64,000 nucleotides of DNA from Myxococcaceae bacterium (GTDB taxonomy: Bacteria > Myxococcota > Myxococcia > Myxococcales > Myxococcaceae), in contig DASRBA010000259.1 in NCBI GenBank assembly GCA_035637895.1, positions 6,714-70,713 of the forward strand, in the 5' to 3' direction. The notes under the pieces were generated by a model. The model was not told where the DNA came from, searched no databases, and saw only the letters and a list, made by a program, of their open reading frames with translations. Positions 1 through 64,000 of the stretch are shown here, one piece after another (positions within the stretch are counted from its first letter, which is position 1; the number at the start of each line of letters is the position of its first letter). Position numbers and translations under genes: made by a program.

Positions 1-267
1 CCCGTCCTCGACGCGTGCTTCCACCTCTTCGCGGGGGAGAAGCTGTCCCCGGCGGAGCTGGTGAGCGCGCTCGGGGGGATGTTCCCGGAGGTCGGGGTGG
101 AGGTGATGCAGGGGTACGTGGACAAGTTCGTCCGGCTGTTCCTGCAGTCCATCTACAAGTGGGTGCAGGCGCCGCTCTCGCTGCACATCGGCCACCTGGA
201 CCTCGACCGCGAGCGGGCGCTCCAGCTCCCCGTGGTCACCCGGCCGGACTGGACGCGCGCGAAGTGA
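1..267 (+). CDS. 3' end of a gene running in from upstream (partial CDS, unknown function)
   Basis: Frame 1 is open from nt 1 to the TGA at 265-267. Amino-acid composition looks protein-like (YVDKFVRLFLQSIYKWVQAPLSLHIGHLDL). Antisense and other frames are Arg/Ala/Gly-rich noise. Confidence 0.55.
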   Translation, partial: PVLDACFHLFAGEKLSPAELVSALGGMFPEVGVEVMQGYVDKFVRLFLQSIYKWVQAPLSLHIGHLDLDRERALQLPVVTRPDWTRAK

Positions 268-280
268 GCATCTTCTGAGG

Positions 281-448
281 GTGCTGGACGCGGTGGTCAT
301 CGGAGGGGGAGTCGCCGGGCTGGCGGCTCCGGTGGACGGCACGCTCTTCTTCGCCGGCGAGGCCACGCACCTCGACCAACCCGGCACCGTCCAAGGCGCC
401 ATCGAGACCGGCGAGCGCGCCGCCCGCCACGTCCTCGACTACGCCTGA
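281..448 (+). pseudogene. Probable relic of a flavin-dependent amine oxidase / desaturase-type gene: N-terminal dinucleotide-binding motif fused directly to the C-terminal FFAGEAT motif (internal deletion)
   Basis: Frame-2 ORF of about 55 aa, VLDAVVIGGGVAGLAAP...GTLFFAGEATHLDQPGTVQGAIETGERAARHVLDYA*. It has a GxGxxG Rossmann start and the typical amine-oxidase C-terminal signature only about 20 aa apart, and is much too short for a functional enzyme. Confidence 0.4.
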
Positions 449-1083
449 GCCGCTGGCCGCGAGCGGCGTTCGGACTTCTTCTCCGCCTTGCCGAAGCCCT
501 CGTAGAAGCGGACCGCCTCTTCCCCCACTGCCTGGATGTGCTGGTTGTTCAGGTAGGCGGTGATCGGCGCGGCCACCAGGGGCAGCGCGCGGCCGAGGGA
601 GGACAGGCCGCCCTTCTCCAGCAGCTTCCCGGCGATGCTGCCCAGCATCTTCGGTCCCGCGCGCTGGAACGGGCCGACGCCGTTGGCGTAGCCCAGCACG
701 TCCATCAGCTCCGTCCGCCCGCGGTCGCTCTTGAGGTTCGCCTTGTAGAGGGTGGCGATGTCCACCAGCAGGATGATCTGCAGGTACGTCATCACCAGCA
801 GGTCCGCGGGGATGGACACCAGCCCGAACATGCCCGACACCCCACCGACCGTCCCGGCGATCGCCTTCTTGCCGTCGATCAGCCGCTGCGCCTTCTCCCG
901 CTGGTCCGCGCTGGGATACCGCCGCTCCAGGTCGCCCACGCGTTCCTTCGACCGCGTCAGCTCCCGCAACACGAGGTCATTCACCCGCGTGTTGGCCAGC
1001 TTGCGCAGGTTTGCGGGCGTGAGCTTCTTCAGCTCGCGGCCGAACGAGGACAGGCGCTCGGTGACTGGATCCCAGAAGGCCAT
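439..1083 (-). CDS. Hypothetical protein (possibly EcsC-like)
   Basis: 214-aa ORF with balanced composition. The competing plus-strand ORFs are Arg/Gly/Pro-rich and look like high-GC antisense artefacts. Confidence 0.65.
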   Translation of the reverse strand: MAFWDPVTERLSSFGRELKKLTPANLRKLANTRVNDLVLRELTRSKERVGDLERRYPSADQREKAQRLIDGKKAIAGTVGGVSGMFGLVSIPADLLVMTYLQIILLVDIATLYKANLKSDRGRTELMDVLGYANGVGPFQRAGPKMLGSIAGKLLEKGGLSSLGRALPLVAAPITAYLNNQHIQAVGEEAVRFYEGFGKAEKKSERRSRPAAQA

Positions 1084-1132
1084 CGTCTTCGCTTACGTAA
1101 CGAACGTGCCGGGATTTCGCTCTCCGCCCGCC

Positions 1133-1489
1133 CTAACCCTTCTTCACGTTCCCGGACCCGGACAGCCCTTCCGTGAACGCCGTCAGCCGCGCCTGGTCTG
1201 CCTCCGCCATGTTGAAGAACTTCAAGCCCATGCCGAAGTTCTTCCGGTCCGGCACGTTCACCACCTCACCCTCGCACTGGATGGGCGTCTCGCCGGGCAG
1301 GTGCAGCGTCACCTTCACCTTCGACCCCACCGCGTTGGGGATGGATCGATCGAAGAACGCGCCGCCCGGCGACAGGTCGCTCACCGAGTGCAGGGAGAAC
1401 CCGTGCTGGTCCCGGACCTCCACTGACACCGAGACCCGGACTCGCTGGGCCCGGCGCCGCTCGCTGCCAGCTCCTTCTGAGGCCGTCAT
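1133..1489 (-). CDS. PilZ domain protein (c-di-GMP receptor-like)
   Basis: RRAQRVRV (RxxxR) followed by DLSPGGAFF (D/N-x-S-x-G-G), the two PilZ signature motifs. 118 aa. Confidence 0.8.
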   Translation of the reverse strand: MTASEGAGSERRRAQRVRVSVSVEVRDQHGFSLHSVSDLSPGGAFFDRSIPNAVGSKVKVTLHLPGETPIQCEGEVVNVPDRKNFGMGLKFFNMAEADQARLTAFTEGLSGSGNVKKG

Positions 1490-1539
1490 CGCGGGCGGAG
1501 CATCGCAGAAGGCGAAGGCGCCTCCAACACCCCAGCCCC

Positions 1540-2046
1540 TCAGGCCTCGCCCTGCGCCTCCATCCGCGAGAAGAGGAACTTGTGCAGCCGGCGCACGGCG
1601 TCCCGCGACGGGTGCTTGAACGCCATCCGCATCCCGCCGGTCCGCCCCACGAGGCCCACCACCTTCGCCCTCAGCAGCAGCGGCCGCGAGCTCTCGTCCG
1701 GCAGCTGCAGCTCCAGGTCCAGCTCCGTCCCCACCGGGTGCACGTGCCCGCGCTGCGTGGACAGCCCGAACGTCGACAGGTCGTACGTGGTGCGAAGGTA
1801 GCGCGTCCCCTCGAAGCGCTCCACGCAGATGACCTCCACCTGCAGCCGCGGGGTCGCCCGCCGGTCCGCCGTCAGCCGCGGCCGCGCCGCCGCCGCCTGC
1901 GCGAACAGCGCCTTGAGCGAATCCGTGAGCGACGAGCTCTCCGCGTCCTGGTCCATCAGGGAGCGCGAGTACGCCGGCTTCGGAGCGAGGATGGTGAACT
2001 CGTCGGAGTGGGGAGCGTCAGCGGACATAGGGGGCAAAACGAACAA
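1540..2046 (-). CDS. PilZ domain protein (second, tandem). Start uncertain, possibly M7 at 2028
   Basis: RRATPRLQV followed by DLSTFGLST, a PilZ-like motif pair in a 168-aa ORF directly upstream of the first PilZ gene on the same strand. Confidence 0.65.
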   Translation of the reverse strand: MFVLPPMSADAPHSDEFTILAPKPAYSRSLMDQDAESSSLTDSLKALFAQAAAARPRLTADRRATPRLQVEVICVERFEGTRYLRTTYDLSTFGLSTQRGHVHPVGTELDLELQLPDESSRPLLLRAKVVGLVGRTGGMRMAFKHPSRDAVRRLHKFLFSRMEAQGEA

Positions 2047-2241
2047 GGTTCCAGGTGGCGATTATCCCACATTGTGGGCTTGAGGTCGCGTGAGCGCATT
2101 ATCAGGGCACCCCCGCGTCCGGTTTCGGCCTGGAAATTTATCTACAGAAGATCGATCAGACTGGTCAGGCCATGTCCCAGATCGAGACACGTGCCTTGAC
2201 AAGTCAAGGCGACACCAGCGTTTTTTGGAGGTCGCGGGCCT

Positions 2242-3084
2242 TCAGCGGCCAGCCCGAACGTTCTGCTGGAGGTGGACGGGGAACTTGGCTGGTCCGGACC
2301 TGATTTCCGCGTCAAACACCACCATCGCGCCGCCCGGGCGCTGCAGGGCCATGACGGCGGTCGCAGCCTGGGCGAAGTCCAGCCGCACCGGGAGCATGAC
2401 CGGGACGGTCGACTGGGGACCGATGGCGCCGATGTCCGGCGAGCTCACCGTGCCCACCCGCGAGCCGCCCACGCTCACCGCGCCGGAGACGCCGCTGATG
2501 GGGATCGGGAAGGCGTTGCGGTTGGTGACCACCAGCGGCAGTTGCAGCGTCGCGGAGGTGAGCGTCACCTCGGCCAGCTGGGGCGGCTGGAGCTCGACGG
2601 TGGGGAGCTTGGGCACCGGGAACGTCCCGGAGTGCTCGATGGGCAGGGTGATGATGCCGATGGGCGTCTCCACGCCGAAAGCCCCCTTCGCGGTGTAGGC
2701 CGCCTCGTCCTTGGTGAGGAAGGTCTCGAGCACCGGCGCCACCTCCGCGAACTTCACGTTGGCGGGGAGCACCACGTCCGCGCTCCCGGAGGCCGGGATG
2801 GTCAGCCCGTTCGGCGGCTGGCCGGCGACCACCTGGTGGCCCTCGACGAGGAGCTCGTACTGCACGGTCGCCAGCGACAGGCCGAAGGGATTCGGATTGT
2901 CCAGCCGGTAGTTGAGGTTGATGGTGGCGTCGCCCAGCGACACGTTCGCCAGCGAGGCGCTCTTGAACGTCAGTGTGGGTTTCTTCACCGACCCGGTCAG
3001 CAGCGCCTGGATGGCGGCGCAGCTGGACCCGGAGACGGCGAGGGTGACCACGGCGAGGCAGCAAAAGGCTTTCTGGAGGGTCAT
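2242..3084 (-). CDS. Lipoprotein with LEA_2 / NDR1-HIN1-like (water-stress) repeat domains
   Basis: Start trimmed to the ATG at 3084, giving MTLQKAFCCLAVVTLAVSGSSC, a lipoprotein signal with lipobox. The remainder is Thr/Val/Pro-rich beta-sandwich-like repeats typical of LEA14-type proteins. Confidence 0.75.
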   Translation of the reverse strand: MTLQKAFCCLAVVTLAVSGSSCAAIQALLTGSVKKPTLTFKSASLANVSLGDATINLNYRLDNPNPFGLSLATVQYELLVEGHQVVAGQPPNGLTIPASGSADVVLPANVKFAEVAPVLETFLTKDEAAYTAKGAFGVETPIGIITLPIEHSGTFPVPKLPTVELQPPQLAEVTLTSATLQLPLVVTNRNAFPIPISGVSGAVSVGGSRVGTVSSPDIGAIGPQSTVPVMLPVRLDFAQAATAVMALQRPGGAMVVFDAEIRSGPAKFPVHLQQNVRAGR

Positions 3085-3104
3085 GGTGTGTTGAGGACGA
3101 ACGG

Positions 3105-4262
3105 TTGGCGCGCCGTATTCGGGCAGGGAGGCTCGACGCGGCGCTGATGCATCCCTACCCTGTTGGCACCGCCCCGGAGGCACCCATGATGATGCCCGAG
3201 CTGTTCGCGCCGCCGGCCCCCGCCCTCCAGCCCGCGCCGCGGCTCATTCACGACTCCAACGGACAGCCGTCCTTCGGCACCTACCAGGGCGAGCTGGACG
3301 AGGTGGACCTCACCCGGTTGGGCGGCGACTACCACCTGGCGCGGCCGCTCCGCGTCCTCCGGGAGAAGAAGTGGCAGTACGTGATGGTGGTCACCCCGGA
3401 GCTCATCGCGGCGTACCTGGTGGCCGACCTCTCGTACACGGCCAGCGCCTTCGTCTTCGCGGTGGACCTGCGCGAACGCCGCCCGCTGGTGGACCGCAGC
3501 TACCTGGGCGTCCCCGGCCCGCTGGCCGGCGTGGGCAACAAGCCCAGCCAGGGCTTCGAGGCGCACTTCACCACCGTCAACGCCACCTTCCGTGTCTCCC
3601 GCGCCGGCAACGGGGAGCGCTACCGCACCGCCATCGACGTCTGGGACATCCCGCTGCTCAAGCGCGCGCTGCGCTGGGAGGGGGAGATCCTCGCCGTGGG
3701 CGGCGCGCCCGCGCTCAGCGTCATCGCCCCCACGGACGGCGGCGCGGGCGTCAACGTGACGCAGAAGCAAGCGGGGCTCCTGGCCTTCGGGTCGCTCCAG
3801 GCCAACGGGCGCCGCTACCCTCTGGACGGCGGCGTGGCAGGCATCGACTACACCCACGGCTACCTCCCGCGGCACACCGCGTGGCGCTGGGCCATGGCCT
3901 GCGGCCGCCTGGACGACGGGACGCCGGTCGGTCTCAACCTGGTGGAGGGCTTCAACGAAGGCTCGGACCATGCGAACGAGAACGCCCTCTGGATCGGCCC
4001 TCGACTGTACCCGTTGGGACGGGCGCGCTTCTCGTACAGCAAGCGCGACCCGCTCGACGAGTGGCACATCACCACCACCGACAACGAGCTGGAGCTGCGC
4101 TTCCGCCCGGTGTTCGTCCACCGCGAGGAGCGGGACCTGAAGTTGGTGAAGAGCCGCTTCGTGCAGCCGGCAGGTACCTTTACCGGGAGCTTCAAGGCGG
4201 GCGGCCGGCGCATCCCGCTCGGGCTGGCCGGCGTGACCGAGGAGCAGGACGTCCTCTGGTGA
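3105..4262 (+). CDS. Conserved hypothetical protein (possibly DUF2804-like)
   Basis: 385-aa ORF with Trp/Tyr/Phe/Asn-containing composition. The antisense ORF 3081..4121 is Arg/Ala/Gly-rich and looks spurious. Confidence 0.7.
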   Translation: MARRIRAGRLDAALMHPYPVGTAPEAPMMMPELFAPPAPALQPAPRLIHDSNGQPSFGTYQGELDEVDLTRLGGDYHLARPLRVLREKKWQYVMVVTPELIAAYLVADLSYTASAFVFAVDLRERRPLVDRSYLGVPGPLAGVGNKPSQGFEAHFTTVNATFRVSRAGNGERYRTAIDVWDIPLLKRALRWEGEILAVGGAPALSVIAPTDGGAGVNVTQKQAGLLAFGSLQANGRRYPLDGGVAGIDYTHGYLPRHTAWRWAMACGRLDDGTPVGLNLVEGFNEGSDHANENALWIGPRLYPLGRARFSYSKRDPLDEWHITTTDNELELRFRPVFVHREERDLKLVKSRFVQPAGTFTGSFKAGGRRIPLGLAGVTEEQDVLW

Positions 4263-4302
4263 GGCGGTCCCCGGCTCGGGGGCCTGCTATCCTCCGCCCA
4301 AC

Positions 4303-5856
4303 GTGCCGATTGACCCCGGAACACAGGTCGGGCGCTTTCGCATCGTCCGGCTCGTCGCCCAGGGCGGCATGGCCGAGGTGTACCGGGCGGAGCAGGAGCT
4401 GACCACCGGCATCTACCGGCCGGCCGCGCTGAAGGTCATCCGCCCGGAGTACGCCGCCTCGGAGGACTTCCGCGAGATGTTCCTCGACGAGGCGCGCACC
4501 GCCTGCACGCTCTCGCACCCGAACATCGTCCACATCTACGAGGTGGGCGAGGCGGAAGGCCTGCTCTACATGGGGATGGAGCTGGTGGCCGGCGAGTCGC
4601 TGGCCATCGTGAGCAAGGAGCTGGGCCAGCGCGGCCACAAGTTCACCGACGAGGCGCTCATCGCCATCGGCTCGTTCACCTGTTCGGCGCTGGAGGCGGT
4701 GCACGCGCTCAAGGTCGGCGGCTCCACCACCGGCGAGTCGCTCAACCTCGTCCACCGCGACGTCTCCCCCCACAACCTGCTCCTCAGCCCCAACGGCACG
4801 CTGAAGCTCATCGACTTCGGCATCGCCAAGGCCGCCACCAACCGCAACCTCACCAACGTAGGCGTGACGAAGGGGAAGGCCGGCTACTTCTCGCCCGAAC
4901 AGGCCGTGGGGATGCCGCTCGACGGGCGGTCGGACCTCTTCTCCCTGGGGGTGACGCTCTACAAGCTGGCCGCGGGCGTGACCCCGTTCGAGGAGCACCA
5001 CACCCACCACGACCGGCACTCGGCGCTGGTGGCGGGGAAGTGGAAACCGCTGTCGGCGGTGGCGCCGGGCCTGCTCCAGGGCTTCTACACCATCGTCGGC
5101 AAGTCGCTGCAGGTCCGCCGCGAGGACCGCTACCAGAGCGCCGAGGAGATGCGCGAGGAGTTGGAGGCGCTGGCGTACGACGCCGGAATCCAGATCGGCC
5201 AGGCGTCGCTGGCGGGCTACGTGGAGGAGCGGGACGGGGAGGTCTCCATCCCCAACGCGCCCCGCCACTCGGGGACGCACCTGGCGCGCCGCCGCACCAT
5301 GGAGACCAAGGCGCGGCGGGACCGCCGGTTCATCACCTGGATCGCCGCCGGCGCCGCCGTGCTGGTAGCCGGGGTGGCCGCCGCCTACGCCCTCCGGCCC
5401 ACCCCGGTGGCGCCGCCTCCGCCGCCCGGGCCGATCGCGGTCGCGCCCAAGCCCGTCCCCCCGCCGGTCCCGCCGGCCGCCACGCCCACCGAGGTGGCGC
5501 CGACGCAGATCCTCACGCCCACCAAGGCCCGCGGTGAGCGGGAAGGGGCGCACAAGCGCGCGCCCCCGAAGTCGGAGGGGCCGAAGTCCTCCGGCGGCGC
5601 CGAGGTGGAGGTCTTCAGCGGCGAGGGGAAGCTCCGCGTGGGCACCGTGCCGCAGGGCGGCCAGGTCACCGTCTCCGGCAAGTCGCTGGGCGAGGCGCCC
5701 ATCAGCACCACGATGCACTCCGGGCCGTACGTGGTGGAGATCAACTGGCCGGACCTGCACAAGAAGCAGACCTGTTCGGTGAAGGTGCTCGCGGACAAGA
5801 CGGCGCGCGTGAAGGGCGACGCCCAGAACGACCGCTGCTCGTCGGAAACCAATTAG
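4303..5856 (+). CDS. Ser/Thr protein kinase with TM segment, Pro-rich linker and C-terminal PEGA-like domain
   Basis: Gly-rich loop GRFRIVRLVAQGGMAEVYRAE, catalytic HRDVSPHNLL, DFGIAK and SPEQ motifs. A TM helix (FITWIAAGAAVLVAGVAAAYAL) precedes a PPPPPGP linker. Confidence 0.9.
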   Translation: MPIDPGTQVGRFRIVRLVAQGGMAEVYRAEQELTTGIYRPAALKVIRPEYAASEDFREMFLDEARTACTLSHPNIVHIYEVGEAEGLLYMGMELVAGESLAIVSKELGQRGHKFTDEALIAIGSFTCSALEAVHALKVGGSTTGESLNLVHRDVSPHNLLLSPNGTLKLIDFGIAKAATNRNLTNVGVTKGKAGYFSPEQAVGMPLDGRSDLFSLGVTLYKLAAGVTPFEEHHTHHDRHSALVAGKWKPLSAVAPGLLQGFYTIVGKSLQVRREDRYQSAEEMREELEALAYDAGIQIGQASLAGYVEERDGEVSIPNAPRHSGTHLARRRTMETKARRDRRFITWIAAGAAVLVAGVAAAYALRPTPVAPPPPPGPIAVAPKPVPPPVPPAATPTEVAPTQILTPTKARGEREGAHKRAPPKSEGPKSSGGAEVEVFSGEGKLRVGTVPQGGQVTVSGKSLGEAPISTTMHSGPYVVEINWPDLHKKQTCSVKVLADKTARVKGDAQNDRCSSETN

Positions 5857-5995
5857 CGCGTGGGCTTCGCCCGCGGCACCCTTCTCCAGAGGCGAGCTCG
5901 CCGGGCTCCGGCCCATGACGCCCTGCCGTCGCGGGGCGGCGGAGACGAGATCGGGCCGCGCGAGGGGGCACCCCTGAGCAGGGCACCGGCGCCGT

Positions 5996-6979
5996 TCAGC
6001 GCCCGGGCTGCGACGCCAGGAACACCGCGCCCGCGGCGCCCACCAGCACCGCGCTGGCGCCGACCCAGACGAGCGGGTTGGTGAACCACGGCTTGTCGAT
6101 CTGCACCACCACCTGCATCGGCGAGTCCGGGCCCGCGGCCCTCGCCAGGGTGTTCCCCTCGGAGTCGTTGGCCTCCACGTAGTACCAGGCGGTGTACGCC
6201 GACGAGGCGCCCTGCGGCAGGTCGCCCACGCACTGGTCGCCCCGGCAATTCATCGGCGACGCCCAGTACGGGCCCTCGGAGGCCAGCGCGTGGCGCAGCA
6301 GCATGGTCCGCGCGCGATGGTCCGGGTCCGACATCTTCGCCCGCACCCGCGAGGGCGGCTCGTTCTCCTCGCGCGGGACGAGGTCCACCTTCACCCGCGA
6401 GCGGAGCTGCTTCTGGGCCGCCTCCAGCAGCGCCATCTGCTTCGCCGGCGTCCCCGGCGGGAGCTGGAAGGACGGGTTGAGCTCCAGCGCCTCCACCGCG
6501 CGCTTGAGCGCGCTCACCTGGTCCGCCAGCACCTGGTGGAGGACGGCCAGCTCGAACAGGGCTTGCGCGCGCTCGCGCGCGGGGCGCGAGGTGTCGCCCA
6601 GGTAGCGCTGGTACTCCACCACCGCCTCCTCGAAGCGCAGGTCCTCCGCCAGCTTGCGGGCCTGCACCAGCCCGGGCGCCACCGCGGTGGGGGCGTCGGC
6701 CCAGTAGACAGCGGGAGCGGGAGGCGCGGCGAGGAGACAGAGCGTCAGAGCGAGCACGGCCGGCAGCCTACCAAACGGTCGCCGCGCGGGCCCCGGGTCG
6801 GAACAAAGAGAAGCGTTGCTGTGCCACCGGGTCGCCGCGCCGCGGGCGCGCCGGAACAGAGAGAGAAGAGTTGCTGCGGGAGGTCGGGCCGCTCGCCACC
6901 GGGTCGCCGCGCCGCGGGCGCGCTGGAACAGAGAGAGAAGACCGGTGTGGAGGTCGGGCCGCGTGGCGCCGAGACCCAA
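5996..6979 (-). CDS. Membrane-anchored TPR-like protein. Start uncertain (the track start is a TTG inside a tandem repeat)
   Basis: Signal-like segment RRPFGRLPAVLALTLCLLAAPPAPA at residues 67-90, helical middle region, C-terminal TM LVWVGASAVLVGAAGAVFLA. The first 55 aa are encoded by the 72-bp tandem repeat (LLSLFQRARGAATRW appears twice). No ATG or TTG lies between the repeat and the signal peptide; the only alternative start is a GTG at 6757. Confidence 0.6.
   Translation of the reverse strand: MGLGATRPDLHTGLLSLFQRARGAATRWRAARPPAATLLSLFRRARGAATRWHSNASLCSDPGPARRPFGRLPAVLALTLCLLAAPPAPAVYWADAPTAVAPGLVQARKLAEDLRFEEAVVEYQRYLGDTSRPARERAQALFELAVLHQVLADQVSALKRAVEALELNPSFQLPPGTPAKQMALLEAAQKQLRSRVKVDLVPREENEPPSRVRAKMSDPDHRARTMLLRHALASEGPYWASPMNCRGDQCVGDLPQGASSAYTAWYYVEANDSEGNTLARAAGPDSPMQVVVQIDKPWFTNPLVWVGASAVLVGAAGAVFLASQPGR
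6777..6968. repeat. About 72-bp tandem direct repeat, roughly 2.7 copies (the first copy is shortened)
   Basis: CACCGGGTCGCCGCGCCGCGGGCGCGCCGGAACAGAGAGAGAAGAG... occurs at about 6825 and again at about 6897 (period 72). A shorter diverged copy begins at about 6777. The repeat lies between the mreB stop and the signal-peptide coding region of the downstream gene. Confidence 0.8.
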
Positions 6980-6997
6980 CCGGCTCGAGCGCGGCTT

Positions 6998-8933
<1,936 letters not shown>

Positions 8934-9030
8934 GGGCCTGCCTACCTAGCGGTCGCCCGGGCGGGCGGCCAGCGGATTATGAAGGCGCCGTCCGGGGCGC
9001 TACCGTGCGCCCGCCACAGGTCCTGAACGC

Positions 9031-11226
9031 GTGCCCTCCACCGAGCCCCGGATAGAGCAGCTCCCCAGCTGCCCCAAGTGCGGAAAGGCCCTGGAGGGCT
9101 CGCCGAACTACTGCCCGGCGTGCGGCGAGGACCTCCGCGGGCTCACTCCCACCTCGGACACGCTGTCGGTGCCGTGGAAGGGGAAGCTGATCGACGGCCG
9201 GTACCGCGTCAAGGAGAAGCTGGGCGAGGGCGGGATGGGGGCGGTCTACAAGGTGGAGCACGTCCGCATCGGCAAGGTGCTGGCGCTCAAGGTGCTGCGG
9301 CCGGACCTGCTCAAGGACAAGCGGGTGCGGACCCGGTTCCACCAGGAGGCGCGCATCGTCTCCAAGCTGTCCCACCCCAACACCATCCAGGTGTTCGACT
9401 TCGGCGAGCTGGAGGATGGGTCGCTCTACATCGCCATGGAGTACCTGAACGGGCGGGACCTGGCGTGGACGCTGCGCGCGCACGGGCCGCTCACCGAGGA
9501 GCGCGCCATCCAGGTGGGCGTCCAGGTGCTGGCGTCGCTCGCCGAGGCGCACGACGAGGGCATCATCCACCGCGACATCAAGCCGGCGAACTGCATGCTG
9601 GTGAAGGGGCGGCGGTCGCGCGGGGACGACATGGTGAAGGTGCTGGACTTCGGCATCGCCAAGCTGATGGAGGGCGAGAGCCGCAAGCACATCACCGGGG
9701 TCACCGACTTCGTGGGCACGCCCACGTACATGTCGCCGGAGCAGGCGTCCGGGGAAGAGTTGGACCCGAGGAGCGACCTCTACTCGCTGGGGGCGATGCT
9801 GTTCGAGCTGGTCTCCGGCCGCGGCCCGTACGTGGGCCCCAACCCCATGAACATCGTCACCCAGCACCTGGCGAGCGCCGAGGCGCCCCGGCTGTCGGAG
9901 GTGATGAAGGACAAGCCGGTCAGCCCGGAGCTGGAGGCGATCGTCGCCCGGGCGCTGGAGAAGAAGCGCGACAAGCGGTTCGCGGGCGCGGAGGAGATGC
10001 GGGCCGCGCTGGAGGAGGCGGGGAAGAAGCTGCACGCGGTCCACGAGGCGACGGCGGAGACGGCCGCGGAGGGGGAGGAGAGCCAGGACCTGGTCCGGCG
10101 CGCGGACTTCGACCGCTTCGAGCGGCGGCTGAAGGTGCGGCGGTCGGCGGCGCCCATGGCGGTGCTGCTGGTACTGGCGGGGGCGGGGCTGGGCGTCGCG
10201 GGGCTGTGGCGGCGGCAGGCGGCGAAGACGGTGGTGGTGGAGCGGGAGCCCAACGACGACCCGTCGCGCGCCAACCGGATCGCCCTGGGGACGGCGGTGC
10301 GCGGGCACATCGGTCCGCCCATCAGCGACGAGGTGTCGGACCGGGACGTGTTCGTGGTGGACCTGGACGCGCCGGCGGTGGTGACCGCGGAGCTGAGCGC
10401 GGTGCCGGACCTGAACCTGGTGATGGAGCTGACCCACGTGGCCGCGTCCGGGAAGCAGCGGTCCACGGTGTTCGTGGACGACGCGCCCAGCGGCGAGGGC
10501 GAGCGCGTGGACGGGGTGGCGGTGGGCCCCGGGCGGTTGTTCGTGCGGGTGGAGGAGCGGTACCACTTCACCGAGGCGCCGCGGCCGCCGCGGGAGAGCT
10601 CGCGGGCGGAGTACACGCTGGAGGTGCGGCAAACCGAGGAGCCGGTGAGCGCGGGCGCGGTGGAGGTGGAGCCGGACGACTCGCTGCAGACGGCGACCAT
10701 GGTGCGGCCGGAGCAGACGGCCTCCGGGTTCACCGGGGCGCCGGTGGCGTGGAAGGCGCCGCTGGTGATGCAGGACCTGATGTCGACGGCGGACTTCTAC
10801 GCGCTGCAGGACGCGCCGGACGGGGCCGTGGCGGCCGTGGTGGTGCCCCCGGAGGAGGGGAAGCTGGCGGTGCTGGACGCCGCCGAATACGAGCGCTGGC
10901 GCACCGGGATGCGCCACGCCGGGGAGAATCCGCCGCTGCCGGAGGCGGTGGTGGCGTCCGGGAAGCCGGCGCTGGTGGCGCTCAAGGCCACCGAGCGGCG
11001 CGGGGTGCGCATCCAGCCGCTGCCGCCCACGCCGCCGGGGACGCCCTACAAGGTGGTGTTCGTCACCGGGCGTCCGGGCGGGCTGTCGGCGGCGCTGGAG
11101 CTGGCGCGGACGCTGGACGCGGAGGGGCGGCGGCCGGACGCGGCGGGGGTGCTGAAGCTGGTGGCGTCGGCGTTCGCGGAGTCGCCGCAGCTGGCCGAGG
11201 TGAAGGCCGCATTGTCGGGGCAGTGA
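9031..11226 (+). CDS. Ser/Thr protein kinase with N-terminal zinc-ribbon and TM-anchored C-terminal domain
   Basis: CPKCGKAL...CPACGED zinc ribbon, GEGGMGAVYKVEH, HRDIKPANCML, DFGIAK, SPEQ. A TM helix (MAVLLVLAGAGLGVAGLW) follows the kinase domain. Confidence 0.9.
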   Translation: MPSTEPRIEQLPSCPKCGKALEGSPNYCPACGEDLRGLTPTSDTLSVPWKGKLIDGRYRVKEKLGEGGMGAVYKVEHVRIGKVLALKVLRPDLLKDKRVRTRFHQEARIVSKLSHPNTIQVFDFGELEDGSLYIAMEYLNGRDLAWTLRAHGPLTEERAIQVGVQVLASLAEAHDEGIIHRDIKPANCMLVKGRRSRGDDMVKVLDFGIAKLMEGESRKHITGVTDFVGTPTYMSPEQASGEELDPRSDLYSLGAMLFELVSGRGPYVGPNPMNIVTQHLASAEAPRLSEVMKDKPVSPELEAIVARALEKKRDKRFAGAEEMRAALEEAGKKLHAVHEATAETAAEGEESQDLVRRADFDRFERRLKVRRSAAPMAVLLVLAGAGLGVAGLWRRQAAKTVVVEREPNDDPSRANRIALGTAVRGHIGPPISDEVSDRDVFVVDLDAPAVVTAELSAVPDLNLVMELTHVAASGKQRSTVFVDDAPSGEGERVDGVAVGPGRLFVRVEERYHFTEAPRPPRESSRAEYTLEVRQTEEPVSAGAVEVEPDDSLQTATMVRPEQTASGFTGAPVAWKAPLVMQDLMSTADFYALQDAPDGAVAAVVVPPEEGKLAVLDAAEYERWRTGMRHAGENPPLPEAVVASGKPALVALKATERRGVRIQPLPPTPPGTPYKVVFVTGRPGGLSAALELARTLDAEGRRPDAAGVLKLVASAFAESPQLAEVKAALSGQ

Positions 11227-11313
11227 GCGGACCCCAGAAGGTCGCCGAGAGGCGCGGTCACGGGAGCGCCCCCGCTCTCCAGCGAGGCGTGAACCGGCGG
11301 CAAGCCCAGCTTC

Positions 11314-12465
11314 TCAGAACGGCACCGGCAGCGCGAAGGCGTGCTGGGAGAAGAGGCCGGCGGCGCCGCGGTGGTCGATGAGCGGGGCGAGGAAGAGCAT
11401 CACCGCCACCGCGAGGATCAGCGCGGCGGTGAGGGCGCGGCAGGTCCAGCGGAGGAGCGGGTGGGAGGGTCGGTCGAGGCGTGAGGCGCGGCGGTAGGCG
11501 AGCGCGACCGCCACGCGGCCCGGGAGGAGCGCGGAGACGAAGCAGAGGGTGGCGATCCACATCGCGTCCTGGGGCGGGAGGACGATGGTGAGGAGGTAGA
11601 GGGGGAGGGACAGCCCGTAGAGCGCCAGGAGCGCGGCGAGGGCGCTGAGCGGGGCGGCGGCGGTGAGGCGGCGGGCGGCGCGCCAGTCGAGGTACGCGCG
11701 CGGGTTCCCCTCGACGGCGAAGCGCGCCTGGACGAACGGGAGCCACGCGAGGACGGGGAGCAAGAGGAGGAGGCCGGGGAGGAACGCGGCGGGCTTGGGG
11801 GCGCCGGTGCGGGAGAGCCAGAGGAGGCCGACCGGGAGCGCCAGCCAGGCGGTGGCGCCGAGGAGCCCGGCGCCGCCCTTCCAGAAGAGCTGGCGCCAGG
11901 GGACGTCCGCCCAGGCGTCCCGGAGCGCGTCGAGGCCCTGGAGCTCCGCGCGGCCGCGGAGGGCAGAGAGGAGCCAGCGGGCGCCGGCGAGGGGGCGGAA
12001 GAAGTCGCGCGCTCGGGCGCCGCGGGCGAGGACGGCGAAGAGGTGGAGCGCGACGAGGGTGGCGAGGGCGGCGCGGAGGAAGGTCGTCCAGGACTGGGCG
12101 GCGGTGCCGGGGGAGATCCAGGCGGCGTCCTCGGCGAGCGTGGCGATGAAGCGGACGGGGAGGAGCCAGGCCCAGCACAGCGCCAGCGCCAGGCCGATCC
12201 GCGGCGCGCGGCGGACGAACGGTAAGGCGTCGGAGAGCGGGACGCCGCGGGCGATGCGGCCTTCGACCTCCAGCAAGTAGCCGAGCACCGCGATGTTCAG
12301 GACGGGCACCGCCGCGGCGGCGGCGAGCAGGATGATGGTCACGAACAGCCCCGCGCCCCATCGGGCGCCCGCGAGCACGCGCGCGCCCGTACGACGCAGC
12401 CAGCCAGCACGCGCCGTCTGTACGGCGGGAATGAGCCCGAGTGGCGATTCGGCAGCCGCGCTCAC
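11314..12465 (-). CDS. Multi-pass membrane protein, hypothetical
   Basis: Leu/Trp/Ala-rich 383-aa ORF with multiple hydrophobic helices. The alternative frame 11258..12592 is Pro/Arg-rich and looks spurious. Confidence 0.65.
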   Translation of the reverse strand: MSAAAESPLGLIPAVQTARAGWLRRTGARVLAGARWGAGLFVTIILLAAAAAVPVLNIAVLGYLLEVEGRIARGVPLSDALPFVRRAPRIGLALALCWAWLLPVRFIATLAEDAAWISPGTAAQSWTTFLRAALATLVALHLFAVLARGARARDFFRPLAGARWLLSALRGRAELQGLDALRDAWADVPWRQLFWKGGAGLLGATAWLALPVGLLWLSRTGAPKPAAFLPGLLLLLPVLAWLPFVQARFAVEGNPRAYLDWRAARRLTAAAPLSALAALLALYGLSLPLYLLTIVLPPQDAMWIATLCFVSALLPGRVAVALAYRRASRLDRPSHPLLRWTCRALTAALILAVAVMLFLAPLIDHRGAAGLFSQHAFALPVPF

Positions 12466-12601
12466 GCTCCTCTCCTGAGCATGGTGTGCTCCATCTCACG
12501 TGCGTGCGCGCTGGTGAGCGCGCGTGTTGGTGAGCCATGCGGGCGCGCGCGTGGTGCACGTGTCGATGAGGCGCGCAACGCCGAAGACTCATTCACCGCG
12601 C

Positions 12602-13828
12602 TCACAGCAGCCTCCGGATCGGCGTGCCCTTGGTGACCGGGATGGGCCGGCCCTCGGGTGTCTCCAACTCCAGGTGCATGTCCACTCCCAGCGCCGCCAG
12701 CACCGTCGCCGCCACGTCCTCCACGGGCACCGCCGACGCCGGCGCCTCCTTCGCGCCCGAGGGATCCGTCTCGCCGATCACCTGTCCGCCCGCGATGCCC
12801 CCGCCGCCGAGGAGACACGAGAACCCGTGCGGCCAGTGGTCTCGTCCGCCCGCCACGTTGATCTTCGGCGTCCGCCCGAACTCCCCGGTCACCAGCACCA
12901 CGGTCGACCGCAACAGGTCCCGCTCCGCCAGCTCCGCCACCAGCGTCGACAGCGCCGGATCCAGTACCTGCGCCGCCGCGCGATGGGCCTCATGGTTGCC
13001 CGCATGGCTGTCGAACCCGCCCAACGTCACCTCCACCGCCCTCACCCCCGCCTCCAGCAACCGCCTCGCCACCAGGCACCCGCGCCCGAACGGGTGGTCT
13101 CCGTACGCCGCGCGCACCGCCCGCGGCTCGTCGTCCAGCACGAACGCCCGCCTCCTCGGGCTGGACATCATCGCCAGCGCCCCATCCACCGCCTCCCGGT
13201 GTCGCCCGGGCGCCGCCCCGAACCCCGCCTCCACCACATTCAGCGCCTCCAGCCTCCGCTCCTCCCGCGCCTGTACCTTCGCCGGCGGCTCCAGGTTCTC
13301 CAGCGTCCCCGGATTGACGATCCGGAACGCGTCCAGCCCGGGCCCCAGGAACCCGCCCCGCGCCGGCCACTGGCTCTTTCCCAGCGACACGTGCGGCGGC
13401 AGCCCGCGCTCCGCCACCGGCACCTCGTGGCAGACGATCGCCCCCAGGCTGGGGTGGATCGTCGCGCCCTCCGGCCGGTGCCCCGTCTTCACCGCGTACG
13501 TCCCGCGCTCGTGGTCGCCCTCCTTGGACACCACCGACCGCAGCACCGACAGCCGGTGCATCTGCTCCGCCATCCGCGGATAGAAGTCCGCGATCTCCAG
13601 CCCCGGCATCCGCGTCTTCACCGCCCCCACCTGCCCGCCAATCGCCGTCCCCGGATGCGGGTCCCACGTCTCCAACTGGCTCGGCCCGCCCTCCAGCCAC
13701 ACGACCAGCAGCGACTTCGGCTTCGCGGCAGACCTCGCCCCCGCGCCCAGCACACCCCGGGGCATCACCGCCGCCGCCGCCGCGGCCGCCAGCAACGACC
13801 TCCGACTGAAGCTCAGTGGTTCCACGAG
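12602..13828 (-). CDS. DUF1501 family protein (sulfatase-like fold) with Tat signal
   Basis: Start trimmed to a GTG at about 13828, giving (M)EPLSFSRRSLLAAAAAAAVMP, a twin-arginine signal. The body is typical of DUF1501 (HWPHGFS, GGGGIAGGQVIGETD). The upstream 150 aa of the track ORF is Gly/Ala/Arg-rich junk. Confidence 0.8.
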   Translation of the reverse strand, partial: LVEPLSFSRRSLLAAAAAAAVMPRGVLGAGARSAAKPKSLLVVWLEGGPSQLETWDPHPGTAIGGQVGAVKTRMPGLEIADFYPRMAEQMHRLSVLRSVVSKEGDHERGTYAVKTGHRPEGATIHPSLGAIVCHEVPVAERGLPPHVSLGKSQWPARGGFLGPGLDAFRIVNPGTLENLEPPAKVQAREERRLEALNVVEAGFGAAPGRHREAVDGALAMMSSPRRRAFVLDDEPRAVRAAYGDHPFGRGCLVARRLLEAGVRAVEVTLGGFDSHAGNHEAHRAAAQVLDPALSTLVAELAERDLLRSTVVLVTGEFGRTPKINVAGGRDHWPHGFSCLLGGGGIAGGQVIGETDPSGAKEAPASAVPVEDVAATVLAALGVDMHLELETPEGRPIPVTKGTPIRRLL

Positions 13829-15396
13829 AACTCCGCCGAGTTGAACAGCGCCCACGCCAGGTCCCCCAGCACCTTCCCCCGCTCCCCTCCGCGCGCCTCC
13901 GCCAGCCACGGCAGGAACTTCTCCCGCTCCACCTCCGTGGGCCGCCGCGTCACCAGCGCCAGCCAGGTCACCTCCAGCGCCCGCGGCGCATCGCCCGCCA
14001 TCAGCGCGATCCGCCCGGTGGCCGTGAACGGGTTCGGGTCCAGCACCTCGTCCGGCAGCTTGTTGTTCATCCGCAGCAACGCCTGCGCGATGGTCGCCGG
14101 CCGCTCCGCCAGCTCGTCCGCGCCGGGGTCGCCGTACTCCGCGACGAAGCTCTTCTCCCGCAGCGCCCGCACCACCCGCGTCACCAGGTCCGAGTCCCGG
14201 TCGATGGTCCGCACCGAGCCCGCCTGGAGCAACCCGCCGATGAGCTGCTCGGGGCGGAGCGGGGTGACCGGGAACACCGCCCACGCCTTCTCCATTGCCG
14301 CGCGCGGCGCGCCCTCCGGCAGCTCCGACGACGCCCGGAACGCCTTCGACGAGGCCACCGCCAGCACCAGCCGCCGCCAGTCGTACCCGGTCCGAGCAAA
14401 GTCGTCCGCCAGCAGGTCCAGCGCCTCCGCCCCCTTCGTCCCGGCGGGCGGCACGTCATCCACCGGCTCGACGAACGGCCTGCCGAACATCAGCCCCCAC
14501 ACCCGGTTCGCGGTGGCGCGCGCGAAGTGCGGGTTCCTCGGGTCCGTCAGCCACGCCGCCAACCGCTCCCGGGGCCGTCCCTGCTCCGGCATCCACTCCG
14601 CCCCGAAGGGCACGCGTGGCTCGGCCCCCGGCTTCCGCTCCAGCCCGAGCGGCGACGGCTTCAACCCTCCATAGAATGCCGCCAGCCCCTTGAACTGCGC
14701 CTGCTTCCAGTCCGCGAACGGGTGGTCGTGGCACTGCGCGCAATCCATCCGCACGCCGAGGAACGCTCGGGCCGTCCGCGCCGCCAGCTGGTCCTCGTCC
14801 ACCTTCCCATCCACCACCGCCGCGGTGATGAAGTTCACCTCCGGCGACCCCGTCCACAGCCCCTCTGACGACACCAGCTCGCGCACCATGGCGTCGAAGG
14901 GCTCCCGGCGGGCCAGTCGCTCCGCCAACCAGTCCATCAGGAGGTCGCGCCGGTACACCACGAACGCCCCTGCCTGCGAGCCGGCGAACACCCGCGCCAG
15001 GCGCTCGGCGAGGTAGCGGTGGGACCGGGGGTCGTCCAGGAGCGCTGCGGCCCACCGGTCCAGCCGGCCCGGGGTGGCGTCCGCCTCGAAGCGGCGGATC
15101 TCCTCCAGTGACGGGACGGTCCCCATGAGCGCCAGCGTCAGCCGCCGCAGCACCGCCAGGTCATCCGCCGGCGCCGCCGGGGTCAGCCCCTGCGCCTTCC
15201 AGTGCGTCTGGAGCGCGGCATCCACCGCGCCGCCCCCTTGAGGAGGGACCGCCACGCGGCCCGGCGCGGCGCGGGAGGTCGGCCGGACCGCCGCGAACAC
15301 CGCGCCACCCACCAGGATGGCCAGCGCCGCCGCCGTCAGCCCCCGAGCTCCGGTCATCGCACACGCTCCTGCACCACCGGCCCAGCCCATAGACAC
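13813..15396 (-). CDS. DUF1549/DUF1553 family protein (PSD1-like), partner of DUF1501
   Basis: CAQCHDHPFADWKQAQFKGLAAFY is the hallmark CxxCHDHxFD motif of DUF1553. N-terminal TM segment. The 3' end overlaps the DUF1501 start by about 16 nt. Confidence 0.82.
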   Translation of the reverse strand: MSMGWAGGAGACAMTGARGLTAAALAILVGGAVFAAVRPTSRAAPGRVAVPPQGGGAVDAALQTHWKAQGLTPAAPADDLAVLRRLTLALMGTVPSLEEIRRFEADATPGRLDRWAAALLDDPRSHRYLAERLARVFAGSQAGAFVVYRRDLLMDWLAERLARREPFDAMVRELVSSEGLWTGSPEVNFITAAVVDGKVDEDQLAARTARAFLGVRMDCAQCHDHPFADWKQAQFKGLAAFYGGLKPSPLGLERKPGAEPRVPFGAEWMPEQGRPRERLAAWLTDPRNPHFARATANRVWGLMFGRPFVEPVDDVPPAGTKGAEALDLLADDFARTGYDWRRLVLAVASSKAFRASSELPEGAPRAAMEKAWAVFPVTPLRPEQLIGGLLQAGSVRTIDRDSDLVTRVVRALREKSFVAEYGDPGADELAERPATIAQALLRMNNKLPDEVLDPNPFTATGRIALMAGDAPRALEVTWLALVTRRPTEVEREKFLPWLAEARGGERGKVLGDLAWALFNSAEFSWNH

Positions 15397-15570
15397 CGCC
15401 GGGGCGGCGCCGCTGAAAACGGTACGCGCTCCCGCCCGGCTGCTTGCGTAACGGTTTGTTTCAACTGCCGAAGGCGGCGCAGCGGGAGCCTCGCCCGGCG
15501 CTGGCGAGCGGCGTGCGGTTCACGCGGGTTGGCTCACGGCTGATGGCTCGAGGCACCGCGGCCCTGCGGC

Positions 15571-16605
15571 TCAGTGCGCCATGCCGGGCGGGAGCAGCCC
15601 CGGCGGCAGCTCGTTGTTCTGCTCCGCGGCGTGGTCCCCCAGCGTGGTCAGCCGGGACGGGGCCCACTTCGACGGCGCCTCCATCCCGCGCGCGCGCCGG
15701 GGCGACGCGCCGGCGCCCGGCAGCGCCCGGTTCACCACCCCCAGCGCGTCGGACACCATCCCCGGCATCAGCCCGTGGGCCCAGGTGATCAGCTTGGCCT
15801 GCCAGGAGAGGATCACCTCCGCGTCCCCGCGCGCGCAGGCGGCGGCGATTTGCCGGGCCGCCCGCGCCGCGCTCATGGAGAAGAGCGGGAACGCGTCGGA
15901 GATGCTGAACCAGGCGTGCTCGGCGGCGGGCTGGCCGACGAACTCCGCCTGCGCCGGGCTCCCGGTGCGCATCAGACCGGGGCAGATGGTGGTGACGCGG
16001 ATGCCGTCCTTGTGCAGCTCGGCGCGGAGGCCCTGTGAGAAGCCGGTGAGCGCGAACTTGCCGGCGCTGTAGGGGGCCAGGTGCGGGATGGCCACCTTCC
16101 CGCCAATGGAGGAGATGTTCACGATGCGCCCCCACCGCCGGGCGCGCATCCCGCGGAGGACCGCCAGCGTCGCGTGCAGCGGCCCCCAGAAGTGGACGCC
16201 CAGGGACCTGGCGAAGTCCCCCGCGGTCATCGCCTCCACCGGGCCCACGACGGCGGTGCCGGCGTTGTTCACCAGTACCTCGATGGGCCCCAGCTCCCGC
16301 TCCACCCGCGCCACCAGGTCGGCCACCTGGCCCGGCTGGGACACGTCGCACGGGGCGGTGAACGCCGCGATGCCCTGCGCGGCGAGGAGGCTCCTGGCGC
16401 GCTCCAGCTCGGCGGCGTCGCGGGCGCAGATGGCCACCCGCGCGCCCCGGCGCCCGAATTCGCGGGCCAGCAGCAGCCCCAGCCCGCGCGACCCGCCGGT
16501 GACCAGGACGACCCGCTCCCGGAGAGACGCGGCGCGCGCTCGGCGGAGCGCCCACAGTCCACCCAGGCCAGCCAGCGCCCACCACTTCCAGCCGCCACGC
16601 GCCAT
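15571..16605 (-). CDS. Short-chain dehydrogenase/reductase (SDR) with N-terminal membrane anchor
   Basis: VVLVTGGSRGLGLLLAREFGRRGARVAICARD (TGxxxGxG), NNAG, and the YxxxK region (YSAGKFAL). Confidence 0.88.
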   Translation of the reverse strand: MARGGWKWWALAGLGGLWALRRARAASLRERVVLVTGGSRGLGLLLAREFGRRGARVAICARDAAELERARSLLAAQGIAAFTAPCDVSQPGQVADLVARVERELGPIEVLVNNAGTAVVGPVEAMTAGDFARSLGVHFWGPLHATLAVLRGMRARRWGRIVNISSIGGKVAIPHLAPYSAGKFALTGFSQGLRAELHKDGIRVTTICPGLMRTGSPAQAEFVGQPAAEHAWFSISDAFPLFSMSAARAARQIAAACARGDAEVILSWQAKLITWAHGLMPGMVSDALGVVNRALPGAGASPRRARGMEAPSKWAPSRLTTLGDHAAEQNNELPPGLLPPGMAH

Positions 16606-16715
16606 TTCGGGAGTCCTCCTGCGGCCAATGTAGGGAGGATCCCCGGTTGCGGCTTTTGGTCAGGCTGCGGACCGCCGCTCTAGCCATGGACCCGCGTCCG
16701 CGCGTAGATCGCCGC

Positions 16716-18215
16716 ATGCACAAGCTCGACGCCAACCAGGACCGGTACGGGAACTTCATCGGGGGCGAGTGGGTGCCGCCCTCCACCGGCAACTTCGCCG
16801 CCAACCGGAACCCCGCCGACCGGGACGACGTCGTCGGCCACTTCCCGGTGAGCGGGCAGAAGGACGCCGAGGACGCGGTGGCCGCCGCCAGGGCCGCCTT
16901 CCCGGGGTGGGCCGGCACGCCCGCTCCCTCGCGCGGCCGGGTGCTGTGGAAGGCGGTGGAGCTGTTCCGCCAGCGGCTGGACGAGATCGCCCGCACCCTC
17001 TGCCGCGAGGAGGGCAAGACCCTGGCCGAGGCCAAGGGCGAGGTGCAGAAGGGCATCAACCTCTTCGAGTTCTACGCGGGCGAGGGCTTCCGCCTCCACG
17101 GCAAGACGCTGCCGTCGGAGATGAAGCAGACGCTCACCTTCACCATCCGCCAGCCGCTGGGCGTGGTGGCCCTGGTGACGCCGTGGAACTTCCCGTTCGC
17201 GATCCCCGCGTGGAAGAGCGCGCCGGCGCTGGTCACCGGGAACACGGTGGTGCTCAAGCCGGCGTCCAACACGCCCGGCACCGCCACGCTGATCGCCGAG
17301 GTGCTGCACGACGCGGGGCTCCCCAAGGGCGTGTTCAACCTGGTCACCGGGCCGGGCGGCGCGGTGGGGAACACGCTGGTCGACCACCCGGAGGTGAAGG
17401 CGGTCTCGTTCACCGGGTCCAACGAGATCGGCCTGGCGCTCAACCAGCGCTGCGCCCGGCGCGGCATCAAGGTCACCTGCGAGATGGGGGGGAAGAATCC
17501 GGTGGTGGTGATGGATGACGGCGACCTCGACCTGGCGGTGAGCGGCATCCTGGGCGGGGCGTACGGGTCGACGGGGCAACGGTGCACCGCCACCTCGCGC
17601 GTCATCCTGCACAAGGCCATCGCGTCGAAGGTGACGGAGCGGCTGGTGGCGGGGGCGAAGGCGCTCAAGGTGGGGAACGGGCTGGAGGCGGGCATCGACA
17701 TGGGGCCGGCGGTGGATGACGGCCAGCTCCAGACGGACCTCAAGTACATCGAGGTGGCGCAGTCGGAGGGGGCGAAGCTGCAGTGCGGCGGGCAGCGGCT
17801 CACCGGCGGCGCGTACGACAAGGGCTACTTCGTGACGCCCACGGTGTTCAGTGGGGTGAAGCCGGGGATGCGCATCCACCAGGAGGAGGTCTTCGGGCCG
17901 GTCATCGCCGTGGTGGAGGTGGGTGACTTCGAGGAGGCGGTGGCGGCGGCGAACGGCGTGGAGTTCGGGTTGACCGCGTCGCTGTACACGCGGGACGCGA
18001 ACCTGGCGATGAAGTTCGTCGAGCGGTCGGAGGTCGGGATGGTGCACATCAACAACCCGACCGTCGGCGGGGAGGCGCAGCTCCCGTTCGGTGGGATCAA
18101 GTCCACCGGCGTCGGAGAGCGCGAGATGGCTGAGGAGGGGGCGGAGTTCTTCACCCACCTGAAGACGGTGTTCTTCGACTACACGGGGCAGGCGCGGACG
18201 TCGAAGATCTACTGA
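16716..18215 (+). CDS. NAD(P)-dependent aldehyde dehydrogenase
   Basis: MHKLDANQDRYGNFIGGEWV... N-terminus, VTPWNFP, catalytic CEMGGKNP and GQRCTA motifs. Start trimmed to the ATG at 16716. Confidence 0.9.
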   Translation: MHKLDANQDRYGNFIGGEWVPPSTGNFAANRNPADRDDVVGHFPVSGQKDAEDAVAAARAAFPGWAGTPAPSRGRVLWKAVELFRQRLDEIARTLCREEGKTLAEAKGEVQKGINLFEFYAGEGFRLHGKTLPSEMKQTLTFTIRQPLGVVALVTPWNFPFAIPAWKSAPALVTGNTVVLKPASNTPGTATLIAEVLHDAGLPKGVFNLVTGPGGAVGNTLVDHPEVKAVSFTGSNEIGLALNQRCARRGIKVTCEMGGKNPVVVMDDGDLDLAVSGILGGAYGSTGQRCTATSRVILHKAIASKVTERLVAGAKALKVGNGLEAGIDMGPAVDDGQLQTDLKYIEVAQSEGAKLQCGGQRLTGGAYDKGYFVTPTVFSGVKPGMRIHQEEVFGPVIAVVEVGDFEEAVAAANGVEFGLTASLYTRDANLAMKFVERSEVGMVHINNPTVGGEAQLPFGGIKSTGVGEREMAEEGAEFFTHLKTVFFDYTGQARTSKIY

Positions 18216-18327
18216 GGGAATGATCCGCACTGTGTTCAAGGAGTTGCTATTCAGTGGGGCTGAATAGTCGAACGGGTCGGCACGAGTCCCTTCTCGCGGA
18301 CAATGGTCCTTTCTTTACGGAGAAGAA

Positions 18328-19227
18328 GTGAGAAAGGTCTATCGCAACTCAAGTTACTCCATCTACCTTGATGACTGCTTGGAGTGGTTGCCCCGCCAAA
18401 AGGCGAACACGTTCCATGCCGTAGTCACAGATCCTCCATTTAGCACGCTTGAGTACAGTGCAAAGGAATTGCGGAAACGTCGCCGAGGACCCGGAGGTGT
18501 ATGGCGACTTCCACAAGCATCAGATGGCGCAATCCGACAGCCCGTTCCAAGATTCACGATCCTGAGTGGACATGACCACATCGGGGTGCTGGCGTTCCAC
18601 TTGCGCTTAGCGCCAGAGCTTCACCGCGTGTTGGTGCCTGGCGCGCATGTCTTCATTGCGAGCCATCCCCTCCTGTCACATCTGGTCGCACAGGCGTTCG
18701 GCATGGCTGGATTCGAGACGCGTGGTCAGATTATCAGGATCGTCAAGACGCTGAGAGGAGGGGATCGGCCGAAGCCCGACGACAAAGACTACAGAGGTTT
18801 GTCAGTCATCCCAAAATCGTGCTTCGAGCCTTGGCTTCTCTTCAGAAAGCCATGCAAGGGACGCGTTGTAGACAACTTAAGGCGCTATGGAGTTGGAGCC
18901 CTTAAAAGGCCGAGCGAGAAGGAGCCCTTCGCGGATTTGCTCAGTGTCTCTCAGACAAGAGCTTCTGAGCGACAACTAGGGGATCACCCTTCCTTGAAGC
19001 CCCAAGAATTGATGCGAAAGCTCGTACGAGCAGCTTTACCACTTGGGCAGGGAACAATCCTCGACCCCTTCATGGGCGCGGGCTCGACCATTGCGGCAGC
19101 GACGAACTTGGGGCTGCGGAGTGTGGGGGTTGAAAGCGACAAGACTTACTACCGATTGGCCAAAAGAGCGATTCCGAAGCTAGCGTGGTTCGAGGTGCCA
19201 GAAAGACCAACGGCGACAGTTGACTAA
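18328..19227 (+). CDS. DNA methyltransferase, beta-class N6-adenine/N4-cytosine type (motif IV DPPF before motif I FxGxGS)
   Basis: GTG start preceded by GGAGAAG. AVVTDPPFS at residue about 33 and DPFMGAGSTIAAA near the C-terminus. GC is markedly lower than the surrounding genome. Confidence 0.88.
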   Translation: MRKVYRNSSYSIYLDDCLEWLPRQKANTFHAVVTDPPFSTLEYSAKELRKRRRGPGGVWRLPQASDGAIRQPVPRFTILSGHDHIGVLAFHLRLAPELHRVLVPGAHVFIASHPLLSHLVAQAFGMAGFETRGQIIRIVKTLRGGDRPKPDDKDYRGLSVIPKSCFEPWLLFRKPCKGRVVDNLRRYGVGALKRPSEKEPFADLLSVSQTRASERQLGDHPSLKPQELMRKLVRAALPLGQGTILDPFMGAGSTIAAATNLGLRSVGVESDKTYYRLAKRAIPKLAWFEVPERPTATVD

Positions 19228-19880
19228 ATGCGTTTGGGGCTAAGCAGGTCCATTTGCTCTGCTGATGCTTTGGGGGCTTCTTGCAAATACACCCAGTTCT
19301 TCCGTAATTTCGCGATGCCCTTTCGGTCGAGAGTAGCCGTTCGGGTACCCAATTCACCTCGTGAATTGCGCCGAAAGTCAGCCCTGGTGACCTGAGCCAA
19401 GTATATCTCGGTAAACGTCATCGGCTTGCGATCCACGGCGGGCTCGGTCTCCCGGTCGATGCTGTACACAAACACGCACATCCACTGGTCGCGCGCTCCG
19501 TGGGTGTCGACCGCACCTCCCATCTTCCTAGTGGTCTTGATTTTCAAGCCCTGGGCGCCAGCCTTCACGCTGTTGCGCGGATACACGCCTTGCACCACTA
19601 GGTCTGGGTGGCCATTGAAGTACTTATTTTGGACCAGTGTTCGAGAATGCTTCGCCAGGCTCGCTGCCAGCATGTCTGATAGCAGTCCGGACATAATTGC
19701 GGGGCGAAGTGTGTCGTCCAGGCGGTGAAGACCCTTGCGGGTGAGAAGGAGGTTAACGTCAGAAAAGAAGTCGTACACGTCCTGAAGAGCCAGCTCAAAA
19801 TCCTTCAGGCGAAGTTCATATGGAAGCGCTCTGCCGGTGTTGAAGCTGGATGGGTTCGGGGTGTTCTTAGTGATTGGCAT
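19224..19880 (-). CDS. Hypothetical protein, candidate restriction endonuclease cognate to the adjacent methyltransferase (assignment by position only)
   Basis: 218-aa ORF convergent with the MTase and overlapping it by 4 bp at the stops. Low GC like the MTase. No recognisable family motif. Confidence 0.55.
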   Translation of the reverse strand: MPITKNTPNPSSFNTGRALPYELRLKDFELALQDVYDFFSDVNLLLTRKGLHRLDDTLRPAIMSGLLSDMLAASLAKHSRTLVQNKYFNGHPDLVVQGVYPRNSVKAGAQGLKIKTTRKMGGAVDTHGARDQWMCVFVYSIDRETEPAVDRKPMTFTEIYLAQVTRADFRRNSRGELGTRTATLDRKGIAKLRKNWVYLQEAPKASAEQMDLLSPKRI

Positions 19881-20051
19881 ATTCGAGGGAGCCTATTCTG
19901 CTGGACCTCCGATTCTGGCATAACTTGGCTCCTTGGAGAACCCAGGTCTTTAGCTGTTGTCTCCGTTGCGGATGCGGCCAAGCGCGAAAGACGGTGCAAA
20001 GTCGTGGGAATTCAAGAGTCTGTGTCGAAAGTTCGCGGATTCCTCGAAAGC

Positions 20052-21296
20052 ATGTATCCGGGCACGAAGCCCTTTGCGCGAGTGCGTGCTGTCCTCGAGC
20101 GAGTCGCAACGTGGCCGGGAGGGCCCGTGGCGATCGTTCTTCAGGGGCCACCGGGCGTAGGAAAGACGACCGCCGCGCGCGCCCTCGCCGTCGCCCGCGC
20201 TATCGCCACTGTTGACCCCGAGGTGCTCAATCTGGGGGAGGATCGAGCTGCGAAGATGGTGTTGCGGGACATCGAGATCGGTTGGTACCGCTCCATTTCC
20301 CTGCCCGGCCTGACCCCGTCATTAGCCGACAGCCAACTCTTTGGCCTAAAACCCAAGGGCGCAACGGACGTAGCTCCGCGGATTGGGCTGTTCGAGCAGA
20401 CCATGACCGGCGCTCGGGCCGGTTCCGGTGAATCGCACCAAGCCCTCATCCAGGAGGCACAAAAGGAGCGGCGCCGTATCAATCTCGTCACTGGAGGAGT
20501 CGTCCTCCTCGACGAGATCGGCGATGCACCTGAATGGGTGCAATTGAAGCTGCTTCGTCTGCTCAACGGGGAGCGAGTGGCACGTGTGCAAGGGGAAGGA
20601 GATCCTGATTACGAATTCTGTTTTCGCGGCATCATCGTGCTTGCTACCTGGCGGGAGCTTGACGGGAACAATGGGCTGCGGCCGGACTTCAAGCAAAGAA
20701 TCATAAGCAATCGTCTTCGGATGCCCAGTCTCTCAGAGTATCCAATTGAGGCTCGGCAGCGACTCGTTGTCTCAGTCGTCGAGGGCTCCAAAACAGCTCG
20801 AAGCGAAGCCCTGGCAGAGTTGGAAGGACTGTTCAGTGGGGCGGATGACCCGATCGCAAGCTCCTACCGCCTCGCGCTAAGCAAATCGAGGACGCTGACG
20901 ACCGCGGAGGTCACTGAGATCGCGAGTCAGGACTGGAGCCAACTGAGTGAGTTGCGCGGGCTCCGGGCCATTGTGCAGAAGGTCTATGACGGGTCCTCGG
21001 TCAAGGAGGCAGTCGCTGAGATTACCGATGAACTCCAAGCGCCGCAGGAAGGTGCTGTCCAAGAAGAGGCCGATCTAGCCCGATTCAAGCGGTATCTCTC
21101 CATGCCCGTGCCGCTCGCCACCGCGTTGCGGCAAGACAGCGTCGAGTGGGCAGGCAGGGTCAATAAACAACTGACCGAGCGCACCCACCGCTTCGATGAA
21201 GCCATCAGGAGCAGCGGGAGGAAGCGCGCTCAGGTCAAGAAGGACCTCGAAAACCTCCGACGCTCAAAAGCGAGTGGTCGACGCACTCCCAAGTGA
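20052..21296 (+). CDS. AAA+ ATPase, sigma54-activator-like core without GAFTGA loop or obvious HTH. Start uncertain (ATG 20052, or GTG 20004)
   Basis: Walker A IVLQGPPGVGKTT; Walker B VVLLDEIGDAPEWVQLKLLRLLNGERVARV...IIVLATWREL...DFKQRIISNRLRMPSLSEYP follows the bEBP AAA+ pattern. The track ORF start at 19725 overlaps the convergent gene, so the start was trimmed. Confidence 0.75.
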   Translation: MYPGTKPFARVRAVLERVATWPGGPVAIVLQGPPGVGKTTAARALAVARAIATVDPEVLNLGEDRAAKMVLRDIEIGWYRSISLPGLTPSLADSQLFGLKPKGATDVAPRIGLFEQTMTGARAGSGESHQALIQEAQKERRRINLVTGGVVLLDEIGDAPEWVQLKLLRLLNGERVARVQGEGDPDYEFCFRGIIVLATWRELDGNNGLRPDFKQRIISNRLRMPSLSEYPIEARQRLVVSVVEGSKTARSEALAELEGLFSGADDPIASSYRLALSKSRTLTTAEVTEIASQDWSQLSELRGLRAIVQKVYDGSSVKEAVAEITDELQAPQEGAVQEEADLARFKRYLSMPVPLATALRQDSVEWAGRVNKQLTERTHRFDEAIRSSGRKRAQVKKDLENLRRSKASGRRTPK

Positions 21297-21393
21297 GTGG
21301 CCGAACATCCGAGGAGCTTCGCCAACCCAGTGGTTCTGGGGTCTTGCAGAGCCAGAATGGGAGGCCCGCTGGTTGCAATTCAGTGGTCGCGAG

Positions 21394-21849
21394 GTGGCGT
21401 GCGCGATGATCAAGGTCGACGATGGCGAGCTACTCAGCGACATCCTCAAATGGTCGGTTGCTGGATTTGGCACCGCCTTCGAGGTGGCGGTTCCCTCTTT
21501 CGAGCCCTCCGGGTTGTTCTCGCGGAGCATGATGCAGGCGGCCGCTCTCGGGACGCGGGTCCGATTCTTCACCCGCTGGCCGGAGGAGAAGGACAAGCAG
21601 GACGCCTTGGCCCAGTTGATGGCTCACGATGTGGCCGTGGTCATCGTCCCCCACCTTCAAGCCCAAGCGGCGCTGCTGACCGATGAGTCCACCGGCCTGT
21701 GGTACGGCTGGGTCGAAGGGGTCGCCTTCCTGGGCTGCGGCGACGCCGAGGCCGTGTTGCTTCGGGAACTGCTGGAGACGATCGAAGATTGGGAGAGGGC
21801 GGCTAGCCGCGAGGTGCGGCGGCGCGCCTTCCAGAGGCGGCTGAACTGA
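21394..21849 (+). CDS. Small hypothetical protein (start uncertain: TTG 21373, GTG 21394 or ATG 21406)
   Basis: ORF in the operon gap between the AAA+ gene (ends 21296) and the P-loop gene (starts 21882), with protein-like composition (WFWGLAEPEWEARWLQF...). The portion of the track ORF upstream of 21296 overlaps the preceding gene. Confidence 0.5.
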   Translation: MACAMIKVDDGELLSDILKWSVAGFGTAFEVAVPSFEPSGLFSRSMMQAAALGTRVRFFTRWPEEKDKQDALAQLMAHDVAVVIVPHLQAQAALLTDESTGLWYGWVEGVAFLGCGDAEAVLLRELLETIEDWERAASREVRRRAFQRRLN

Positions 21850-21881
21850 AGCTAGCGGGTGGAGGAGAAAGGACAACGTCG

Positions 21882-23036
21882 ATGCAGAAGCGGATGTCGG
21901 AGTGGTTCTTCCTGAAGGACGAGTTCAGTTCGTTCATCGTCGACGCGCAGAAGCATGCGCAGCACCTGTGTGGTGTCGAGGATCGCAAGCTGCGCGACGA
22001 CCTGGCCCTTTCTTTGAGGGAGTGTGCCTACTCGCAGCGGGGTCACCATGCGATCATTTGGGGCAACGCCGGTCGTGGAAAGACACATCTAGCCCACCAT
22101 CTGGTGGTCACCGCTGTCGACAACCAGGCCATCCTGCCCATCTACGTGGACTGTCCGCCGTTTCCGTCGGCTAAGGCACCGCTCCACATGTTCTTCGGGG
22201 CGCTCCTCAAGTCGATTCCCTGGAAGACAGTCAAGGACTTCGTGGGCAAATACCGCGCGAAGGCAGAAAACGACTCGACGCTTGAGAAGCGCGTCCAAGA
22301 TGTACTCCAAGCAGACACGAACATCTACGACGCGATGGTGGAGGGACTGGGGATGGGAAAGGAGTCCTCGATCCGGAGTACTCTGGGCTGGCTTGGGGGC
22401 GAGCCCGGTGGGAAGGTGAACGCCGCCCACGAGGCACCCGAGCAGTTCACGGACGAGGGGCAATTAGCTCGCAACATCGGCGCGTTGGGGGAGATGCTCC
22501 TCATCGCAGAGGGAAAGAACCTCATTTTCTTGGTGGACGAAGCAGAGCGCTTTCAGACGATTGCCAGCGGAGAGCGTTACTGGATCTGGCTCTCCGCGAT
22601 TCGCGAGCTCTTCCGCCGGCCAGCTGTGGGATTGATCCTCTTTATCATCGCTCGGAATCGCGACGATATTCCAAATATCCTCTGGGAGGACGAAATAAGC
22701 TCAGTTATCGGTGGCAACAATATTCATGAGTCGGCGAATTTCGCGCAGCCGAGCGCCGAGAGCTTCCTCAAGGATCTGCTAGACACAGTGGTCAAGCGCA
22801 GTCCGGCGCCCACCGAATTGCAGAAGATTGTGCAGGAGAAGGGCGAGTCTCTGGAGACGTATCCTTTCACAAAATCCGCCTTCGAAGAATTTATTGCCCA
22901 CCATTCAATAGGCACGCTGACGAATATTCCACGAGCCATTATCGGGAGCCTTGAGCACTGCGCTCGTCGCGCGATGACCCTTGACAAGAAGTTGATCGAC
23001 CATGACGTCCTACGCAGGGTGATCGAAGGGGTCTGA
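21882..23036 (+). CDS. P-loop NTPase (Walker A GNAGRGKT, Walker B IFLVDEAE), unknown family
   Basis: HAIIWGNAGRGKTHLAHHLV and LIFLVDEAERF. 384 aa. Confidence 0.8.
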   Translation: MQKRMSEWFFLKDEFSSFIVDAQKHAQHLCGVEDRKLRDDLALSLRECAYSQRGHHAIIWGNAGRGKTHLAHHLVVTAVDNQAILPIYVDCPPFPSAKAPLHMFFGALLKSIPWKTVKDFVGKYRAKAENDSTLEKRVQDVLQADTNIYDAMVEGLGMGKESSIRSTLGWLGGEPGGKVNAAHEAPEQFTDEGQLARNIGALGEMLLIAEGKNLIFLVDEAERFQTIASGERYWIWLSAIRELFRRPAVGLILFIIARNRDDIPNILWEDEISSVIGGNNIHESANFAQPSAESFLKDLLDTVVKRSPAPTELQKIVQEKGESLETYPFTKSAFEEFIAHHSIGTLTNIPRAIIGSLEHCARRAMTLDKKLIDHDVLRRVIEGV

Positions 23037-23052
23037 AGGGCAGGGGAAGATC

Positions 23053-24414
23053 ATGGCCAGGATTAGAGTGGAATGCGAGCCGCGCATCACCTGGGATCCC
23101 GTCGTCGGCGGTCCGGGTGAGCAGTACGTCCACCTTGGCGCGGTCATCGACAGCGGGCGCCGCCGGACGGTCAAGTTTGACGCCGATGGGAATTTCGTCG
23201 TCTTGGAGGTCGGAAAACGAGGGAGTGGGAAGTCATTCGGATTGGGTTCGATTATGGAGGCCTTCGCCGCCGCCGCTGACACGTGCACCATTGCCAAGCA
23301 GAGCCCGAACCGGCGGGGTGTCCTGCTCTTGGACCCGCTGGATGTGCATTGGACCGCCATCTACCCCGTCCGGAAGGATGGTTCGGTCCACATGCAGGAG
23401 CAATACAAACTCCTGGAGCGTTTTCCAGAGGTCGCGGTCGAACCCATCAATGTCGCAGTGTACATGCCCGCCGGACGAGGTCGACCCGAGGACCCTGCTG
23501 TCTTCCGGGCATACCACCTTCCTGTCTGCGACCTCACGTCGGAGGACTTCGCGTTGCTCTACGGCGCGAACCTGGTGAGTGACCCGGCAGGAATGCTGAT
23601 TGGGGAAATCCACGACAAGGTGAGCCGGTTGGGGTTCACCCGAGGCGCCACCGACGTTCCTGCCAAGGAGGTCTTTGGCCTCCAGGACCTCATCGATTGC
23701 TTGCAGGATACGGACATACAGGCCAACTACACAGTGCAGACTCTGCGAGCCGTCCGGCAGCGCCTGCTGTCCTGGCTTCGCGATCCGCTTTTCCAACAGC
23801 CCTCCGGGACCCCGGTGACGGAACTGGTCCAGCCGGGGCGAATGGGCATCTTATGCCTCAACCGCCTCTCGGAAGAGATGCGTAACGTGGTCACCGCCGT
23901 CATCGTCCGGCGGCTCAAGGCGGATCGGAGCCGGGCGAGCAACCTGGAGCGTGATCGCGCCTTCAATCCGCACCCCCTCAATAGACCTGCGGGGTTACCG
24001 CGGACGATCCTAGCCATCGACGAGGCCCAAATGATCCTGCCGGCGACGGGAAATAGCCACGCGCGGAGCGCAATCGAGTCCTATGTCCTCGAAGGTCGAA
24101 ACTTCGGGCTCTCGATCTGGATGGCTACCCAACGGCCGCGAGGGGCCATCTCGGAAAGAGCTAAGAGCCAGATCGACACGCTAATCGTCCACAAACTATC
24201 CACGGCGGAGGATCTGGAGGCCGTGGCGGGTCTCCTCCAGTCTGCGGAGCCCCTCAAAATTAAGGTCAACGAGTCGGTGGTCCCCCTAGCAGAATTGACG
24301 CGCAGCCTCGATGTGGGGATGGCCATCGTCTCCAGCGGGAACGGGAACGTCCATCGCGCCTTCGTGGTCGAGATGCGGCCACGGGTCGTCGCCCACGGTG
24401 GCCAGGCGTTCTGA
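23053..24414 (+). CDS. HerA/FtsK-superfamily (DUF87-like) ATPase
   Basis: Walker A VGKRGSGKSFG, Walker B ILAIDEAQ, and the characteristic IWMATQRP...DTLIVHKL (ATQRP / arginine-finger region) seen in HerA/VirB4-like translocases. Confidence 0.8.
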   Translation: MARIRVECEPRITWDPVVGGPGEQYVHLGAVIDSGRRRTVKFDADGNFVVLEVGKRGSGKSFGLGSIMEAFAAAADTCTIAKQSPNRRGVLLLDPLDVHWTAIYPVRKDGSVHMQEQYKLLERFPEVAVEPINVAVYMPAGRGRPEDPAVFRAYHLPVCDLTSEDFALLYGANLVSDPAGMLIGEIHDKVSRLGFTRGATDVPAKEVFGLQDLIDCLQDTDIQANYTVQTLRAVRQRLLSWLRDPLFQQPSGTPVTELVQPGRMGILCLNRLSEEMRNVVTAVIVRRLKADRSRASNLERDRAFNPHPLNRPAGLPRTILAIDEAQMILPATGNSHARSAIESYVLEGRNFGLSIWMATQRPRGAISERAKSQIDTLIVHKLSTAEDLEAVAGLLQSAEPLKIKVNESVVPLAELTRSLDVGMAIVSSGNGNVHRAFVVEMRPRVVAHGGQAF

Positions 24415-24426
24415 CGAGGACCGGCC

Positions 24427-25707
24427 ATGCTCATCCCCCGTTTCTGCAACTACTACACCGATTACCAGCAGCGCTTGGGCTTCCTGAAGGTCTTGGCGAG
24501 AACGGGCGAAGGTGTGCGCGGGGGCCACGATCAGTACGTCGCTCGGCTAGAAGAACTCTACAACACTCGCGGCGCACGCCGGGGAAATCGACGGGCTGTT
24601 TTCGATCCGGAAGCGTTGCTTCAGCGCACTGAGATCCCCTCTTGGCAGGTGGGCTTCTACAAGCCTTACCTCGGACGCCTGGTCAACTGGGGCGAGATGT
24701 GCGGAATCATCGCCGCCAACGGCCGCCTCTCTGAATGGGCGCGCATCCTACTCATCATTGGCAAGGAACAATCGGAAGAACGAAAAGAAAACCCATTCAT
24801 CCTCTCCGAAGTCGAACGGGCCTTCTTCCTCCAACTCTTGTTGGTCCACGACCAGGTGCTGCGGGACCTGATCGTCAGCTTGGGCCAGCGTGCCCCAGGA
24901 ACACGGCTTGGCGTGCTGGAGAGTTGCTTGGTCACGCTGGATGCCCTGGGCTCCTTCGCTGACGGTATTCAAGGGCCAGGTATTGAGGCGGTGCAACTGC
25001 GCGTTGAGTTGCGCAACCTCCTCGAGCGCATCGCCAGAAAGTGGAAATTCGACCGTACGGCGTTCATGTCGCCAGACCGCCGGGCGGAGGCGCTGGCTGC
25101 CGTTCGGGAGGAGGGTTCACGAAGGAAACCACGCAACCGGTTGCTGGAGATGAACGCCATCTGCCGCTTCGAACAGCTCACCGACCTAGGCTTGCTGGTC
25201 AAGGAGCCCGCGGGCCGACGAGACTTAACTGGTGAGCAACGGCGCGCCGTGCGGACGGGGTGGGACTGGGAGGTGGCTCCTGGCCTGAACGACATGGCCT
25301 ACCGGCTCGCCTCGAACGCGTCGATAACAGAGATCCTCACCCACCATTGGATCGAGGTGTCGACCTGTGGGATGGGACCGGCACCACTAAAGGAGCTCCA
25401 GAAGGCGGAACTGGTCGAGGTACTGGATCGCGTGTTGCCGATGGCGCGTCGGCAGCTGGGGCCGGTCCAGGTCCATACCTGGGCGACGCTCGCTTCGCTG
25501 GAGGCGCTGCGCGGCCATGGCCGGCTGGAGATTGGCCAGGTCCACGAACTATTGGACGCACTGCAGCGAGATCCTGGCGCTGGCGACGTCATCCGGCAGG
25601 GCGGACGGCCGGATTTCTTGGGGCGGACCGCAGTGGTCTCCAGGGGTGGCTTGTCCTCGCTTCTTAGCTCCCATGGATCCGAGCGGCGAGGAGGCGACCG
25701 TGTCTGA
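24427..25707 (+). CDS. Hypothetical protein (defence-operon component, no recognisable domain)
   Basis: 426-aa ORF starting 13 nt after the HerA-like stop, with protein-like composition. Confidence 0.7.
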   Translation: MLIPRFCNYYTDYQQRLGFLKVLARTGEGVRGGHDQYVARLEELYNTRGARRGNRRAVFDPEALLQRTEIPSWQVGFYKPYLGRLVNWGEMCGIIAANGRLSEWARILLIIGKEQSEERKENPFILSEVERAFFLQLLLVHDQVLRDLIVSLGQRAPGTRLGVLESCLVTLDALGSFADGIQGPGIEAVQLRVELRNLLERIARKWKFDRTAFMSPDRRAEALAAVREEGSRRKPRNRLLEMNAICRFEQLTDLGLLVKEPAGRRDLTGEQRRAVRTGWDWEVAPGLNDMAYRLASNASITEILTHHWIEVSTCGMGPAPLKELQKAELVEVLDRVLPMARRQLGPVQVHTWATLASLEALRGHGRLEIGQVHELLDALQRDPGAGDVIRQGGRPDFLGRTAVVSRGGLSSLLSSHGSERRGGDRV

Positions 25708-26488
25708 TGAGTTTCACACCGCATGGATGGCCAGAATGCAGCAGGCAGAAAGAACGGCAAAGGACGTCATCGACATCTGCTCGAAGCTCCCGGCGAACCC
25801 CTTTGAGGCCCGAGCGCGCCTCCACAGTACCGCCAGCAAGCTCGAAGCGTCAGGCTTGCGTCCGCTGGCTCCCCCGATGGACTTGGTGCGCCATGTTGAG
25901 GACGAATGCGTGCGGGCGCGGGCTGAGTTCTGGGACCAGATGGCCGAGGCCTGCCGCCGCAAGGAATGGCCGATCGACGGCTCCACAAACCGGCGCCTGG
26001 TGGGTCGAGGGCTGATAATTGAGCTAACCGACGACGAAGTGCGCATCGATGAGATTTCACTCCGCCTTTCTCCTCACGCAGCTTCGGTGGTGGAGGTAAT
26101 CGCTGGCGAGGTCAGCGCATTGGTGCCGACGGACTTCAACCCTGAAAGATATATGGCCTTGCTGGTAACGGCTTACGACGCGGCCCCGGGCGGAGTGGAG
26201 AAGCCGCTGGAGGCGGTCTACCGAGCTGCCGTCTTTGCTTCTCAGAAGTCGGCGTTCTGGAAGGGGCTCAACCCGGACCATTTCGTGCGGTTAACGCGTC
26301 CCGCGTTCCGGGCGCGACTGGCCCGCTTGCTTCATCTTGGCACACGGACCGCAGACGGGCGGGAGATCAGGTTTGGGAGCACTGTCGTCGCAAAGGACGC
26401 CTGGGAAGTCTATTCCCCTGGCGAGGAACGGCTAGTACAGGTCGGCCGTATCTCGTTGGGTTACGCAGGTAGCCAACATGAACATTGA
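25673..26488 (+). CDS. Hypothetical protein (start uncertain: ATG 25673 overlapping the upstream gene, or ATG 25727)
   Basis: ORF continuing the operon. Its 3' end overlaps the next gene's start by 11 nt. Confidence 0.65.
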   Translation: MDPSGEEATVSDEFHTAWMARMQQAERTAKDVIDICSKLPANPFEARARLHSTASKLEASGLRPLAPPMDLVRHVEDECVRARAEFWDQMAEACRRKEWPIDGSTNRRLVGRGLIIELTDDEVRIDEISLRLSPHAASVVEVIAGEVSALVPTDFNPERYMALLVTAYDAAPGGVEKPLEAVYRAAVFASQKSAFWKGLNPDHFVRLTRPAFRARLARLLHLGTRTADGREIRFGSTVVAKDAWEVYSPGEERLVQVGRISLGYAGSQHEH

Positions 26489-27785
26489 CCAAGTTGATGA
26501 GTCGGAAGCGCGGCGAATCCTCCGTTCACTGCGCTCAGGTGCCACGCCCACTCAGTACGCCAGTCAGATCTTCGTAGGGCAGGGACCCTGGTTCGATACC
26601 GCGCGGAAGATGATGCACGACACCGCAATAGATGAGGACTTTGAGGTGCGGTTCCTCCGAGCCGCCTACGGCGGCGGCAAGACACTGTTCCTCCGCTGCC
26701 TCGAGGAGGCGGCCCGGGCCGACGGATGGGTCACGGCTTACGTACTCCTCAAGCAGGGCTCTGTGGAGTTGGACAAGTTCGACACGTGGGTGCGAGAGGT
26801 GGCACGCACCGTTGAGTTTCCTGACGCAAGCCGAGGGATGAACACTCTGCTAGAGCGGGCGATGGCTACGCACCTGAAGTCCCACGGCTATGATCCTAGC
26901 CGTGCTACTTCCTTGAATGTCCTGGAGCGCGCCGGAGAGGGCCTCGCGAAATTCTGCCGCGGGAGGGCGCTCGAATACGATTTCTCCTTAGCCCTACGTG
27001 CGACCCTCGAGGCCCGCTTTGAGCGTGACGAAATTCGACTCCATGAGATTGCCAAGTGGCTGAGTGGAGGATCTGAGAGACTGGCGGTCGACCCCGCCCG
27101 TTTCGGTTCGAACCCGCACCGCCCGGCTACGCGAGCTGGAGCAGTCCAGCTGAAACAGCTAGGACCGGGGACGGCCGATCAGTTGCTCCGGCTCCTGGCT
27201 CTGCTGACGAAGATGAGCGGGCAAAAGGGCCTGATGCTTTCCTTCGATGAGGTCGAATTGATCGGCACGCTTCCGGAGAAGCGATTGAAAATTGCACTCC
27301 AGACGCTTCGGGAGTTGGTCGATCACACGGATCCGGCTCTGGAACCGCCCTCGACGTGCCTGTTCGTGGCCGCGACGCCAGAGATGTTCGAGAGCCCGAG
27401 GATGCTGCCCAGTTACAAAGCGCTCCAGGACCGAGTCGACAAGCTTCCCACCTCGCGGCGTGGTCCCCCTAATCTGCGCGGTACGGTGATTGACCTCGAC
27501 GCGACCGAGTTAGGCGAAGGCGACCTCGCGGCACTGGCAGAGCGCATCATGGCGCTGTACCGGAAGAGCGGGGAGGACGTGCCTCCCAACTTGGATGGGC
27601 AGCTAAAGGAGTTGGTCAAGACCATCACGGTACGTCGCTACAGCATCGCCCGGCCGCGACTCTTATGCCGGTGCCTGCTTGACATCTTAGACGGCAAGTT
27701 CGGGGCCGACATGCCCCAGGAGATCGCTGCCAGGAACGAGCAGATGACGAAGGAACGTCAGACAGAGATGAGGGTTAAGGCGTGA
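26478..27785 (+). CDS. P-loop ATPase, BrxD/DUF2791-like (family recalled, not searched)
   Basis: N-terminal EARRILRSLRSGATP box followed by Walker A AAYGGGKTLFL and Walker B LMLSFDEVE. 435 aa. Confidence 0.75.
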   Translation: MNIDQVDESEARRILRSLRSGATPTQYASQIFVGQGPWFDTARKMMHDTAIDEDFEVRFLRAAYGGGKTLFLRCLEEAARADGWVTAYVLLKQGSVELDKFDTWVREVARTVEFPDASRGMNTLLERAMATHLKSHGYDPSRATSLNVLERAGEGLAKFCRGRALEYDFSLALRATLEARFERDEIRLHEIAKWLSGGSERLAVDPARFGSNPHRPATRAGAVQLKQLGPGTADQLLRLLALLTKMSGQKGLMLSFDEVELIGTLPEKRLKIALQTLRELVDHTDPALEPPSTCLFVAATPEMFESPRMLPSYKALQDRVDKLPTSRRGPPNLRGTVIDLDATELGEGDLAALAERIMALYRKSGEDVPPNLDGQLKELVKTITVRRYSIARPRLLCRCLLDILDGKFGADMPQEIAARNEQMTKERQTEMRVKA

Positions 27786-28855
27786 GTAGCCGCGACTCCT
27801 CTGCCCGACGGATCGTCCGCGCGCTGCGAAGCGGCGTAGCCAGTCCAGAGTCAGTGGTTCGCATGAAGATCGGAAGCGAGGAGATCGAGGCCCAGTTTAA
27901 TGCCGCGTTCGACGCCTTCCTGCAGGGCGGTCAGACGCCCGGCCCGATACTTTTAGAAGGCGACTGGGGGTCGGGGAAAACACACATCAAAACGCTGCTG
28001 CGCCATGAAATGCGGCGCCGCCAGATTCCGCATGTAGCAACCGCTCTTGGCCGTTACCAAGGCTCTCTGGCCCACCTGCACTTGACTGTGCCACAGTGGC
28101 TCACAACGGTCGACTTCGGGGGCGCGCGTGGACTGCGCGCCGCCCTGGACGCTGGCATTCTGTCTCCGGGCGGCACCCACGCCTGGGCCAATACTAAGGT
28201 CACGCCCTTCGCGGAAGGCTTACGATGGGCGTTAGGGGGCTGGGACGAGGCTGGTTGGCTGCGTGCGCTCGGACATTGCTACGCCATGCCGAACCAAGGC
28301 TACCAGCACTGGAAGGCGCTCGACTTAGTATTGTCGGCCGGGGAGTACGTGGCGACGGTCGGTGGAAGGGGAATCGCCCTCCTTTTGGACGAGGCCGAAA
28401 ACGTCTGCTTACAGCACGACATCAGGGGACGGAGGCGTAGCTACGATGCGCTGCGCCGGCTGTATCTCAGTCAACACTTCCTATTAACCTTGTTCGTGAC
28501 GGCACGGTTTCTCGATCAGGTTCAACAGGACTGGAGGCAGGGCCTGGCCTCGGGCTGGGTCTACTGGACGGAGGAGGCTCGTGAATTCGTCTCGAATCTG
28601 CGCCACATGACGCGCTTGAAGACGCCGGCCCTGAGGCTGAGCGACGCCAAGGAGTTGGTGCGGCGCATTCATGCTGTCTACCAGGAAGCATACGGGCCCA
28701 TTTCGTTCGCTACCTCGGAGGCGGACATCCTCCGGGCGTGGACGCGGACCCCAACTCACTCCGTGCGACTGTTGATCCGCTTGACCGTCAGCGATCTGGA
28801 CGTTGCGGCCGGGGTAACATCGACACGGACTCTAAATGAAGAGTCGGTTGCCTAG
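27782..28855 (+). CDS. P-loop ATPase, paralog of the preceding BrxD/DUF2791-like gene
   Basis: Same N-terminal box SARRIVRALRSGVASP, Walker A GDWGSGKTHIK, Walker B IALLLDEAE. 4-nt overlap (ATGA) with the upstream paralog. Confidence 0.75.
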   Translation: MSSRDSSARRIVRALRSGVASPESVVRMKIGSEEIEAQFNAAFDAFLQGGQTPGPILLEGDWGSGKTHIKTLLRHEMRRRQIPHVATALGRYQGSLAHLHLTVPQWLTTVDFGGARGLRAALDAGILSPGGTHAWANTKVTPFAEGLRWALGGWDEAGWLRALGHCYAMPNQGYQHWKALDLVLSAGEYVATVGGRGIALLLDEAENVCLQHDIRGRRRSYDALRRLYLSQHFLLTLFVTARFLDQVQQDWRQGLASGWVYWTEEAREFVSNLRHMTRLKTPALRLSDAKELVRRIHAVYQEAYGPISFATSEADILRAWTRTPTHSVRLLIRLTVSDLDVAAGVTSTRTLNEESVA

Positions 28856-29146
28856 TGCTATCGCAGGGTGAATGCTCGGGACTCTACGGGAGATGCACTT
28901 CGATGACGAGCGCTCTCAAGCGAAGGGTGTTGGGATGATACCTGTTCGGGGGATGCTCCACGGCGGCAACGGGACGTTGAAACCCAGTTCGTCGAACAGC
29001 ACGTCACGGGCCACCCCCTGTAGGTTGGGAGGCCGGCACGGCGAGTCCCGCCACGATGGCCGTACCTCCGACTATCACCCCGGGCCGCGTTGCGTTCCAC
29101 GCAAGTGCCTGTAGCGCCAGATTCTCACCGTCGAAACCGATCTCGG

Positions 29147-30028
29147 TTATGCACCGAGCGTAGCAAGCAGCGGGATGGCACGGGTGGCGGTGTCGAAATG
29201 GGTGGCGTCCAGTTCAATGCCGATGCTGCGGTAGCCAACCGCGACGGCGGCGGCAATGGTGGAACCTGCGCCCATGAACGGGTCCAAGACAACGCCCTCA
29301 CCGAGCGGCAGCGCGGCGCGAACGAGCTGGCGCATGAGAGCCTGCGGCTTGAGCGACGGGTGGGGCGCGATGGCGCGCTCCTTCTTGTGGGTGGGCGAAG
29401 ACCGGATAACGTCGACGAAAGGTGCATCCTCCGAGATGCGGCGGAGGCCGCCAGTCTTCCACTTGCGGAGGTTGTCTTGGACGCGGCCTTCGCAGGGCTT
29501 GCGGAACAGGCCCCAGGGCTCCCAACAGGAGCGAGGCATCACGGTGACGTTGGCGAACTCCTCGTGTGCGTTTTTGGGACGGTCGCCACCGCGGAGGGTC
29601 TGCACGAGGCGGATGATCTCCCCACGCTTCTCGAAGCCAGCACCCGTTAGCGCTTGGTAAAGGACATGCGAAAGCAGTGGGTTCGTGGCGATAAACATGT
29701 GGGCGCCGGGAACGAGCACGCGGTAGGCGCGCACAGCGAAGTCTGCGAAGAATCGTCCCAGTGCCTCAAGGTCATCGACCGTAAGCACGGTGAAGCGCGG
29801 CAGGGGACTTCGCCTGGAGCCGTCGAATGACGGAGGAATCCGCCAGACGCCGCCGCGGTCTCGCCGGAGCTTCTCCTGCTCCCGCGCAGAGTACTCCTTC
29901 AGACCATACGGTGGGTCAGTGACAATTGCGTGGATGGAGTCGGGTGGTTGCGCGTCCATCCACCCCAAACAGTCTCCTTGGTGGATGGTGTGGCTGGCAT
30001 CGAACGCTAGCGCGGCCAGAGCGGTCAT
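29147..30028 (-). CDS. DNA methyltransferase, beta-class N6A/N4C type, paralog of the 18328..19227 MTase and in inverted orientation
   Basis: AIVTDPPYGL (motif IV) and DPFMGAGSTIAAA (motif I). Collinear with MTase-1 along the whole length at about 55% identity by eye (RDRGGVWRIP, LPRFT, RVLVPGAHMFIA, NPLLSH, LRGGDRPK, HPSLKPQ, LVRAALPLG). Confidence 0.88.
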   Translation of the reverse strand: MTALAALAFDASHTIHQGDCLGWMDAQPPDSIHAIVTDPPYGLKEYSAREQEKLRRDRGGVWRIPPSFDGSRRSPLPRFTVLTVDDLEALGRFFADFAVRAYRVLVPGAHMFIATNPLLSHVLYQALTGAGFEKRGEIIRLVQTLRGGDRPKNAHEEFANVTVMPRSCWEPWGLFRKPCEGRVQDNLRKWKTGGLRRISEDAPFVDVIRSSPTHKKERAIAPHPSLKPQALMRQLVRAALPLGEGVVLDPFMGAGSTIAAAVAVGYRSIGIELDATHFDTATRAIPLLATLGA

Positions 30029-30064
30029 CGCGCCGATCTTGCCAGTGTTTATGATACCTCAAAT

Positions 30065-30526
30065 TTAATTTCCGTAGTGACCTTCCTCAAAGTCCCAGAT
30101 TCCCCCTTGCTCGCCCTGTTCCAGGACCGAGTAGACGGCATGGACGTCGGCCTGCGGGGGGACATCGACCGCCCGGAGACATCCAGATCCCTGCTCAAAA
30201 GTGCATCCTAGCTCCGACAGCCGCGCCCACCACTCCCCGACTCGGCCGGCTTCGGCATCGTTGTTGAGCATGACGCGGTAGGTGGAGTGGCCGCCGCGGA
30301 TCGACACACTTTCGAACTCGAACAGCCCGTCCGCAGGGTGCGCAAAGACGACGTCTTCTGCGCTCACCCCGAAGGCGTAGAACGGCACGTTGCGAAGTCG
30401 CAGTCGGCGCTCGTCGATGCGTTCCGCCCAGAGTGTCTCGGTCGCTGAGCCATGCCATGCCCCCGGCTCCAACTGGAACCGCACCTTCACGAGATCGCCT
30501 TCGGCACGGTGGTGATCGGCCGTCAT
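30065..30526 (-). CDS. Candidate immunity protein for the upstream HNH toxin (DUF4265-like, recalled)
   Basis: 153-aa ORF whose start overlaps the toxin's stop by 4 nt. Acidic, Trp-containing composition (ETLWAERIDERRLRLRNVPFYAFG). Confidence 0.55.
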   Translation of the reverse strand: MTADHHRAEGDLVKVRFQLEPGAWHGSATETLWAERIDERRLRLRNVPFYAFGVSAEDVVFAHPADGLFEFESVSIRGGHSTYRVMLNNDAEAGRVGEWWARLSELGCTFEQGSGCLRAVDVPPQADVHAVYSVLEQGEQGGIWDFEEGHYGN

Positions 30527-31692
30527 TTGGCACCTTGGAGGTGCTCTTCCGTGGTCTTTGCGCCCTTCTCCAAATTACAAGTCCGACAGGTGTTCTGAGC
30601 GTTGTCGATCGTGTTGTTTCCTCCCCGCGACTTGGGCTGAGCGTGGTCCGTGTTCCGTTGGCTCGGTCCTGGTTCGTCGGTGGTCTCCTTGCCACAGAAC
30701 ACGCATTTCCCATCCGCGTGGGACTCAGCAGCGTCCTTGGTCTGTGGAGAGAATCTCTTGCCCGCTCCGGGTCCGCCGGACGCTCCCGCCTTGGGACCAG
30801 CGGACATGGCCACCGCGCCGCCGAGGTCGATGACCACGCTCCCATTCGCCGCGAGCGTGAGGGAGCGGGTGCCTTCAATTTCGGGAATCCGGAAGCCTTG
30901 TGCCTCCGCCAGCGCGGCAGCTCTCGAGCCTCCGGGGAGGTCGAGGGCGCTTCCCTTGAACAGCCCCGCGAACTTGGCGACGCCATACGTGGCGACCATC
31001 ACCACGATGCGCCCCACCGTTGGGCCCATGCGCTGTCCGTAGTGGATGCCGGCCACTCGGACGCCCGCGAAGTCCCGAGCGAGCTTCAGTTCGTCCAGCA
31101 TGGAGATGAAGCCCTTCACCACATTGTTGAAGACGTCCACCCCCACGAAGGCGATCAGGTTGCTCATCGAGACCATGAACAGAATCTTCGTGACCGGCTC
31201 AGGAGAGAGCAGTTCCACGATCATCCCCAGGAACAGCACGCTCAACATCGCGCGCACCTGGTCAGCGGTCATGGAACGGACCGCGGAGGCCGCATCCTCC
31301 AGTGCCTCAGCGAACGCGAAGTGCAGGGCTACGAAGGTGGCGCCTTCGTCATCCAACTCGCCTGAGGCGTTCAGGTCGTCCCAGCAATCGAACCGCTTGC
31401 CGGTGATGTGGTGGCACCACCGGAGGTACCCCTCGGCCTTGAGCCGCTGCATCGGGTCATCGCCAGCGAGGATGAACCGCGGTCTTCCGTTCTTCGGCAG
31501 ACCAGGAAGCGGGCCGTTGGCGTACAGCATCCGCATCCCTTGCTGGAGCTCCTCGCGGCTGAGGTCCACGGGCTTGTATCCGCCCGGACGGATGACCAGC
31601 ACCGACGGCGCAGAGACACGGCGTTGCTGGACCGGCAGCCCAGGAATGGCCGTCGAGCAAGCGCACAGGAAGGTGACCACCCACACAGCCAT
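30523..31692 (-). CDS. Lipoprotein polymorphic-toxin-like protein with C-terminal HNH nuclease domain
   Basis: Start trimmed to the ATG at 31692, giving MAVWVVTFLCACSTA (lipoprotein signal). The C-terminus CVFCGKET...DHAQPKSRGGNNTIDNAQNTCRTCNLEKG is a classic HNH (C..C...DH..P.S.GG.N..N....C..CN..K). Confidence 0.72.
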   Translation of the reverse strand: MAVWVVTFLCACSTAIPGLPVQQRRVSAPSVLVIRPGGYKPVDLSREELQQGMRMLYANGPLPGLPKNGRPRFILAGDDPMQRLKAEGYLRWCHHITGKRFDCWDDLNASGELDDEGATFVALHFAFAEALEDAASAVRSMTADQVRAMLSVLFLGMIVELLSPEPVTKILFMVSMSNLIAFVGVDVFNNVVKGFISMLDELKLARDFAGVRVAGIHYGQRMGPTVGRIVVMVATYGVAKFAGLFKGSALDLPGGSRAAALAEAQGFRIPEIEGTRSLTLAANGSVVIDLGGAVAMSAGPKAGASGGPGAGKRFSPQTKDAAESHADGKCVFCGKETTDEPGPSQRNTDHAQPKSRGGNNTIDNAQNTCRTCNLEKGAKTTEEHLQGAK

Positions 31693-31733
31693 GGTCTTCG
31701 GCCAGCCGAGCATGCCGGCATTATGGTCTACGC

Positions 31734-33401
31734 GTGCTCGGTCCACTCATGCGGGTCGCGCTCTCCGTGGGCGCCTCCCGTTTCCGCGGGAAGTTCCTCT
31801 TCGATACCCGGCGCGCCCAGGCGGTGAATGACGCGCTCCTCATGGGGCTGCTCCGGCGGAACGAGGGCACCGTCTACGGACGGCGGTACGGCTTCTCGCG
31901 GCTCTCGACCCCGGACGGCTACCGCGCCTCCGTCCCGCTCACCTCGTACCCGGACTACGAGCCCTACGTGGCGCGGATCGCCAGGGGCGAGCAGGGCGTG
32001 CTCACCATGGAGCCCGTCCACCACCTCGGGCTCTCCTCGGGGACCACCGGCAAGCAGAAGATGATCCCCATCACGCGCACCGCGCAGCGGCAGGTCGCGC
32101 TGAGCATGGTGTTCCTCTCCCAGGGAATGCTGAACGCCGCCCTCCCCGCCTCCCGAGGGCGCGGCGTGCTGATGATGAGCGCCGGCACCAGCGGCAAGAC
32201 CGAGGCGGGCATCACCTATGGGCCGGCCACGGCGAGCGGCATGGCCTCCATGATCCGCATGAGCAAGCACCTGTGGACCACGCCGCCGGACGCGCTCGTG
32301 CTGCTGGACCAGCGCACCGTGCTCCACCTCCACCTGCTGTTCGGGCTCAAGGAGCGCGACCTCCGCTACCTGAGCGCGACGTTCGCGTCGTCGATCATGG
32401 ACCTCTTCCACCTGCTCGAGCGCGCCGGCCCGGTGCTCGCGGAGGAGCTGGCGACCGGGAAGCTGTCCGACGAGCTGAACCTCTCCGGCGAGTCGCGGGC
32501 GCGGCTGGAGGCGGCCCTCGGCAAGGATCCCGGGCGCGCCAGGCAGCTCCTGGACGAGCTGGCGCGGGGGCACGACGGGATCGCCAGAAGGCTCTGGCCC
32601 CGGCTCGAGTACGTCAACACCGTCACCGGTGGAAGCTTCGCCGTCTACGCCCAGAAGCTGCGCCCGTACCTCGGAGGGGTGCCGCTGTTCTCGTCCGTCT
32701 ACGCATCGACGGAGGGAGTCATCGGCGTCGCCACGAAGTCCGAGGACACCAGCTACGCCATGGTGCCGTCCGCGTGCTACTTCGAGCTGCTGCCCGCCGG
32801 CGAGGTGGACTCCGCGGCGCCGAGGACGGTGACGCTGGAGGAGGCACAGGACGGCGAGCACTACGAGGTCGTCCTCACCAACCGTTCCGGGTTCTACCGG
32901 TACCGGCTGGGGGACATGGTGAAGGTGGTGGGGCGGCTCCATCGGACGCCGGTCGTGGAGTTCCTCTTCCGGCGCGGTCAGCTCCTCAACCTCTCCGGCG
33001 AGAAGACGTCGGAGCAGGCGGCGCTGGCCGCCGTGATGGACTCCGCGAAGCGGTGGGGAACGCCGCTGATCGACTTCACCACGCAGGCGGACGCGGATGC
33101 CGCGCCCGCCAGGTACGTGTTCTTCGTCGAGGTGAAGGAGCCGGCGGCGCTGGTAGGGCGCGCGACCGCCGCGGATGACCTGGATCAGGCGCTCGGGAAG
33201 GCGAATCCCCGGTACGAGGCGGCGAGGGAGGCCGGGAAGCTGGGGAGGCCTGTCCTTCATCCGGTGAAGCCGGAGACGTTCGCGCGGGTGAAGGCGCTGC
33301 TGATCGAGAAGGGCGCGTCGATCAACCAGGTGAAGATCCCGCGCGTGGTCGGCGCCGGCGACGTCCTCCAGCTCCTCCGGGCGTCAGGCGCCGGCGTGTA
33401 G
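31734..33401 (+). CDS. GH3 family (auxin-responsive GH3-like acyl-adenylate) protein
   Basis: GTG at 31734 (or ATG 31749). LTSYPDYEPYV...LGLSSGTTGKQKMIPIT... matches the GH3 N-terminal adenylation motif region. 555 aa. Confidence 0.8.
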   Translation: MLGPLMRVALSVGASRFRGKFLFDTRRAQAVNDALLMGLLRRNEGTVYGRRYGFSRLSTPDGYRASVPLTSYPDYEPYVARIARGEQGVLTMEPVHHLGLSSGTTGKQKMIPITRTAQRQVALSMVFLSQGMLNAALPASRGRGVLMMSAGTSGKTEAGITYGPATASGMASMIRMSKHLWTTPPDALVLLDQRTVLHLHLLFGLKERDLRYLSATFASSIMDLFHLLERAGPVLAEELATGKLSDELNLSGESRARLEAALGKDPGRARQLLDELARGHDGIARRLWPRLEYVNTVTGGSFAVYAQKLRPYLGGVPLFSSVYASTEGVIGVATKSEDTSYAMVPSACYFELLPAGEVDSAAPRTVTLEEAQDGEHYEVVLTNRSGFYRYRLGDMVKVVGRLHRTPVVEFLFRRGQLLNLSGEKTSEQAALAAVMDSAKRWGTPLIDFTTQADADAAPARYVFFVEVKEPAALVGRATAADDLDQALGKANPRYEAAREAGKLGRPVLHPVKPETFARVKALLIEKGASINQVKIPRVVGAGDVLQLLRASGAGV

Positions 33402-33411
33402 AGCCGCACCC

Positions 33412-35763
<2,352 letters not shown>

Positions 35764-35990
35764 GCCGGGGTCATAGCAGGTGGGGAAACACCGAGCGCAT
35801 GGTGCACGGCGCGGTCGAAGGGGGTGAAGCCCGCCTCACCCGCGCACCATGCGCTCCGGTACGTTTCCAGCCCGGAGTCGGCAAGAAGCCCCGGGCCCTG
35901 CGATCGGAAGACTCGCCCAGCCCCTGAGTTGTCGCATTCGGCCTCGAGGCCCGCGGATTCCGCGTGGTTGGCGGTCCGTGCCGCCGCGCG

Positions 35991-36881
35991 TCACCGGCTT
36001 TTCAGGTAGCGGTGGATGCTGGCGTCGAGCTGACTTCCCAACAGTCCCATGACGCTCTCCAGCTCGTCCTGGCCGATCTGGAGGCGCCCGGCCATGGCGC
36101 GCCGCGTCTCCTCCAGCAGCTTCTCGCGGGAGCGGGCGATCCACCGCGCCACCGTGGAGCGGTGCGTCCCGTAGATGGCGCCGATCTTCTCGATGTTGAG
36201 CCCGTCCAGCAGGTGCAGCCTGAGCACGCTCATCTCGTGGTCGGAGAGCTGGTCCATGGCGGCGCGGAAGGCGGCCTTGAACTCCTCGCGGTAGTGGGCC
36301 TTGAGGTAGTCCAACTCCGGGTCCTCGCCGGGCAGCTCCAGCTCCTCCGCGCCGGCGTCCTCCAGCGAGACCTGCCGCTCGTCGCGCCGGTGCAGCGTGA
36401 GGCCGATGCGGGTGGCGGCGGCGCGCAGCCAGGACAGCAGCGGCCCGCGGCCGGAGAACTCGCCGATCTTCTTCCGCATCCCATCGTGGTCGAGGAACAG
36501 CTTCTGCCGGAGGAGCTGCTTCACCTCGGAGATGAAGCCGGGGGACGGGTCCAGCCGGCGGAGCGTGTCGTCCAGGCGGGAGAAGTACTGCTGGTCCAGC
36601 TCCGCCATCGCCTGCGCGCAGGAGCGATGGCACGCGGCGGCGAGGTAGAGGTCCTCGGCGCGGAGCTCCTGGAGCGCGGCGAGCGGGTCGCCGTCGGCGG
36701 GGAGGCGCTCGCCGAGGTAGGCGGCGAAGGCCTCGTCCTCCAGCCACTCCGCGGGCCACTGCTTGCGGGCGGCGGTGAGCTTCAGGGCGAGCACGTCCGC
36801 CATGGCGGAGTTCCCCGCGGCGCGCGCCGCGACAGGTTGGGGAGCGGCCTGCAGCATGGCGCGGAGAGCGGCGTCCATGGC
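35991..36881 (-). CDS. RNA polymerase sigma-70 family factor (ECF-like region 2/4)
   Basis: Start trimmed to M78 of the track ORF (MDAALRAMLQAAPQP...). C-terminal region-4 HTH LNIEKIGAIYGTHRSTVARWIARSREKL. The upstream part of the track ORF overlaps dapD antisense. Confidence 0.78.
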   Translation of the reverse strand, partial: AMDAALRAMLQAAPQPVAARAAGNSAMADVLALKLTAARKQWPAEWLEDEAFAAYLGERLPADGDPLAALQELRAEDLYLAAACHRSCAQAMAELDQQYFSRLDDTLRRLDPSPGFISEVKQLLRQKLFLDHDGMRKKIGEFSGRGPLLSWLRAAATRIGLTLHRRDERQVSLEDAGAEELELPGEDPELDYLKAHYREEFKAAFRAAMDQLSDHEMSVLRLHLLDGLNIEKIGAIYGTHRSTVARWIARSREKLLEETRRAMAGRLQIGQDELESVMGLLGSQLDASIHRYLKSR

Positions 36882-36957
36882 CAACGTGGGGCGGCACAGT
36901 ACCAGCCCGTGCGCCCGCGCGTTGATTCCCGTCCCCTTCGCGGATAGGTCACGTTCC

Positions 36958-37773
36958 ATGAAAGCGCTGGAGGAGCGGATCTCCGCGGCGTTCGCGGATC
37001 GAGAGCAGCTGAAGGACCCGGACACGGCGGCGGCGGTACGGCAGGTCCTCGACCTGCTGGACCAGGGGCAGCTCCGGGTCGCCGAGAAGGGACCGGAGGG
37101 CTGGAAGGTCAACGCCTGGGTGAAGGAGGCGATCCTCCTCTACTTCGGGCTGGCCCCGATGAAGGTGATGGAGGTCGGGCCCTTCGAGTTCTTCGACAAG
37201 ATCCCGCTGAAGAAAGGGCTGGAGAAGGCGGGCGTGCGCGTCGTCCCGCCCGGCACCATCCGCTACGGCGCCTTCGTCGAGCGCGGCGCGGTGGTGATGC
37301 CCGGCTACGTGAACATCGGCGCGCACGTCGGCAGCGGCACCATGGTGGACACCTGGGCCACCGTCGGTTCCTGCGCGCAGGTGGGGAAGAACGTCCACCT
37401 CTCCGGCGGCGTGGGGCTGGGCGGCGTGCTGGAGCCGCCCTCGGCCTCGCCGGTCATCGTCGAGGACGGCGCGTTCATCGGGTCGCGGTGCATCGTCGTC
37501 GAGGGGTGCGTCGTGGAGGAGGAGGCGGTGCTGGGCGCCAACGTGGTGCTCACCGCGTCCACGCAGATCATCGACGTCACCGGGCCGCAGGAGGTGGTGC
37601 ACAAGGGGCGCGTCCCGGCGCGGAGCGTGGTCATCCCCGGCGCGCGGGAGAAGAAGTTCCCCGCCGGCACGTACCTGGTGCCCTGCGCGCTGATCATCGG
37701 CAAGCGGAGCGAGAGCACCGACAAGAAGACCTCGCTCAACCAGGCGCTGCGCGACTTCGGCGTGTCGGTATGA
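36958..37773 (+). CDS. dapD: 2,3,4,5-tetrahydropyridine-2,6-dicarboxylate N-succinyltransferase
   Basis: MKALEERISAAFADREQLKD..., then left-handed beta-helix hexapeptide repeats (GYVNIGAHVGSGTMVDTWATVGSCAQVGKNVHLSGGVGLGGV). Confidence 0.88.
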   Translation: MKALEERISAAFADREQLKDPDTAAAVRQVLDLLDQGQLRVAEKGPEGWKVNAWVKEAILLYFGLAPMKVMEVGPFEFFDKIPLKKGLEKAGVRVVPPGTIRYGAFVERGAVVMPGYVNIGAHVGSGTMVDTWATVGSCAQVGKNVHLSGGVGLGGVLEPPSASPVIVEDGAFIGSRCIVVEGCVVEEEAVLGANVVLTASTQIIDVTGPQEVVHKGRVPARSVVIPGAREKKFPAGTYLVPCALIIGKRSESTDKKTSLNQALRDFGVSV

Positions 37774-38861
37774 GCGGGGACCTCGCGGCCCGCCTGGCGC
37801 AGCGAGCGCTGGCGCTGTGCCGCATCCCCAGCCCCATCGGCCAGGAGGCGGCGATCGCGGACTGGGTGGAGGCGTGGGCGAAGGAGCGGTACGCGCCGCA
37901 GGAGATCCTCCGCAAGTCGCACTCGTTCGTGCTGGGCAACCTCCAGGATCCGCGGCCCGCCGTGCTGCTGGTGGGGCACCTGGACACGGTCCCGCCCCAC
38001 CCGACCGACGCGCCGCCGCGCATCGAGGGAGACCGGCTTCACGGGCTGGGCGCGTCCGACATGAAGGGTGGGGTGGCGGTGATGCTGGCGCTGGCGGAGG
38101 ACCTCCCGCGCTCGGCGTTGCCGGTGAACCTGCTGCTGTTGCTCTACGAGCGCGAGGAGGGCCCGTACCTCGAATCCGGTCTCGGCCCGCTGTTCGAGGC
38201 GGCGCCCATGCTGTCGAAGGCGAAGCTGGGGATCGCGCTGGAGCCGACGGACGGCGCCATCCAGGTCGGGTGCGTGGGGAGCCTGCACGTCACGCTGCGG
38301 TTCAAGGGCAAGAGCGCGCACTCGGCAAGGCCGTGGCAGGGGGAGAACGCCATCCACCGCGCGGGGCCGCTCCTGGCCGAGCTGTTGGAGAAGCCGCGCC
38401 GCGAGGTGCAGATCGACGGCTTCCCTTTCTTCGAGGTGTTCTCCATCACGAAGGCGAGCGGTGGCCGCGCGCGCAACGTCATTCCGGATGAGTTGGAGCT
38501 GAACCTCAACTACCGCTTCGCGCCGGGGAAGTCGGTCGCGCAGGCGAGGGACGACGTGCGGGCGTTGATCGGCGGGCGCGCCGAGGTCGAGGTGACCGAC
38601 GAGGCCCCCTCCGGGCGCGTCTGCACGGACAACCCGCTGCTGGCGCACCTGCGCTCCACCTCCGGCTTCCGGGCGGAGGCGAAGCAGGCATGGACGGACG
38701 TGGCGCGTCTGTCGGCGATGGGCGTGGACGCGGTGAACCTGGGGCCGGGCGAGACCGCGCAGGCCCACCAGGCGCGCGAGAGCGCCGGAATCCCAGCAAT
38801 GGCAGTGGTTTACGAGGCGCTCGCCGAGTTCCTTCGAACCGCCCCCGCGCGACGCGAATGA
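37770..38861 (+). CDS. dapE: M20 family metallopeptidase, probable succinyl-diaminopimelate desuccinylase
   Basis: ATGA overlap with the dapD stop. HLDTVPP...GASDMKGG...LLLYEREEG are M20 metal-binding motifs. Confidence 0.8.
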   Translation: MSGDLAARLAQRALALCRIPSPIGQEAAIADWVEAWAKERYAPQEILRKSHSFVLGNLQDPRPAVLLVGHLDTVPPHPTDAPPRIEGDRLHGLGASDMKGGVAVMLALAEDLPRSALPVNLLLLLYEREEGPYLESGLGPLFEAAPMLSKAKLGIALEPTDGAIQVGCVGSLHVTLRFKGKSAHSARPWQGENAIHRAGPLLAELLEKPRREVQIDGFPFFEVFSITKASGGRARNVIPDELELNLNYRFAPGKSVAQARDDVRALIGGRAEVEVTDEAPSGRVCTDNPLLAHLRSTSGFRAEAKQAWTDVARLSAMGVDAVNLGPGETAQAHQARESAGIPAMAVVYEALAEFLRTAPARRE

Positions 38862-38975
38862 CCCTTCGGCATCCGCAGAATGTAGTGCAATTTAAGGAAA
38901 TGAAGGATACAAACACACCTTAAATCCTGAGACGGGCGAGAACTCTCGCAAGCTACCTGGAGAGAGAACCCCCGC

Positions 38976-39551
38976 ATGTCTTCGTACACCGTCCAGTCCG
39001 GGGACAACCTGTCCCGCATCGCGCAGCAGCACGGCACCTCGCTGAATCAGCTGCTGCAGGCGAACCCTCAGTTCCAGAAGAACCCGAACCTCATCCACCC
39101 CGGCGAGAAGGTGAACTTCCCCGGGTCGAAGGACTCCTTCGACCCGAAGCCGGCGGGCGGCAGCTCGGCGCGTCCGGCCCCGGGCGGCGCGGGCAGCGCT
39201 GGCGGCACGGCGCCGACGCAGGCGCCCCAGGCCGGAGCGACCGGCCGGGCGGCTCTGCAGGGCGCCGCGGACCGCGCCACCTCGCAGGCGGGCGTGCCGG
39301 CGTCGTGGTCGAAGTCGCCCGCGCTGTGGACGCTGCTCCAGCACGAGTCGAGCCTCAACCCGCGCGCGCAGAACCCGAGCTCCACCGCGTACGGCCTGTT
39401 CCAGTTCCTCGATTCGACCTGGAAGACGGTGGGCGCGACGAAGACCTCCGACCCGGAGAAGCAGTTCGTGGCCGGGTACAAGTACATCAAGCAGCGCTAC
39501 GGGACGCCGGAGAACGCCTGGGCGTTCTGGCAGAAGCACCACTGGTACTAG
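38976..39551 (+). CDS. LysM domain plus lytic transglycosylase (SLT-like) domain protein
   Basis: N-terminal LysM (YTVQSGDNLSRIAQQHGTSLNQLLQANP), then LLQHESSLNPRAQNPSSTAYGLFQFLDSTW (ES...A.GL.Q SLT motif). SD GGAGAG upstream. Confidence 0.85.
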   Translation: MSSYTVQSGDNLSRIAQQHGTSLNQLLQANPQFQKNPNLIHPGEKVNFPGSKDSFDPKPAGGSSARPAPGGAGSAGGTAPTQAPQAGATGRAALQGAADRATSQAGVPASWSKSPALWTLLQHESSLNPRAQNPSSTAYGLFQFLDSTWKTVGATKTSDPEKQFVAGYKYIKQRYGTPENAWAFWQKHHWY

Positions 39552-39850
39552 GACTTCGCCGGGAGCGCCTCGTCCGCGAGCGCCGCGACCTTCGGGTCCC
39601 GGAAGGTGAGCCCGCCTGCGTCGTGGGTGGTGAGGCGCAGGGTCACCTTCCGATAGCGGATGTCGATGTCCGGGTGGTGGTCCTCGCGCTCCGCGGCCTC
39701 CGCCACCCGCCCCACGAAGGCGATCGCCTCGAGGAAGGACGGCAGCTCGTACGTCCGGGTGAGCTCCTTTCCTTCCACGCGCCACGCCGGGTGACTGGTG
39801 AGGAACGCCTTCAGCTCCGCCTCGGTCAGCAACGTTCGGTCATAGGCCAT
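39548..39850 (-). CDS. Pterin-4a-carbinolamine dehydratase (PCD/DCoH)
   Basis: 100-aa ORF with EREDHHPDIDIRYRKVTLRLTTHD, the E-x-HHP signature of PCD. Confidence 0.85.
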   Translation of the reverse strand: MAYDRTLLTEAELKAFLTSHPAWRVEGKELTRTYELPSFLEAIAFVGRVAEAAEREDHHPDIDIRYRKVTLRLTTHDAGGLTFRDPKVAALADEALPAKS

Positions 39851-39852
39851 GG

Positions 39853-41337
39853 TCACGCTCGCTCCACGGCGCGGCGCCACTTGGAGAGGTGGCGGTCGCG
39901 GACGTCCGCGGACATCTTGGGTTTGAAGGTCCGGTCCGCCTTCCACGCCTTGCGGATCTCCTCCGGGCTCTGCCACACACCGGCGCCGAGGCCGCCGAGG
40001 AACGCCGCGCCCAGGCTGGTGGTCTCCAGGTTCTTCGGCCGGATGACCTCCGTCCCCAGCAGGTCCGCCTGGAACTGCATCATCAGGTCGTTCGCCGCCG
40101 CGCCGCCGTCCACCTTGAACGCCGGGATGTCGCGCCCGGAGTCCTTCTTCATCGCCTCCGCCAGGTCGCCGATCTGCAGCGCGATGCCCTCCAGCACCGC
40201 TCGCGCCAGGTGGCCCGCGGTGGTGGACCGGTCGATGCCGCAGAACAACCCGCGCGCCTCCGGCCGCCAGTGCGGCGCGCCCAGCCCCGCCAGCGCCGGC
40301 ACGAACACCACGTCCCCGGACTCCTTCACCGTCATCGCCAGCGCCTCGATCTCCGGCGCCTTCTTGATCAGCTTCAGCCCGTCCCGCAGCCACTGCACCG
40401 CCGCGCCGGCGATGAACGCGGACCCCTCCAGCGCGTAGCTCACCCGGTCGCCCAGCTTCCACGCCACGGTGGTCAGCAGCCCCGCGTTCGACGCCACCGC
40501 CACCTCCCCGGTGTTCATCAGCAGGAACGCGCCCGTCCCGTACGTGCACTTCGCCTCGCCGGGCGCGAAGCACGCCTGCCCGAACAGCGCGGCCTGCTGG
40601 TCCCCCGCCATCCCCGCCACCGGGATGCCGTCCGGGAGCGCCTTCAGCCCTCGCGTCGTCCCGTACACCTCGGCGGACGCCTTCACCTCCGGCAGCACCG
40701 ACTGCGGCACGGAGAACAGCCCGCGCATCTCGTCGTCCCAGGCCAGGGTCTTCAGGTCCAGCAGCAGCGTGCGGCTGGCGTTCGAGACGTCGGTGACGTG
40801 CGACTGGTGGCCAGTCAGCTTGAACACCAGCCAGGTGTCGATGGTGCCGAAGCAGAGCAACCCCTTGTCCGCCCGCTCCCGCGCGCCCTTCACGTTGTCC
40901 AGCAACCACTGGAGCTTCGTCCCGGAGAAGTACGGGTCCAGCACCAGCCCGGTGCGCGCCTTCACCTTGTCGTTCAGCCCGCGCCCGCGCAGCTCGAAGC
41001 ACCGGTCCGAGGTGCGGCGGTCCTGCCAGACGATGGCGTGGTGCACCGGCTTTCCGGTCTCCCGGTGCCACAGCCCCGTCGTCTCGCGCTGGTTGGTGAT
41101 GCCGACGGCGGAGACGTCCTTCCCCTTCACCCCCGCCGCTTTGAGGCACCCGGCGATGCACGCCTCCACGGTCCCCCAGATCTCGAGCAAGTCGTGCTCC
41201 ACCCAACCCGGTTTCGGGAAGATCTGCCTGAACTCGCGGTAGGCTTTGCCCACCACCTTGACCTTCTCGTCCAGCAGCGCCACGTGGGTGCCGGTCGTCC
41301 CCTGGTCGATCGCGAGCACGAACTTCTTCTTGGCCAT
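39853..41337 (-). CDS. glpK: Glycerol kinase
   Basis: MAKKKFVLAIDQGTTGTHVALLDE... N-terminal sugar-kinase motif, GTGAFLLMNTGE, and GGAAANDLMMQFQADLLG FGGY-family motifs. Start trimmed to the ATG at 41337. Confidence 0.93.
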   Translation of the reverse strand: MAKKKFVLAIDQGTTGTHVALLDEKVKVVGKAYREFRQIFPKPGWVEHDLLEIWGTVEACIAGCLKAAGVKGKDVSAVGITNQRETTGLWHRETGKPVHHAIVWQDRRTSDRCFELRGRGLNDKVKARTGLVLDPYFSGTKLQWLLDNVKGARERADKGLLCFGTIDTWLVFKLTGHQSHVTDVSNASRTLLLDLKTLAWDDEMRGLFSVPQSVLPEVKASAEVYGTTRGLKALPDGIPVAGMAGDQQAALFGQACFAPGEAKCTYGTGAFLLMNTGEVAVASNAGLLTTVAWKLGDRVSYALEGSAFIAGAAVQWLRDGLKLIKKAPEIEALAMTVKESGDVVFVPALAGLGAPHWRPEARGLFCGIDRSTTAGHLARAVLEGIALQIGDLAEAMKKDSGRDIPAFKVDGGAAANDLMMQFQADLLGTEVIRPKNLETTSLGAAFLGGLGAGVWQSPEEIRKAWKADRTFKPKMSADVRDRHLSKWRRAVERA

Positions 41338-41352
41338 GGAAGGGCTTCTAAA

Positions 41353-42336
41353 ATGAGGCGTAGCGCTCCGGCAATCCTGCTGCTGTGTCTCTTCGCCTGC
41401 GGCCCCAAGACCATGAAGGCGCGGATGGAGTCCGGCGAGCGCCTGTCCGACCGCGCCGCCGGGGCGCTCGACGACGCCGACAAGGCGCTGGCCAAGGGCG
41501 ACTACGACCGGGCCGACGACCGGCTGAAGGAGGCGGACAAGGCCCTCGCCGACCCGGACGTGATGACCAACCCGGAGTCGGACCTGCTCAAGGGCCGGCT
41601 CACCGACCTCAAGGTGAAGATCCCCGCCGCGCGCAAGCAGCACGAGAAGGAGGAGCTGGCCAAGAAGGTCGCCGCCCGCCGCGAGGTCATCTCCAAGGCG
41701 GTCACCCAGTACCGGCGCGACCTGGCCAAGCTGGACGAGAAGCCGGGGGACCGCGGGGCGCTCCAGGCCGCGCGAGACGCCGGCAAGAAGGTCCACGACG
41801 AGATGGAGTGGGACAAGGACCTCCCGCAGAAGGACGCGGAGTTCAAGGGCTACCTGGACGGCCTCCGCCAGGACCTCCAGGACGGCGACAAGGCGGTCGC
41901 CACCGCGGAGAAGGCGATGGCGTACATCGACGGGCCGGTGAAGGCGCGCGACGACGCGGCCGCGGCCCTGACCAAGGCCAAGGCGGAGAAGGACCCGGCC
42001 GAGAAGCTGAAGCAGCTCACCGACGTGGAGGACGGCTTCAAGCGCTGCGTCTCCGACAGCGAGAAGGCGTTCGCCGACGCGCCGGCGCTGGAGAAGGCGA
42101 CGGTGGTCGCTTCACCCAAGCCGCTCACCGGGGCGCTGGTGGTCAAGGACTGCAAGGCGCAGGAGACCGTCACCGGGAAGCTGTTGGTCTACGCGAAGAA
42201 GGCCGCCGACCTCGCCGCCAAGAAGGCGGAGGTCGCCAAGAAGAAGGCCGAGCTGGCGGAGAAGAAGAAGGCCGCCGCCGAGGCGAAGAAGGCCGCGGCG
42301 GACGCGAAGAAGAAGTCCCGCGCCAGCGCGAAGTGA
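41353..42336 (+). CDS. Lipoprotein with coiled-coil body and Lys/Ala-rich histone-H1-like C-terminal tail
   Basis: MRRSAPAILLLCLFACGPK lipobox. C-terminus KKAEVAKKKAELAEKKKAAAEAKKAAADAKKK. Confidence 0.75.
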   Translation: MRRSAPAILLLCLFACGPKTMKARMESGERLSDRAAGALDDADKALAKGDYDRADDRLKEADKALADPDVMTNPESDLLKGRLTDLKVKIPAARKQHEKEELAKKVAARREVISKAVTQYRRDLAKLDEKPGDRGALQAARDAGKKVHDEMEWDKDLPQKDAEFKGYLDGLRQDLQDGDKAVATAEKAMAYIDGPVKARDDAAAALTKAKAEKDPAEKLKQLTDVEDGFKRCVSDSEKAFADAPALEKATVVASPKPLTGALVVKDCKAQETVTGKLLVYAKKAADLAAKKAEVAKKKAELAEKKKAAAEAKKAAADAKKKSRASAK

Positions 42337-42353
42337 GCGCACCCGGGTGAGCC

Positions 42354-43148
42354 TCAGGCGCCGCTCCGCGCGCGGTCGAAGAACTCGCCCATCTCGACCG
42401 CCAGCAGCTCGCCGCCCTTGTCGCGCGGGAGGATGTGCGCGCCCTCGGTGAGGCGGATGAAGCGGACGGACGGGGCCTTCACCAGGCCGCGCACCAGCTC
42501 GCGGGCGCCGGCCTGGTCCACCACGTTGTCCCGGTCCGCCACCGCCACGAAGACCGGCGCCTGCACCAGCGGGAGCGACTCCCGCGCCAGCTTCTGCAGC
42601 GTGAAGACGTCGCGCAGCCGGGCGATGGGGAACCACGGGAGGATGGGCGCCTGGGCGCGCACCGCCTTGTCCTCGATGTCCGTCCCGGTCTTCTCCACGG
42701 TGGGCTTCACCAACTCCCACACCGGCCAGCGCTGGAACCGTTCCAGCAGGCGGACGTCGCGGCCCAGGAAGCGCAGGGCCGGCGCCATCAGCCCCAGCGC
42801 GCTCACCCGCTCCTGGTGGCGCGCCGCCAGCACCACCGCCAGGAGCGCGCCCACCGAGAGCCCGGCGACGAACACGTTCCGGTAGGGCGCCAGCGCGCGC
42901 AGGGCGTCCTCCGCCGCCTGCTCCCAGTCGCGGTGGCTGACCGCGGTCATCGCCTCCGGGGTGGTGCCGTGGCCGGGCAGGCGGATGGCGCGCACGAACA
43001 TCCCGCGCGCGGCGAGGCGCTCCCCCAGCGGGCGCACGTCCCACGGGCTCCCGGTGAAGCCGTGGAGCAGAAGGCAGGCGTCGTCCCCCGAGCCCAGCTC
43101 GAAGGGAGCGGTCTTCTCCGGGTCCATCCGTTCCGCGTCCAAGCGCAC
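42354..43148 (-). CDS. Alpha/beta hydrolase (esterase / lysophospholipase-like)
   Basis: CLLLHGFTGSP near the N-terminus. Nucleophile elbow GLSVG (GxSxG) in VFVAGLSVGALLAVVLAARH. Confidence 0.85.
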   Translation of the reverse strand: MRLDAERMDPEKTAPFELGSGDDACLLLHGFTGSPWDVRPLGERLAARGMFVRAIRLPGHGTTPEAMTAVSHRDWEQAAEDALRALAPYRNVFVAGLSVGALLAVVLAARHQERVSALGLMAPALRFLGRDVRLLERFQRWPVWELVKPTVEKTGTDIEDKAVRAQAPILPWFPIARLRDVFTLQKLARESLPLVQAPVFVAVADRDNVVDQAGARELVRGLVKAPSVRFIRLTEGAHILPRDKGGELLAVEMGEFFDRARSGA

Positions 43149-43200
43149 GCCTGGCGCGCCACGCTAGCAACGGACGGCTCGCCCGAGATATGGACTCGTC

Positions 43201-43491
43201 ATGGCGGACACCCCCAAGCCGGCAGAGATCCAACTGCAGATCCAGCTCGACGAGGACATCGCGCTCGGCCACTACTGCAACATGGCCCTGGTGAACCACA
43301 CCGAGACGGAGTTCACCCTGGACTTCATCTACGTGCAGCCCCAGCAGCCCAAGGCCAAGGTCCGCTCGCGGATCATCACCAACCCCAAGCACATGAAGCG
43401 GCTGATGCTGGCGATGCAGGACAACCTCGCCAAGTTCGAGTCGAAGTTCGGGGTGATCGAGCTGCTGGAGAACGACAACCCGGTCCACTGA
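43201..43491 (+). CDS. Small conserved protein (DUF3467-like)
   Basis: 96-aa ORF NMALVNHTETEFTLDFIYVQPQ, recalled as DUF3467-type. Confidence 0.7.
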   Translation: MADTPKPAEIQLQIQLDEDIALGHYCNMALVNHTETEFTLDFIYVQPQQPKAKVRSRIITNPKHMKRLMLAMQDNLAKFESKFGVIELLENDNPVH

Positions 43492-44264
43492 TGCGCGCGT
43501 TCCTCGCCGTCCTGGTCCTCGCCCTCCCGGCCGCTGCGCCGGCCGAGGATGTCAACCTCGAGTCCTCCGACTGCAACGCCCACGGCGTGGCGCTCTATCC
43601 ACCGCCGTCCTCCGTCATCCCCACCAACGCCCGGCTGTTCCTGGAGGGGGTGGGCGTGGAGGTGCGGCGGGTGCAGGCGCTGGAGGGGGACGCCATCCTC
43701 GCGCGGGCGGGGGACGACGCGGTGCCGTTCCAGGTGCAGTTCGCGTGGCGGAGCGGGATGAACCGGGTGGCGATGCTGCTCAAGCCGCGCGCGCTGCTGA
43801 AGGCGAACCGGACGTACGCGCTGAACCTGCGGGCCAAGCTGCCCGGCTTCCACTTCCTGGACGGCAGCGACGGCGAGCCGGCCTACCTCACCGGGAAGGG
43901 ACCGGACGACCAGAAGCCGGAGTGGGTCTCCTCCCCCAGCGTGAGCGAGGGCATCTACCGCAAGTGGGACGAGAAGACGTTCACCCGCTTCCTCCGGTTC
44001 AACGTGAAGCTGAACGAGGTCAGCCCGGCGTACCTGGTGCTCTCGCTCCAGCGCGCGCGGGGGAGCGTGGTGAAGCAGACGTACTTCCTGCCGGTGATGG
44101 ACGACCAGGTGTTGGTGGGCCACGACGGGTGCAGCGGGAGATTCCTGCTGGAGGACGGGCGCGCGTACCGGGGGGAGTTCCAGGTCTTCGACATCGCCGG
44201 CAACGAGGGCGTCAGGCTGAAGCCGATGGAGTTCAACGCGCCGAAAGAGGTCGGGGTGCCGTGA
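43491..44264 (+). CDS. Secreted hypothetical protein
   Basis: ATG overlaps the upstream stop (TGATG). MRAFLAVLVLALPAAAPA signal peptide. Protein-like composition. Confidence 0.72.
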   Translation: MRAFLAVLVLALPAAAPAEDVNLESSDCNAHGVALYPPPSSVIPTNARLFLEGVGVEVRRVQALEGDAILARAGDDAVPFQVQFAWRSGMNRVAMLLKPRALLKANRTYALNLRAKLPGFHFLDGSDGEPAYLTGKGPDDQKPEWVSSPSVSEGIYRKWDEKTFTRFLRFNVKLNEVSPAYLVLSLQRARGSVVKQTYFLPVMDDQVLVGHDGCSGRFLLEDGRAYRGEFQVFDIAGNEGVRLKPMEFNAPKEVGVP

Positions 44265-45151
44265 CGGACCCGGAGTCGATCAAGGCGCGGATGGAGCCGT
44301 ACCTCCAGGCGCTGCAGGACGAGATCTGCGCGGCGCTGGAGCAGCTGGACGGGAAGGGGAAGTTCAAGGAGGACCTCTGGACGCGGGAGGGCGGCGGCGG
44401 TGGGCGGACGCGGGTGATGGAGGAGGGTGCCGTCTTCGAGCGCGCGGGCATCGGCTTCTCCGCGGTGCACGGCGAGCTGTCCGAGCAGTTCGCCAAGCGG
44501 CTCCAGGGGCAGGGGCGGTCGTTCTACGCCACCGGGGTGTCGCTGGTGTTCCACCCGCGCAGCCCGCTGGTGCCCACGGTGCACGCCAACTTCCGGTTCA
44601 TCCACCAGGGCGGCAAGGCGTGGTTCGGCGGCGGGGCGGACCTGACGCCGTACTACCTGGAGGAGGAGGACGCGCGGCACTTCCACCGGACCCTGAAGGC
44701 CGCGTGCGACCGGCACGACCCGGCGTACTACGCGCGGTTCAAGAAGGTCTGCGACGACTACTTCCTGGTGAAGCACCGCGGGGAGCGGCGGGGCGTGGGC
44801 GGGCTGTTCTTCGAGGACGTGGGCGGGGACCTGGAGAAGGAGTTGGCCTTCGTGCAGGACTGCGGGAAGGCGTTCCTCCCGGCGTACCTGCCCATCGTGG
44901 AGCGGCGGAAGGACCTGCCGTACACGGACGCGCAGCGGGCGTGGCAGGAGATCCGCCGCGGGCGGTACGTGGAGTTCAACCTGGTCTATGACCGCGGGAC
45001 GACGTTCGGGCTGGAGACCGGCGGGCGCACCGAGTCCATCCTGATGTCCCTGCCGCCGCGCGTCCGCTGGGTCTACGACTACCGGCCGGCGGAGGGCAGC
45101 CCGGAGGCCAGGCTGCTGGACGTGCTGAGAACGCCCCGCGAGTGGGCGTAG
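44261..45151 (+). CDS. hemF: Oxygen-dependent coproporphyrinogen III oxidase
   Basis: GTG start overlapping the upstream stop. LQDEICAALEQLDG...WTREGGGGGRTRVMEEGAVFERAGIGFS...HANFRFIH...YFLVKHRGERRGVGGLFFED are HemF signature stretches. 297 aa. Confidence 0.9.
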   Translation: MTDPESIKARMEPYLQALQDEICAALEQLDGKGKFKEDLWTREGGGGGRTRVMEEGAVFERAGIGFSAVHGELSEQFAKRLQGQGRSFYATGVSLVFHPRSPLVPTVHANFRFIHQGGKAWFGGGADLTPYYLEEEDARHFHRTLKAACDRHDPAYYARFKKVCDDYFLVKHRGERRGVGGLFFEDVGGDLEKELAFVQDCGKAFLPAYLPIVERRKDLPYTDAQRAWQEIRRGRYVEFNLVYDRGTTFGLETGGRTESILMSLPPRVRWVYDYRPAEGSPEARLLDVLRTPREWA

Positions 45152-45184
45152 TACGATTCACCCGTCGCGGCCGGCGGGTGACGC

Positions 45185-46240
45185 ATGAGCGATCTCAAGA
45201 TCCCAGGCGCACAGATCCAGCTCCCCATCGGGAACGCGGGCGGCGAGGTCCAGCTCCCCGCGGTGGCGAAGAAGCTGGAGGCGCCGCCGCTGCTGCCCGG
45301 CGGACTGGCGGACGCGTTCAAGGGCATCGTCCAGCAGGCGGCGAACGCCGGCGCCGCGCTCACGGGGCAGGCGCTGGGGCTCCCGCTGTCGGCCGCGGAG
45401 CTCGCGGTCCAGGCGAAGCAGATCGCCAACCCGGGCGACGTCCAGGGCGCTTTCCACGGCGCCTTCGCCGTCATCAAGGACCAGCTCCTCGACCACCCGG
45501 CCCTGAACAAGGAGGAGCTGGGCCAGCGCGCCAACGAGTTCTTCACCGAATACGCCCAGCAGTTCGTCCAGACCGCCTCCGAGCCGCCGCCTCCACCACC
45601 CCCGCCGCCCGGCGACCAGGCGCAGCCGCAACCGCAGCCGGAGCCACAGCAGCCACCGCCGCAGCAACAGCAATCGGAGCGCCCCCTCACCCAGGAACAG
45701 CAGAACACCCTCGCGCGTGAGTTCGCCGATTCGCTCAAGGGTCTCGGCTTCGGCGCGCTGAAGAACCTGGCCAACGGGAAGGACGGCGTGGAGAACGCCT
45801 TCCAGCTCCTCTCCGCGGAGGGGAAGCAGGAGCTCGAGGCGCTCGCCAAGGAGCAGAAGATCGTCATCGAGGGGACGTTCCCGCCCCGGCCGGAAGGGGA
45901 GATCGACATCCCCGACGCGCGGCCCACCGCCGCTCCGGACCAGCCCGCCGCCCCGACGACCGACGCCACCACCCCCGGCACCCAGGCGGAAGGGGCTCAG
46001 GTCCCCGAGGAGGTGAACCTCCCCGGCAACCGCCCCCAGGAAGAAGAGGAGGACGAGGACATCGGCAAGCGGAAGAAGAAGCCGGGCAAGAACATCCTCT
46101 GGAGCGTCCTCGGCACCCTCCGCCGCAAGGACGAGCAGGTGCGCCAGGCCGAGGAGAAGTGGGACCGGGTGGTCGTCGCCGGCCTGCTGTTCCTCCTGCT
46201 CCTCACGCTCCTCACCGTCGCGCTGGTCAGCCTGGACTGA
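45185..46240 (+). CDS. Hypothetical tail-anchored membrane protein with Pro/Gln-rich linker
   Basis: PPPPPPPPPGDQAQPQPQPEPQQPPPQQQQ low-complexity linker. C-terminal TM VVVAGLLFLLLLTLLTVALVSL. Confidence 0.7.
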   Translation: MSDLKIPGAQIQLPIGNAGGEVQLPAVAKKLEAPPLLPGGLADAFKGIVQQAANAGAALTGQALGLPLSAAELAVQAKQIANPGDVQGAFHGAFAVIKDQLLDHPALNKEELGQRANEFFTEYAQQFVQTASEPPPPPPPPPGDQAQPQPQPEPQQPPPQQQQSERPLTQEQQNTLAREFADSLKGLGFGALKNLANGKDGVENAFQLLSAEGKQELEALAKEQKIVIEGTFPPRPEGEIDIPDARPTAAPDQPAAPTTDATTPGTQAEGAQVPEEVNLPGNRPQEEEEDEDIGKRKKKPGKNILWSVLGTLRRKDEQVRQAEEKWDRVVVAGLLFLLLLTLLTVALVSLD

Positions 46241-46266
46241 GTTGACAGCCGCAGTCCCCGGTATTA

Positions 46267-46282
46267 TTGGTTGGTCAACCAA
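46267..46282. promoter_or_regulatory. Perfect 7-bp inverted repeat TTGGTTG-GT-CAACCAA, 8 nt upstream of the TetR start. Candidate TetR operator
   Basis: Read directly from the sequence. Sits within GTATTATTGGTTGGTCAACCAACTCAATTATG. Confidence 0.6.
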
Positions 46283-46289
46283 CTCAATT

Positions 46290-46895
46290 ATGGCGCGACC
46301 CTCGAACACCGACGAACGCAGGGAGCAGATCACCCAGGCGCTGGTGAAGGTGATGGCCAAGCGCGGCTACGACGGCGCGTCCATCGGGGACATCGCCAAG
46401 GCCGCTCGCCTGACGCCCGGCCTGGTCCACTACCACTTCAAGAGCAAGCAGGAGATCCTCCTCGAAGCCCTGCGCCTGCTGGTGGTCCGCCACGAGTCGC
46501 GGCTGGAGGCCCGGCTGGCGACGGTGGAGGGTGACCCCGGGGCGGAGGTGGCCGCGTTCATCGACGTCCACCTCGGGTTGGGCGCGGACGCGGACCCGGA
46601 GGCGCTGGCCTGTTGGATCCTCCTCAGCGGGGAAGCGCTCCGCGAGCCGAAGGTCCGGACGGAGTACGCCGGCGAGCTGGAGCGGCTGGCCAAGCGGCTG
46701 GCGGCGATCATCCGCCGGGGCATCCAGAGCGGCGCCTTCGGTTGCGCTCCGGCCGAGGCGGACGCGGCGGCGGGTGCCCTGGTCGCCACCATCCAGGGCT
46801 ATTTCACGCTCGCGGCCACCGCGCGCTCGGTCATCCCCAAGGGGTCTGCGGCGGCTTCCACCAAGAAGATGGCGCGGGGGCTCCTCAATGGCTGA
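46290..46895 (+). CDS. TetR family transcriptional regulator
   Basis: REQITQALVKVMAKRGYDGASIGDIAKAARLTPGLVHYHFKSKQEIL is an HTH of TetR type. Start trimmed to the ATG at 46290. Confidence 0.9.
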   Translation: MARPSNTDERREQITQALVKVMAKRGYDGASIGDIAKAARLTPGLVHYHFKSKQEILLEALRLLVVRHESRLEARLATVEGDPGAEVAAFIDVHLGLGADADPEALACWILLSGEALREPKVRTEYAGELERLAKRLAAIIRRGIQSGAFGCAPAEADAAAGALVATIQGYFTLAATARSVIPKGSAAASTKKMARGLLNG

Positions 46896-47637
46896 CGCAT
46901 TCCAGGTGATCGTCCTCGGCGCCGGAGACACCTTCTCCGAGCACCACCGCCCCTCCTCGCTCCTCCTCCGCTGCGGCGGCGCCTCCCTCGCCGTCGACTG
47001 CCCGGACATGTACCGGTCCGTCCTGCGCGAGGCGTCCGAGCGCTCCAACGCGAACCTCGACCTCACCGCCATCGACCAGGTCCTCATCACCCACGTCCAC
47101 GGCGACCACATGAACGGCCTGGAGGGCGTGGCCTTCTTCAAGCACTTCGCCGAAGGGAAGCGGCTGCGCTTGGTCACCTCCCCCGAGGTCCGCGCGTCCA
47201 TCTGGGACGAGCGCCTCAAGGCCCCCATGGGCGTCCTCTGGGACGGCGAGCGCCACCGGCAGCTCGGCTTCGACGACTACTTCGAGCACGTGCCGCTCGA
47301 CTGGGCCCAGCCCCTCACCCTGGGCCCCTTCCGGATCCGCGCCCGCCGCACCGTCCACCACGTCCCTACCAGCGCGCTCCTCGTCGAGGCCGGCGGCCGC
47401 ACCTTCGGATACTCCGCCGACACCGCCTTCGACCCGACGCTGATCGACTTCCTCTCCGCCGCGGACCTCATCCTCCACGAGACCAACCTCGGCCCCGCGC
47501 ACACGCCCTACGAATCCCTCGCCGCCCTCCCCGCGGACCTCCGGGCGCGGATGCGGCTCATCCACTACCCGGACGGGTTCGACATCGCCTCCAGCGCCAT
47601 CGCCGCGGTCCAGGAAGGACAGGTGCTCACGCCATGA
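46888..47637 (+). CDS. MBL-fold metallo-hydrolase
   Basis: ITHVHGDHMNGL (HxHxDH). Overlaps the TetR 3' end by 8 nt. Confidence 0.85.
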   Translation: MADAFQVIVLGAGDTFSEHHRPSSLLLRCGGASLAVDCPDMYRSVLREASERSNANLDLTAIDQVLITHVHGDHMNGLEGVAFFKHFAEGKRLRLVTSPEVRASIWDERLKAPMGVLWDGERHRQLGFDDYFEHVPLDWAQPLTLGPFRIRARRTVHHVPTSALLVEAGGRTFGYSADTAFDPTLIDFLSAADLILHETNLGPAHTPYESLAALPADLRARMRLIHYPDGFDIASSAIAAVQEGQVLTP

Positions 47638-48557
47638 CGTTCCTCCGCTGGTACTTCGCCGCCCAGCCCGACGAGTGGCTGCTCCGCATCCGCAACGGAC
47701 GCCTCATCGAGGCCGGCGTGGGCATCTCCCTCTGGCGCCGCCCCGGCGACGTCGTGGTCCGCTTCACCAGCACCGTCCAGCGGGTCTCCTTCTCCGTCTC
47801 CGCGCTCAGCCGCGAGCGCATCCCCACCCTCCTCGAAGGCTTCATCCTCTGGTCCGTCTCTCCCGACGGCGACGGCCCCTTCCGCGCCTTCCAGAAGCTG
47901 GGCGTGGTGAACCTGGACGCGCCGCCGAGGGACCTCAAGAGCCCCAAGCACCTGCTCTCCACTCCGCAGCACCGCGCCTTCCAGCAGCTCCTCGGCGCGA
48001 TGGTGCAGAGGCTCGCCGCGCTGCGCCCGCTGGACGAGCTGCTGGGGGACCAGAAGGCGCTGGTGGAGACGCTCGTCCGCCACCTGGCGCCGCTCGAACA
48101 AGACCTGGGCGCCCGCGTCGAGCGCGTGGAGCTCCTCCAGGTCCGCCCCCAGGACGACGTCCTCCTCCGCGAGCTCTCCGGCGAGGCCCGCGCCCAGTCC
48201 CGCCGGCAGGAGCTGGAGCGGGAGCACGCGCTCCGCCTGGCCGAGGAGGCGAACGCCCTCAAGCTCCAGCAAGCCGCCCAGGCCCGCGAGGACCTCGTGC
48301 TCGAAGCCCGCCTGGACCGCACCCGGCGCGAGGCGGAGGCGAACCGGGACGCCATCGCCGCCGTCGCCGCCGCCGAGGAGCAGAAGTCGGCGGCCGTCCG
48401 GGACCACGAGCTGTCGCGCCTGGTGGCGGAGAAGGTGGGAGAGGCGCTCAAGGTCCTGCCGCTCAAGGACGCCCGCTGGGTGACCGTCAGCCCGGACACG
48501 CCCGCCGGCAGCCTGGCGGCGCTCATCGAGAGCACGCGCGCGGCCATCTCCCGCTAG
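47634..48557 (+). CDS. Hypothetical protein with C-terminal coiled-coil (possibly SPFH/band-7-like)
   Basis: ATGA overlap with the upstream stop. N-terminal beta-rich part, then RQELEREHALRLAEEANALKLQQAAQAREDL coiled coil. Confidence 0.7.
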   Translation: MTFLRWYFAAQPDEWLLRIRNGRLIEAGVGISLWRRPGDVVVRFTSTVQRVSFSVSALSRERIPTLLEGFILWSVSPDGDGPFRAFQKLGVVNLDAPPRDLKSPKHLLSTPQHRAFQQLLGAMVQRLAALRPLDELLGDQKALVETLVRHLAPLEQDLGARVERVELLQVRPQDDVLLRELSGEARAQSRRQELEREHALRLAEEANALKLQQAAQAREDLVLEARLDRTRREAEANRDAIAAVAAAEEQKSAAVRDHELSRLVAEKVGEALKVLPLKDARWVTVSPDTPAGSLAALIESTRAAISR

Positions 48558-48591
48558 ACGCGCCCAGGCTCGCTGGTAAGGTGCCGCGCCG

Positions 48592-49209
48592 GTGGCCACC
48601 GACGACCTCACGCTCGTCAAGCGCGTCAAGACCGGCGACCAGCGGGCGTTCAAGCTCCTCGTCGAGCGCTACCAGCGGAAGATCTACGCCGTCGCCCTCG
48701 GGATGGTGAAGGACAAGGAGGAGGCCCTCGACGTCTCCCAGGAGGCCTTCGTCAAGGTCTACAAGTACCTGGACCACTTCAAGGGCGACTCCAGCTTCTA
48801 CACGTGGCTGTACCGCATCACCGTCAACATCTGCATCGACGCGCTGCGGAAGAAGCAGGCCCTGCGCGGCGAGCAGGTGGAGCTGGACGAGGCGGTGAAG
48901 ATGGACACCGCGGAGGCCAACATCGGCGCGCTCGGCTCGCGCCTGGGGACCAACCCCCAGAAGAGCGCCCTCCGGAAGGAGCTGGCGGAGAAGATCCAGC
49001 AGGCGCTCGAGACCGTGCCCGAGAAGCACCGCGCCATCCTCCTGCTCCGCGAGGTGGAGGGGATGAGCTACGAGGACCTCTCCCGGACCCTCCAGATCCC
49101 CAAGGGAACGGTCATGTCCCGCCTCTTCCACGCCCGGACCAAGGTCCAGAAAATCCTCAGCGAATACCTGGAGTTGGACGAATCGAAGAGCGGGCTGGGG
49201 AATGAGTAA
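48592..49209 (+). CDS. ECF-type RNA polymerase sigma factor (sigma-24/RpoE-like)
   Basis: GTG start. Region 2 (EALDVSQEAFVKVYKYLDHF...FYTWLYRITVN) and region 4 (LLLREVEGMSYEDLSRTLQIPKGTVMSRLFHAR). Confidence 0.9.
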   Translation: MATDDLTLVKRVKTGDQRAFKLLVERYQRKIYAVALGMVKDKEEALDVSQEAFVKVYKYLDHFKGDSSFYTWLYRITVNICIDALRKKQALRGEQVELDEAVKMDTAEANIGALGSRLGTNPQKSALRKELAEKIQQALETVPEKHRAILLLREVEGMSYEDLSRTLQIPKGTVMSRLFHARTKVQKILSEYLELDESKSGLGNE

Positions 49210-49269
49210 AAGGTTAAAGAAATATCGGCCGCGGGGCTCCGTCACACCACTGGATCCAGAGGTGTCGCC

Positions 49270-49881
49270 ATGGCGCTGAACCCCGCCTGCTTGAGTTTCA
49301 TCCCCCAGCTCTCCCCCTTCGTGGACGGAGAGCTGCTCCCCAACGACCGCGTCACCGTCGAGCGCCACCTGGCCGTCTGCCGCGACTGCACCGGGCGGGT
49401 GGCCGACCTCCGCGCCGAGTCCGGCCTCATCCGCCACGGGCTGGACCTCGCCGCGGACGAGGTGGACTTCAAGGACTTCGCGACGAACGTGATGGCGCGG
49501 CTGACGCCCTACAAGCCGCCGCTGTGGGAACAGGTCCGGATCTCCCTCTCGGAGATGTTCCTCTACCAGCGCAAGATGATGATGGCCTCCATGGCGGGCG
49601 CCGCCGCGGTGCTGGCCATCGCCATCCCCACGCTGATCATCGGCAAGAGCATCCCGGACGGCTACGCGCGCGAGATGATGGCGGTGCAGTCGGTCACCAC
49701 CGAGGCCGGCGCCAAGGTGACGCCGGTGGTGATGACCAGCGACAAGGGTGACGCCATCATCTGGATGGTGAGCACCGAGCAGCAGGTCGAGCCGCCGGCA
49801 CCGGCGCCTCCCGCCGCGCAGGACAAGAGCGGCGAAGGGCAGAAGCTGGAGCAGACGAAGCCGAAGGGAGGAGAGCTGTGA
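49270..49881 (+). CDS. Anti-sigma factor, zinc-finger (ZAS) type, single TM
   Basis: HLAVCRDCTGRV (HxxxCxxC). TM MMMASMAGAAAVLAIAIPTLIIG. Immediately downstream of the ECF sigma gene. Confidence 0.82.
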   Translation: MALNPACLSFIPQLSPFVDGELLPNDRVTVERHLAVCRDCTGRVADLRAESGLIRHGLDLAADEVDFKDFATNVMARLTPYKPPLWEQVRISLSEMFLYQRKMMMASMAGAAAVLAIAIPTLIIGKSIPDGYAREMMAVQSVTTEAGAKVTPVVMTSDKGDAIIWMVSTEQQVEPPAPAPPAAQDKSGEGQKLEQTKPKGGEL

Positions 49882-50339
49882 CGGATCGACTGGGCCGGCG
49901 CTTCCATCCGTACGCGCTGGCGATCGCCCTGGCGTTGCCGGGCATCGCCTGGGCGGAGGGCAACAAGGTGGAGGTGATGGCGGACGTGGTGCTGGCGTCC
50001 AACAACGGGAACAAGGTGGAGCCGCCCGCGCTGGAGGAGGCCAAGAAGTTCTTCGAGGCGAAGAACGTCAAGTACTCCTCGTGGCAGTCGCTGTCCCAGC
50101 GGCGGCTGTCGCTGGAGCCGAAGAAGACCGCCGAGGTTCCGCTGCCCAACGGCAAGAAGGCCCAGTTCACCCTGGAGTCGGTGGCCAACGACGTGGCGAC
50201 GGTGAAGGTCACGGTGGCGCCCACCACGCTCACGCTGCAGCTGGGGCGCGAGGGCAACCTCTACGTGGACGGGGGCCAGCACCAGGGCGGCCAGGTGTTC
50301 GTGATGATCTCCCCGGCCCTCAAGCCCGCCGGCAAGTAA
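49878..50339 (+). CDS. Secreted hypothetical protein, third gene of the sigma/anti-sigma operon
   Basis: ATGA overlap with the anti-sigma stop. Signal peptide ALAIALALPGIAWA. Confidence 0.7.
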   Translation: MTDRLGRRFHPYALAIALALPGIAWAEGNKVEVMADVVLASNNGNKVEPPALEEAKKFFEAKNVKYSSWQSLSQRRLSLEPKKTAEVPLPNGKKAQFTLESVANDVATVKVTVAPTTLTLQLGREGNLYVDGGQHQGGQVFVMISPALKPAGK

Positions 50340-50377
50340 CCCGGGCCCGGCCCGATCGAACCCCGCAAAAGACACAG

Positions 50378-50428
50378 CCGGTAGGCGCGCTCCCGAGGCG
50401 GGCGCGCCTACCGGCCGCGATTTTTTTT
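50378..50428 (+). terminator. Rho-independent terminator: 13-bp GC stem CCGGTAGGCGCGC / GCGCGCCTACCGG, then T8 after a 6-nt gap
   Basis: Read directly from the sequence about 40 nt after the stop of the 49878..50339 gene. The complementary side has only a short A-run, so it is mainly plus-strand directed. Confidence 0.7.
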
Positions 50429-50599
50429 CACTCGACGTCCTGAGTACGACGCAAAGTCGAGCGGCGTTGACGAGGGCTGCTGGAGACAACCATCGCCCGC
50501 TGAAGTGCTACCTGCCTGCATTATCCGCGGGTCCCTTTTCGGGTTGCCTTTAAGGCGCCTTAAAACTGACCACCCGATCTGCGCCGAAATGGATCAGCA

Positions 50600-52165
50600 C
50601 TACCGGGGTGGGAGGTCCTTCAACTTCTTGATTTCAGGCTGGACGAAGGAGTCGATGCCGATCTTCTGGGCGGCCTTCCATGCCAGATCGGCCAGCTCCT
50701 TCTCCTCCTCGGCGCTGAGGACGCCGGTGAGCTTCCCGAGCGTCTCCTGGATGGCCGTCCGGTAGGCGTCCACCATCGCGCCGTCGAACGCGTGCCGGTA
50801 CGCGTCCGCCTTCTGCTGCGGGGTCAGCCGATCATCCGCCCAGATGCGCGCCGCGTCCGCCGCGAAGCTCTTGGTGGCGTTGACCGCGGCGTTGCGCAGC
50901 GCCTGGGAGAAGAAGCTGCCCGCGCCCTTGATCTTCTCGGCGGGGATGGCCGCGCTCACCAGGTTGCCCGCGGTCTTCGCCGCGAACTCGGCGCCGGACA
51001 TCTCGCCGGAGGCGATGCGGATGCCCGCCTCCGTCTCCTTGAGCGCGAAGGAGAGCGCCTTGCCGAATGGGCCCGGGATCAGCCCGGCGATGTCGCCGGC
51101 GCGGGAGAGCGCGTTGAGGTTCTCCTCGCGCTCGTCGTGGAGCAGCTTGGCCGGGTCCACGCCCCTGGGGAACGCCTTCAGCCGCTCCTGGGCGGTGGCC
51201 AGGGCCGCCTCCACCGCCTGCTTCTTGGCGGGGTCGTCGTCCGGCATCGCCAGCGCGCTCTTCAGCGGCTCCAGCGAGCGGATGGCGGTGTCCGCCGCGC
51301 TCCCCAGGTACCCGCCGCTGCTGTACCAGCCGTTCTTCGAGTCGCGGAAGTCCTTGATGCCCTGGATGGTGTCCAGCACCGCGCCGGCGCGCGTGTAGAG
51401 CGCCTTCTTCTCCGCCTGCTCGCGGGCGGCGGCGATGGGCGCGTTGATCCGCGCCTGCTCCTCCGCCTTGTTCACGATGCCGCGGTAACGCGAGGCCAAC
51501 CCCTGCAGCGGCGCGAGGTCCTTGCCGCGGATGTAGCCCTTGGCGGCGAAGCCGCGGAGCTTGGCGAGGTGCCCGTCCAGCTCCGCCAGCGCTTTCTTGG
51601 TGCCCTCGGTGCCGAAGGGGTACTTGCGGGGCACGTCGAACGCGGCGGTGAGCGCCTGCTCCACCTCGGCGCGCACCTCCGGCTTCAGCGCCTGGCCCTC
51701 GGGCGAATTCCGGAAGGCCTCGACGTACTTCTGCACGTCCTTGTCGCCCAGCGCGTAGAAGGAGCGTTGCGCGTCCTTCGCCGCGGCGGCCGGGACGGCG
51801 CCCAGCTGGCCCTTGGCGGAGAGCGCGCCACCGCCCGCGGAGCCGAACGAATTGGCGATCCGGCGCAGCGACTGCGCGTCGGAGGCGCTCAGGGCGCCGG
51901 TCTTCACGCCCTCGTCGATCCGCATCAGCATGTCCTTCACGTTGGACTGCAGGCCCGCCTTGTCCCCCTTGGCCGAAGCCGCCTTCAGCTTCTGCATCGT
52001 CCACAGGATGTTCTGGAGCGGCGCCGCCATCGCGGGCATCTGCCCCATCTGGGCGGTGCTCCAGTGGTCGTTCACGTACTCGAGCCAGCTCCAGAAGACC
52101 TGCGGAGCGGCGCTCTGGGTGGCGGCCTGCGCGGTGCGCTGGGCGGTGGCGGTGGCGACGGTCAT
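50600..52165 (-). CDS. Hypothetical protein, Ala/Lys-rich helical. Start trimmed to ATG 52165; the track ORF runs on to 52279
   Basis: MTVATATAQRTAQAATQSAAPQVFWSWLEYVNDHW... Protein-like composition throughout. No recognised family. Confidence 0.68.
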   Translation of the reverse strand: MTVATATAQRTAQAATQSAAPQVFWSWLEYVNDHWSTAQMGQMPAMAAPLQNILWTMQKLKAASAKGDKAGLQSNVKDMLMRIDEGVKTGALSASDAQSLRRIANSFGSAGGGALSAKGQLGAVPAAAAKDAQRSFYALGDKDVQKYVEAFRNSPEGQALKPEVRAEVEQALTAAFDVPRKYPFGTEGTKKALAELDGHLAKLRGFAAKGYIRGKDLAPLQGLASRYRGIVNKAEEQARINAPIAAAREQAEKKALYTRAGAVLDTIQGIKDFRDSKNGWYSSGGYLGSAADTAIRSLEPLKSALAMPDDDPAKKQAVEAALATAQERLKAFPRGVDPAKLLHDEREENLNALSRAGDIAGLIPGPFGKALSFALKETEAGIRIASGEMSGAEFAAKTAGNLVSAAIPAEKIKGAGSFFSQALRNAAVNATKSFAADAARIWADDRLTPQQKADAYRHAFDGAMVDAYRTAIQETLGKLTGVLSAEEEKELADLAWKAAQKIGIDSFVQPEIKKLKDLPPR

Positions 52166-52260
52166 GGGGAAGACGAACTCCAAGGGTTGCGGCGTGGGAT
52201 GACGACTGGATCTGCTACGCCGACAGCCCGGGCCGGGATTTGGTCTCCCCGTAAGACCCA

Positions 52261-52272
52261 TTGACATTGACA
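52261..52272 (+). promoter_or_regulatory. Tandem TTGACA TTGACA (-35-like hexamers) 31-42 nt upstream of the FAH-family gene start
   Basis: Read directly from the sequence. No convincing -10 identified. If the second hexamer is used, the transcript would be nearly leaderless. Confidence 0.3.
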
Positions 52273-52302
52273 GGCCCACGCGGCGCGTCGCAAAAGCCCG
52301 GC

Positions 52303-53289
52303 ATGAAGCTCGCCACCTTGCGGGATGGGACCAGGGACGGGGCGCTCGTCGTCGTCCGCTCAGACGGCGAGGCGTTCGCGCCGGGACGGCCGGCGGCGCC
52401 CACCCTCCAGGCCGCGCTGGACGACTGGGCGGCCGCGGAGCCCAAGCTGCGCGAGATCGCCTCGAAGCTGGAGTCGCGGGCGATCGCCGGAGAGCCCCTG
52501 GACATCCGCGCGCTCCACTCGCCGCTCCCCCGCGCCTACGAGTGGGTGGACGGGTCCGCGTACCTCAACCACGTTCGCCTCGTCCGCAAGGCGCGCGGGG
52601 CGGAGCCGCCGAAGACCCTGGAGACGGACCCTTTGGTGTACCAGGGCGGCTCCGGCGTCTTCCTCGGGCCCACCGAGGACATCCCGCTGGGCGACCCGGC
52701 CTGGGGCCTCGACTTCGAGTCCGAGGTCTGCGTCATCCTCGGGGACACGCCCATGGGGACGACGAAGGCCGAGGCCGGCGCGCACGTCCGGCTGCTGATG
52801 CTGGCCAACGACGTCTCCTTGCGGAACCTCATCCCGGCGGAGCTGGAGAAGGGCTTCGGCTTCTTCCAGGGCAAGCCGTCCACCGCTTTTTCCCCCTTCG
52901 CGATCACGCCGGACGAGCTGGGCCCCGCCTGGCGCGACGGGCGCGTGCACCTGCGCCTGTGGACCACGCTCAACGGCGCGCTGGTGGGGAACACCGACGC
53001 CGGGCCGGAGATGCACTTTTCCTTCTTCGACCTGGTACAGCACGTGACGAAGACGCGGGCGCTCTGTGCCGGGACCATCCTCGGCTCGGGTACGGTGTCG
53101 AACGCCGACAGGGCCCGAGGGGTTTCCTGCCTGGCGGAGCGGCGCATGATCGAGATCATCGACACCGGCAAGGCGCAGACCCCATTCATGCAGGCCGGAG
53201 ACTCGGTGGAGATCGAGATGCGCGACGCGGCGGGACAGAACCTGTTCGGGACCATCCGGCAGAAGGTCGTCGACTGGAGGAAATCGTGA
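52303..53289 (+). CDS. Fumarylacetoacetate hydrolase (FAH) family protein
   Basis: FAH-fold motifs (VCVILGDTPMGTTK..., GTILGSGTVSN). Position upstream of maiA/hppD/hmgA-like genes. Confidence 0.82.
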   Translation: MKLATLRDGTRDGALVVVRSDGEAFAPGRPAAPTLQAALDDWAAAEPKLREIASKLESRAIAGEPLDIRALHSPLPRAYEWVDGSAYLNHVRLVRKARGAEPPKTLETDPLVYQGGSGVFLGPTEDIPLGDPAWGLDFESEVCVILGDTPMGTTKAEAGAHVRLLMLANDVSLRNLIPAELEKGFGFFQGKPSTAFSPFAITPDELGPAWRDGRVHLRLWTTLNGALVGNTDAGPEMHFSFFDLVQHVTKTRALCAGTILGSGTVSNADRARGVSCLAERRMIEIIDTGKAQTPFMQAGDSVEIEMRDAAGQNLFGTIRQKVVDWRKS

Positions 53290-53927
53290 AGCTGTACAGC
53301 TACTGGCGGTCCAGCAGCTCCTGGCGCGTGCGCATCGCGCTCAACCTCAAGGGCGTCCGCTACGAGTACGCCGCGGTCCACCTCGGCCGCGACGGCGGCG
53401 CCCAGAACACCCCCGAGTACCGGGAGAAGAACCCGCTCCGCACCGTGCCGCTGCTGGAGTGGGAGGAGGGCGGGAAGGTCCACCGCCTCTCGCAGTCGAT
53501 GGCGATCCTGGCGTACCTCGAGGAGCGCTGGCCGGAGCCGGCGCTATGGCCCAAGGACCCGCTGAAGAAGGCGCAGGTGTGGATGCTGGCGGAGATCCCC
53601 AACTCCAGCATCCAGCCGCTGCAGAACCTGGCGGTGTCCAAGCAGGTGGGCGCGGCCGGAGGCGACGGGAACGCGTGGTCGAAGCACTGGAACGAGCGCG
53701 GGCTGGAGGCGCTGGAGGCCTGGGCGAAGCCGCTGGCCGGGCAGTTCCTGGTGGGCGACCAGGTCTCCGCGGCGGACGTGTGCCTCATCCCCCAGCTCTA
53801 CAGCGCGCGGCGCTTCGGCGTGGACCTCGCGGCGTTCCCCACCCTCACCCGCGTCGAGAAGGCGTGCGAGGCGCTGGACGCCTTCGCGCGCGCGCGACCG
53901 GAGCGGCAGCCGGACGCGGAGTCGTAA
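53286..53927 (+). CDS. maiA: Maleylacetoacetate isomerase (GST zeta)
   Basis: GTG start overlapping the FAH stop (GTGA). VKLYSYWRSSSSWRVRIALNLKG is the canonical MaiA N-terminus. Confidence 0.88.
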   Translation: MKLYSYWRSSSSWRVRIALNLKGVRYEYAAVHLGRDGGAQNTPEYREKNPLRTVPLLEWEEGGKVHRLSQSMAILAYLEERWPEPALWPKDPLKKAQVWMLAEIPNSSIQPLQNLAVSKQVGAAGGDGNAWSKHWNERGLEALEAWAKPLAGQFLVGDQVSAADVCLIPQLYSARRFGVDLAAFPTLTRVEKACEALDAFARARPERQPDAES

Positions 53928-53952
53928 GAAGACGAAAGGAGCCCAGCGAACC

Positions 53953-55119
<1,167 letters not shown>

Positions 55120-55123
55120 GTCG

Positions 55124-56296
55124 ATGCTGGAGCGCCTCGTCTTCGGGAAGGTCCCCCGCAAGCACCACATCCAGCTCCGCGACGAGCAGGGAGCGCTGCG
55201 CTACGAGGAGTGCCTCACCCGCGAGGGTTTCGAGGGGCCGTACACCATCACCTACCACCTGCGGCCGCCGCAGGCGCAGCGGCTGGGGAAGGTGGAGCAT
55301 GGCTGGCCGCTCCCGCTGGCGCTCCCGGACCGGCCGCTGGCGAAGCGGCACTACCGGACGCAGGAGGCGAGGCCGAAGAAGGGGCCGGCGGTGGACGTCC
55401 GCGCGCCGCTGCTCTTCAACGCCGATCTCACCGCTTCGGTGTTGTTCCCCACCGAGCCGGACCCGGTCTACTTCTCCAACGGCGACGCGGACGAGCTGTT
55501 CTACGTGTTCCAGGGGGGCGGCACGCTGCGCACCCAGCTGGGCGACCTCCGCTTCGAGCAGGACGACTACGTCCACGTCCCGCGCGGGATGCTCCACCGG
55601 TTTCTCCCGGACGCGGGCAAGCCGCAGCACTGGCTGTCGCTGGAGCTGCTGGGCGGGATGCACCTGCCGAACCAGTGGCGAAACGAGACCGGCCAGCTCC
55701 GGATGGACGCGCCGTACTGCCACCGCGACTTCCGGCACGTGGAGTTCAAGGGGCCGCAGGACGAAGGCATCCGCCAACTGCTGGTGAAGAAGAACGGCGC
55801 CTTCCACGGGTTCGTCTACGACGACTCGCCGCTGGACCTGGTGGGCTGGGACGGGACGGTCTACCCGTTCGCCTTCCCCATCCTGAATTTCCAGCCGCGC
55901 GCCGGGCTGGTCCACCTGCCGCCCACCTGGCACGGGACGTTCGCCGCGCGCGGAGCGCTGATCTGCAGCTTCGTGCCGCGGGTGGTGGACTTCCACCCGG
56001 AGGCCATCCCCTGCCCGTACCCGCACTCGTCCGTGGACTGCGACGAGATCCTCTTCTACTGCCGGGGCAGCTTCACCTCGCGCAAGGGCGTCGGCCCCGG
56101 GAGCATCTCGCACCACCCGGCCGGCGTCGGCCACGGACCGCACCCCGGCACCTACGAGGCGAGCATCGGGACCAAGGAGACCTCGGAGCTGGCGGTGATG
56201 GTGGACACCTTCCTGCCGCTCAAGGCGACCGCCGCGGCCTCCGCGGTCGAGGACCCCGGCTACCAGGACAGCTTCTTCGCGCCCCCGCCGCGGTAG
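55124..56296 (+). CDS. hmgA: Homogentisate 1,2-dioxygenase-like cupin (shorter than canonical HmgA)
   Basis: Cupin-type protein with His-rich C-terminal region (HHPAGVGHGPHPGTYEAS) directly after hppD. Assignment rests largely on pathway context. 390 aa versus about 430-450 for typical HGD. Confidence 0.65.
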   Translation: MLERLVFGKVPRKHHIQLRDEQGALRYEECLTREGFEGPYTITYHLRPPQAQRLGKVEHGWPLPLALPDRPLAKRHYRTQEARPKKGPAVDVRAPLLFNADLTASVLFPTEPDPVYFSNGDADELFYVFQGGGTLRTQLGDLRFEQDDYVHVPRGMLHRFLPDAGKPQHWLSLELLGGMHLPNQWRNETGQLRMDAPYCHRDFRHVEFKGPQDEGIRQLLVKKNGAFHGFVYDDSPLDLVGWDGTVYPFAFPILNFQPRAGLVHLPPTWHGTFAARGALICSFVPRVVDFHPEAIPCPYPHSSVDCDEILFYCRGSFTSRKGVGPGSISHHPAGVGHGPHPGTYEASIGTKETSELAVMVDTFLPLKATAAASAVEDPGYQDSFFAPPPR

Positions 56297-59200
56297 TCAG
56301 TCGTCCCCTTCCGGCTCCGGGCGCCAGTCGTCCGGGACGGTGATGGTGACGGCGACCTCGTGCGAGCCGCCGCCCAGCACGAGCGGCCGCGGATCCACGT
56401 ACATCCCGCCGGGGCTGCTGCCGAAGAGCATCACCGCCACCCGGTAGGTGCCGTCCGGGACGTGCACGAAGCGGGTGGGGCCGTGCTGGCCGGGGCGCTC
56501 CGGGACCACGATCTGCTCCAGCTTGATGCCCAGGGGGTTGGCCCGCATCCGGTCGATGTCGACGCCTGCCGGGATGAGCACCGTCTGCAGGTCCGCGTCC
56601 GGCGCCACCCCGTTGACCGTCACGTCCACGTTCGTGCCTGACGTGCGCAGGCGGAAGTGCAGCTCGCCCGTCCCCTCGATCGGGAAGGAGATCTCCATGG
56701 GCTGCACCGGCGCCAGGGTCCCCTTCCACTTCTGGCCGGGGACCGGCGGCGAGCGCCACAGCGCCACCGTGTAGTCGCCGCTGGGCAGCTTGGTGAAGGT
56801 GGCGCCCGCCCTCGGGTCCAGCGGGGCGGTGTGGTCCTCCGCCCCCTCCAGCGACACCCAGAGCGGCGCATCGAACGGGTCGTCCAGGAAGACGCGGAGG
56901 GCGCCGTTGGGCTCCAGCTTCACGGTCTCCGACGTCCCTGGCCCCACCGGCGTGGTCGCCGACTGGTAGCCGTCCGCGTCCACGCACACCACCGCGCCGT
57001 CGGGCACGTGGGTAAGGGCCGCGCTGCCGTCGGTGCGCGTGCGGCGCGCCGGTTCGTCCACCGACGTGGGGAAGTCCGGGTCGCCGGAGGCGTCGATGCC
57101 CGTCACGTGGACGCTGGCGCCGCCCACCGGCTGGTTGGTCCGCGCGTCCACCACCCGCACCGTCACCGCGCGGCCCCCGGAGAGCGACAGGTCTCCCAGG
57201 TCGCGGTCCTCGCCGGGCTGGACGGTGGTGTTGACCACCCGCGGCGCGAAGCCGGGCGCGGTGAGGGTGAGGTGGATGTCGCCGGTGGACACCTCCTGCT
57301 CGAAGCGGCCGGCGACGCCCTTGATGCGCTCGCCGTTGATCACGAAGCCGGAGGCGGGGGCGCCGTCCGGGTAGAGGACGCGGCCGTGCACCTTGGCGGG
57401 GTTCGAGAGGATGATCTTCACCGGCGCGCCGTCCACCGTCGCCACCACGCCCGTCGCCGGCGGCCGGTTGTCCTTCATCGCGAACAGCGTGTAGCGGCCG
57501 CCGCGCCGGGCCGACAGCCGGAACTCGCCGTGCTCGTCGGTCCGCGCGCTGGAGCCGCCCCGCTTTTTATCGCCGTCCAGCACCTCGGTCGCGCGCACGT
57601 AGCATTCGGGCAGCGGCGCGCCCGCGGGCGTCACCACCACGCCGGAGATGTGCCCCGGCGCCGGCAGCCGCACCGCCAGCTCCTGGCGCGAGTGCCCGTC
57701 CGAGCGCACCACCCGCATCTCCTCCGAGTCGGCGTGGATCTGCACCCGGTAGTCGCCGGCGGTGAGGCCCTCCAGCAGGTACTCGTTCTTCGGACCCGTC
57801 GTCGCGTGCGAGCCCACCGTCCGCCGCTCCGCCGACCCGCGCAGCGGCGCCGCGACGAGGGTCGCCTCCGTCACCGGGTGGCCCTCGGTGTCCTCCAGCC
57901 GCACCAGCAGGCTCCCGCCCCGGTGGAGGACGACGCGCTCCTGGGTGTCCGCGGCCATCGCCCGCCGCACCGGCACGTAGCCCTGGGCCTCCACCTCCAC
58001 CTGGGTGTGGGCGGAGGCGGTCTCCAGCTCGAACGCGCCGTCCTTGTCGGTGGAGGCCTGGTTGCCGTCGGCGGTGGTGTCGTCGCGGATGACCAGGTTG
58101 GCGAGGTGGACGGGCTGGCCGCCCTCGTCCACCACCTTCCCGCGGACGACCAGCGTGCGCTGGAGGGAGATCTCCCGCTCCAGCGCGGTGCCGGCGGGGA
58201 CCTTGATCTCCTCGTCCACGGGCATGAAGCCTTCGGCGCGGACGATCAGCCGCTCCTGGGGGCCGGCCTCGGTCAGCTCGAAGCGGCCGTCCTCCTTAGT
58301 GTGCGCCACCTCGTGCCCGGTGAGGAAGACGCTCGCGTCCGGTACCGGGCGCCCGCCGTCGTCCCGGATCACGCCTCGGACCACGCCCACCGGCTCCAGG
58401 TCCACCGTCACCGGCCCCGGGTCGCGGTCGGCCGGCACGGTGACCGCCTCCTGCCCGACCTCGAAGAGCCGGGAGGCGTGCACGGTGAGGTCGCCGGGGT
58501 GGATGTGCTCGAAGGTGAAGCGCCCGGCCGAGTCGGTGGTCACCTCCGGGATGCCGTCGCTGTCTTCTCCGGCGAGGGAGACCTTCACGCCCGCGGCGGG
58601 CCCCCCGTCGTCCAGCACCACGCCGGTGAGGCGCCGGGGCGAATCCAGGCTCAGGATCACCTCCGAGCTGGACTCGCGCACGCTGCCCAGGTCCTCCACC
58701 ACCTCGTGCGCGCCCAGGTATCCCTCGAGGAAGGTGGAGACGATGGCGCGGTCCGTGGCCGGCACCGGGCCCAGCGAGAACGCGCCCTCCGCCCCGGTCT
58801 GGACCTCGAAGATGCGTGGGAAGCCGGCCACCGCGCCGGAGACCAGCAGCGCTCCCCTGGGCGGTTCGCCGTTCACCTCCACCTTGCCGTTCACCAGCAC
58901 GCCCGCCTCCAGCGTCAGCTCCAGGTCGTCGGCGGGGGCCTCCTGCCCGGCCTGGTGCGCGAAGCCGCCCTCGCGCTCTGCCCAGACGTCGTAGCTGCCG
59001 GCCGACAGCCCTTCGAGCGCGAAGCGCCCGTCCGCGTCCGTGACGGCGCGGGCCATGGCCGGGTGCTCCGTGGCGCGCGAGGCGAACGCCTCCGCCACCG
59101 CGACCGACGCCTCGTCGCCGCTCTCGCAGTCGAAGGGGTCCTCCTTCGGTTCACTGTCCTCGCCTTCCTCGGCGGGTTTGATGCCCGCGCACAGCGCCCG

Positions 59201-59524
59201 GGCCAGCGGGTCCGAGGCGACGTCGTACGGGGCGAAGGCGGCCACCACCGCGCCCGCCACCGGGCCGGCCGGGCCGACGACGCGGCCGTGGATGGCGAGC
59301 GGACCGGAGGACGCGGTCACCGCTCCGTCCCCCAGGCCCCCGCTCCTCGGCGCGCGCGCCAGGTGCGGGACGGCCGCATGTTCCGGAGAGGTTCCGCTGT
59401 CGCTGGATGTGGCCCAGAGGTGGACGGCCACCGCGGCCACCAGGGCACAGACCGCGGTACCGGCGACCGCAACTGCCCGCTTCATCCTTCCTCCGGCAGG
59501 CCCCATCAGCAGGGAGCGTGCCAT
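56297..59524 (-). CDS. Large secreted protein built of repeated carboxypeptidase-regulatory-like / PEGA-like beta-sandwich domains
   Basis: 1075 aa. N-terminal signal (probable start M14 at 59485). At least 8 repeats of the pattern G.V.D..G.P..GA.V (for example GRVVGPAGPVAGAVV, GKVEVNGEPPRGALL, GVVLDDGGPAAGVKV, GVIRDDGGRPVPDASV). Confidence 0.78.
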   Translation of the reverse strand: MARSLLMGPAGGRMKRAVAVAGTAVCALVAAVAVHLWATSSDSGTSPEHAAVPHLARAPRSGGLGDGAVTASSGPLAIHGRVVGPAGPVAGAVVAAFAPYDVASDPLARALCAGIKPAEEGEDSEPKEDPFDCESGDEASVAVAEAFASRATEHPAMARAVTDADGRFALEGLSAGSYDVWAEREGGFAHQAGQEAPADDLELTLEAGVLVNGKVEVNGEPPRGALLVSGAVAGFPRIFEVQTGAEGAFSLGPVPATDRAIVSTFLEGYLGAHEVVEDLGSVRESSSEVILSLDSPRRLTGVVLDDGGPAAGVKVSLAGEDSDGIPEVTTDSAGRFTFEHIHPGDLTVHASRLFEVGQEAVTVPADRDPGPVTVDLEPVGVVRGVIRDDGGRPVPDASVFLTGHEVAHTKEDGRFELTEAGPQERLIVRAEGFMPVDEEIKVPAGTALEREISLQRTLVVRGKVVDEGGQPVHLANLVIRDDTTADGNQASTDKDGAFELETASAHTQVEVEAQGYVPVRRAMAADTQERVVLHRGGSLLVRLEDTEGHPVTEATLVAAPLRGSAERRTVGSHATTGPKNEYLLEGLTAGDYRVQIHADSEEMRVVRSDGHSRQELAVRLPAPGHISGVVVTPAGAPLPECYVRATEVLDGDKKRGGSSARTDEHGEFRLSARRGGRYTLFAMKDNRPPATGVVATVDGAPVKIILSNPAKVHGRVLYPDGAPASGFVINGERIKGVAGRFEQEVSTGDIHLTLTAPGFAPRVVNTTVQPGEDRDLGDLSLSGGRAVTVRVVDARTNQPVGGASVHVTGIDASGDPDFPTSVDEPARRTRTDGSAALTHVPDGAVVCVDADGYQSATTPVGPGTSETVKLEPNGALRVFLDDPFDAPLWVSLEGAEDHTAPLDPRAGATFTKLPSGDYTVALWRSPPVPGQKWKGTLAPVQPMEISFPIEGTGELHFRLRTSGTNVDVTVNGVAPDADLQTVLIPAGVDIDRMRANPLGIKLEQIVVPERPGQHGPTRFVHVPDGTYRVAVMLFGSSPGGMYVDPRPLVLGGGSHEVAVTITVPDDWRPEPEGDD

Positions 59525-59680
59525 GGCAAGGACATCCGGCGCACGCTGGGGGTTCCCATTCCCGGCGGGCAGAGATCTCCGGGCCGTTGGTTACCCGGAA
59601 GTAACCGTCGATTCTGGTAGCGCCGGGGTTGGCCGCCTCCTATTCATGCGGCCCCACCCCAACCCCCTCGGAGAGAAGCC

Positions 59681-60532
59681 ATGATCGTCGTCACTGGTGC
59701 CACCGGCACCGTCGGGTCGGAAGTCGTCCGCCAGCTCAACGCCGCCGGCCAGAAGGTCCGCGCGCTCGTCCGCGACCCCGCGAAGGCGGAGAAGATCAAG
59801 GGCGCCAACGTGGAACTGGCCAAGGGCGACCTCACCAAGCCGGAGACCGTCCGCGCCGCGCTCCAGGGGGCCGACAAGCTGTTCCTGCTGTACACCGGGG
59901 CGGACCTCCCCGCCGTCGAGGCGAAGGTGGTGGAGGAGGCGAAGAAGGCCGGCGTGAAGCACGTCGTGTACCTGTCCGTGATCGGCGCGGAGATGGAGCC
60001 GGGCATCGCGCTGGGCCGCGGCCACCGGGACACGGAGAAGGCGATCGAGAAGGCCGGCATCCCGTACACGTTCCTCCGGCCGAGCGGCTTCATGAGCAAC
60101 ATGTTCAACAACCTGGACTCCATCAAGGCGCAGGGGAAGTTCTACGGGCCGTGGGGCGACGGGAAGATGGGCCTCATCCACCCGGCGGACATCGCCGCGT
60201 CGGCGGTGAAGGCGCTCACTACTCCGGGCCACGAGGGCAAGGCGTACGTCCTCACCGGAACCGAGTCGATCAACAACGGCGAGCAGGCGAAGATCCTCAG
60301 CCAGGCGGTGGGCAAGAACATCGAGTACGTCGCCGTCCCGCCCGAGGCCGCCGCGGACGGCATGCTCAAGGGCGGCATGCCCAAGGCGTACGTGGACATG
60401 CTGATCGAGTTCTCCGGGGTGGTCCGCGCCGGCTTCGCGGCCGCGACTACCGGCGACCTGGAGAAGCTGCTGGGCCGCAAGCCGAAGACCTTCGCCGACT
60501 GGTCGAAGGAGAACGCCGCCGCGTTCAAGTAG
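59681..60532 (+). CDS. NmrA-like / NAD(P)H-binding atypical SDR
   Basis: MIVVTGATGTVGSEVVRQL (Rossmann GxxGxxG at the extreme N-terminus) with NmrA-like length and composition. Confidence 0.88.
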   Translation: MIVVTGATGTVGSEVVRQLNAAGQKVRALVRDPAKAEKIKGANVELAKGDLTKPETVRAALQGADKLFLLYTGADLPAVEAKVVEEAKKAGVKHVVYLSVIGAEMEPGIALGRGHRDTEKAIEKAGIPYTFLRPSGFMSNMFNNLDSIKAQGKFYGPWGDGKMGLIHPADIAASAVKALTTPGHEGKAYVLTGTESINNGEQAKILSQAVGKNIEYVAVPPEAAADGMLKGGMPKAYVDMLIEFSGVVRAGFAAATTGDLEKLLGRKPKTFADWSKENAAAFK

Positions 60533-60540
60533 CGCTCCCG

Positions 60541-60800
60541 GCGCGAATGGTCGGCGGCGGCGCGCAGCACGGATCGCTGCCCGCCGCGCACCCACGGTGC
60601 TGAACCGCGCTGGCACGAATGGTCGGTGGGCGGCGCGCAGCACGGATCGCTGCCTGCCGCGCACCCACGGTGCTGAACCGCGCTGGCACGAATGGTCGGT
60701 GGGCGGCGCGCCGCACGGATCGCTGCCCCGCCGCGCACCCGCGGTGCCGAACCGCGCTGGCGCGAATGGTCGGTGGGCGGCGCCGCGCCGCACGTACCGT
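60541..60800. repeat. About 73-bp intergenic tandem direct repeat, roughly 3.5 copies, each with small GC hairpins
   Basis: GAATGGTCGG(T/C)GGGCGGCGCGCAGCACGGATCGCTGCC(T/C)GCCGCGCACCCACGGTGCTGAACCGCGCTGGCAC starts at 60545, 60617, 60690 and 60764 (the last copy decays). Internal palindromes GCAGC-acggatc-GCTGC and GCACC-cac-GGTGC. Confidence 0.85.
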
Positions 60801-60876
60801 CACCCGCCGCGTTTCTCGGCGACGCGAGCCGCGAATTTGAGCACGGGCTCCAGCGGCGGCACGCTCCGCCGCCGCG

Positions 60877-62130
60877 ATGCTCGTCATCTCATTTGCGCTC
60901 CTCGGGCTCTCGCTGGGGCCAGTCCCCGCGGACGAGCCGATTCCGTCAGCTCAGGCCGGCCCATCGTCCCTGGAGCTCCTGGGTGGCGCGGAGGTCGGGC
61001 CGGCGCTGGTCGCCCACGCGTGGGCGCTGCAGGTGCGGCCCACGCTCTCCCTGGGGCTGTCCGCGGACTTCGGCGCCGAGCTGGGGCCGTGGCTCCGGTT
61101 CACCGGCACCGGCCCGCTGTTGCTGCGCGCCGAGGACTGGGACGAGCGCTCCGACCTGGGCCAGCTCCTGCAATCCCTCTCCATCGGCGCCACCGGTCGC
61201 CCGGTCCAGCTCCGCGCCGGCGAGCTGCGCGCCTTCACCCTGGGCCTCGGCCACCTCGTCTCCGGCTACTCCAACCGCGTCGCCGAGGACTACCACCCCG
61301 CCGGCGCGCAGCTGGTCGCCTTCGCCGGGCCGGTGGCGCTGGAGGTGATGGCCAGCGACGTCCTCGCGGCGCGGATGTTCGCGGGCGCGGTGCGCGCCGC
61401 CGCCCTCGACGATCACCTCCACGCCGAGCTCTCCGCGCTCCACGACTTCGGCCTGGCCGGTGGGACGGCGCCGCCGCTGTCGCTGCTCCAACTCGACCTC
61501 GACGCCGGCCTGTTCCGCGGCCCGCTGTTCTGGCTCGACGTCTTCCTCGGCGGTGGGGCCCGGGTGGGCGTACCGGACCCCTCCGGCGGCGGCGAGCTCG
61601 GTATCTCGGTGGACGCGCGCCGCGGGGCGCTGTCGCTGGGAGGCCGCCTGGAGGCGCGGATGGTGCGCGGCGGCTATCGGCCGGGGATGGTTGGCCTGGG
61701 CTACGAGGTGTCGCGCCTGGCCGGCACCGGCTTCCAGGGCGTTCCCCTCGCGGACGAGCGGCTCCCGCCCGCGTTCTCCGCCTTCTTCGAGCTCCAGCTC
61801 GCCTACGCCGCCCGCGGTGCCAGCCTCTCCGGGCAGGCGCAGGTGGAGGTGTTCACCGCCGGCCGCACGGACGCGCGCGCCTGGCTCACCGCCGAGCTGT
61901 TCTCCGGATGGCTGGCCGCCTCCGGCATGGTGGAGGCGGTGGGGCTGGGGAGCGCGCCGCGGATCCTGGCGCAGGGCGAGGCGCGGGTCCGCTTCGCGCC
62001 CTCCCTCTACGCGGCGGCGCGCGCGGGCACCGGGTTCCGGCCGGCGCCGGGCGGAGGGCTGGAGCGCTCGGTCACCGCCGGGGTGGCGCTGGGCGCCGAC
62101 TTCGACCTCGTCCCCGGCGCGCGTCTATAG
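60877..62130 (+). CDS. Secreted hypothetical protein (possibly an outer-membrane beta-barrel)
   Basis: Signal peptide MLVISFALLGLSLGPVPA. Gly/Ala/Leu-rich with alternating hydrophobicity. Followed 10 nt later by the K+ channel gene. Confidence 0.55.
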   Translation: MLVISFALLGLSLGPVPADEPIPSAQAGPSSLELLGGAEVGPALVAHAWALQVRPTLSLGLSADFGAELGPWLRFTGTGPLLLRAEDWDERSDLGQLLQSLSIGATGRPVQLRAGELRAFTLGLGHLVSGYSNRVAEDYHPAGAQLVAFAGPVALEVMASDVLAARMFAGAVRAAALDDHLHAELSALHDFGLAGGTAPPLSLLQLDLDAGLFRGPLFWLDVFLGGGARVGVPDPSGGGELGISVDARRGALSLGGRLEARMVRGGYRPGMVGLGYEVSRLAGTGFQGVPLADERLPPAFSAFFELQLAYAARGASLSGQAQVEVFTAGRTDARAWLTAELFSGWLAASGMVEAVGLGSAPRILAQGEARVRFAPSLYAAARAGTGFRPAPGGGLERSVTAGVALGADFDLVPGARL

Positions 62131-62139
62131 TCGCCGCCC

Positions 62140-63099
62140 GTGGCAGACAACGGCGCAGCGCCCGGCCCGGCCCCCAAGATCCTCCCCGCTCCGGTGCGCA
62201 CCCGCCCCCGCTTCGCGGCGGCGGGGAACCTGGCCACCGTCGGCACCATGGTGGTGGTGGGCGGGAAGCGGCCCGGCCTGTCGGACGCGTACCACTACCT
62301 GGTGCGCGCGCGCTGGGCGATCACCATCGGCATCATGGCGGGGACCTTCCTGCTCACCAACGTCCTCTTCGGATCGCTGTACTACGCCGTGGGCGGGATC
62401 GCCGAGGTGCGCCCGGACTCCTGGCTGGACCACTTCTTCTTCAGCGTGGAGACGCTCGGCACCATCGGCTACGGCGTGTTCCACCCCGCCACTCCCACCG
62501 CGCACTTCATCACCGTGCTGGAGACGATGGTGGGGATGTTCGGCGTGGCGCTGGTCACCGGCCTGGTGTTCGCCAAGTTCTCCCGCACCCGCGCGCGGGT
62601 GCTGTTCTCCAAGGTGGCGGTGGTGTCGGACCGGGACAAGGTGCCGACCCTGATGTTCCGGGTGGCCAACGAGCGCCGGAACTTCATCATGGAGGCCAAC
62701 CTCAAGCTGACCATGCTCAAGACGGTGAAGACCGCCGAGGGGGAGACGCTCCGCCGGCTGCTCGAGATCCCCCTGGTGCGCGCCAGCTCCTCCGCCTTCG
62801 TCCTCAGCTGGACGGCGATGCACCAGATCAACCAGCAGAGCCCGCTCTGGGGGGAGACGCCGCAGAGCCTGATGGATTCGGACTCGGAGATCCTGGTCAA
62901 CTTCATGGGCACCGACGAGATCACCTCCCAGACCATCCACGCCCGCCACTCGTACGCGCCGGAGGAGATCTTCTACGGGGCGCGGCTGGTGGACACCTTC
63001 TCCCAGCGCGAGGACGGCAAGCGGCAAATGGATTACGGGAAATTCCATGACATCGAGCCGTGGGTGGTGACCCTGCCCTGGCTCGCGGAAAAGCGCTGA
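62140..63099 (+). CDS. Inward-rectifier-type potassium channel (KirBac family)
   Basis: FFSVETLGTIGYGVF contains the TIGYG selectivity filter between two TM helices, followed by the cytoplasmic Kir beta-domain. Confidence 0.88.
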   Translation: MADNGAAPGPAPKILPAPVRTRPRFAAAGNLATVGTMVVVGGKRPGLSDAYHYLVRARWAITIGIMAGTFLLTNVLFGSLYYAVGGIAEVRPDSWLDHFFFSVETLGTIGYGVFHPATPTAHFITVLETMVGMFGVALVTGLVFAKFSRTRARVLFSKVAVVSDRDKVPTLMFRVANERRNFIMEANLKLTMLKTVKTAEGETLRRLLEIPLVRASSSAFVLSWTAMHQINQQSPLWGETPQSLMDSDSEILVNFMGTDEITSQTIHARHSYAPEEIFYGARLVDTFSQREDGKRQMDYGKFHDIEPWVVTLPWLAEKR

Positions 63100-63133
63100 C
63101 AAGGGGCCGCCGGCCCAACTACAAGGCGCGGCC

Positions 63134-63901
63134 ATGTTCCAGTACCTCGATCCCAACCTGAAGAAGGAAGTCTTCGGCTGGCACAGCCCCGCGCTGGGGA
63201 TGGACATGCCCATCGCCCGCTACGGCGACTGGGGCCACGCCCTGCTCGTCTTCCCCACCGCCTCCGGAGACTTCGAGGAGGCGGAGCGCTTCTTCCTCAT
63301 CAAGTCCATCGAACCGTTCATCTTCGAGGGGCGGATCCAGGTCTTCTCCATCGAGAGCATCAACAAGCACGCCTGGATGAACGACCACCTGGGCGTGGCG
63401 GAGCAGGCGCACAACACCAACCAGTACTCGAAGTACATCGAGAACGAGGTGGTGCCGCACATCCGCCGCTGCCTGCAGAACGACCGCGCGCGCATCGCGG
63501 TCACCGGCGCGTCGTTCGGGTGCTTCTTCGCCGCCAACGCGCTCTTCCGGCGGCCGGACCTGTTCGACATCCTGATCGCGATGAGCGGCTTCTTCGACCT
63601 GGGTCCGACCTACCTGCACGGCTACGGCGACCAGAACGTCTACTTCAACAACCCGTGGTCCTACATGAGCGAGCTGCGCGACCACGACCAGCTGGAGTTG
63701 TTCCGGCAGCACTGCCAGATCAACATCGTCACCGGGCAGGGCGCGTACGAGCGGCCGGAGGCGTCCGTTCGCTTCTCCGAGCTGCTGTGGTCCAAGAGCA
63801 TCCCGCACCGGCTGGACCTCTGGGGCCACGACGTGAACCACGACTGGCCGTGGTGGCGGCGGATGCTGCCGCACTACGTGGCCGAGAAGGTCCGCTGGTA
63901 G
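63134..63901 (+). CDS. Esterase family protein (enterochelin-esterase / esterase-D-like alpha/beta hydrolase)
   Basis: IAVTGASFGCFFAANALF (GxSxG nucleophile elbow). 255 aa. Confidence 0.82.
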   Translation: MFQYLDPNLKKEVFGWHSPALGMDMPIARYGDWGHALLVFPTASGDFEEAERFFLIKSIEPFIFEGRIQVFSIESINKHAWMNDHLGVAEQAHNTNQYSKYIENEVVPHIRRCLQNDRARIAVTGASFGCFFAANALFRRPDLFDILIAMSGFFDLGPTYLHGYGDQNVYFNNPWSYMSELRDHDQLELFRQHCQINIVTGQGAYERPEASVRFSELLWSKSIPHRLDLWGHDVNHDWPWWRRMLPHYVAEKVRW

Positions 63902-63905
63902 CGCC

Positions 63906-64000
63906 GTGGCCGACGGAGGAACGAAGAGGCTCGTGGGGCTCCTGGTGGGCCGGGAGCGCTCCTTCCCGGACGCGCTGATCGCCGAGGTGAACCGGCGCGG
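63906..64000 (+). CDS. 5' end of a gene continuing beyond the window (partial)
   Basis: GTG followed by the open frame VADGGTKRLVGLLVGRERSFPDALIAEVNRR running to the window edge. Confidence 0.35.
   Translation, partial: MADGGTKRLVGLLVGRERSFPDALIAEVNRR

What the first reader, a model, noticed from the sequence alone, without database searches (positions are those of the whole stretch)
26478..28855. Tandem paralogous P-loop ATPases sharing an RR-I-R-x-LRSG N-terminal box (BrxD/DUF2791-like) with 4-nt overlap
Both proteins start with (A/R)RRI(L/V)R(S/A)LRSG, then GxxGxGKT and a hhhhDExE Walker B. The 21882..23036 product has a similar GNAGRGKTH Walker A and may be a third, more distant member. 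Duplicated ATPases of this kind suggest a hetero-oligomeric machine. Only one copy is known in BREX, and it is there accompanied by PglZ/PglX, which are missing here.
Basis: partly seen in the sequence, partly recalled or inferred. Interest (0 to 1): 0.6.

Follow-up and report, generated by a model that had tools for sequence, protein, structure and literature searches.

The report
BrxD-like ATPase pair in HerA cassette
The two overlapping ATPase genes are real, anciently diverged relatives of the BREX protein BrxD. They are the last two genes of a rare, apparently undescribed eight-gene cassette that looks like a switch-controlled anti-plasmid/anti-phage system, and in this genome its predicted nuclease has lost its active site.

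Summary
ORFs 26478-27785 (I) and 27782-28855 (J) overlap by GTGA, share the N-terminal box, and keep Walker A and DExE Walker B motifs. Both pass Pfam PF10923. Neither reaches the BrxD equivalog cutoff (106 and 26 bits against 350).

I and J are ancient paralogs. BLASTP aligns only the box, but profile comparison aligns them end to end (96.5%, E 9e-10). The 21882-23036 product (E) is a third relative.

They are not a BREX remnant. They close a conserved eight-gene cassette, found in about 17 loci (all with named organisms are MAGs, seven phyla):
- C: sigma-54-type activator
- D: small PLD nuclease
- E: ORC-like ATPase
- F: HerA/FtsK translocase
- G: FokI/BrxA/SspB-like multi-winged-helix DNA reader
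- H: unknown protein
- I and J

A -24/-12 sigma-54 promoter precedes the operon in most loci. I-J adjacency holds in 21 of 21 loci. No PglZ or PglX occurs anywhere.

Best reading: an inducible HerA-based "capture"-type defence system related to BREX-related capture systems, DndFGH and MADS. I and J would form a hetero-oligomeric AAA+ loader or scaffold. Function is inferred, not shown.

In this window the PLD has lost HxK and GSxN. I found no description of the cassette. Verdict: new variant of a known kind.

The parts
20001..21296 (+). C: sigma-54-type AAA+ activator (bEBP-like) with no N-terminal sensor domain. The start is approximate: the ORF opens at 19725, but homology begins near 20031.
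   Evidence: PF00158 38.9 bits against GA 20.2. RtcR/PspF-type PADLOC models match at 2.7e-10. The motif context DSQLFG...KGATDV...GLFEQ is bEBP-like, but GAFTGA is degenerate here. It is intact in L005 and reads GAYTGA in L001.
21362..21377 (+). Sigma-54 -24/-12 promoter-like element, AGGCCCGCTGGTTGCA, ending 28 nt upstream of the D start codon.
   Evidence: Score 17.5 of 19.5; expected 0.01 such sites per 205 nt. Equivalent elements sit 12-69 nt upstream of the first operon gene in L001, L003, L006, L008, L009, L011 and L015 (L002 has only a weak one, 0.10 expected by chance). They sit upstream of C in L005, L016, L019 and L020.
21406..21849 (+). D: small PLD-family (HKD) nuclease homolog, with the active site lost in this copy.
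   Evidence: Homologs hit PF13091 PLDc_2. Eleven other members keep LH(A/T)K and SxNxT (ten, L028). The window has LQAQ and a 15-residue deletion. The window protein has no Pfam hit.
21882..23036 (+). E: ORC/Cdc6/DnaA-clade AAA+ ATPase, the third and more distant relative of I and J. It lacks the N-terminal box.
   Evidence: Weak AAA_22, AAA_16 and nSTAND3 hits. hhalign to J gives 95.7%, E 1e-8. Weak DnaA, Cdc6 and TnsC matches in PDB. GRGKTH and DEAE are invariant.
23053..24414 (+). F: HerA/FtsK-family hexameric translocase. It is the most conserved gene of the cassette.
   Evidence: PADLOC mad8 4.8e-16 and several HerA models. The PDB profile search hits anti-phage HerA 9c1m (4e-14), 8xau, 4d2i, FtsK and DptH. 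Walker A, Walker B and EGRN...ATQRP are invariant. Its nearest plasmid relative is the HerA of a BRC-like locus.
24427..25707 (+). G: multi-winged-helix DNA-recognition protein of the FokI/BrxA/SspB type. It evolves fast.
25673..26488 (+). H: protein of unknown function, with long N-terminal helices plus winged-helix-like subdomains. It overlaps G by 35 nt and I by 11 nt.
26478..27785 (+). I: BrxD-like (DUF2791) AAA+ ATPase, full-length family match, catalytically complete.
   Evidence: PF10923 118 bits over residues 8-405. NF033438 106 bits against 350. 89 homologs at 30-63% identity, all PF10923. GGGKT is at least 90% conserved; DE-E, T300 and R394 are invariant.
27782..28855 (+). J: second, shorter DUF2791-related AAA+ ATPase, catalytically complete, with a GTGA overlap onto I.
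   Evidence: PF10923 40.3 bits, N-terminal region only. hhalign to I spans the full length. The family is small: 149 cluster representatives at E<=1e-3 among 1.84 billion. R16, G18, G63, G65, K66, D203, E204, E206, R217, R329 and R333 are invariant.
18328..19880 (.). Flanking N4/N6 DNA methyltransferase (18328-19227, +) and a convergent restriction-enzyme-like gene (19224-19880, -). Possibly linked to the cassette in this lineage.
   Evidence: PF01555 and PADLOC MTase_II 1e-92; weak REase_II. The same MTase plus opposite-strand gene lies upstream of C in the close JGI relative.
29147..30028 (-). Second N4/N6 methyltransferase, 56% identical to the first, convergent on J.
   Evidence: PF01555. 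BLASTP 5e-117.

Best explanation
I and J are two anciently diverged, catalytically intact ORC/Cdc6-clade AAA+ ATPases of the DUF2791 (BrxC/BrxD) superfamily. They are produced together through a translationally coupled H-I-J sub-operon. They are the terminal genes of a horizontally acquired eight-gene cassette, C-D-E-F-G-H-I-J.

Proposed working, all steps inferred:
1. The cassette-encoded sigma-54 activator C switches on the D-J operon from a -24/-12 promoter.
2. G, a FokI/BrxA/SspB-like multi-winged-helix protein, reads DNA, possibly together with H.
3. The three ORC-like ATPases E, I and J assemble on that DNA as a hetero-oligomeric loader or scaffold. This would recruit or load the HerA/FtsK ring F, which reels in foreign DNA.
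4. The PLD nuclease D cuts the DNA.

This is a 'HerA/FtsK capture'-type anti-mobile-element system in which PLD stands where PglZ or a restriction endonuclease stands in related systems. In this particular genome the PLD active site is destroyed, so this copy is probably disarmed or repurposed.
For: Cassette conservation:
- The full C-J order, or a permutation of it, is present in every locus long enough to show it. That is about 17 distinct loci from Myxococcota, Acidobacteriota, Planctomycetota, Alphaproteobacteria, Gemmatimonadota, Actinomycetota and Nitrospirota.
- I-J adjacency holds in 21 of 21 loci with sequence downstream of I.
- The I/J start-stop overlap of 4-11 nt is kept in 8 called loci.
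- Rearrangements break only between G and H or before D: L001 is split into two divergent operons, and L007 reads H-I-J-D-E-F-G.

Family assignments:
- I and J.
- E.
- F.
- G.
- D.
- C plus the sigma-54 promoters.

Defence context:
- The cassette lies in a low-GC island (0.56-0.65 against 0.69-0.76 in the rest of the window).
- Neighbouring genes include RM genes, Dcm-Vsr pairs, GmrSD_N, a NERD helicase, dpd-like genes, relaxases and an integrase.
- The HerA plus DndG/BrxA-like pairing also occurs in DndFGH, MADS (Mad8/Mad7) and BRC systems (PMC10853773; PMC12839542).
- BrxD is proposed to load or activate its partner helicase BrxHI (PMC12839542).
- An Aulosira plasmid carries a tandem BrxD-like pair followed by a DEAD-box helicase.
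Against: - There are no experimental data for any member.
- All genome-collection hits are MAGs; the other loci are unbinned metagenome contigs. No locus comes from a cultured organism, so nothing is known about phenotype.
- The hetero-oligomer and loader roles are pure inference. No multimer prediction could be run.
- The sigma-54-contacting GAFTGA loop is degenerate (xATxV) in most C proteins, including this one. Direct activation of sigma-54 by C is therefore uncertain.
- D is missing in L009 and L020, truncated in L006 and dead in this window. The nuclease is evidently dispensable or often lost.
- A methyltransferase lies next to the cassette in only about 9 of 20 loci, and these are of two unrelated types. 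Self/non-self discrimination is unexplained.
- Apart from the mad8/HerA hits on F and the BrxD and SngB hits on I (weak BrxD on J), no component gets more than a marginal (E > 1e-3) defence-system hit in PADLOC; the remaining matches are regulator or generic P-loop models.
Confidence: 0.58

Rival explanations
1. The pair is a remnant or duplicated fragment of a BREX type 2 or type 6 system that has lost pglZ and pglX.
For: Both proteins match PF10923 and the BrxD models of NCBIfam and PADLOC. G resembles BrxA structurally.
Against: - Scores are far below the BrxD equivalog cutoff: 106 and 26 bits against 350.
- No PglZ, PglX, PglW or BrxHI occurs in the island or in any of about 17 related loci.
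- The same eight genes recur in seven phyla, which a decaying remnant would not do.
Confidence: 0.03
2. The cassette serves a mobile element itself rather than host defence. ORC/Cdc6-like initiators plus an FtsK/HerA pump and DNA-binding proteins would act as a replication, partition or DNA-transfer module of an integrative element.
For: - ORC/Cdc6 and TnsC-like ATPases and FtsK-like pumps are used by plasmids, transposons and actinomycete conjugation (general knowledge; weak TnsC and DnaA matches).
- Some loci lie near a relaxase or an integrase.
- The cassette sits in a low-GC island.
Against: - No integrase, transposase, relaxase or replication gene is conserved with the cassette, and the flanks differ in every locus.
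- The window island has no integrase or tRNA.
- A PLD nuclease and a fast-evolving FokI/BrxA-like reader are typical of restriction-type systems.
- There are no viral or plasmid copies.
Confidence: 0.14
3. It is a sigma-54-controlled stress or DNA-repair system of the host, analogous to Psp or Rtc, not directed at foreign DNA.
For: - A PspF/RtcR-like activator without a sensor domain, plus a conserved sigma-54 promoter.
- HerA works in double-strand-break repair in archaea (PDB 4d2i hit).
Against: - Very sparse, patchy distribution across phyla, with a low-GC signature of horizontal transfer.
- Frequent gene loss or decay.
- Closest relatives of F, G, I and J are all in defence systems.
Confidence: 0.1
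4. Whatever the family does, the copy in this window is no longer a working system, and the I-J pair here is a relic under relaxed selection. This is not exclusive of the best explanation.
For: The only predicted nuclease has lost His and Lys of HxK and the GSxN segment. Its closest relative, at 53% identity, keeps both. D is also lost or truncated in other loci.
Against: The other seven genes are intact and full length, with every catalytic residue of C, E, F, I and J preserved. The sigma-54 promoter is retained. An in-frame deletion with a preserved fold-core alignment may mean an inactive structural subunit rather than decay.
Confidence: 0.3

Closest known systems
BrxD of BREX types 2 and 6 (NCBIfam NF033438; Pfam PF10923)
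   Same: Same superfamily and the same stand-alone ORC/Cdc6-type AAA+ architecture. It has the N-terminal A-R-R-I-x-x-L-R-x-G box, Walker A, DExE Walker B and a C-terminal helical bundle. I matches the BrxD model over its full length. BrxD is also tightly paired with a DNA motor, BrxHI (PMC12839542).
   Different: Scores are 106 and 26 bits against the 350-bit equivalog cutoff. There are two divergent copies plus a third relative instead of one. The partner motor is HerA/FtsK, not an SF2 helicase. No PglZ, PglX or PglW is present.
BREX-Related Capture (BRC) system of Rakesh & Krishnan 2026 (PMC12839542)
   Same: It combines a HerA/FtsK translocase, BrxC/D-type ORC/Cdc6 ATPase(s), a BrxA/DUF4007-like tripartite winged-helix reader and a further P-loop NTPase. 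F's nearest plasmid relative is the HerA of a Haloplanus locus that combines a BrxC-like ATPase, HerA and a GNAT gene, as BRC systems do.
   Different: There is no PglZ; a PLD nuclease takes its place. There is no large DUF6079/BrxC; three small ATPases take its place. There is no GNAT or TGT. The cassette adds a sigma-54 activator and protein H.
HerA/FtsK-Orc/Cdc6 'capture systems', DndFGH, and MADS Mad7/Mad8
   Same: The HerA-type ATPase is encoded next to a fast-evolving multi-winged-helix protein of the DndG/SspB/FokI type, together with Orc/Cdc6 ATPases and a nuclease (PMC10853773). F hits the PADLOC mad8 model at 4.8e-16. Mad7 is DndG-like and Mad8 is HerA-like.
   Different: The described Orc/Cdc6 versions carry an inserted inactive REase and pair with an active REase. 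Here there is no REase, but a PLD. There is no DndF/Mad6 kinase and no Type I-like methylase or specificity genes.
Shango SngB and the tandem BrxD-like pair on Aulosira laxa plasmid AP018310
   Same: These are DUF2791-type ATPases outside BREX, coupled to a DNA motor. The PADLOC SngB model hits I at 8.7e-11. The Aulosira locus has two adjacent box-bearing BrxD-like genes followed by a DEAD-box helicase.
   Different: The partner there is an SF2 helicase, and in Shango also a TerB protein (from memory, not tested here). There is no HerA, PLD, G-like reader or sigma-54 activator.

Membership tests
BrxD (BREX type 2/6 ATPase, NCBIfam NF033438 equivalog) | Whole-protein score at or above the curated equivalog cutoff (350 bits) | tested here: not met
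   I scores 106.3 bits and J 26.3 bits.
BrxD (BREX type 2/6 ATPase, NCBIfam NF033438 equivalog) | Encoded in a BREX locus with PglZ, PglX and the BrxHI helicase | tested here: not met
   None of these occur in the island or in the Pfam-annotated related loci.
DUF2791 / BrxC_BrxD superfamily (Pfam PF10923) | Match above Pfam's gathering score (22.2 bits) | tested here: met
   I scores 118 bits over residues 8-405. J scores 40.3 bits, N-terminal region. J aligns to I over its full length by hhalign.
DUF2791 / BrxC_BrxD superfamily (Pfam PF10923) | N-terminal (A)RRxIxxLRxG box ahead of the VG(R/T/Q)E motif and Walker A | tested here: met
   The box is present and conserved in both families. The same box occurs in ten unrelated DUF2791 proteins.
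Active AAA+ ATPase (ORC/Cdc6/DnaA initiator clade) | Intact Walker A Lys, Walker B acidic pair, sensor-1 polar residue and sensor-2 Arg | tested here: met
   Conserved or invariant (at least 90%) in I (G65-T69, D257, E258, T300, R394), J (K66, D203, E204, T240, R329/R333) and E (K67, D219, E220). Clade assignment rests on weak DnaA/Cdc6 matches and on the literature classification of BrxD.
HerA/FtsK-Orc/Cdc6 capture systems (PMC10853773) | HerA/FtsK ATPase plus a DndG/SspB/FokI-type multi-wHTH protein in one operon | tested here: met
   F. G. The genes are adjacent in all loci.
HerA/FtsK-Orc/Cdc6 capture systems (PMC10853773) | Orc/Cdc6 ATPase with an inserted inactive REase, and an active REase effector | tested here: not met
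   No REase family hit in C-J. E, I and J are 357-435 aa without an extra domain. The nuclease is PLD-type.
BREX-Related Capture (BRC) system (PMC12839542) | PglZ effector and DUF6079 (BrxC-like, four-domain) ATPase | tested here: not met
   Neither is found in any locus.
BREX-Related Capture (BRC) system (PMC12839542) | HerA/FtsK universally present, with a BrxA/DUF4007-like tripartite DNA binder | tested here: met
MADS (PADLOC mad1-8) | Mad6 kinase, Mad7 and Mad8 all present (the mandatory genes in the authors' model) | tested here: not met
   Only mad8 is hit, by F at 4.8e-16. There is no kinase and no mad7 hit.
Sigma-54-dependent operon with a bacterial enhancer-binding protein | AAA+ sigma-54 interaction domain (PF00158) above the gathering score | tested here: met
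   38.9 bits against 20.2. Also met in homologs.
Sigma-54-dependent operon with a bacterial enhancer-binding protein | GAFTGA loop that contacts sigma-54 | tested here: not met
   The window has KGATDV. GAFTGA occurs only in L005 and GAYTGA in L001. The others have xATxV.
Sigma-54-dependent operon with a bacterial enhancer-binding protein | -24 GG / -12 GC promoter upstream of the regulated operon | tested here: met
   Window 21362-21377. The same position holds in seven other loci, with a chance expectation of 0.005-0.03 each. The element lies upstream of C in four loci of the second subfamily.
PLD-superfamily (HKD) nuclease | HxK...GSxN catalytic motif | tested here: not met
   The window D has LQAQ and lacks the GSxN segment. 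Eleven homologs keep both.

The most novel reading that the evidence does not exclude
The cassette is a previously unrecognised, sigma-54-gated anti-mobile-element system. A hetero-oligomer of three ORC/Cdc6-type ATPases (E, I, J), two of them BrxD-like, acts as an origin-recognition-style loader. It places a HerA/FtsK ring onto foreign DNA chosen by a FokI/BrxA-like reader, and a PLD nuclease acts as executioner. This would give BrxD-family proteins, whose role in BREX is still unknown, a general function as motor loaders.
Probability: 0.35. Interest if true: 0.75.

Novelty: new variant of a known kind. Interest (0 to 1): 0.55.

Why it matters
BrxD-type ATPases are among the least understood BREX components, and no structure or activity is known for them. 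I found no solved relative by sequence.

Here two distinct BrxD-like proteins and a third ORC-like ATPase are locked into one operon with a HerA/FtsK motor. Elsewhere a similar tandem pair sits next to a helicase. Together these point to a testable general role: hetero-oligomeric loaders or regulators of DNA motors in immunity.

The cassette also extends the 'HerA capture' and BREX-related group of systems with a PLD effector. It carries a dedicated sigma-54 switch, which I did not find reported for defence operons in a limited full-text search.

If an intact version protects against phages or plasmids, it adds a new multi-ATPase system from poorly sampled soil and freshwater phyla.

Tried and rejected
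- **BLASTP of I against J:** only the box aligns. Paralogy needed profile comparison.
- **PDB sequence searches:** profiles of G, H and I found nothing usable.
- **Pfam scan of 52 G homologs:** no DUF4007 or BrxA hit at E<=1.
- **afdb50 fold library:** unavailable.
- **Aulosira 279-aa gene as an H homolog:** not supported (Prob 3.5%).
- **MADS membership:** rejected, because there is no kinase and no mad7 hit.
- **BREX remnant:** rejected (see rivals).
- **Phage origin:** rejected. There are no viral contigs and no PHROG hits for D, E, G, H, I or J.
- **Island boundaries:** no tRNA and no convincing direct repeats.
- **Sigma-70 promoter and terminator scans:** not above shuffled expectation.
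- **dN/dS between the window and its closest relative:** considered and dropped. At about 60% protein identity, synonymous sites are saturated.
- **Literature:** searches for DUF2791, BrxD, HerA capture systems, and sigma-54 with anti-phage terms found no description of this cassette.

Full report
**Observation**

The junction reads ...aaggcGTGAgtagc, so the GTG start and TGA stop overlap by 4 nt.

Both proteins open with the box: EARRILRSLRSG in I and SARRIVRALRSG in J. Both have a P-loop, AAYGGGKT in I and GDWGSGKT in J. Strictly, the first is AxxGxGKT. Both have an hhhhDExE Walker B.

BLASTP aligns only the box (E 0.003). By pairwise identity, the word 'paralogous' is therefore weak. Other evidence is stronger:
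- Both pass Pfam PF10923 BrxC_BrxD. I scores 118 bits over residues 8-405. J scores 40.3 bits, mainly over residues 7-82.
- A profile-profile comparison of the two families, built from seven or eight cassettes, aligns 343 columns from end to end (Prob 96.5%, E 9e-10).
- The 21882-23036 product (E) is related to J at 95.7% (E 1e-8) and to I at 74.6%.

**BrxD or not**

Neither protein is a BrxD equivalog. NF033438 gives 106 and 26 bits against a curated cutoff of 350.

The N-terminal box is a signature of the whole DUF2791 superfamily. Ten unrelated DUF2791 proteins, recovered as weak N-terminal hits of J, carry A-R-R-x-I-E-x-L-R-x-G-V-P-S at the same position. These also score only 33-77 bits on the BrxD model.

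I has 89 homologs at 30-63% identity, all about 430 aa. J's family is small: 149 cluster representatives at E<=1e-3 among 1.84 billion.

Every catalytic residue is conserved (invariant or in at least 90% of members) in both families:
- I: the GGGKT P-loop (at least 90% conserved), and invariant D257, E258, E260, T300 and R394.
- J: G63, G65, K66, D203, E204, E206, R217, R329, R333.

Both should therefore be active ATPases. This is not an active/inactive pair.

**The real unit**

Gene neighbourhoods of I homologs show one conserved cassette. So does an HMM map of 25 fetched loci. The window coordinates are:

| Gene | Window coordinates | Assignment |
|---|---|---|
| C | about 20001-21296 | sigma-54-type AAA+ activator |
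| D | 21406-21849 | small PLD-family protein |
| E | 21882-23036 | ORC/AAA_16-like ATPase |
| F | 23053-24414 | HerA/FtsK-like ATPase |
| G | 24427-25707 | multi-winged-helix DNA reader |
| H | 25673-26488 | unknown |
| I | 26478-27785 | BrxD-like ATPase |
| J | 27782-28855 | second BrxD-like ATPase |

A scan of one genome per species found 17 loci, all in MAGs. They come from:
- Acidobacteriota
- Myxococcota
- Planctomycetota
- Alphaproteobacteria (Sphingopyxis, Sphingomicrobium, Phenylobacterium)
- Gemmatimonadota
- Actinomycetota (Acidimicrobiaceae)
- Nitrospirota (Nitrospira)

The window itself is a Myxococcaceae MAG contig.

I and J are adjacent in every locus that has sequence downstream of I. 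In eight called loci their start and stop overlap by 4-11 nt. H overlaps or abuts I in the same way.

Rearrangements cut only between G and H or before D. L001 has C-D-E-F-G and H-I-J as divergent operons. L007 has H-I-J-D-E-F-G. H-I-J therefore behaves as one sub-module and D-E-F-G as another.

**Components**

- **F** is a HerA/FtsK translocase. It hits PADLOC mad8 at 4.8e-16 and several HerA models. Its profile hits anti-phage HerA structures, Sulfolobus HerA, FtsK and DptH. Walker A, Walker B and the EGRN...ATQRP motif are invariant.
- **H** (pLDDT 85) has long N-terminal helices and winged-helix-like subdomains. It has no significant structural neighbour.
- **D** homologs hit PLDc_2 and keep LHAK...SxNxT.
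- **C** passes PF00158 and has the bEBP motif context ESQLFG...GxFE. The GAFTGA loop is intact only in L005. It reads GAYTGA in L001 and xATxV elsewhere, including here.

**Sigma-54 control**

A -24/-12 element (TGGCAY-N5-TTGCW) lies 12-69 nt upstream of the first operon gene in the window (21362-21377) and in L001, L003, L006, L008, L009, L011 and L015. L002 has only a weaker element, with 0.10 expected by chance. The chance expectation is 0.005-0.03 per locus.

In the second subfamily, C abuts D. There the element sits about 100-280 nt upstream of C instead, in L005, L016 (19 of 19.5), L019 and L020.

The promoter position follows the operon structure in this way. That is the strongest argument that C is the cassette's own sigma-54 activator, despite the odd loop.

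**Context**

The cassette lies in a low-GC island at about 18.2-31.7 kb (0.56-0.65 against 0.69-0.76 in the rest of the window). Its neighbours are:
- an N4/N6 methyltransferase with a convergent restriction-like gene;
- a second methyltransferase that is 56% identical to the first;
- a DUF4265/HNH pair.

Elsewhere the neighbours include Dcm-Vsr pairs (seven loci), GmrSD_N, a NERD helicase, DndB/TGT genes, relaxases and an integrase. No flanking gene is universal.

There are no viral copies and no PHROG hits for D, E, G, H, I or J. No PglZ or PglX occurs in any locus.

**Comparison with known systems**

The HerA plus multi-wHTH pairing recurs in three described groups:
- DndH/DndG;
- MADS Mad8/Mad7;
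- the Orc/Cdc6-HerA 'capture systems' (PMC10853773) and the BREX-Related Capture system (PMC12839542).

F's nearest plasmid relative is the HerA of a Haloplanus locus resembling BRC (BrxC-like 1363-aa ATPase, a hypothetical gene, HerA and GNAT).

The present cassette fails the defining features of each group. It has no PglZ or DUF6079, no REase or inactive-REase insertion, and no kinase. It adds a PLD, three small ORC-type ATPases, H and a sigma-54 switch.

BrxD in BREX type 2 forms a tight dyad with the BrxHI helicase and is proposed to load or activate it. An Aulosira plasmid carries two adjacent box-bearing BrxD-like genes followed by a DEAD-box helicase. This supports the inference that BrxD-like ATPases partner DNA motors.

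I found no paper describing this cassette. Of its eight proteins, only F and I get strong defence-component hits in PADLOC; J gets a weak one.

**Mechanism (inferred)**

1. C turns on D-J.
2. G, perhaps with H, selects DNA.
3. E, I and J assemble as a hetero-oligomeric ORC-like loader or scaffold for the HerA ring F.
4. F translocates the DNA and D cleaves it.

What is shown: gene content, conservation, coupling, motif integrity, folds and promoter elements. What is not shown: any interaction, any activity, any phenotype.

**State of this copy**

The window's D has HLQAQAALL where its 53%-identical nearest relative has RLHAKAALL. It also lacks 15 residues that include GSHNLT. The PLD active site is therefore gone.

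D is also absent in L009 and L020 and truncated in L006. All other genes here are intact. This copy may be disarmed, or D may be an accessory subunit.

**Verdict**

- The BrxD-like assignment and the 'machine' intuition are partly right.
- The BREX framing is wrong.
- The feature is a new variant of the HerA-capture and BREX-related kind of system, rare and uncharacterised.
- The function assignment has moderate confidence.

Noticed in passing
window 21406-21849: The cassette's PLD-like gene has lost the catalytic HxK (LHAK became LQAQ) and a 15-residue segment with GSxN. Its closest relative (L028, 53% identity) and ten others keep both.
   Followed up: yes
window 18328-19227 (+) and 29147-30028 (-): Two N4/N6 DNA methyltransferases, 56% identical, flank the cassette in inverted orientation. 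The first is convergent with a restriction-enzyme-like gene (19224-19880, -). The same methyltransferase plus opposite-strand gene sits upstream of C in a close JGI relative (contig of sample 3300050046).
   Followed up: partly
L001, L003, L005, L016, L018, L019, L024 (flanks of the cassette): C5 cytosine methyltransferases lie within a few kb of the cassette in seven loci, with a Vsr gene beside them in six (none detected in L016). They appear on either side and in either orientation. About half of the loci have no methyltransferase nearby. This could be a facultative modification partner or simply defence-island company.
   Followed up: partly
window 20001-21296 and homologs: The sigma-54-type activator has a conserved but non-canonical L1 loop (xATxV instead of GAFTGA) in most cassettes. 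Yet good -24/-12 promoters are conserved in those same loci.
   Followed up: partly
window 30065-31746 (-): A DUF4265 protein (30065-30526) and a 407-aa protein with a C-terminal HNH nuclease domain (30523-31746) overlap by 4 nt in the same low-GC island. They look like a toxin/immunity pair.
   Followed up: no
L027 (Aulosira laxa plasmid AP018310) 7145-12539: Next to a BREX type-2-like block (PglZ-like, BrxD, helicase) lies a second module: a 279-aa protein, two adjacent box-bearing BrxD-like ATPases and a DEAD-box helicase.
   Followed up: partly
L026 (Haloplanus sp. HW8-1 plasmid NZ_CP098519) 2237-10145: A BRC-like locus (AAA ATPase, 1363-aa BREX ATP-binding protein, hypothetical gene, HerA-like ATPase, GNAT) holds the nearest plasmid relative of the cassette's HerA.
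   Followed up: partly
L025 10004-13820: In a Terriglobia MAG the I gene is split by an insertion of about 1.6 kb. J follows, but no C-H genes lie upstream. This is probably a decayed remnant.
   Followed up: no
L006/L013 4789-5133 and 7919-9221; L015: Other cassettes show damage. In L006 D is truncated and G is split in two. In L015 there are several frameshifts in C, F, I and J, which may be assembly errors.
   Followed up: no

Follow-up and report, generated by a model that had tools for sequence, protein, structure and literature searches.

A probable SitA5-like lipoprotein HNH toxin and its putative DUF4265 immunity gene from an uncultured Myxococcaceae bacterium

In this study, we analysed a stretch of 64,000 nucleotides from a Myxococcaceae bacterium (hereafter the window). 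Two overlapping genes in it are likely to make up a polymorphic toxin/immunity operon of sitAI type, belonging to a divergent branch of SitA5 and carried by an uncultured representative of the Myxococcaceae. This adds one more cassette to a toxin family known from earlier work and leaves the understanding of SitA-type systems unchanged; the range of the SitA5 kin-discrimination toxins now includes uncultured Myxococcaceae, and the one point possibly new, as judged from domain matches and gene order, is DUF4265 as a cognate immunity family. An initial annotation of this DNA had proposed a lipoprotein nuclease toxin followed by an immunity-like gene; the observation is confirmed and the interpretation supported, every computable part of it having held. 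The features, in coordinates of the window, are:

16647-18215: aldehyde dehydrogenase gene, one border of the variable slot
18216..31733, no strand: variable slot of low GC3 with sitAI at its right end (GC3 and synteny with locus L012)
29147-30028, same strand as the pair: N6/N4 DNA methyltransferase, 293 aa, starting 36 bp past the end of the small ORF
30065..30526, minus: sitI-like immunity gene, 153 aa, pI 4.9, full-length DUF4265
30523..30526, minus: ATGA overlap of toxin stop and immunity start (putative translational coupling), sequence ...GCCAAATGACGG...
30523..31713, minus: sitA5-like toxin gene, 396 aa plus stop, MLGWPKTMAVWVVTFLCACS (ORF list and sequence)
30526..30798, minus: C-terminal toxin module, aa 306-396, made up of the HNH nuclease and, ahead of it, a Gly-rich linker (G310, G313, G314, G316, F321)
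30565..30705, minus: HNH catalytic core, C337-x2-C340 ... D356-H357 ... N366/N367 ... N371 ... C376-x2-C379-N380 ... K383
30799..31656, minus: SitA5-type escort (delivery) domain, aa 20-305, ending ...GSVVIDLGGAVAMSA (NF050093 match and alignment boundary)
31657..31713, minus: signal peptide and lipobox, MLGWPKTMAVWVVTFL-C-A-C19 (read from sequence)
31692 (ATG, used in the initial annotation) and 31746 (GTG), minus: alternative toxin starts
31749-33401: GH3-family gene, the other border of the slot

The toxin reading frame ends with its stop at 30523 and is open back to the GTG at 31746, giving 407 aa on the minus strand. The gene pair had originally been placed at 30065-31692 with a toxin product of 390 aa; the placement stood, but the length did not, as a start at 31692 gives 389 aa and leaves the signal peptide without a charged n-region. 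The start is probably the ATG at 31713, which makes 31692 short by 21 nt, because this codon is used in the NCBI record and agrees with homologues that have K/R before the hydrophobic core. The record in question, P0001, is a 396-aa 'HNH endonuclease [Myxococcaceae bacterium]' (MAG) that matches the toxin at 100% identity. GC at codon position 3 versus position 2 is 0.79/0.48 and 0.74/0.45 in the two genes, and dN/dS against a 90%-identical relative (the L012 orthologue) is 0.13 for the toxin gene and 0.26 for the small gene; both ORFs are thus taken as real genes and not chance. Divided by part against the same relative, dN/dS is 0.15 for the escort, 0.06 for the toxin module and 0.26 for the immunity gene, which indicates that the pair is under purifying selection, and no diversifying selection was seen on sitI in this comparison. 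No sigma-70-like promoter was found, and terminator-like matches lie inside the coding sequence of one or the other strand.

The lipobox claimed earlier is present as L-C-A-C in the context ...VVTFL-C-A-C19-S-T-A-I-P-G, and an alignment of 15 relatives has C19 throughout and A18 in nearly all. Lipidation is predicted at Cys19, with Ser at +2 and Gly at +7, while the rule for outer-membrane sorting calls for no Lys at +2 and no Ala at +7 (PMC5562445); the type II signal peptide and the sorting residues expected of a SitA protein are therefore both found in the toxin. No sitB was found upstream of the toxin gene, and SitA5 cassettes are written 'sitAI5', with no B (PMC8546572, PMC5562445, PMC10433427).

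Between the lipobox and the nuclease, the initial annotation had described a middle domain of unknown function. A separate middle domain is indeed there, but it is recognisable as a SitA5-type escort, since NCBIfam NF050093 (SitA5_escort) matches the toxin at E=7e-32, and this homology makes the label 'SitA-like' specific. The match scores 111 bits, below the curated cutoff of 160 bits for the full model, and spans only profile positions 102-258 of 262, the N-terminal ~100 residues of the escort being clade-specific. Five sampled clade members score 96-124 bits on the same model (E 1e-27 to 1e-36), and more distant sampled relatives 112-140 bits. In the other direction, an escort profile built from the toxin's clade and searched against 1.84 billion proteins retrieved 406 representative relatives; of ten sampled matches, five score 216-338 bits on NF050093, above the cutoff of 160, and were retrieved at E=1e-45 to 1e-28. 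By these profile comparisons the homology to bona fide SitA5 escorts, which is what a SitA5-family toxin should show, is reciprocal and strong, and the toxin is placed on a divergent SitA5 branch, no canonical member by the 160-bit threshold, because of its 111 bits and partial profile coverage. The escort is also shorter (~285 aa versus the ~375 aa quoted for SitA escort domains), with conserved Cys100/Cys110 and three helices of moderate hydrophobicity in its hydropathy plot, and one relative, P0003, carries a ~75-aa deletion inside it. The AF2 model shows a helical core at aa 87-248 with a mean pLDDT of 64, and Foldseek of the escort model against PDB returned nothing at E<=0.001 and no informative structural neighbour; with this pLDDT and no Foldseek match, the fold yields no mechanistic clue.

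The C-terminal HNH nuclease named at the outset is matched by Pfam HNH_5 (E=1.7e-10) and HNH (E=1.3e-8), the PF14279 and PF01844 models both passing their gathering cutoffs. Loss of catalytic residues, which would count against a nuclease toxin, is not seen in comparison with 74 homologous C-terminal domains: C337, C340, D356, H357, N371, C376, C379 and N380 never vary, and N366/N367 reach 96-97% conservation. The D-H catalytic histidine, the Asn residues and the two CxxC zinc-ligand pairs of an HNH nuclease are all found, and the core can be aligned, by shared motifs, to solved 'HNH nuclease domain-containing protein' chains and to IscB/Cas9 chains (best E=8.4e-7); the nearest named NCBIfam models are Cas9d and IscB. 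Its motifs thus indicate a ~60-aa HNH of the zinc-stabilised, beta-beta-alpha-metal type with all catalytic residues intact.

The small downstream gene had been described as overlapping the toxin gene by 4 nt and as encoding a small acidic product, and DUF4265 had been suggested among the possible immunity families. All of this agrees with the sequence: the ATGA overlap lies at 30523-30526 and recurs in L012, L013 and L016, and Pfam DUF4265 (PF14085) matches the 153-aa product over 115/115 profile positions (E=1.5e-27; 96.3 bits, the gathering cutoff being 27). The product is predicted to be cytoplasmic, an acidic DUF4265 protein translationally coupled to the toxin. In the literature library searched, no paper was found that assigns DUF4265 a function.

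Comparison among relatives argues for a polymorphic toxin. Relatives sharing 55-77% identity in the escort have C-termini of other kinds, namely AHH (PF14412), LHH (PF14411), PF15524 or unclassified domains, and in the alignment the switch is sharp and falls exactly past ...AMSA, at aa 305. At three of four inspected loci with other C-termini there is a different small same-strand gene downstream, either SUKH/SMI1 or unannotated ORFs of 110 aa and 115 aa; such a gene is absent at the P0009 locus, and DUF4265 was downstream of none of the four non-HNH escort relatives inspected. Conversely, Rhs/YD-shell proteins and unrelated lipoproteins carry this HNH domain too, with up to 77% identity. DUF4265 is the next gene in 5/5 of their loci inspected, and it also directly follows the HNH at one orphan HNH fragment and at the two closest loci. 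At least nine further HNH/DUF4265 match pairs share an equal longest-contig size, one of them with the adjacent tags JWM53_3075/3074. Both the polymorphic, modular C-terminal nuclease of SitA proteins (HNH here, other domains on escort relatives) and, by gene order, the downstream operon gene that co-varies with the toxin domain are thus present. Across these loci the toxin domain and the gene behind it switch in concert while the escort stays the same, as in a polymorphic-toxin module, and DUF4265 accompanies this HNH module in every locus inspected. The earlier reading as a polymorphic, SitA-like cassette is borne out accordingly, and the polymorphism goes against a nuclease/inhibitor pair conserved without it.

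The acquired island and the neighbouring methyltransferase invoked in the initial annotation are both there. GC3 of the pair is 0.74-0.80 versus 0.95-0.96 in the flanking genes, and 0.65-0.79 inside the slot versus 0.9-0.98 outside; the codon usage of the pair is foreign. L012 is syntenic and the content of the slot differs there, while the island in the window includes BrxD-like and HerA/mad8-like genes. Searches for island-border repeats or att sites gave short chance-level matches only, and no tRNA was found in the window. Since sitAI loci are often on mobile DNA (PMC8546572, PMC5562445, PMC10433427), foreign codon usage in a variable slot fits their published residence. A sitAI pair at a fixed slot edge, with anti-phage cargo varying between close relatives, agrees with the published view that these pairs contribute to retaining mobile DNA.

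Members of the subclade come nearly all from metagenomes without taxonomy, and one 2.1-kb contig was binned as Gemmatimonadales. A scan of species-representative genomes with the escort profile, too narrow to give the taxonomic range, returned a single locus, from Vitiosangium (37% identity), the sole cultured-genome relative found. A word-indexed protein search with the escort alone gave 36 proteins, almost all metagenomic, and no taxonomy was gained. Four distinct loci of the escort clade occur in one metagenome sample (3300020125), which is no more than suggestive of many sitAI loci per genome. SitA4-7 were reportedly defined in a PNAS paper of 2019. Family definitions were taken here from PMC8546572, PMC5562445 and PMC10433427, which give 15 to >80 sitAI loci per genome; as the curated SitA5 model misses a whole branch, annotation-based sitAI counts would be too low.

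By analogy with SitA, delivery of the toxin would depend on TraAB. The toxin would be anchored at the inner leaflet of the outer membrane, passed by outer-membrane exchange to neighbour cells with a compatible TraA receptor, and its nuclease carried by the escort through the recipient periplasm and inner membrane (PMC5562445, PMC8546572, PMC10433427); for SitA5, this passage depends on ExbB1 and MXAN_0057 according to the same papers. The HNH would degrade recipient DNA unless the cognate DUF4265 protein is made there and binds and blocks it, and because DNA would be degraded wherever this protein is absent, the cassette would kill otherwise compatible non-clonemates; it may also stabilise the variable DNA segment that carries sitAI. 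Domain searches of the ORFs at 13813-33401 revealed none resembling traA/traB. On balance, although with some reserve, we also favour a broader proposal: that DUF4265, including N. gonorrhoeae 5UEB, is a dedicated immunity family for one zinc-ribbon HNH module which, in several phyla, moves between SitA lipoproteins, Rhs/YD-shell proteins and further scaffolds, and that the toxin belongs to a short-escort SitA5 branch of uncultured myxobacteria missed by annotation models, its NCBI label being only 'HNH endonuclease'. This would give an uncharacterised Pfam domain and an orphan PDB structure a well-supported functional guess, HNH-toxin immunity.

A genuine lipoprotein HNH toxin/immunity pair might instead be delivered without TraAB, by outer-membrane vesicles, by display on the surface and killing of prey on contact, or by release into the medium. 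Such delivery would agree with an escort below the curated SitA5 threshold whose first ~100 residues are unmatched by the model, with a subclade almost wholly from uncultured organisms and with an HNH-DUF4265 module found with several delivery systems; we nevertheless consider it unlikely, given the reciprocal and strong homology to bona fide SitA5 escorts, a source labelled Myxococcaceae, and an order of lipobox, escort, modular nuclease and overlapping immunity gene that is that of SitA (PMC8546572, PMC5562445).

That the HNH protein is a restriction or other defence nuclease paired with the adjacent methyltransferase in a defence island is hardly credible. While the methyltransferase lies 36 bp downstream on the same strand, in an island with BrxD-like and HerA/mad8-like genes, a 1208-aa SIR2 gene splits it from sitI in L012; the PADLOC REase_II match of the toxin is weak (E=1e-4, 20 bits) and limited to the generic HNH core; and although a methyltransferase also comes after the HNH-DUF4265 pair of an unrelated locus, L010, that gene is no orthologue and most HNH-DUF4265 pairs have none nearby. 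A Sec-exported lipoprotein cannot restrict cytoplasmic DNA, and a type II restriction-modification pair was rejected on the lipoprotein export signal and the comparative context. A conserved HNH-DUF4265-methyltransferase trio, prompted by L010, was likewise rejected, the two methyltransferases sharing motif-level similarity only and other loci lacking one. It is also very improbable that the pair represents a housekeeping periplasmic or outer-membrane nuclease with its inhibitor, or a decaying relic without function: a single copy is visible in the window and the escort deletion of P0003 suggests decay of some alleles, but close relatives have exchanged C-terminal domains and the genes behind them, codon usage is foreign, and every part is under purifying selection with catalytic residues intact. 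The preferred reading is thus the sitAI-type operon.

SitA5/SitI5 outer-membrane-exchange toxins were reportedly described by Vassallo and Wall in 2019. The SitA5/SitI5 of Myxococcus (SitA5^Mf1 and SitA5^Mf2 of M. fulvus; Vassallo et al. 2021, PMC8546572) likewise have a lipoprotein signal, a homologous escort, a modular C-terminal nuclease (HNH in SitA5^Mf1) and an immunity gene directly behind the toxin gene; they too lack sitB and lie on variable or acquired DNA. In contrast, the escort here is shorter and divergent (111 bits versus 160), the SitA5 model leaving its N-terminal third uncovered, the HNH belongs to the PF14279/PF01844 type versus the PF13391 reported for SitA5^Mf1 (PMC8546572), and the predicted immunity protein is DUF4265. 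Rhs/YD-shell toxins (P0058 from Acidobacteriaceae; a 1162-aa protein in L017) share the Gly-rich linker and HNH at 55-77% identity with DUF4265 as the next gene, but have an Rhs cage, probably with T6SS or another secretion route, where the toxin has lipobox and escort. PDB 5UEB, an unpublished structural-genomics entry for a N. gonorrhoeae hypothetical protein, shows 16% identity only. In colicins E7 and E9, a beta-beta-alpha-metal HNH DNase enters a related cell via an N-terminal translocation domain and Ton/Tol-type energy, and is neutralised by a small acidic Im protein of the same operon. A colicin analogy has been drawn for SitA (PMC8546572); however, neither translocation domain nor immunity protein is related in sequence to those of the colicin E7/E9-Im systems, and the HNH here is a CxxC zinc-ribbon near Cas9d/IscB HNH in a lipid-anchored protein, whereas the colicins are secreted.

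The cassette under study (30065-31713) consists of a predicted toxin gene, sitA, and a small downstream gene, sitI, which the ORF listing and the sequence resolve as follows.

Toxin ORF, uninterrupted from GTG 31746 down to its stop codon at 30523, minus strand
Escort (delivery) domain, toxin residues 20-305, minus strand, match to NCBIfam NF050093
Toxin module, residues 306-396, minus strand, a Gly-rich linker and then an HNH nuclease (Pfam)
Small ORF, 30526 to 30065, minus strand, 153 aa

The toxin stop and the start of the small gene share the ATGA at 30523-30526, the 4-nt overlap described in the initial annotation. The start proposed there (ATG 31692, 390 aa) is probably too far downstream: it yields 389 aa, with no charged n-region in the signal peptide. 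Translation from ATG 31713 produces a 396-aa protein, beginning MLGWPKTMAVWVVTFLCACS, which is 100% identical to the NCBI deposit 'HNH endonuclease [Myxococcaceae bacterium]' and agrees with relatives bearing Lys/Arg before the hydrophobic core. Both ORFs have the look of genuine genes: GC content at the third and second codon positions was 0.79/0.48 for the toxin and 0.74/0.45 for the small gene, and comparison with an orthologous locus of about 90% DNA identity gave dN/dS values of 0.13 (escort 0.15, HNH module 0.06) and 0.26, respectively. The toxin gene (start 31713) and the GH3-family gene (start 31749) are divergent and leave a gap of only ~35 bp (31714-31748), in which no sigma-70-like promoter was detected; the promoter of each must extend into coding sequence or be non-canonical.

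The lipobox that had been claimed is present as L-C-A-C. All 15 aligned relatives keep Cys19, Ala18 is nearly invariant among them, and in the two most distant ones Cys19 is the sole cysteine there, thus it is the predicted lipidated residue. The toxin has Ser at +2 and Gly at +7, and the SitA literature predicts outer-membrane localisation in M. xanthus when +2 is not Lys and +7 is not Ala (PMC5562445). The middle domain was rightly recognised, but not its supposed lack of known function, as it matches NF050093 'SitA5_escort' (E=7e-32) with 111 bits, short of the curated cutoff of 160, over profile positions 102-258 of 262 only. Five sampled members of its clade scored 96-124 bits, and a clade profile (alignment A1) searched against 1.84 billion representative proteins retrieved 406 relatives at E<=1e-3 (104 at E<=1e-30); ten of these were sampled on NF050093, five scoring above the cutoff (216-338 bits) and five at 112-140 bits. 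These scores place the escort, at the level of sequence homology, on a shorter and divergent branch within the SitA5 escort superfamily, non-canonical by the NCBI threshold, with members nearly all from metagenomes. Cysteines C100 and C110 are conserved, and the domain contains three helices of moderate hydrophobicity. AlphaFold models residues 87-248 as a confident helical core, although the mean pLDDT is only 64, and a PDB structure search with the model gave no significant neighbour.

The C-terminus is an HNH nuclease domain, as proposed (Pfam HNH_5 1.7e-10, HNH 1.3e-8). Across 74 homologous C-terminal domains C337, C340, D356, H357, N371, C376, C379 and N380 never vary and N366/N367 show 96-97% conservation, thus the objection that catalytic residues might be missing is answered negatively. 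The best solved-structure matches were chains whose deposited name is 'HNH nuclease domain-containing protein', then IscB and Cas9 chains (best E=8.4e-7), all aligning via the same HNH motifs, and the nearest named NCBIfam models are Cas9d and IscB. The small protein, suggested to be acidic and possibly of the DUF4265 family, proved to be both, with a pI of 4.9 versus 8.4 for the HNH module and a full-length DUF4265 match (E=1.5e-27, 115/115 positions).

Proteins 55-77% identical to the window toxin over the escort, all with the FLCACS lipobox, carry unrelated C-termini past ...AMSA, including AHH (PF14412), LHH (PF14411), PF15524 and several unclassified domains. DUF4265 was found at none of four such loci inspected; downstream, one has a SUKH/SMI1 protein and two others an unannotated ORF of 110 or 115 aa, and the fourth (P0009) lacks a same-strand small gene downstream. 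Conversely, the HNH module, at up to 77% identity, is also found on Rhs/YD-shell proteins, Hint-domain proteins and a second, unrelated lipoprotein family, and the next gene encodes DUF4265 at all five inspected loci with other delivery scaffolds, two of which are clear Rhs/YD-shell proteins (one in an Acidobacteriaceae MAG, one of 1162 aa). At least nine further HNH and DUF4265 matches agree in the size of the longest contig, one pair with adjacent locus tags. Such co-variation is the signature of a putative cognate toxin/immunity pair, and rules out a housekeeping pair lacking polymorphism, the alternative raised initially.

An orphan 95-106-aa HNH C-terminal fragment without delivery domain (3684-4477 of L013/L014, Myxococcaceae MAG GCA_036389955.1), followed by a DUF4265 gene with a 4-nt overlap, may represent a toxin/immunity module that was displaced or serves as a spare. 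On a 2037-bp JGI contig, a toxin closely allelic to that of the window (P0003, 321 aa) has lost ~75 internal escort residues, with the HNH module intact and a DUF4265 partner still present; this copy may be decaying. The second lipoprotein family (P0026, P0030, P0035, P0038; loci L006, L007, L010) has an L-x-G-C lipobox and an unrelated N-terminal domain of ~330-430 aa that matched no NCBIfam model; it adjoins a conserved YiaAB-LysR pair in Archangium-like genomes and may be another SitA-type escort family. An 84-aa TonB_C-domain gene directly upstream of the sitA5-like gene P0006 (3638-3892 of L002/L003) is curious because SitA5 entry reportedly needs the ExbB1/TonB system (PMC8546572).

Genes from ~18.3 kb to 31.7 kb have a GC3 of 0.65-0.80, those flanking them 0.90-0.98. 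Outside this region the gene order of the window is shared by L012, a contig of a related organism from JGI sample 3300020125 (DNA identity 96% for the aldehyde dehydrogenase and 92% for the protein kinase genes), and the GH3 gene lies with sitA and sitI in a shared 90%-identical segment. The slot between aldehyde dehydrogenase and GH3 genes contains in L012:

sitA, 92% aa identity
sitI, 76% identity
SIR2-domain gene (SIR2_2), L012 6557-10183, 1208 aa, between sitI and the methyltransferase
293-aa methyltransferase, 89% identity
120-aa ORF

The SIR2 gene is absent from the window, which instead has, past the methyltransferase, a 10.8-kb low-GC3 block (18216-29036) missing from L012:

18328-19227, plus strand, N6/N4 methyltransferase
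19725-21296, RtcR/sigma54-like AAA+ ATPase
21882-23036, STAND/AAA_16-like ATPase
23053-24414, mad8/HerA-like protein
24427-26488, unknown ORFs
26478-27785 and 27782-28855, two tandem BrxD-like ATPases

Both organisms thus keep sitAI and the methyltransferase at the GH3-proximal end of the slot but differ in its other contents, and the slot acts as a hot spot where defence cargo is exchangeable; the sitA-sitI-methyltransferase order is identical in an ENA assembly. No flanking repeats or tRNA were found around the slot, and domain scans of its ORFs gave no integrase or transposase domain. The block looks like an uncharacterised methylation-linked defence system, bracketed by methyltransferases at 18328-19227 (plus) and 29147-30028 (minus), which are 56% identical paralogues in opposite orientation with the same best-matching PADLOC Type II MTase model. 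The high-GC core region immediately to the left of the island encodes a PSCyt2/PSD1 (DUF1549/DUF1553) protein (13813-15396, minus strand), a domain pair best known from Planctomycetes.

An HNH protein beside a methyltransferase might be its restriction partner, and PADLOC does return an REase match; we reject this reading because that match is weak and spans the generic HNH core only, the protein bears a lipoprotein export signal, the SIR2 gene separates the sitAI pair from the methyltransferase in L012, and HNH-DUF4265 pairs elsewhere occur without a methyltransferase or with a non-orthologous one. The evidence from sequence and comparison covers export with lipidation, homology of the escort, integrity of the nuclease and coupling to a putative cognate partner. 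The full sitAI reading, with delivery drawn from the SitA literature, is probable: the toxin would sit in the inner leaflet of the outer membrane, be handed by outer-membrane exchange to cells with a compatible TraA receptor, and enter the cytoplasm via the escort domain (SitA5 entry depends on ExbB1 and partly on MXAN_0057), where DNA would be the target of the nuclease and the non-transferred immunity protein would neutralise it. That the same toxin pair uses a different delivery route seems unlikely.

DUF4265, together with PDB 5UEB, is probably the immunity family for this particular HNH module, an assignment that we did not find in the searchable literature. SitA5 toxins, including HNH-bearing ones, and their location on mobile DNA have already been published (PMC8546572), thus the locus adds a member to a known group, with two modest additions: this probable immunity family, and a whole predicted escort branch that scores under the cutoff of the curated SitA5 model and carries no annotation beyond 'HNH endonuclease'.
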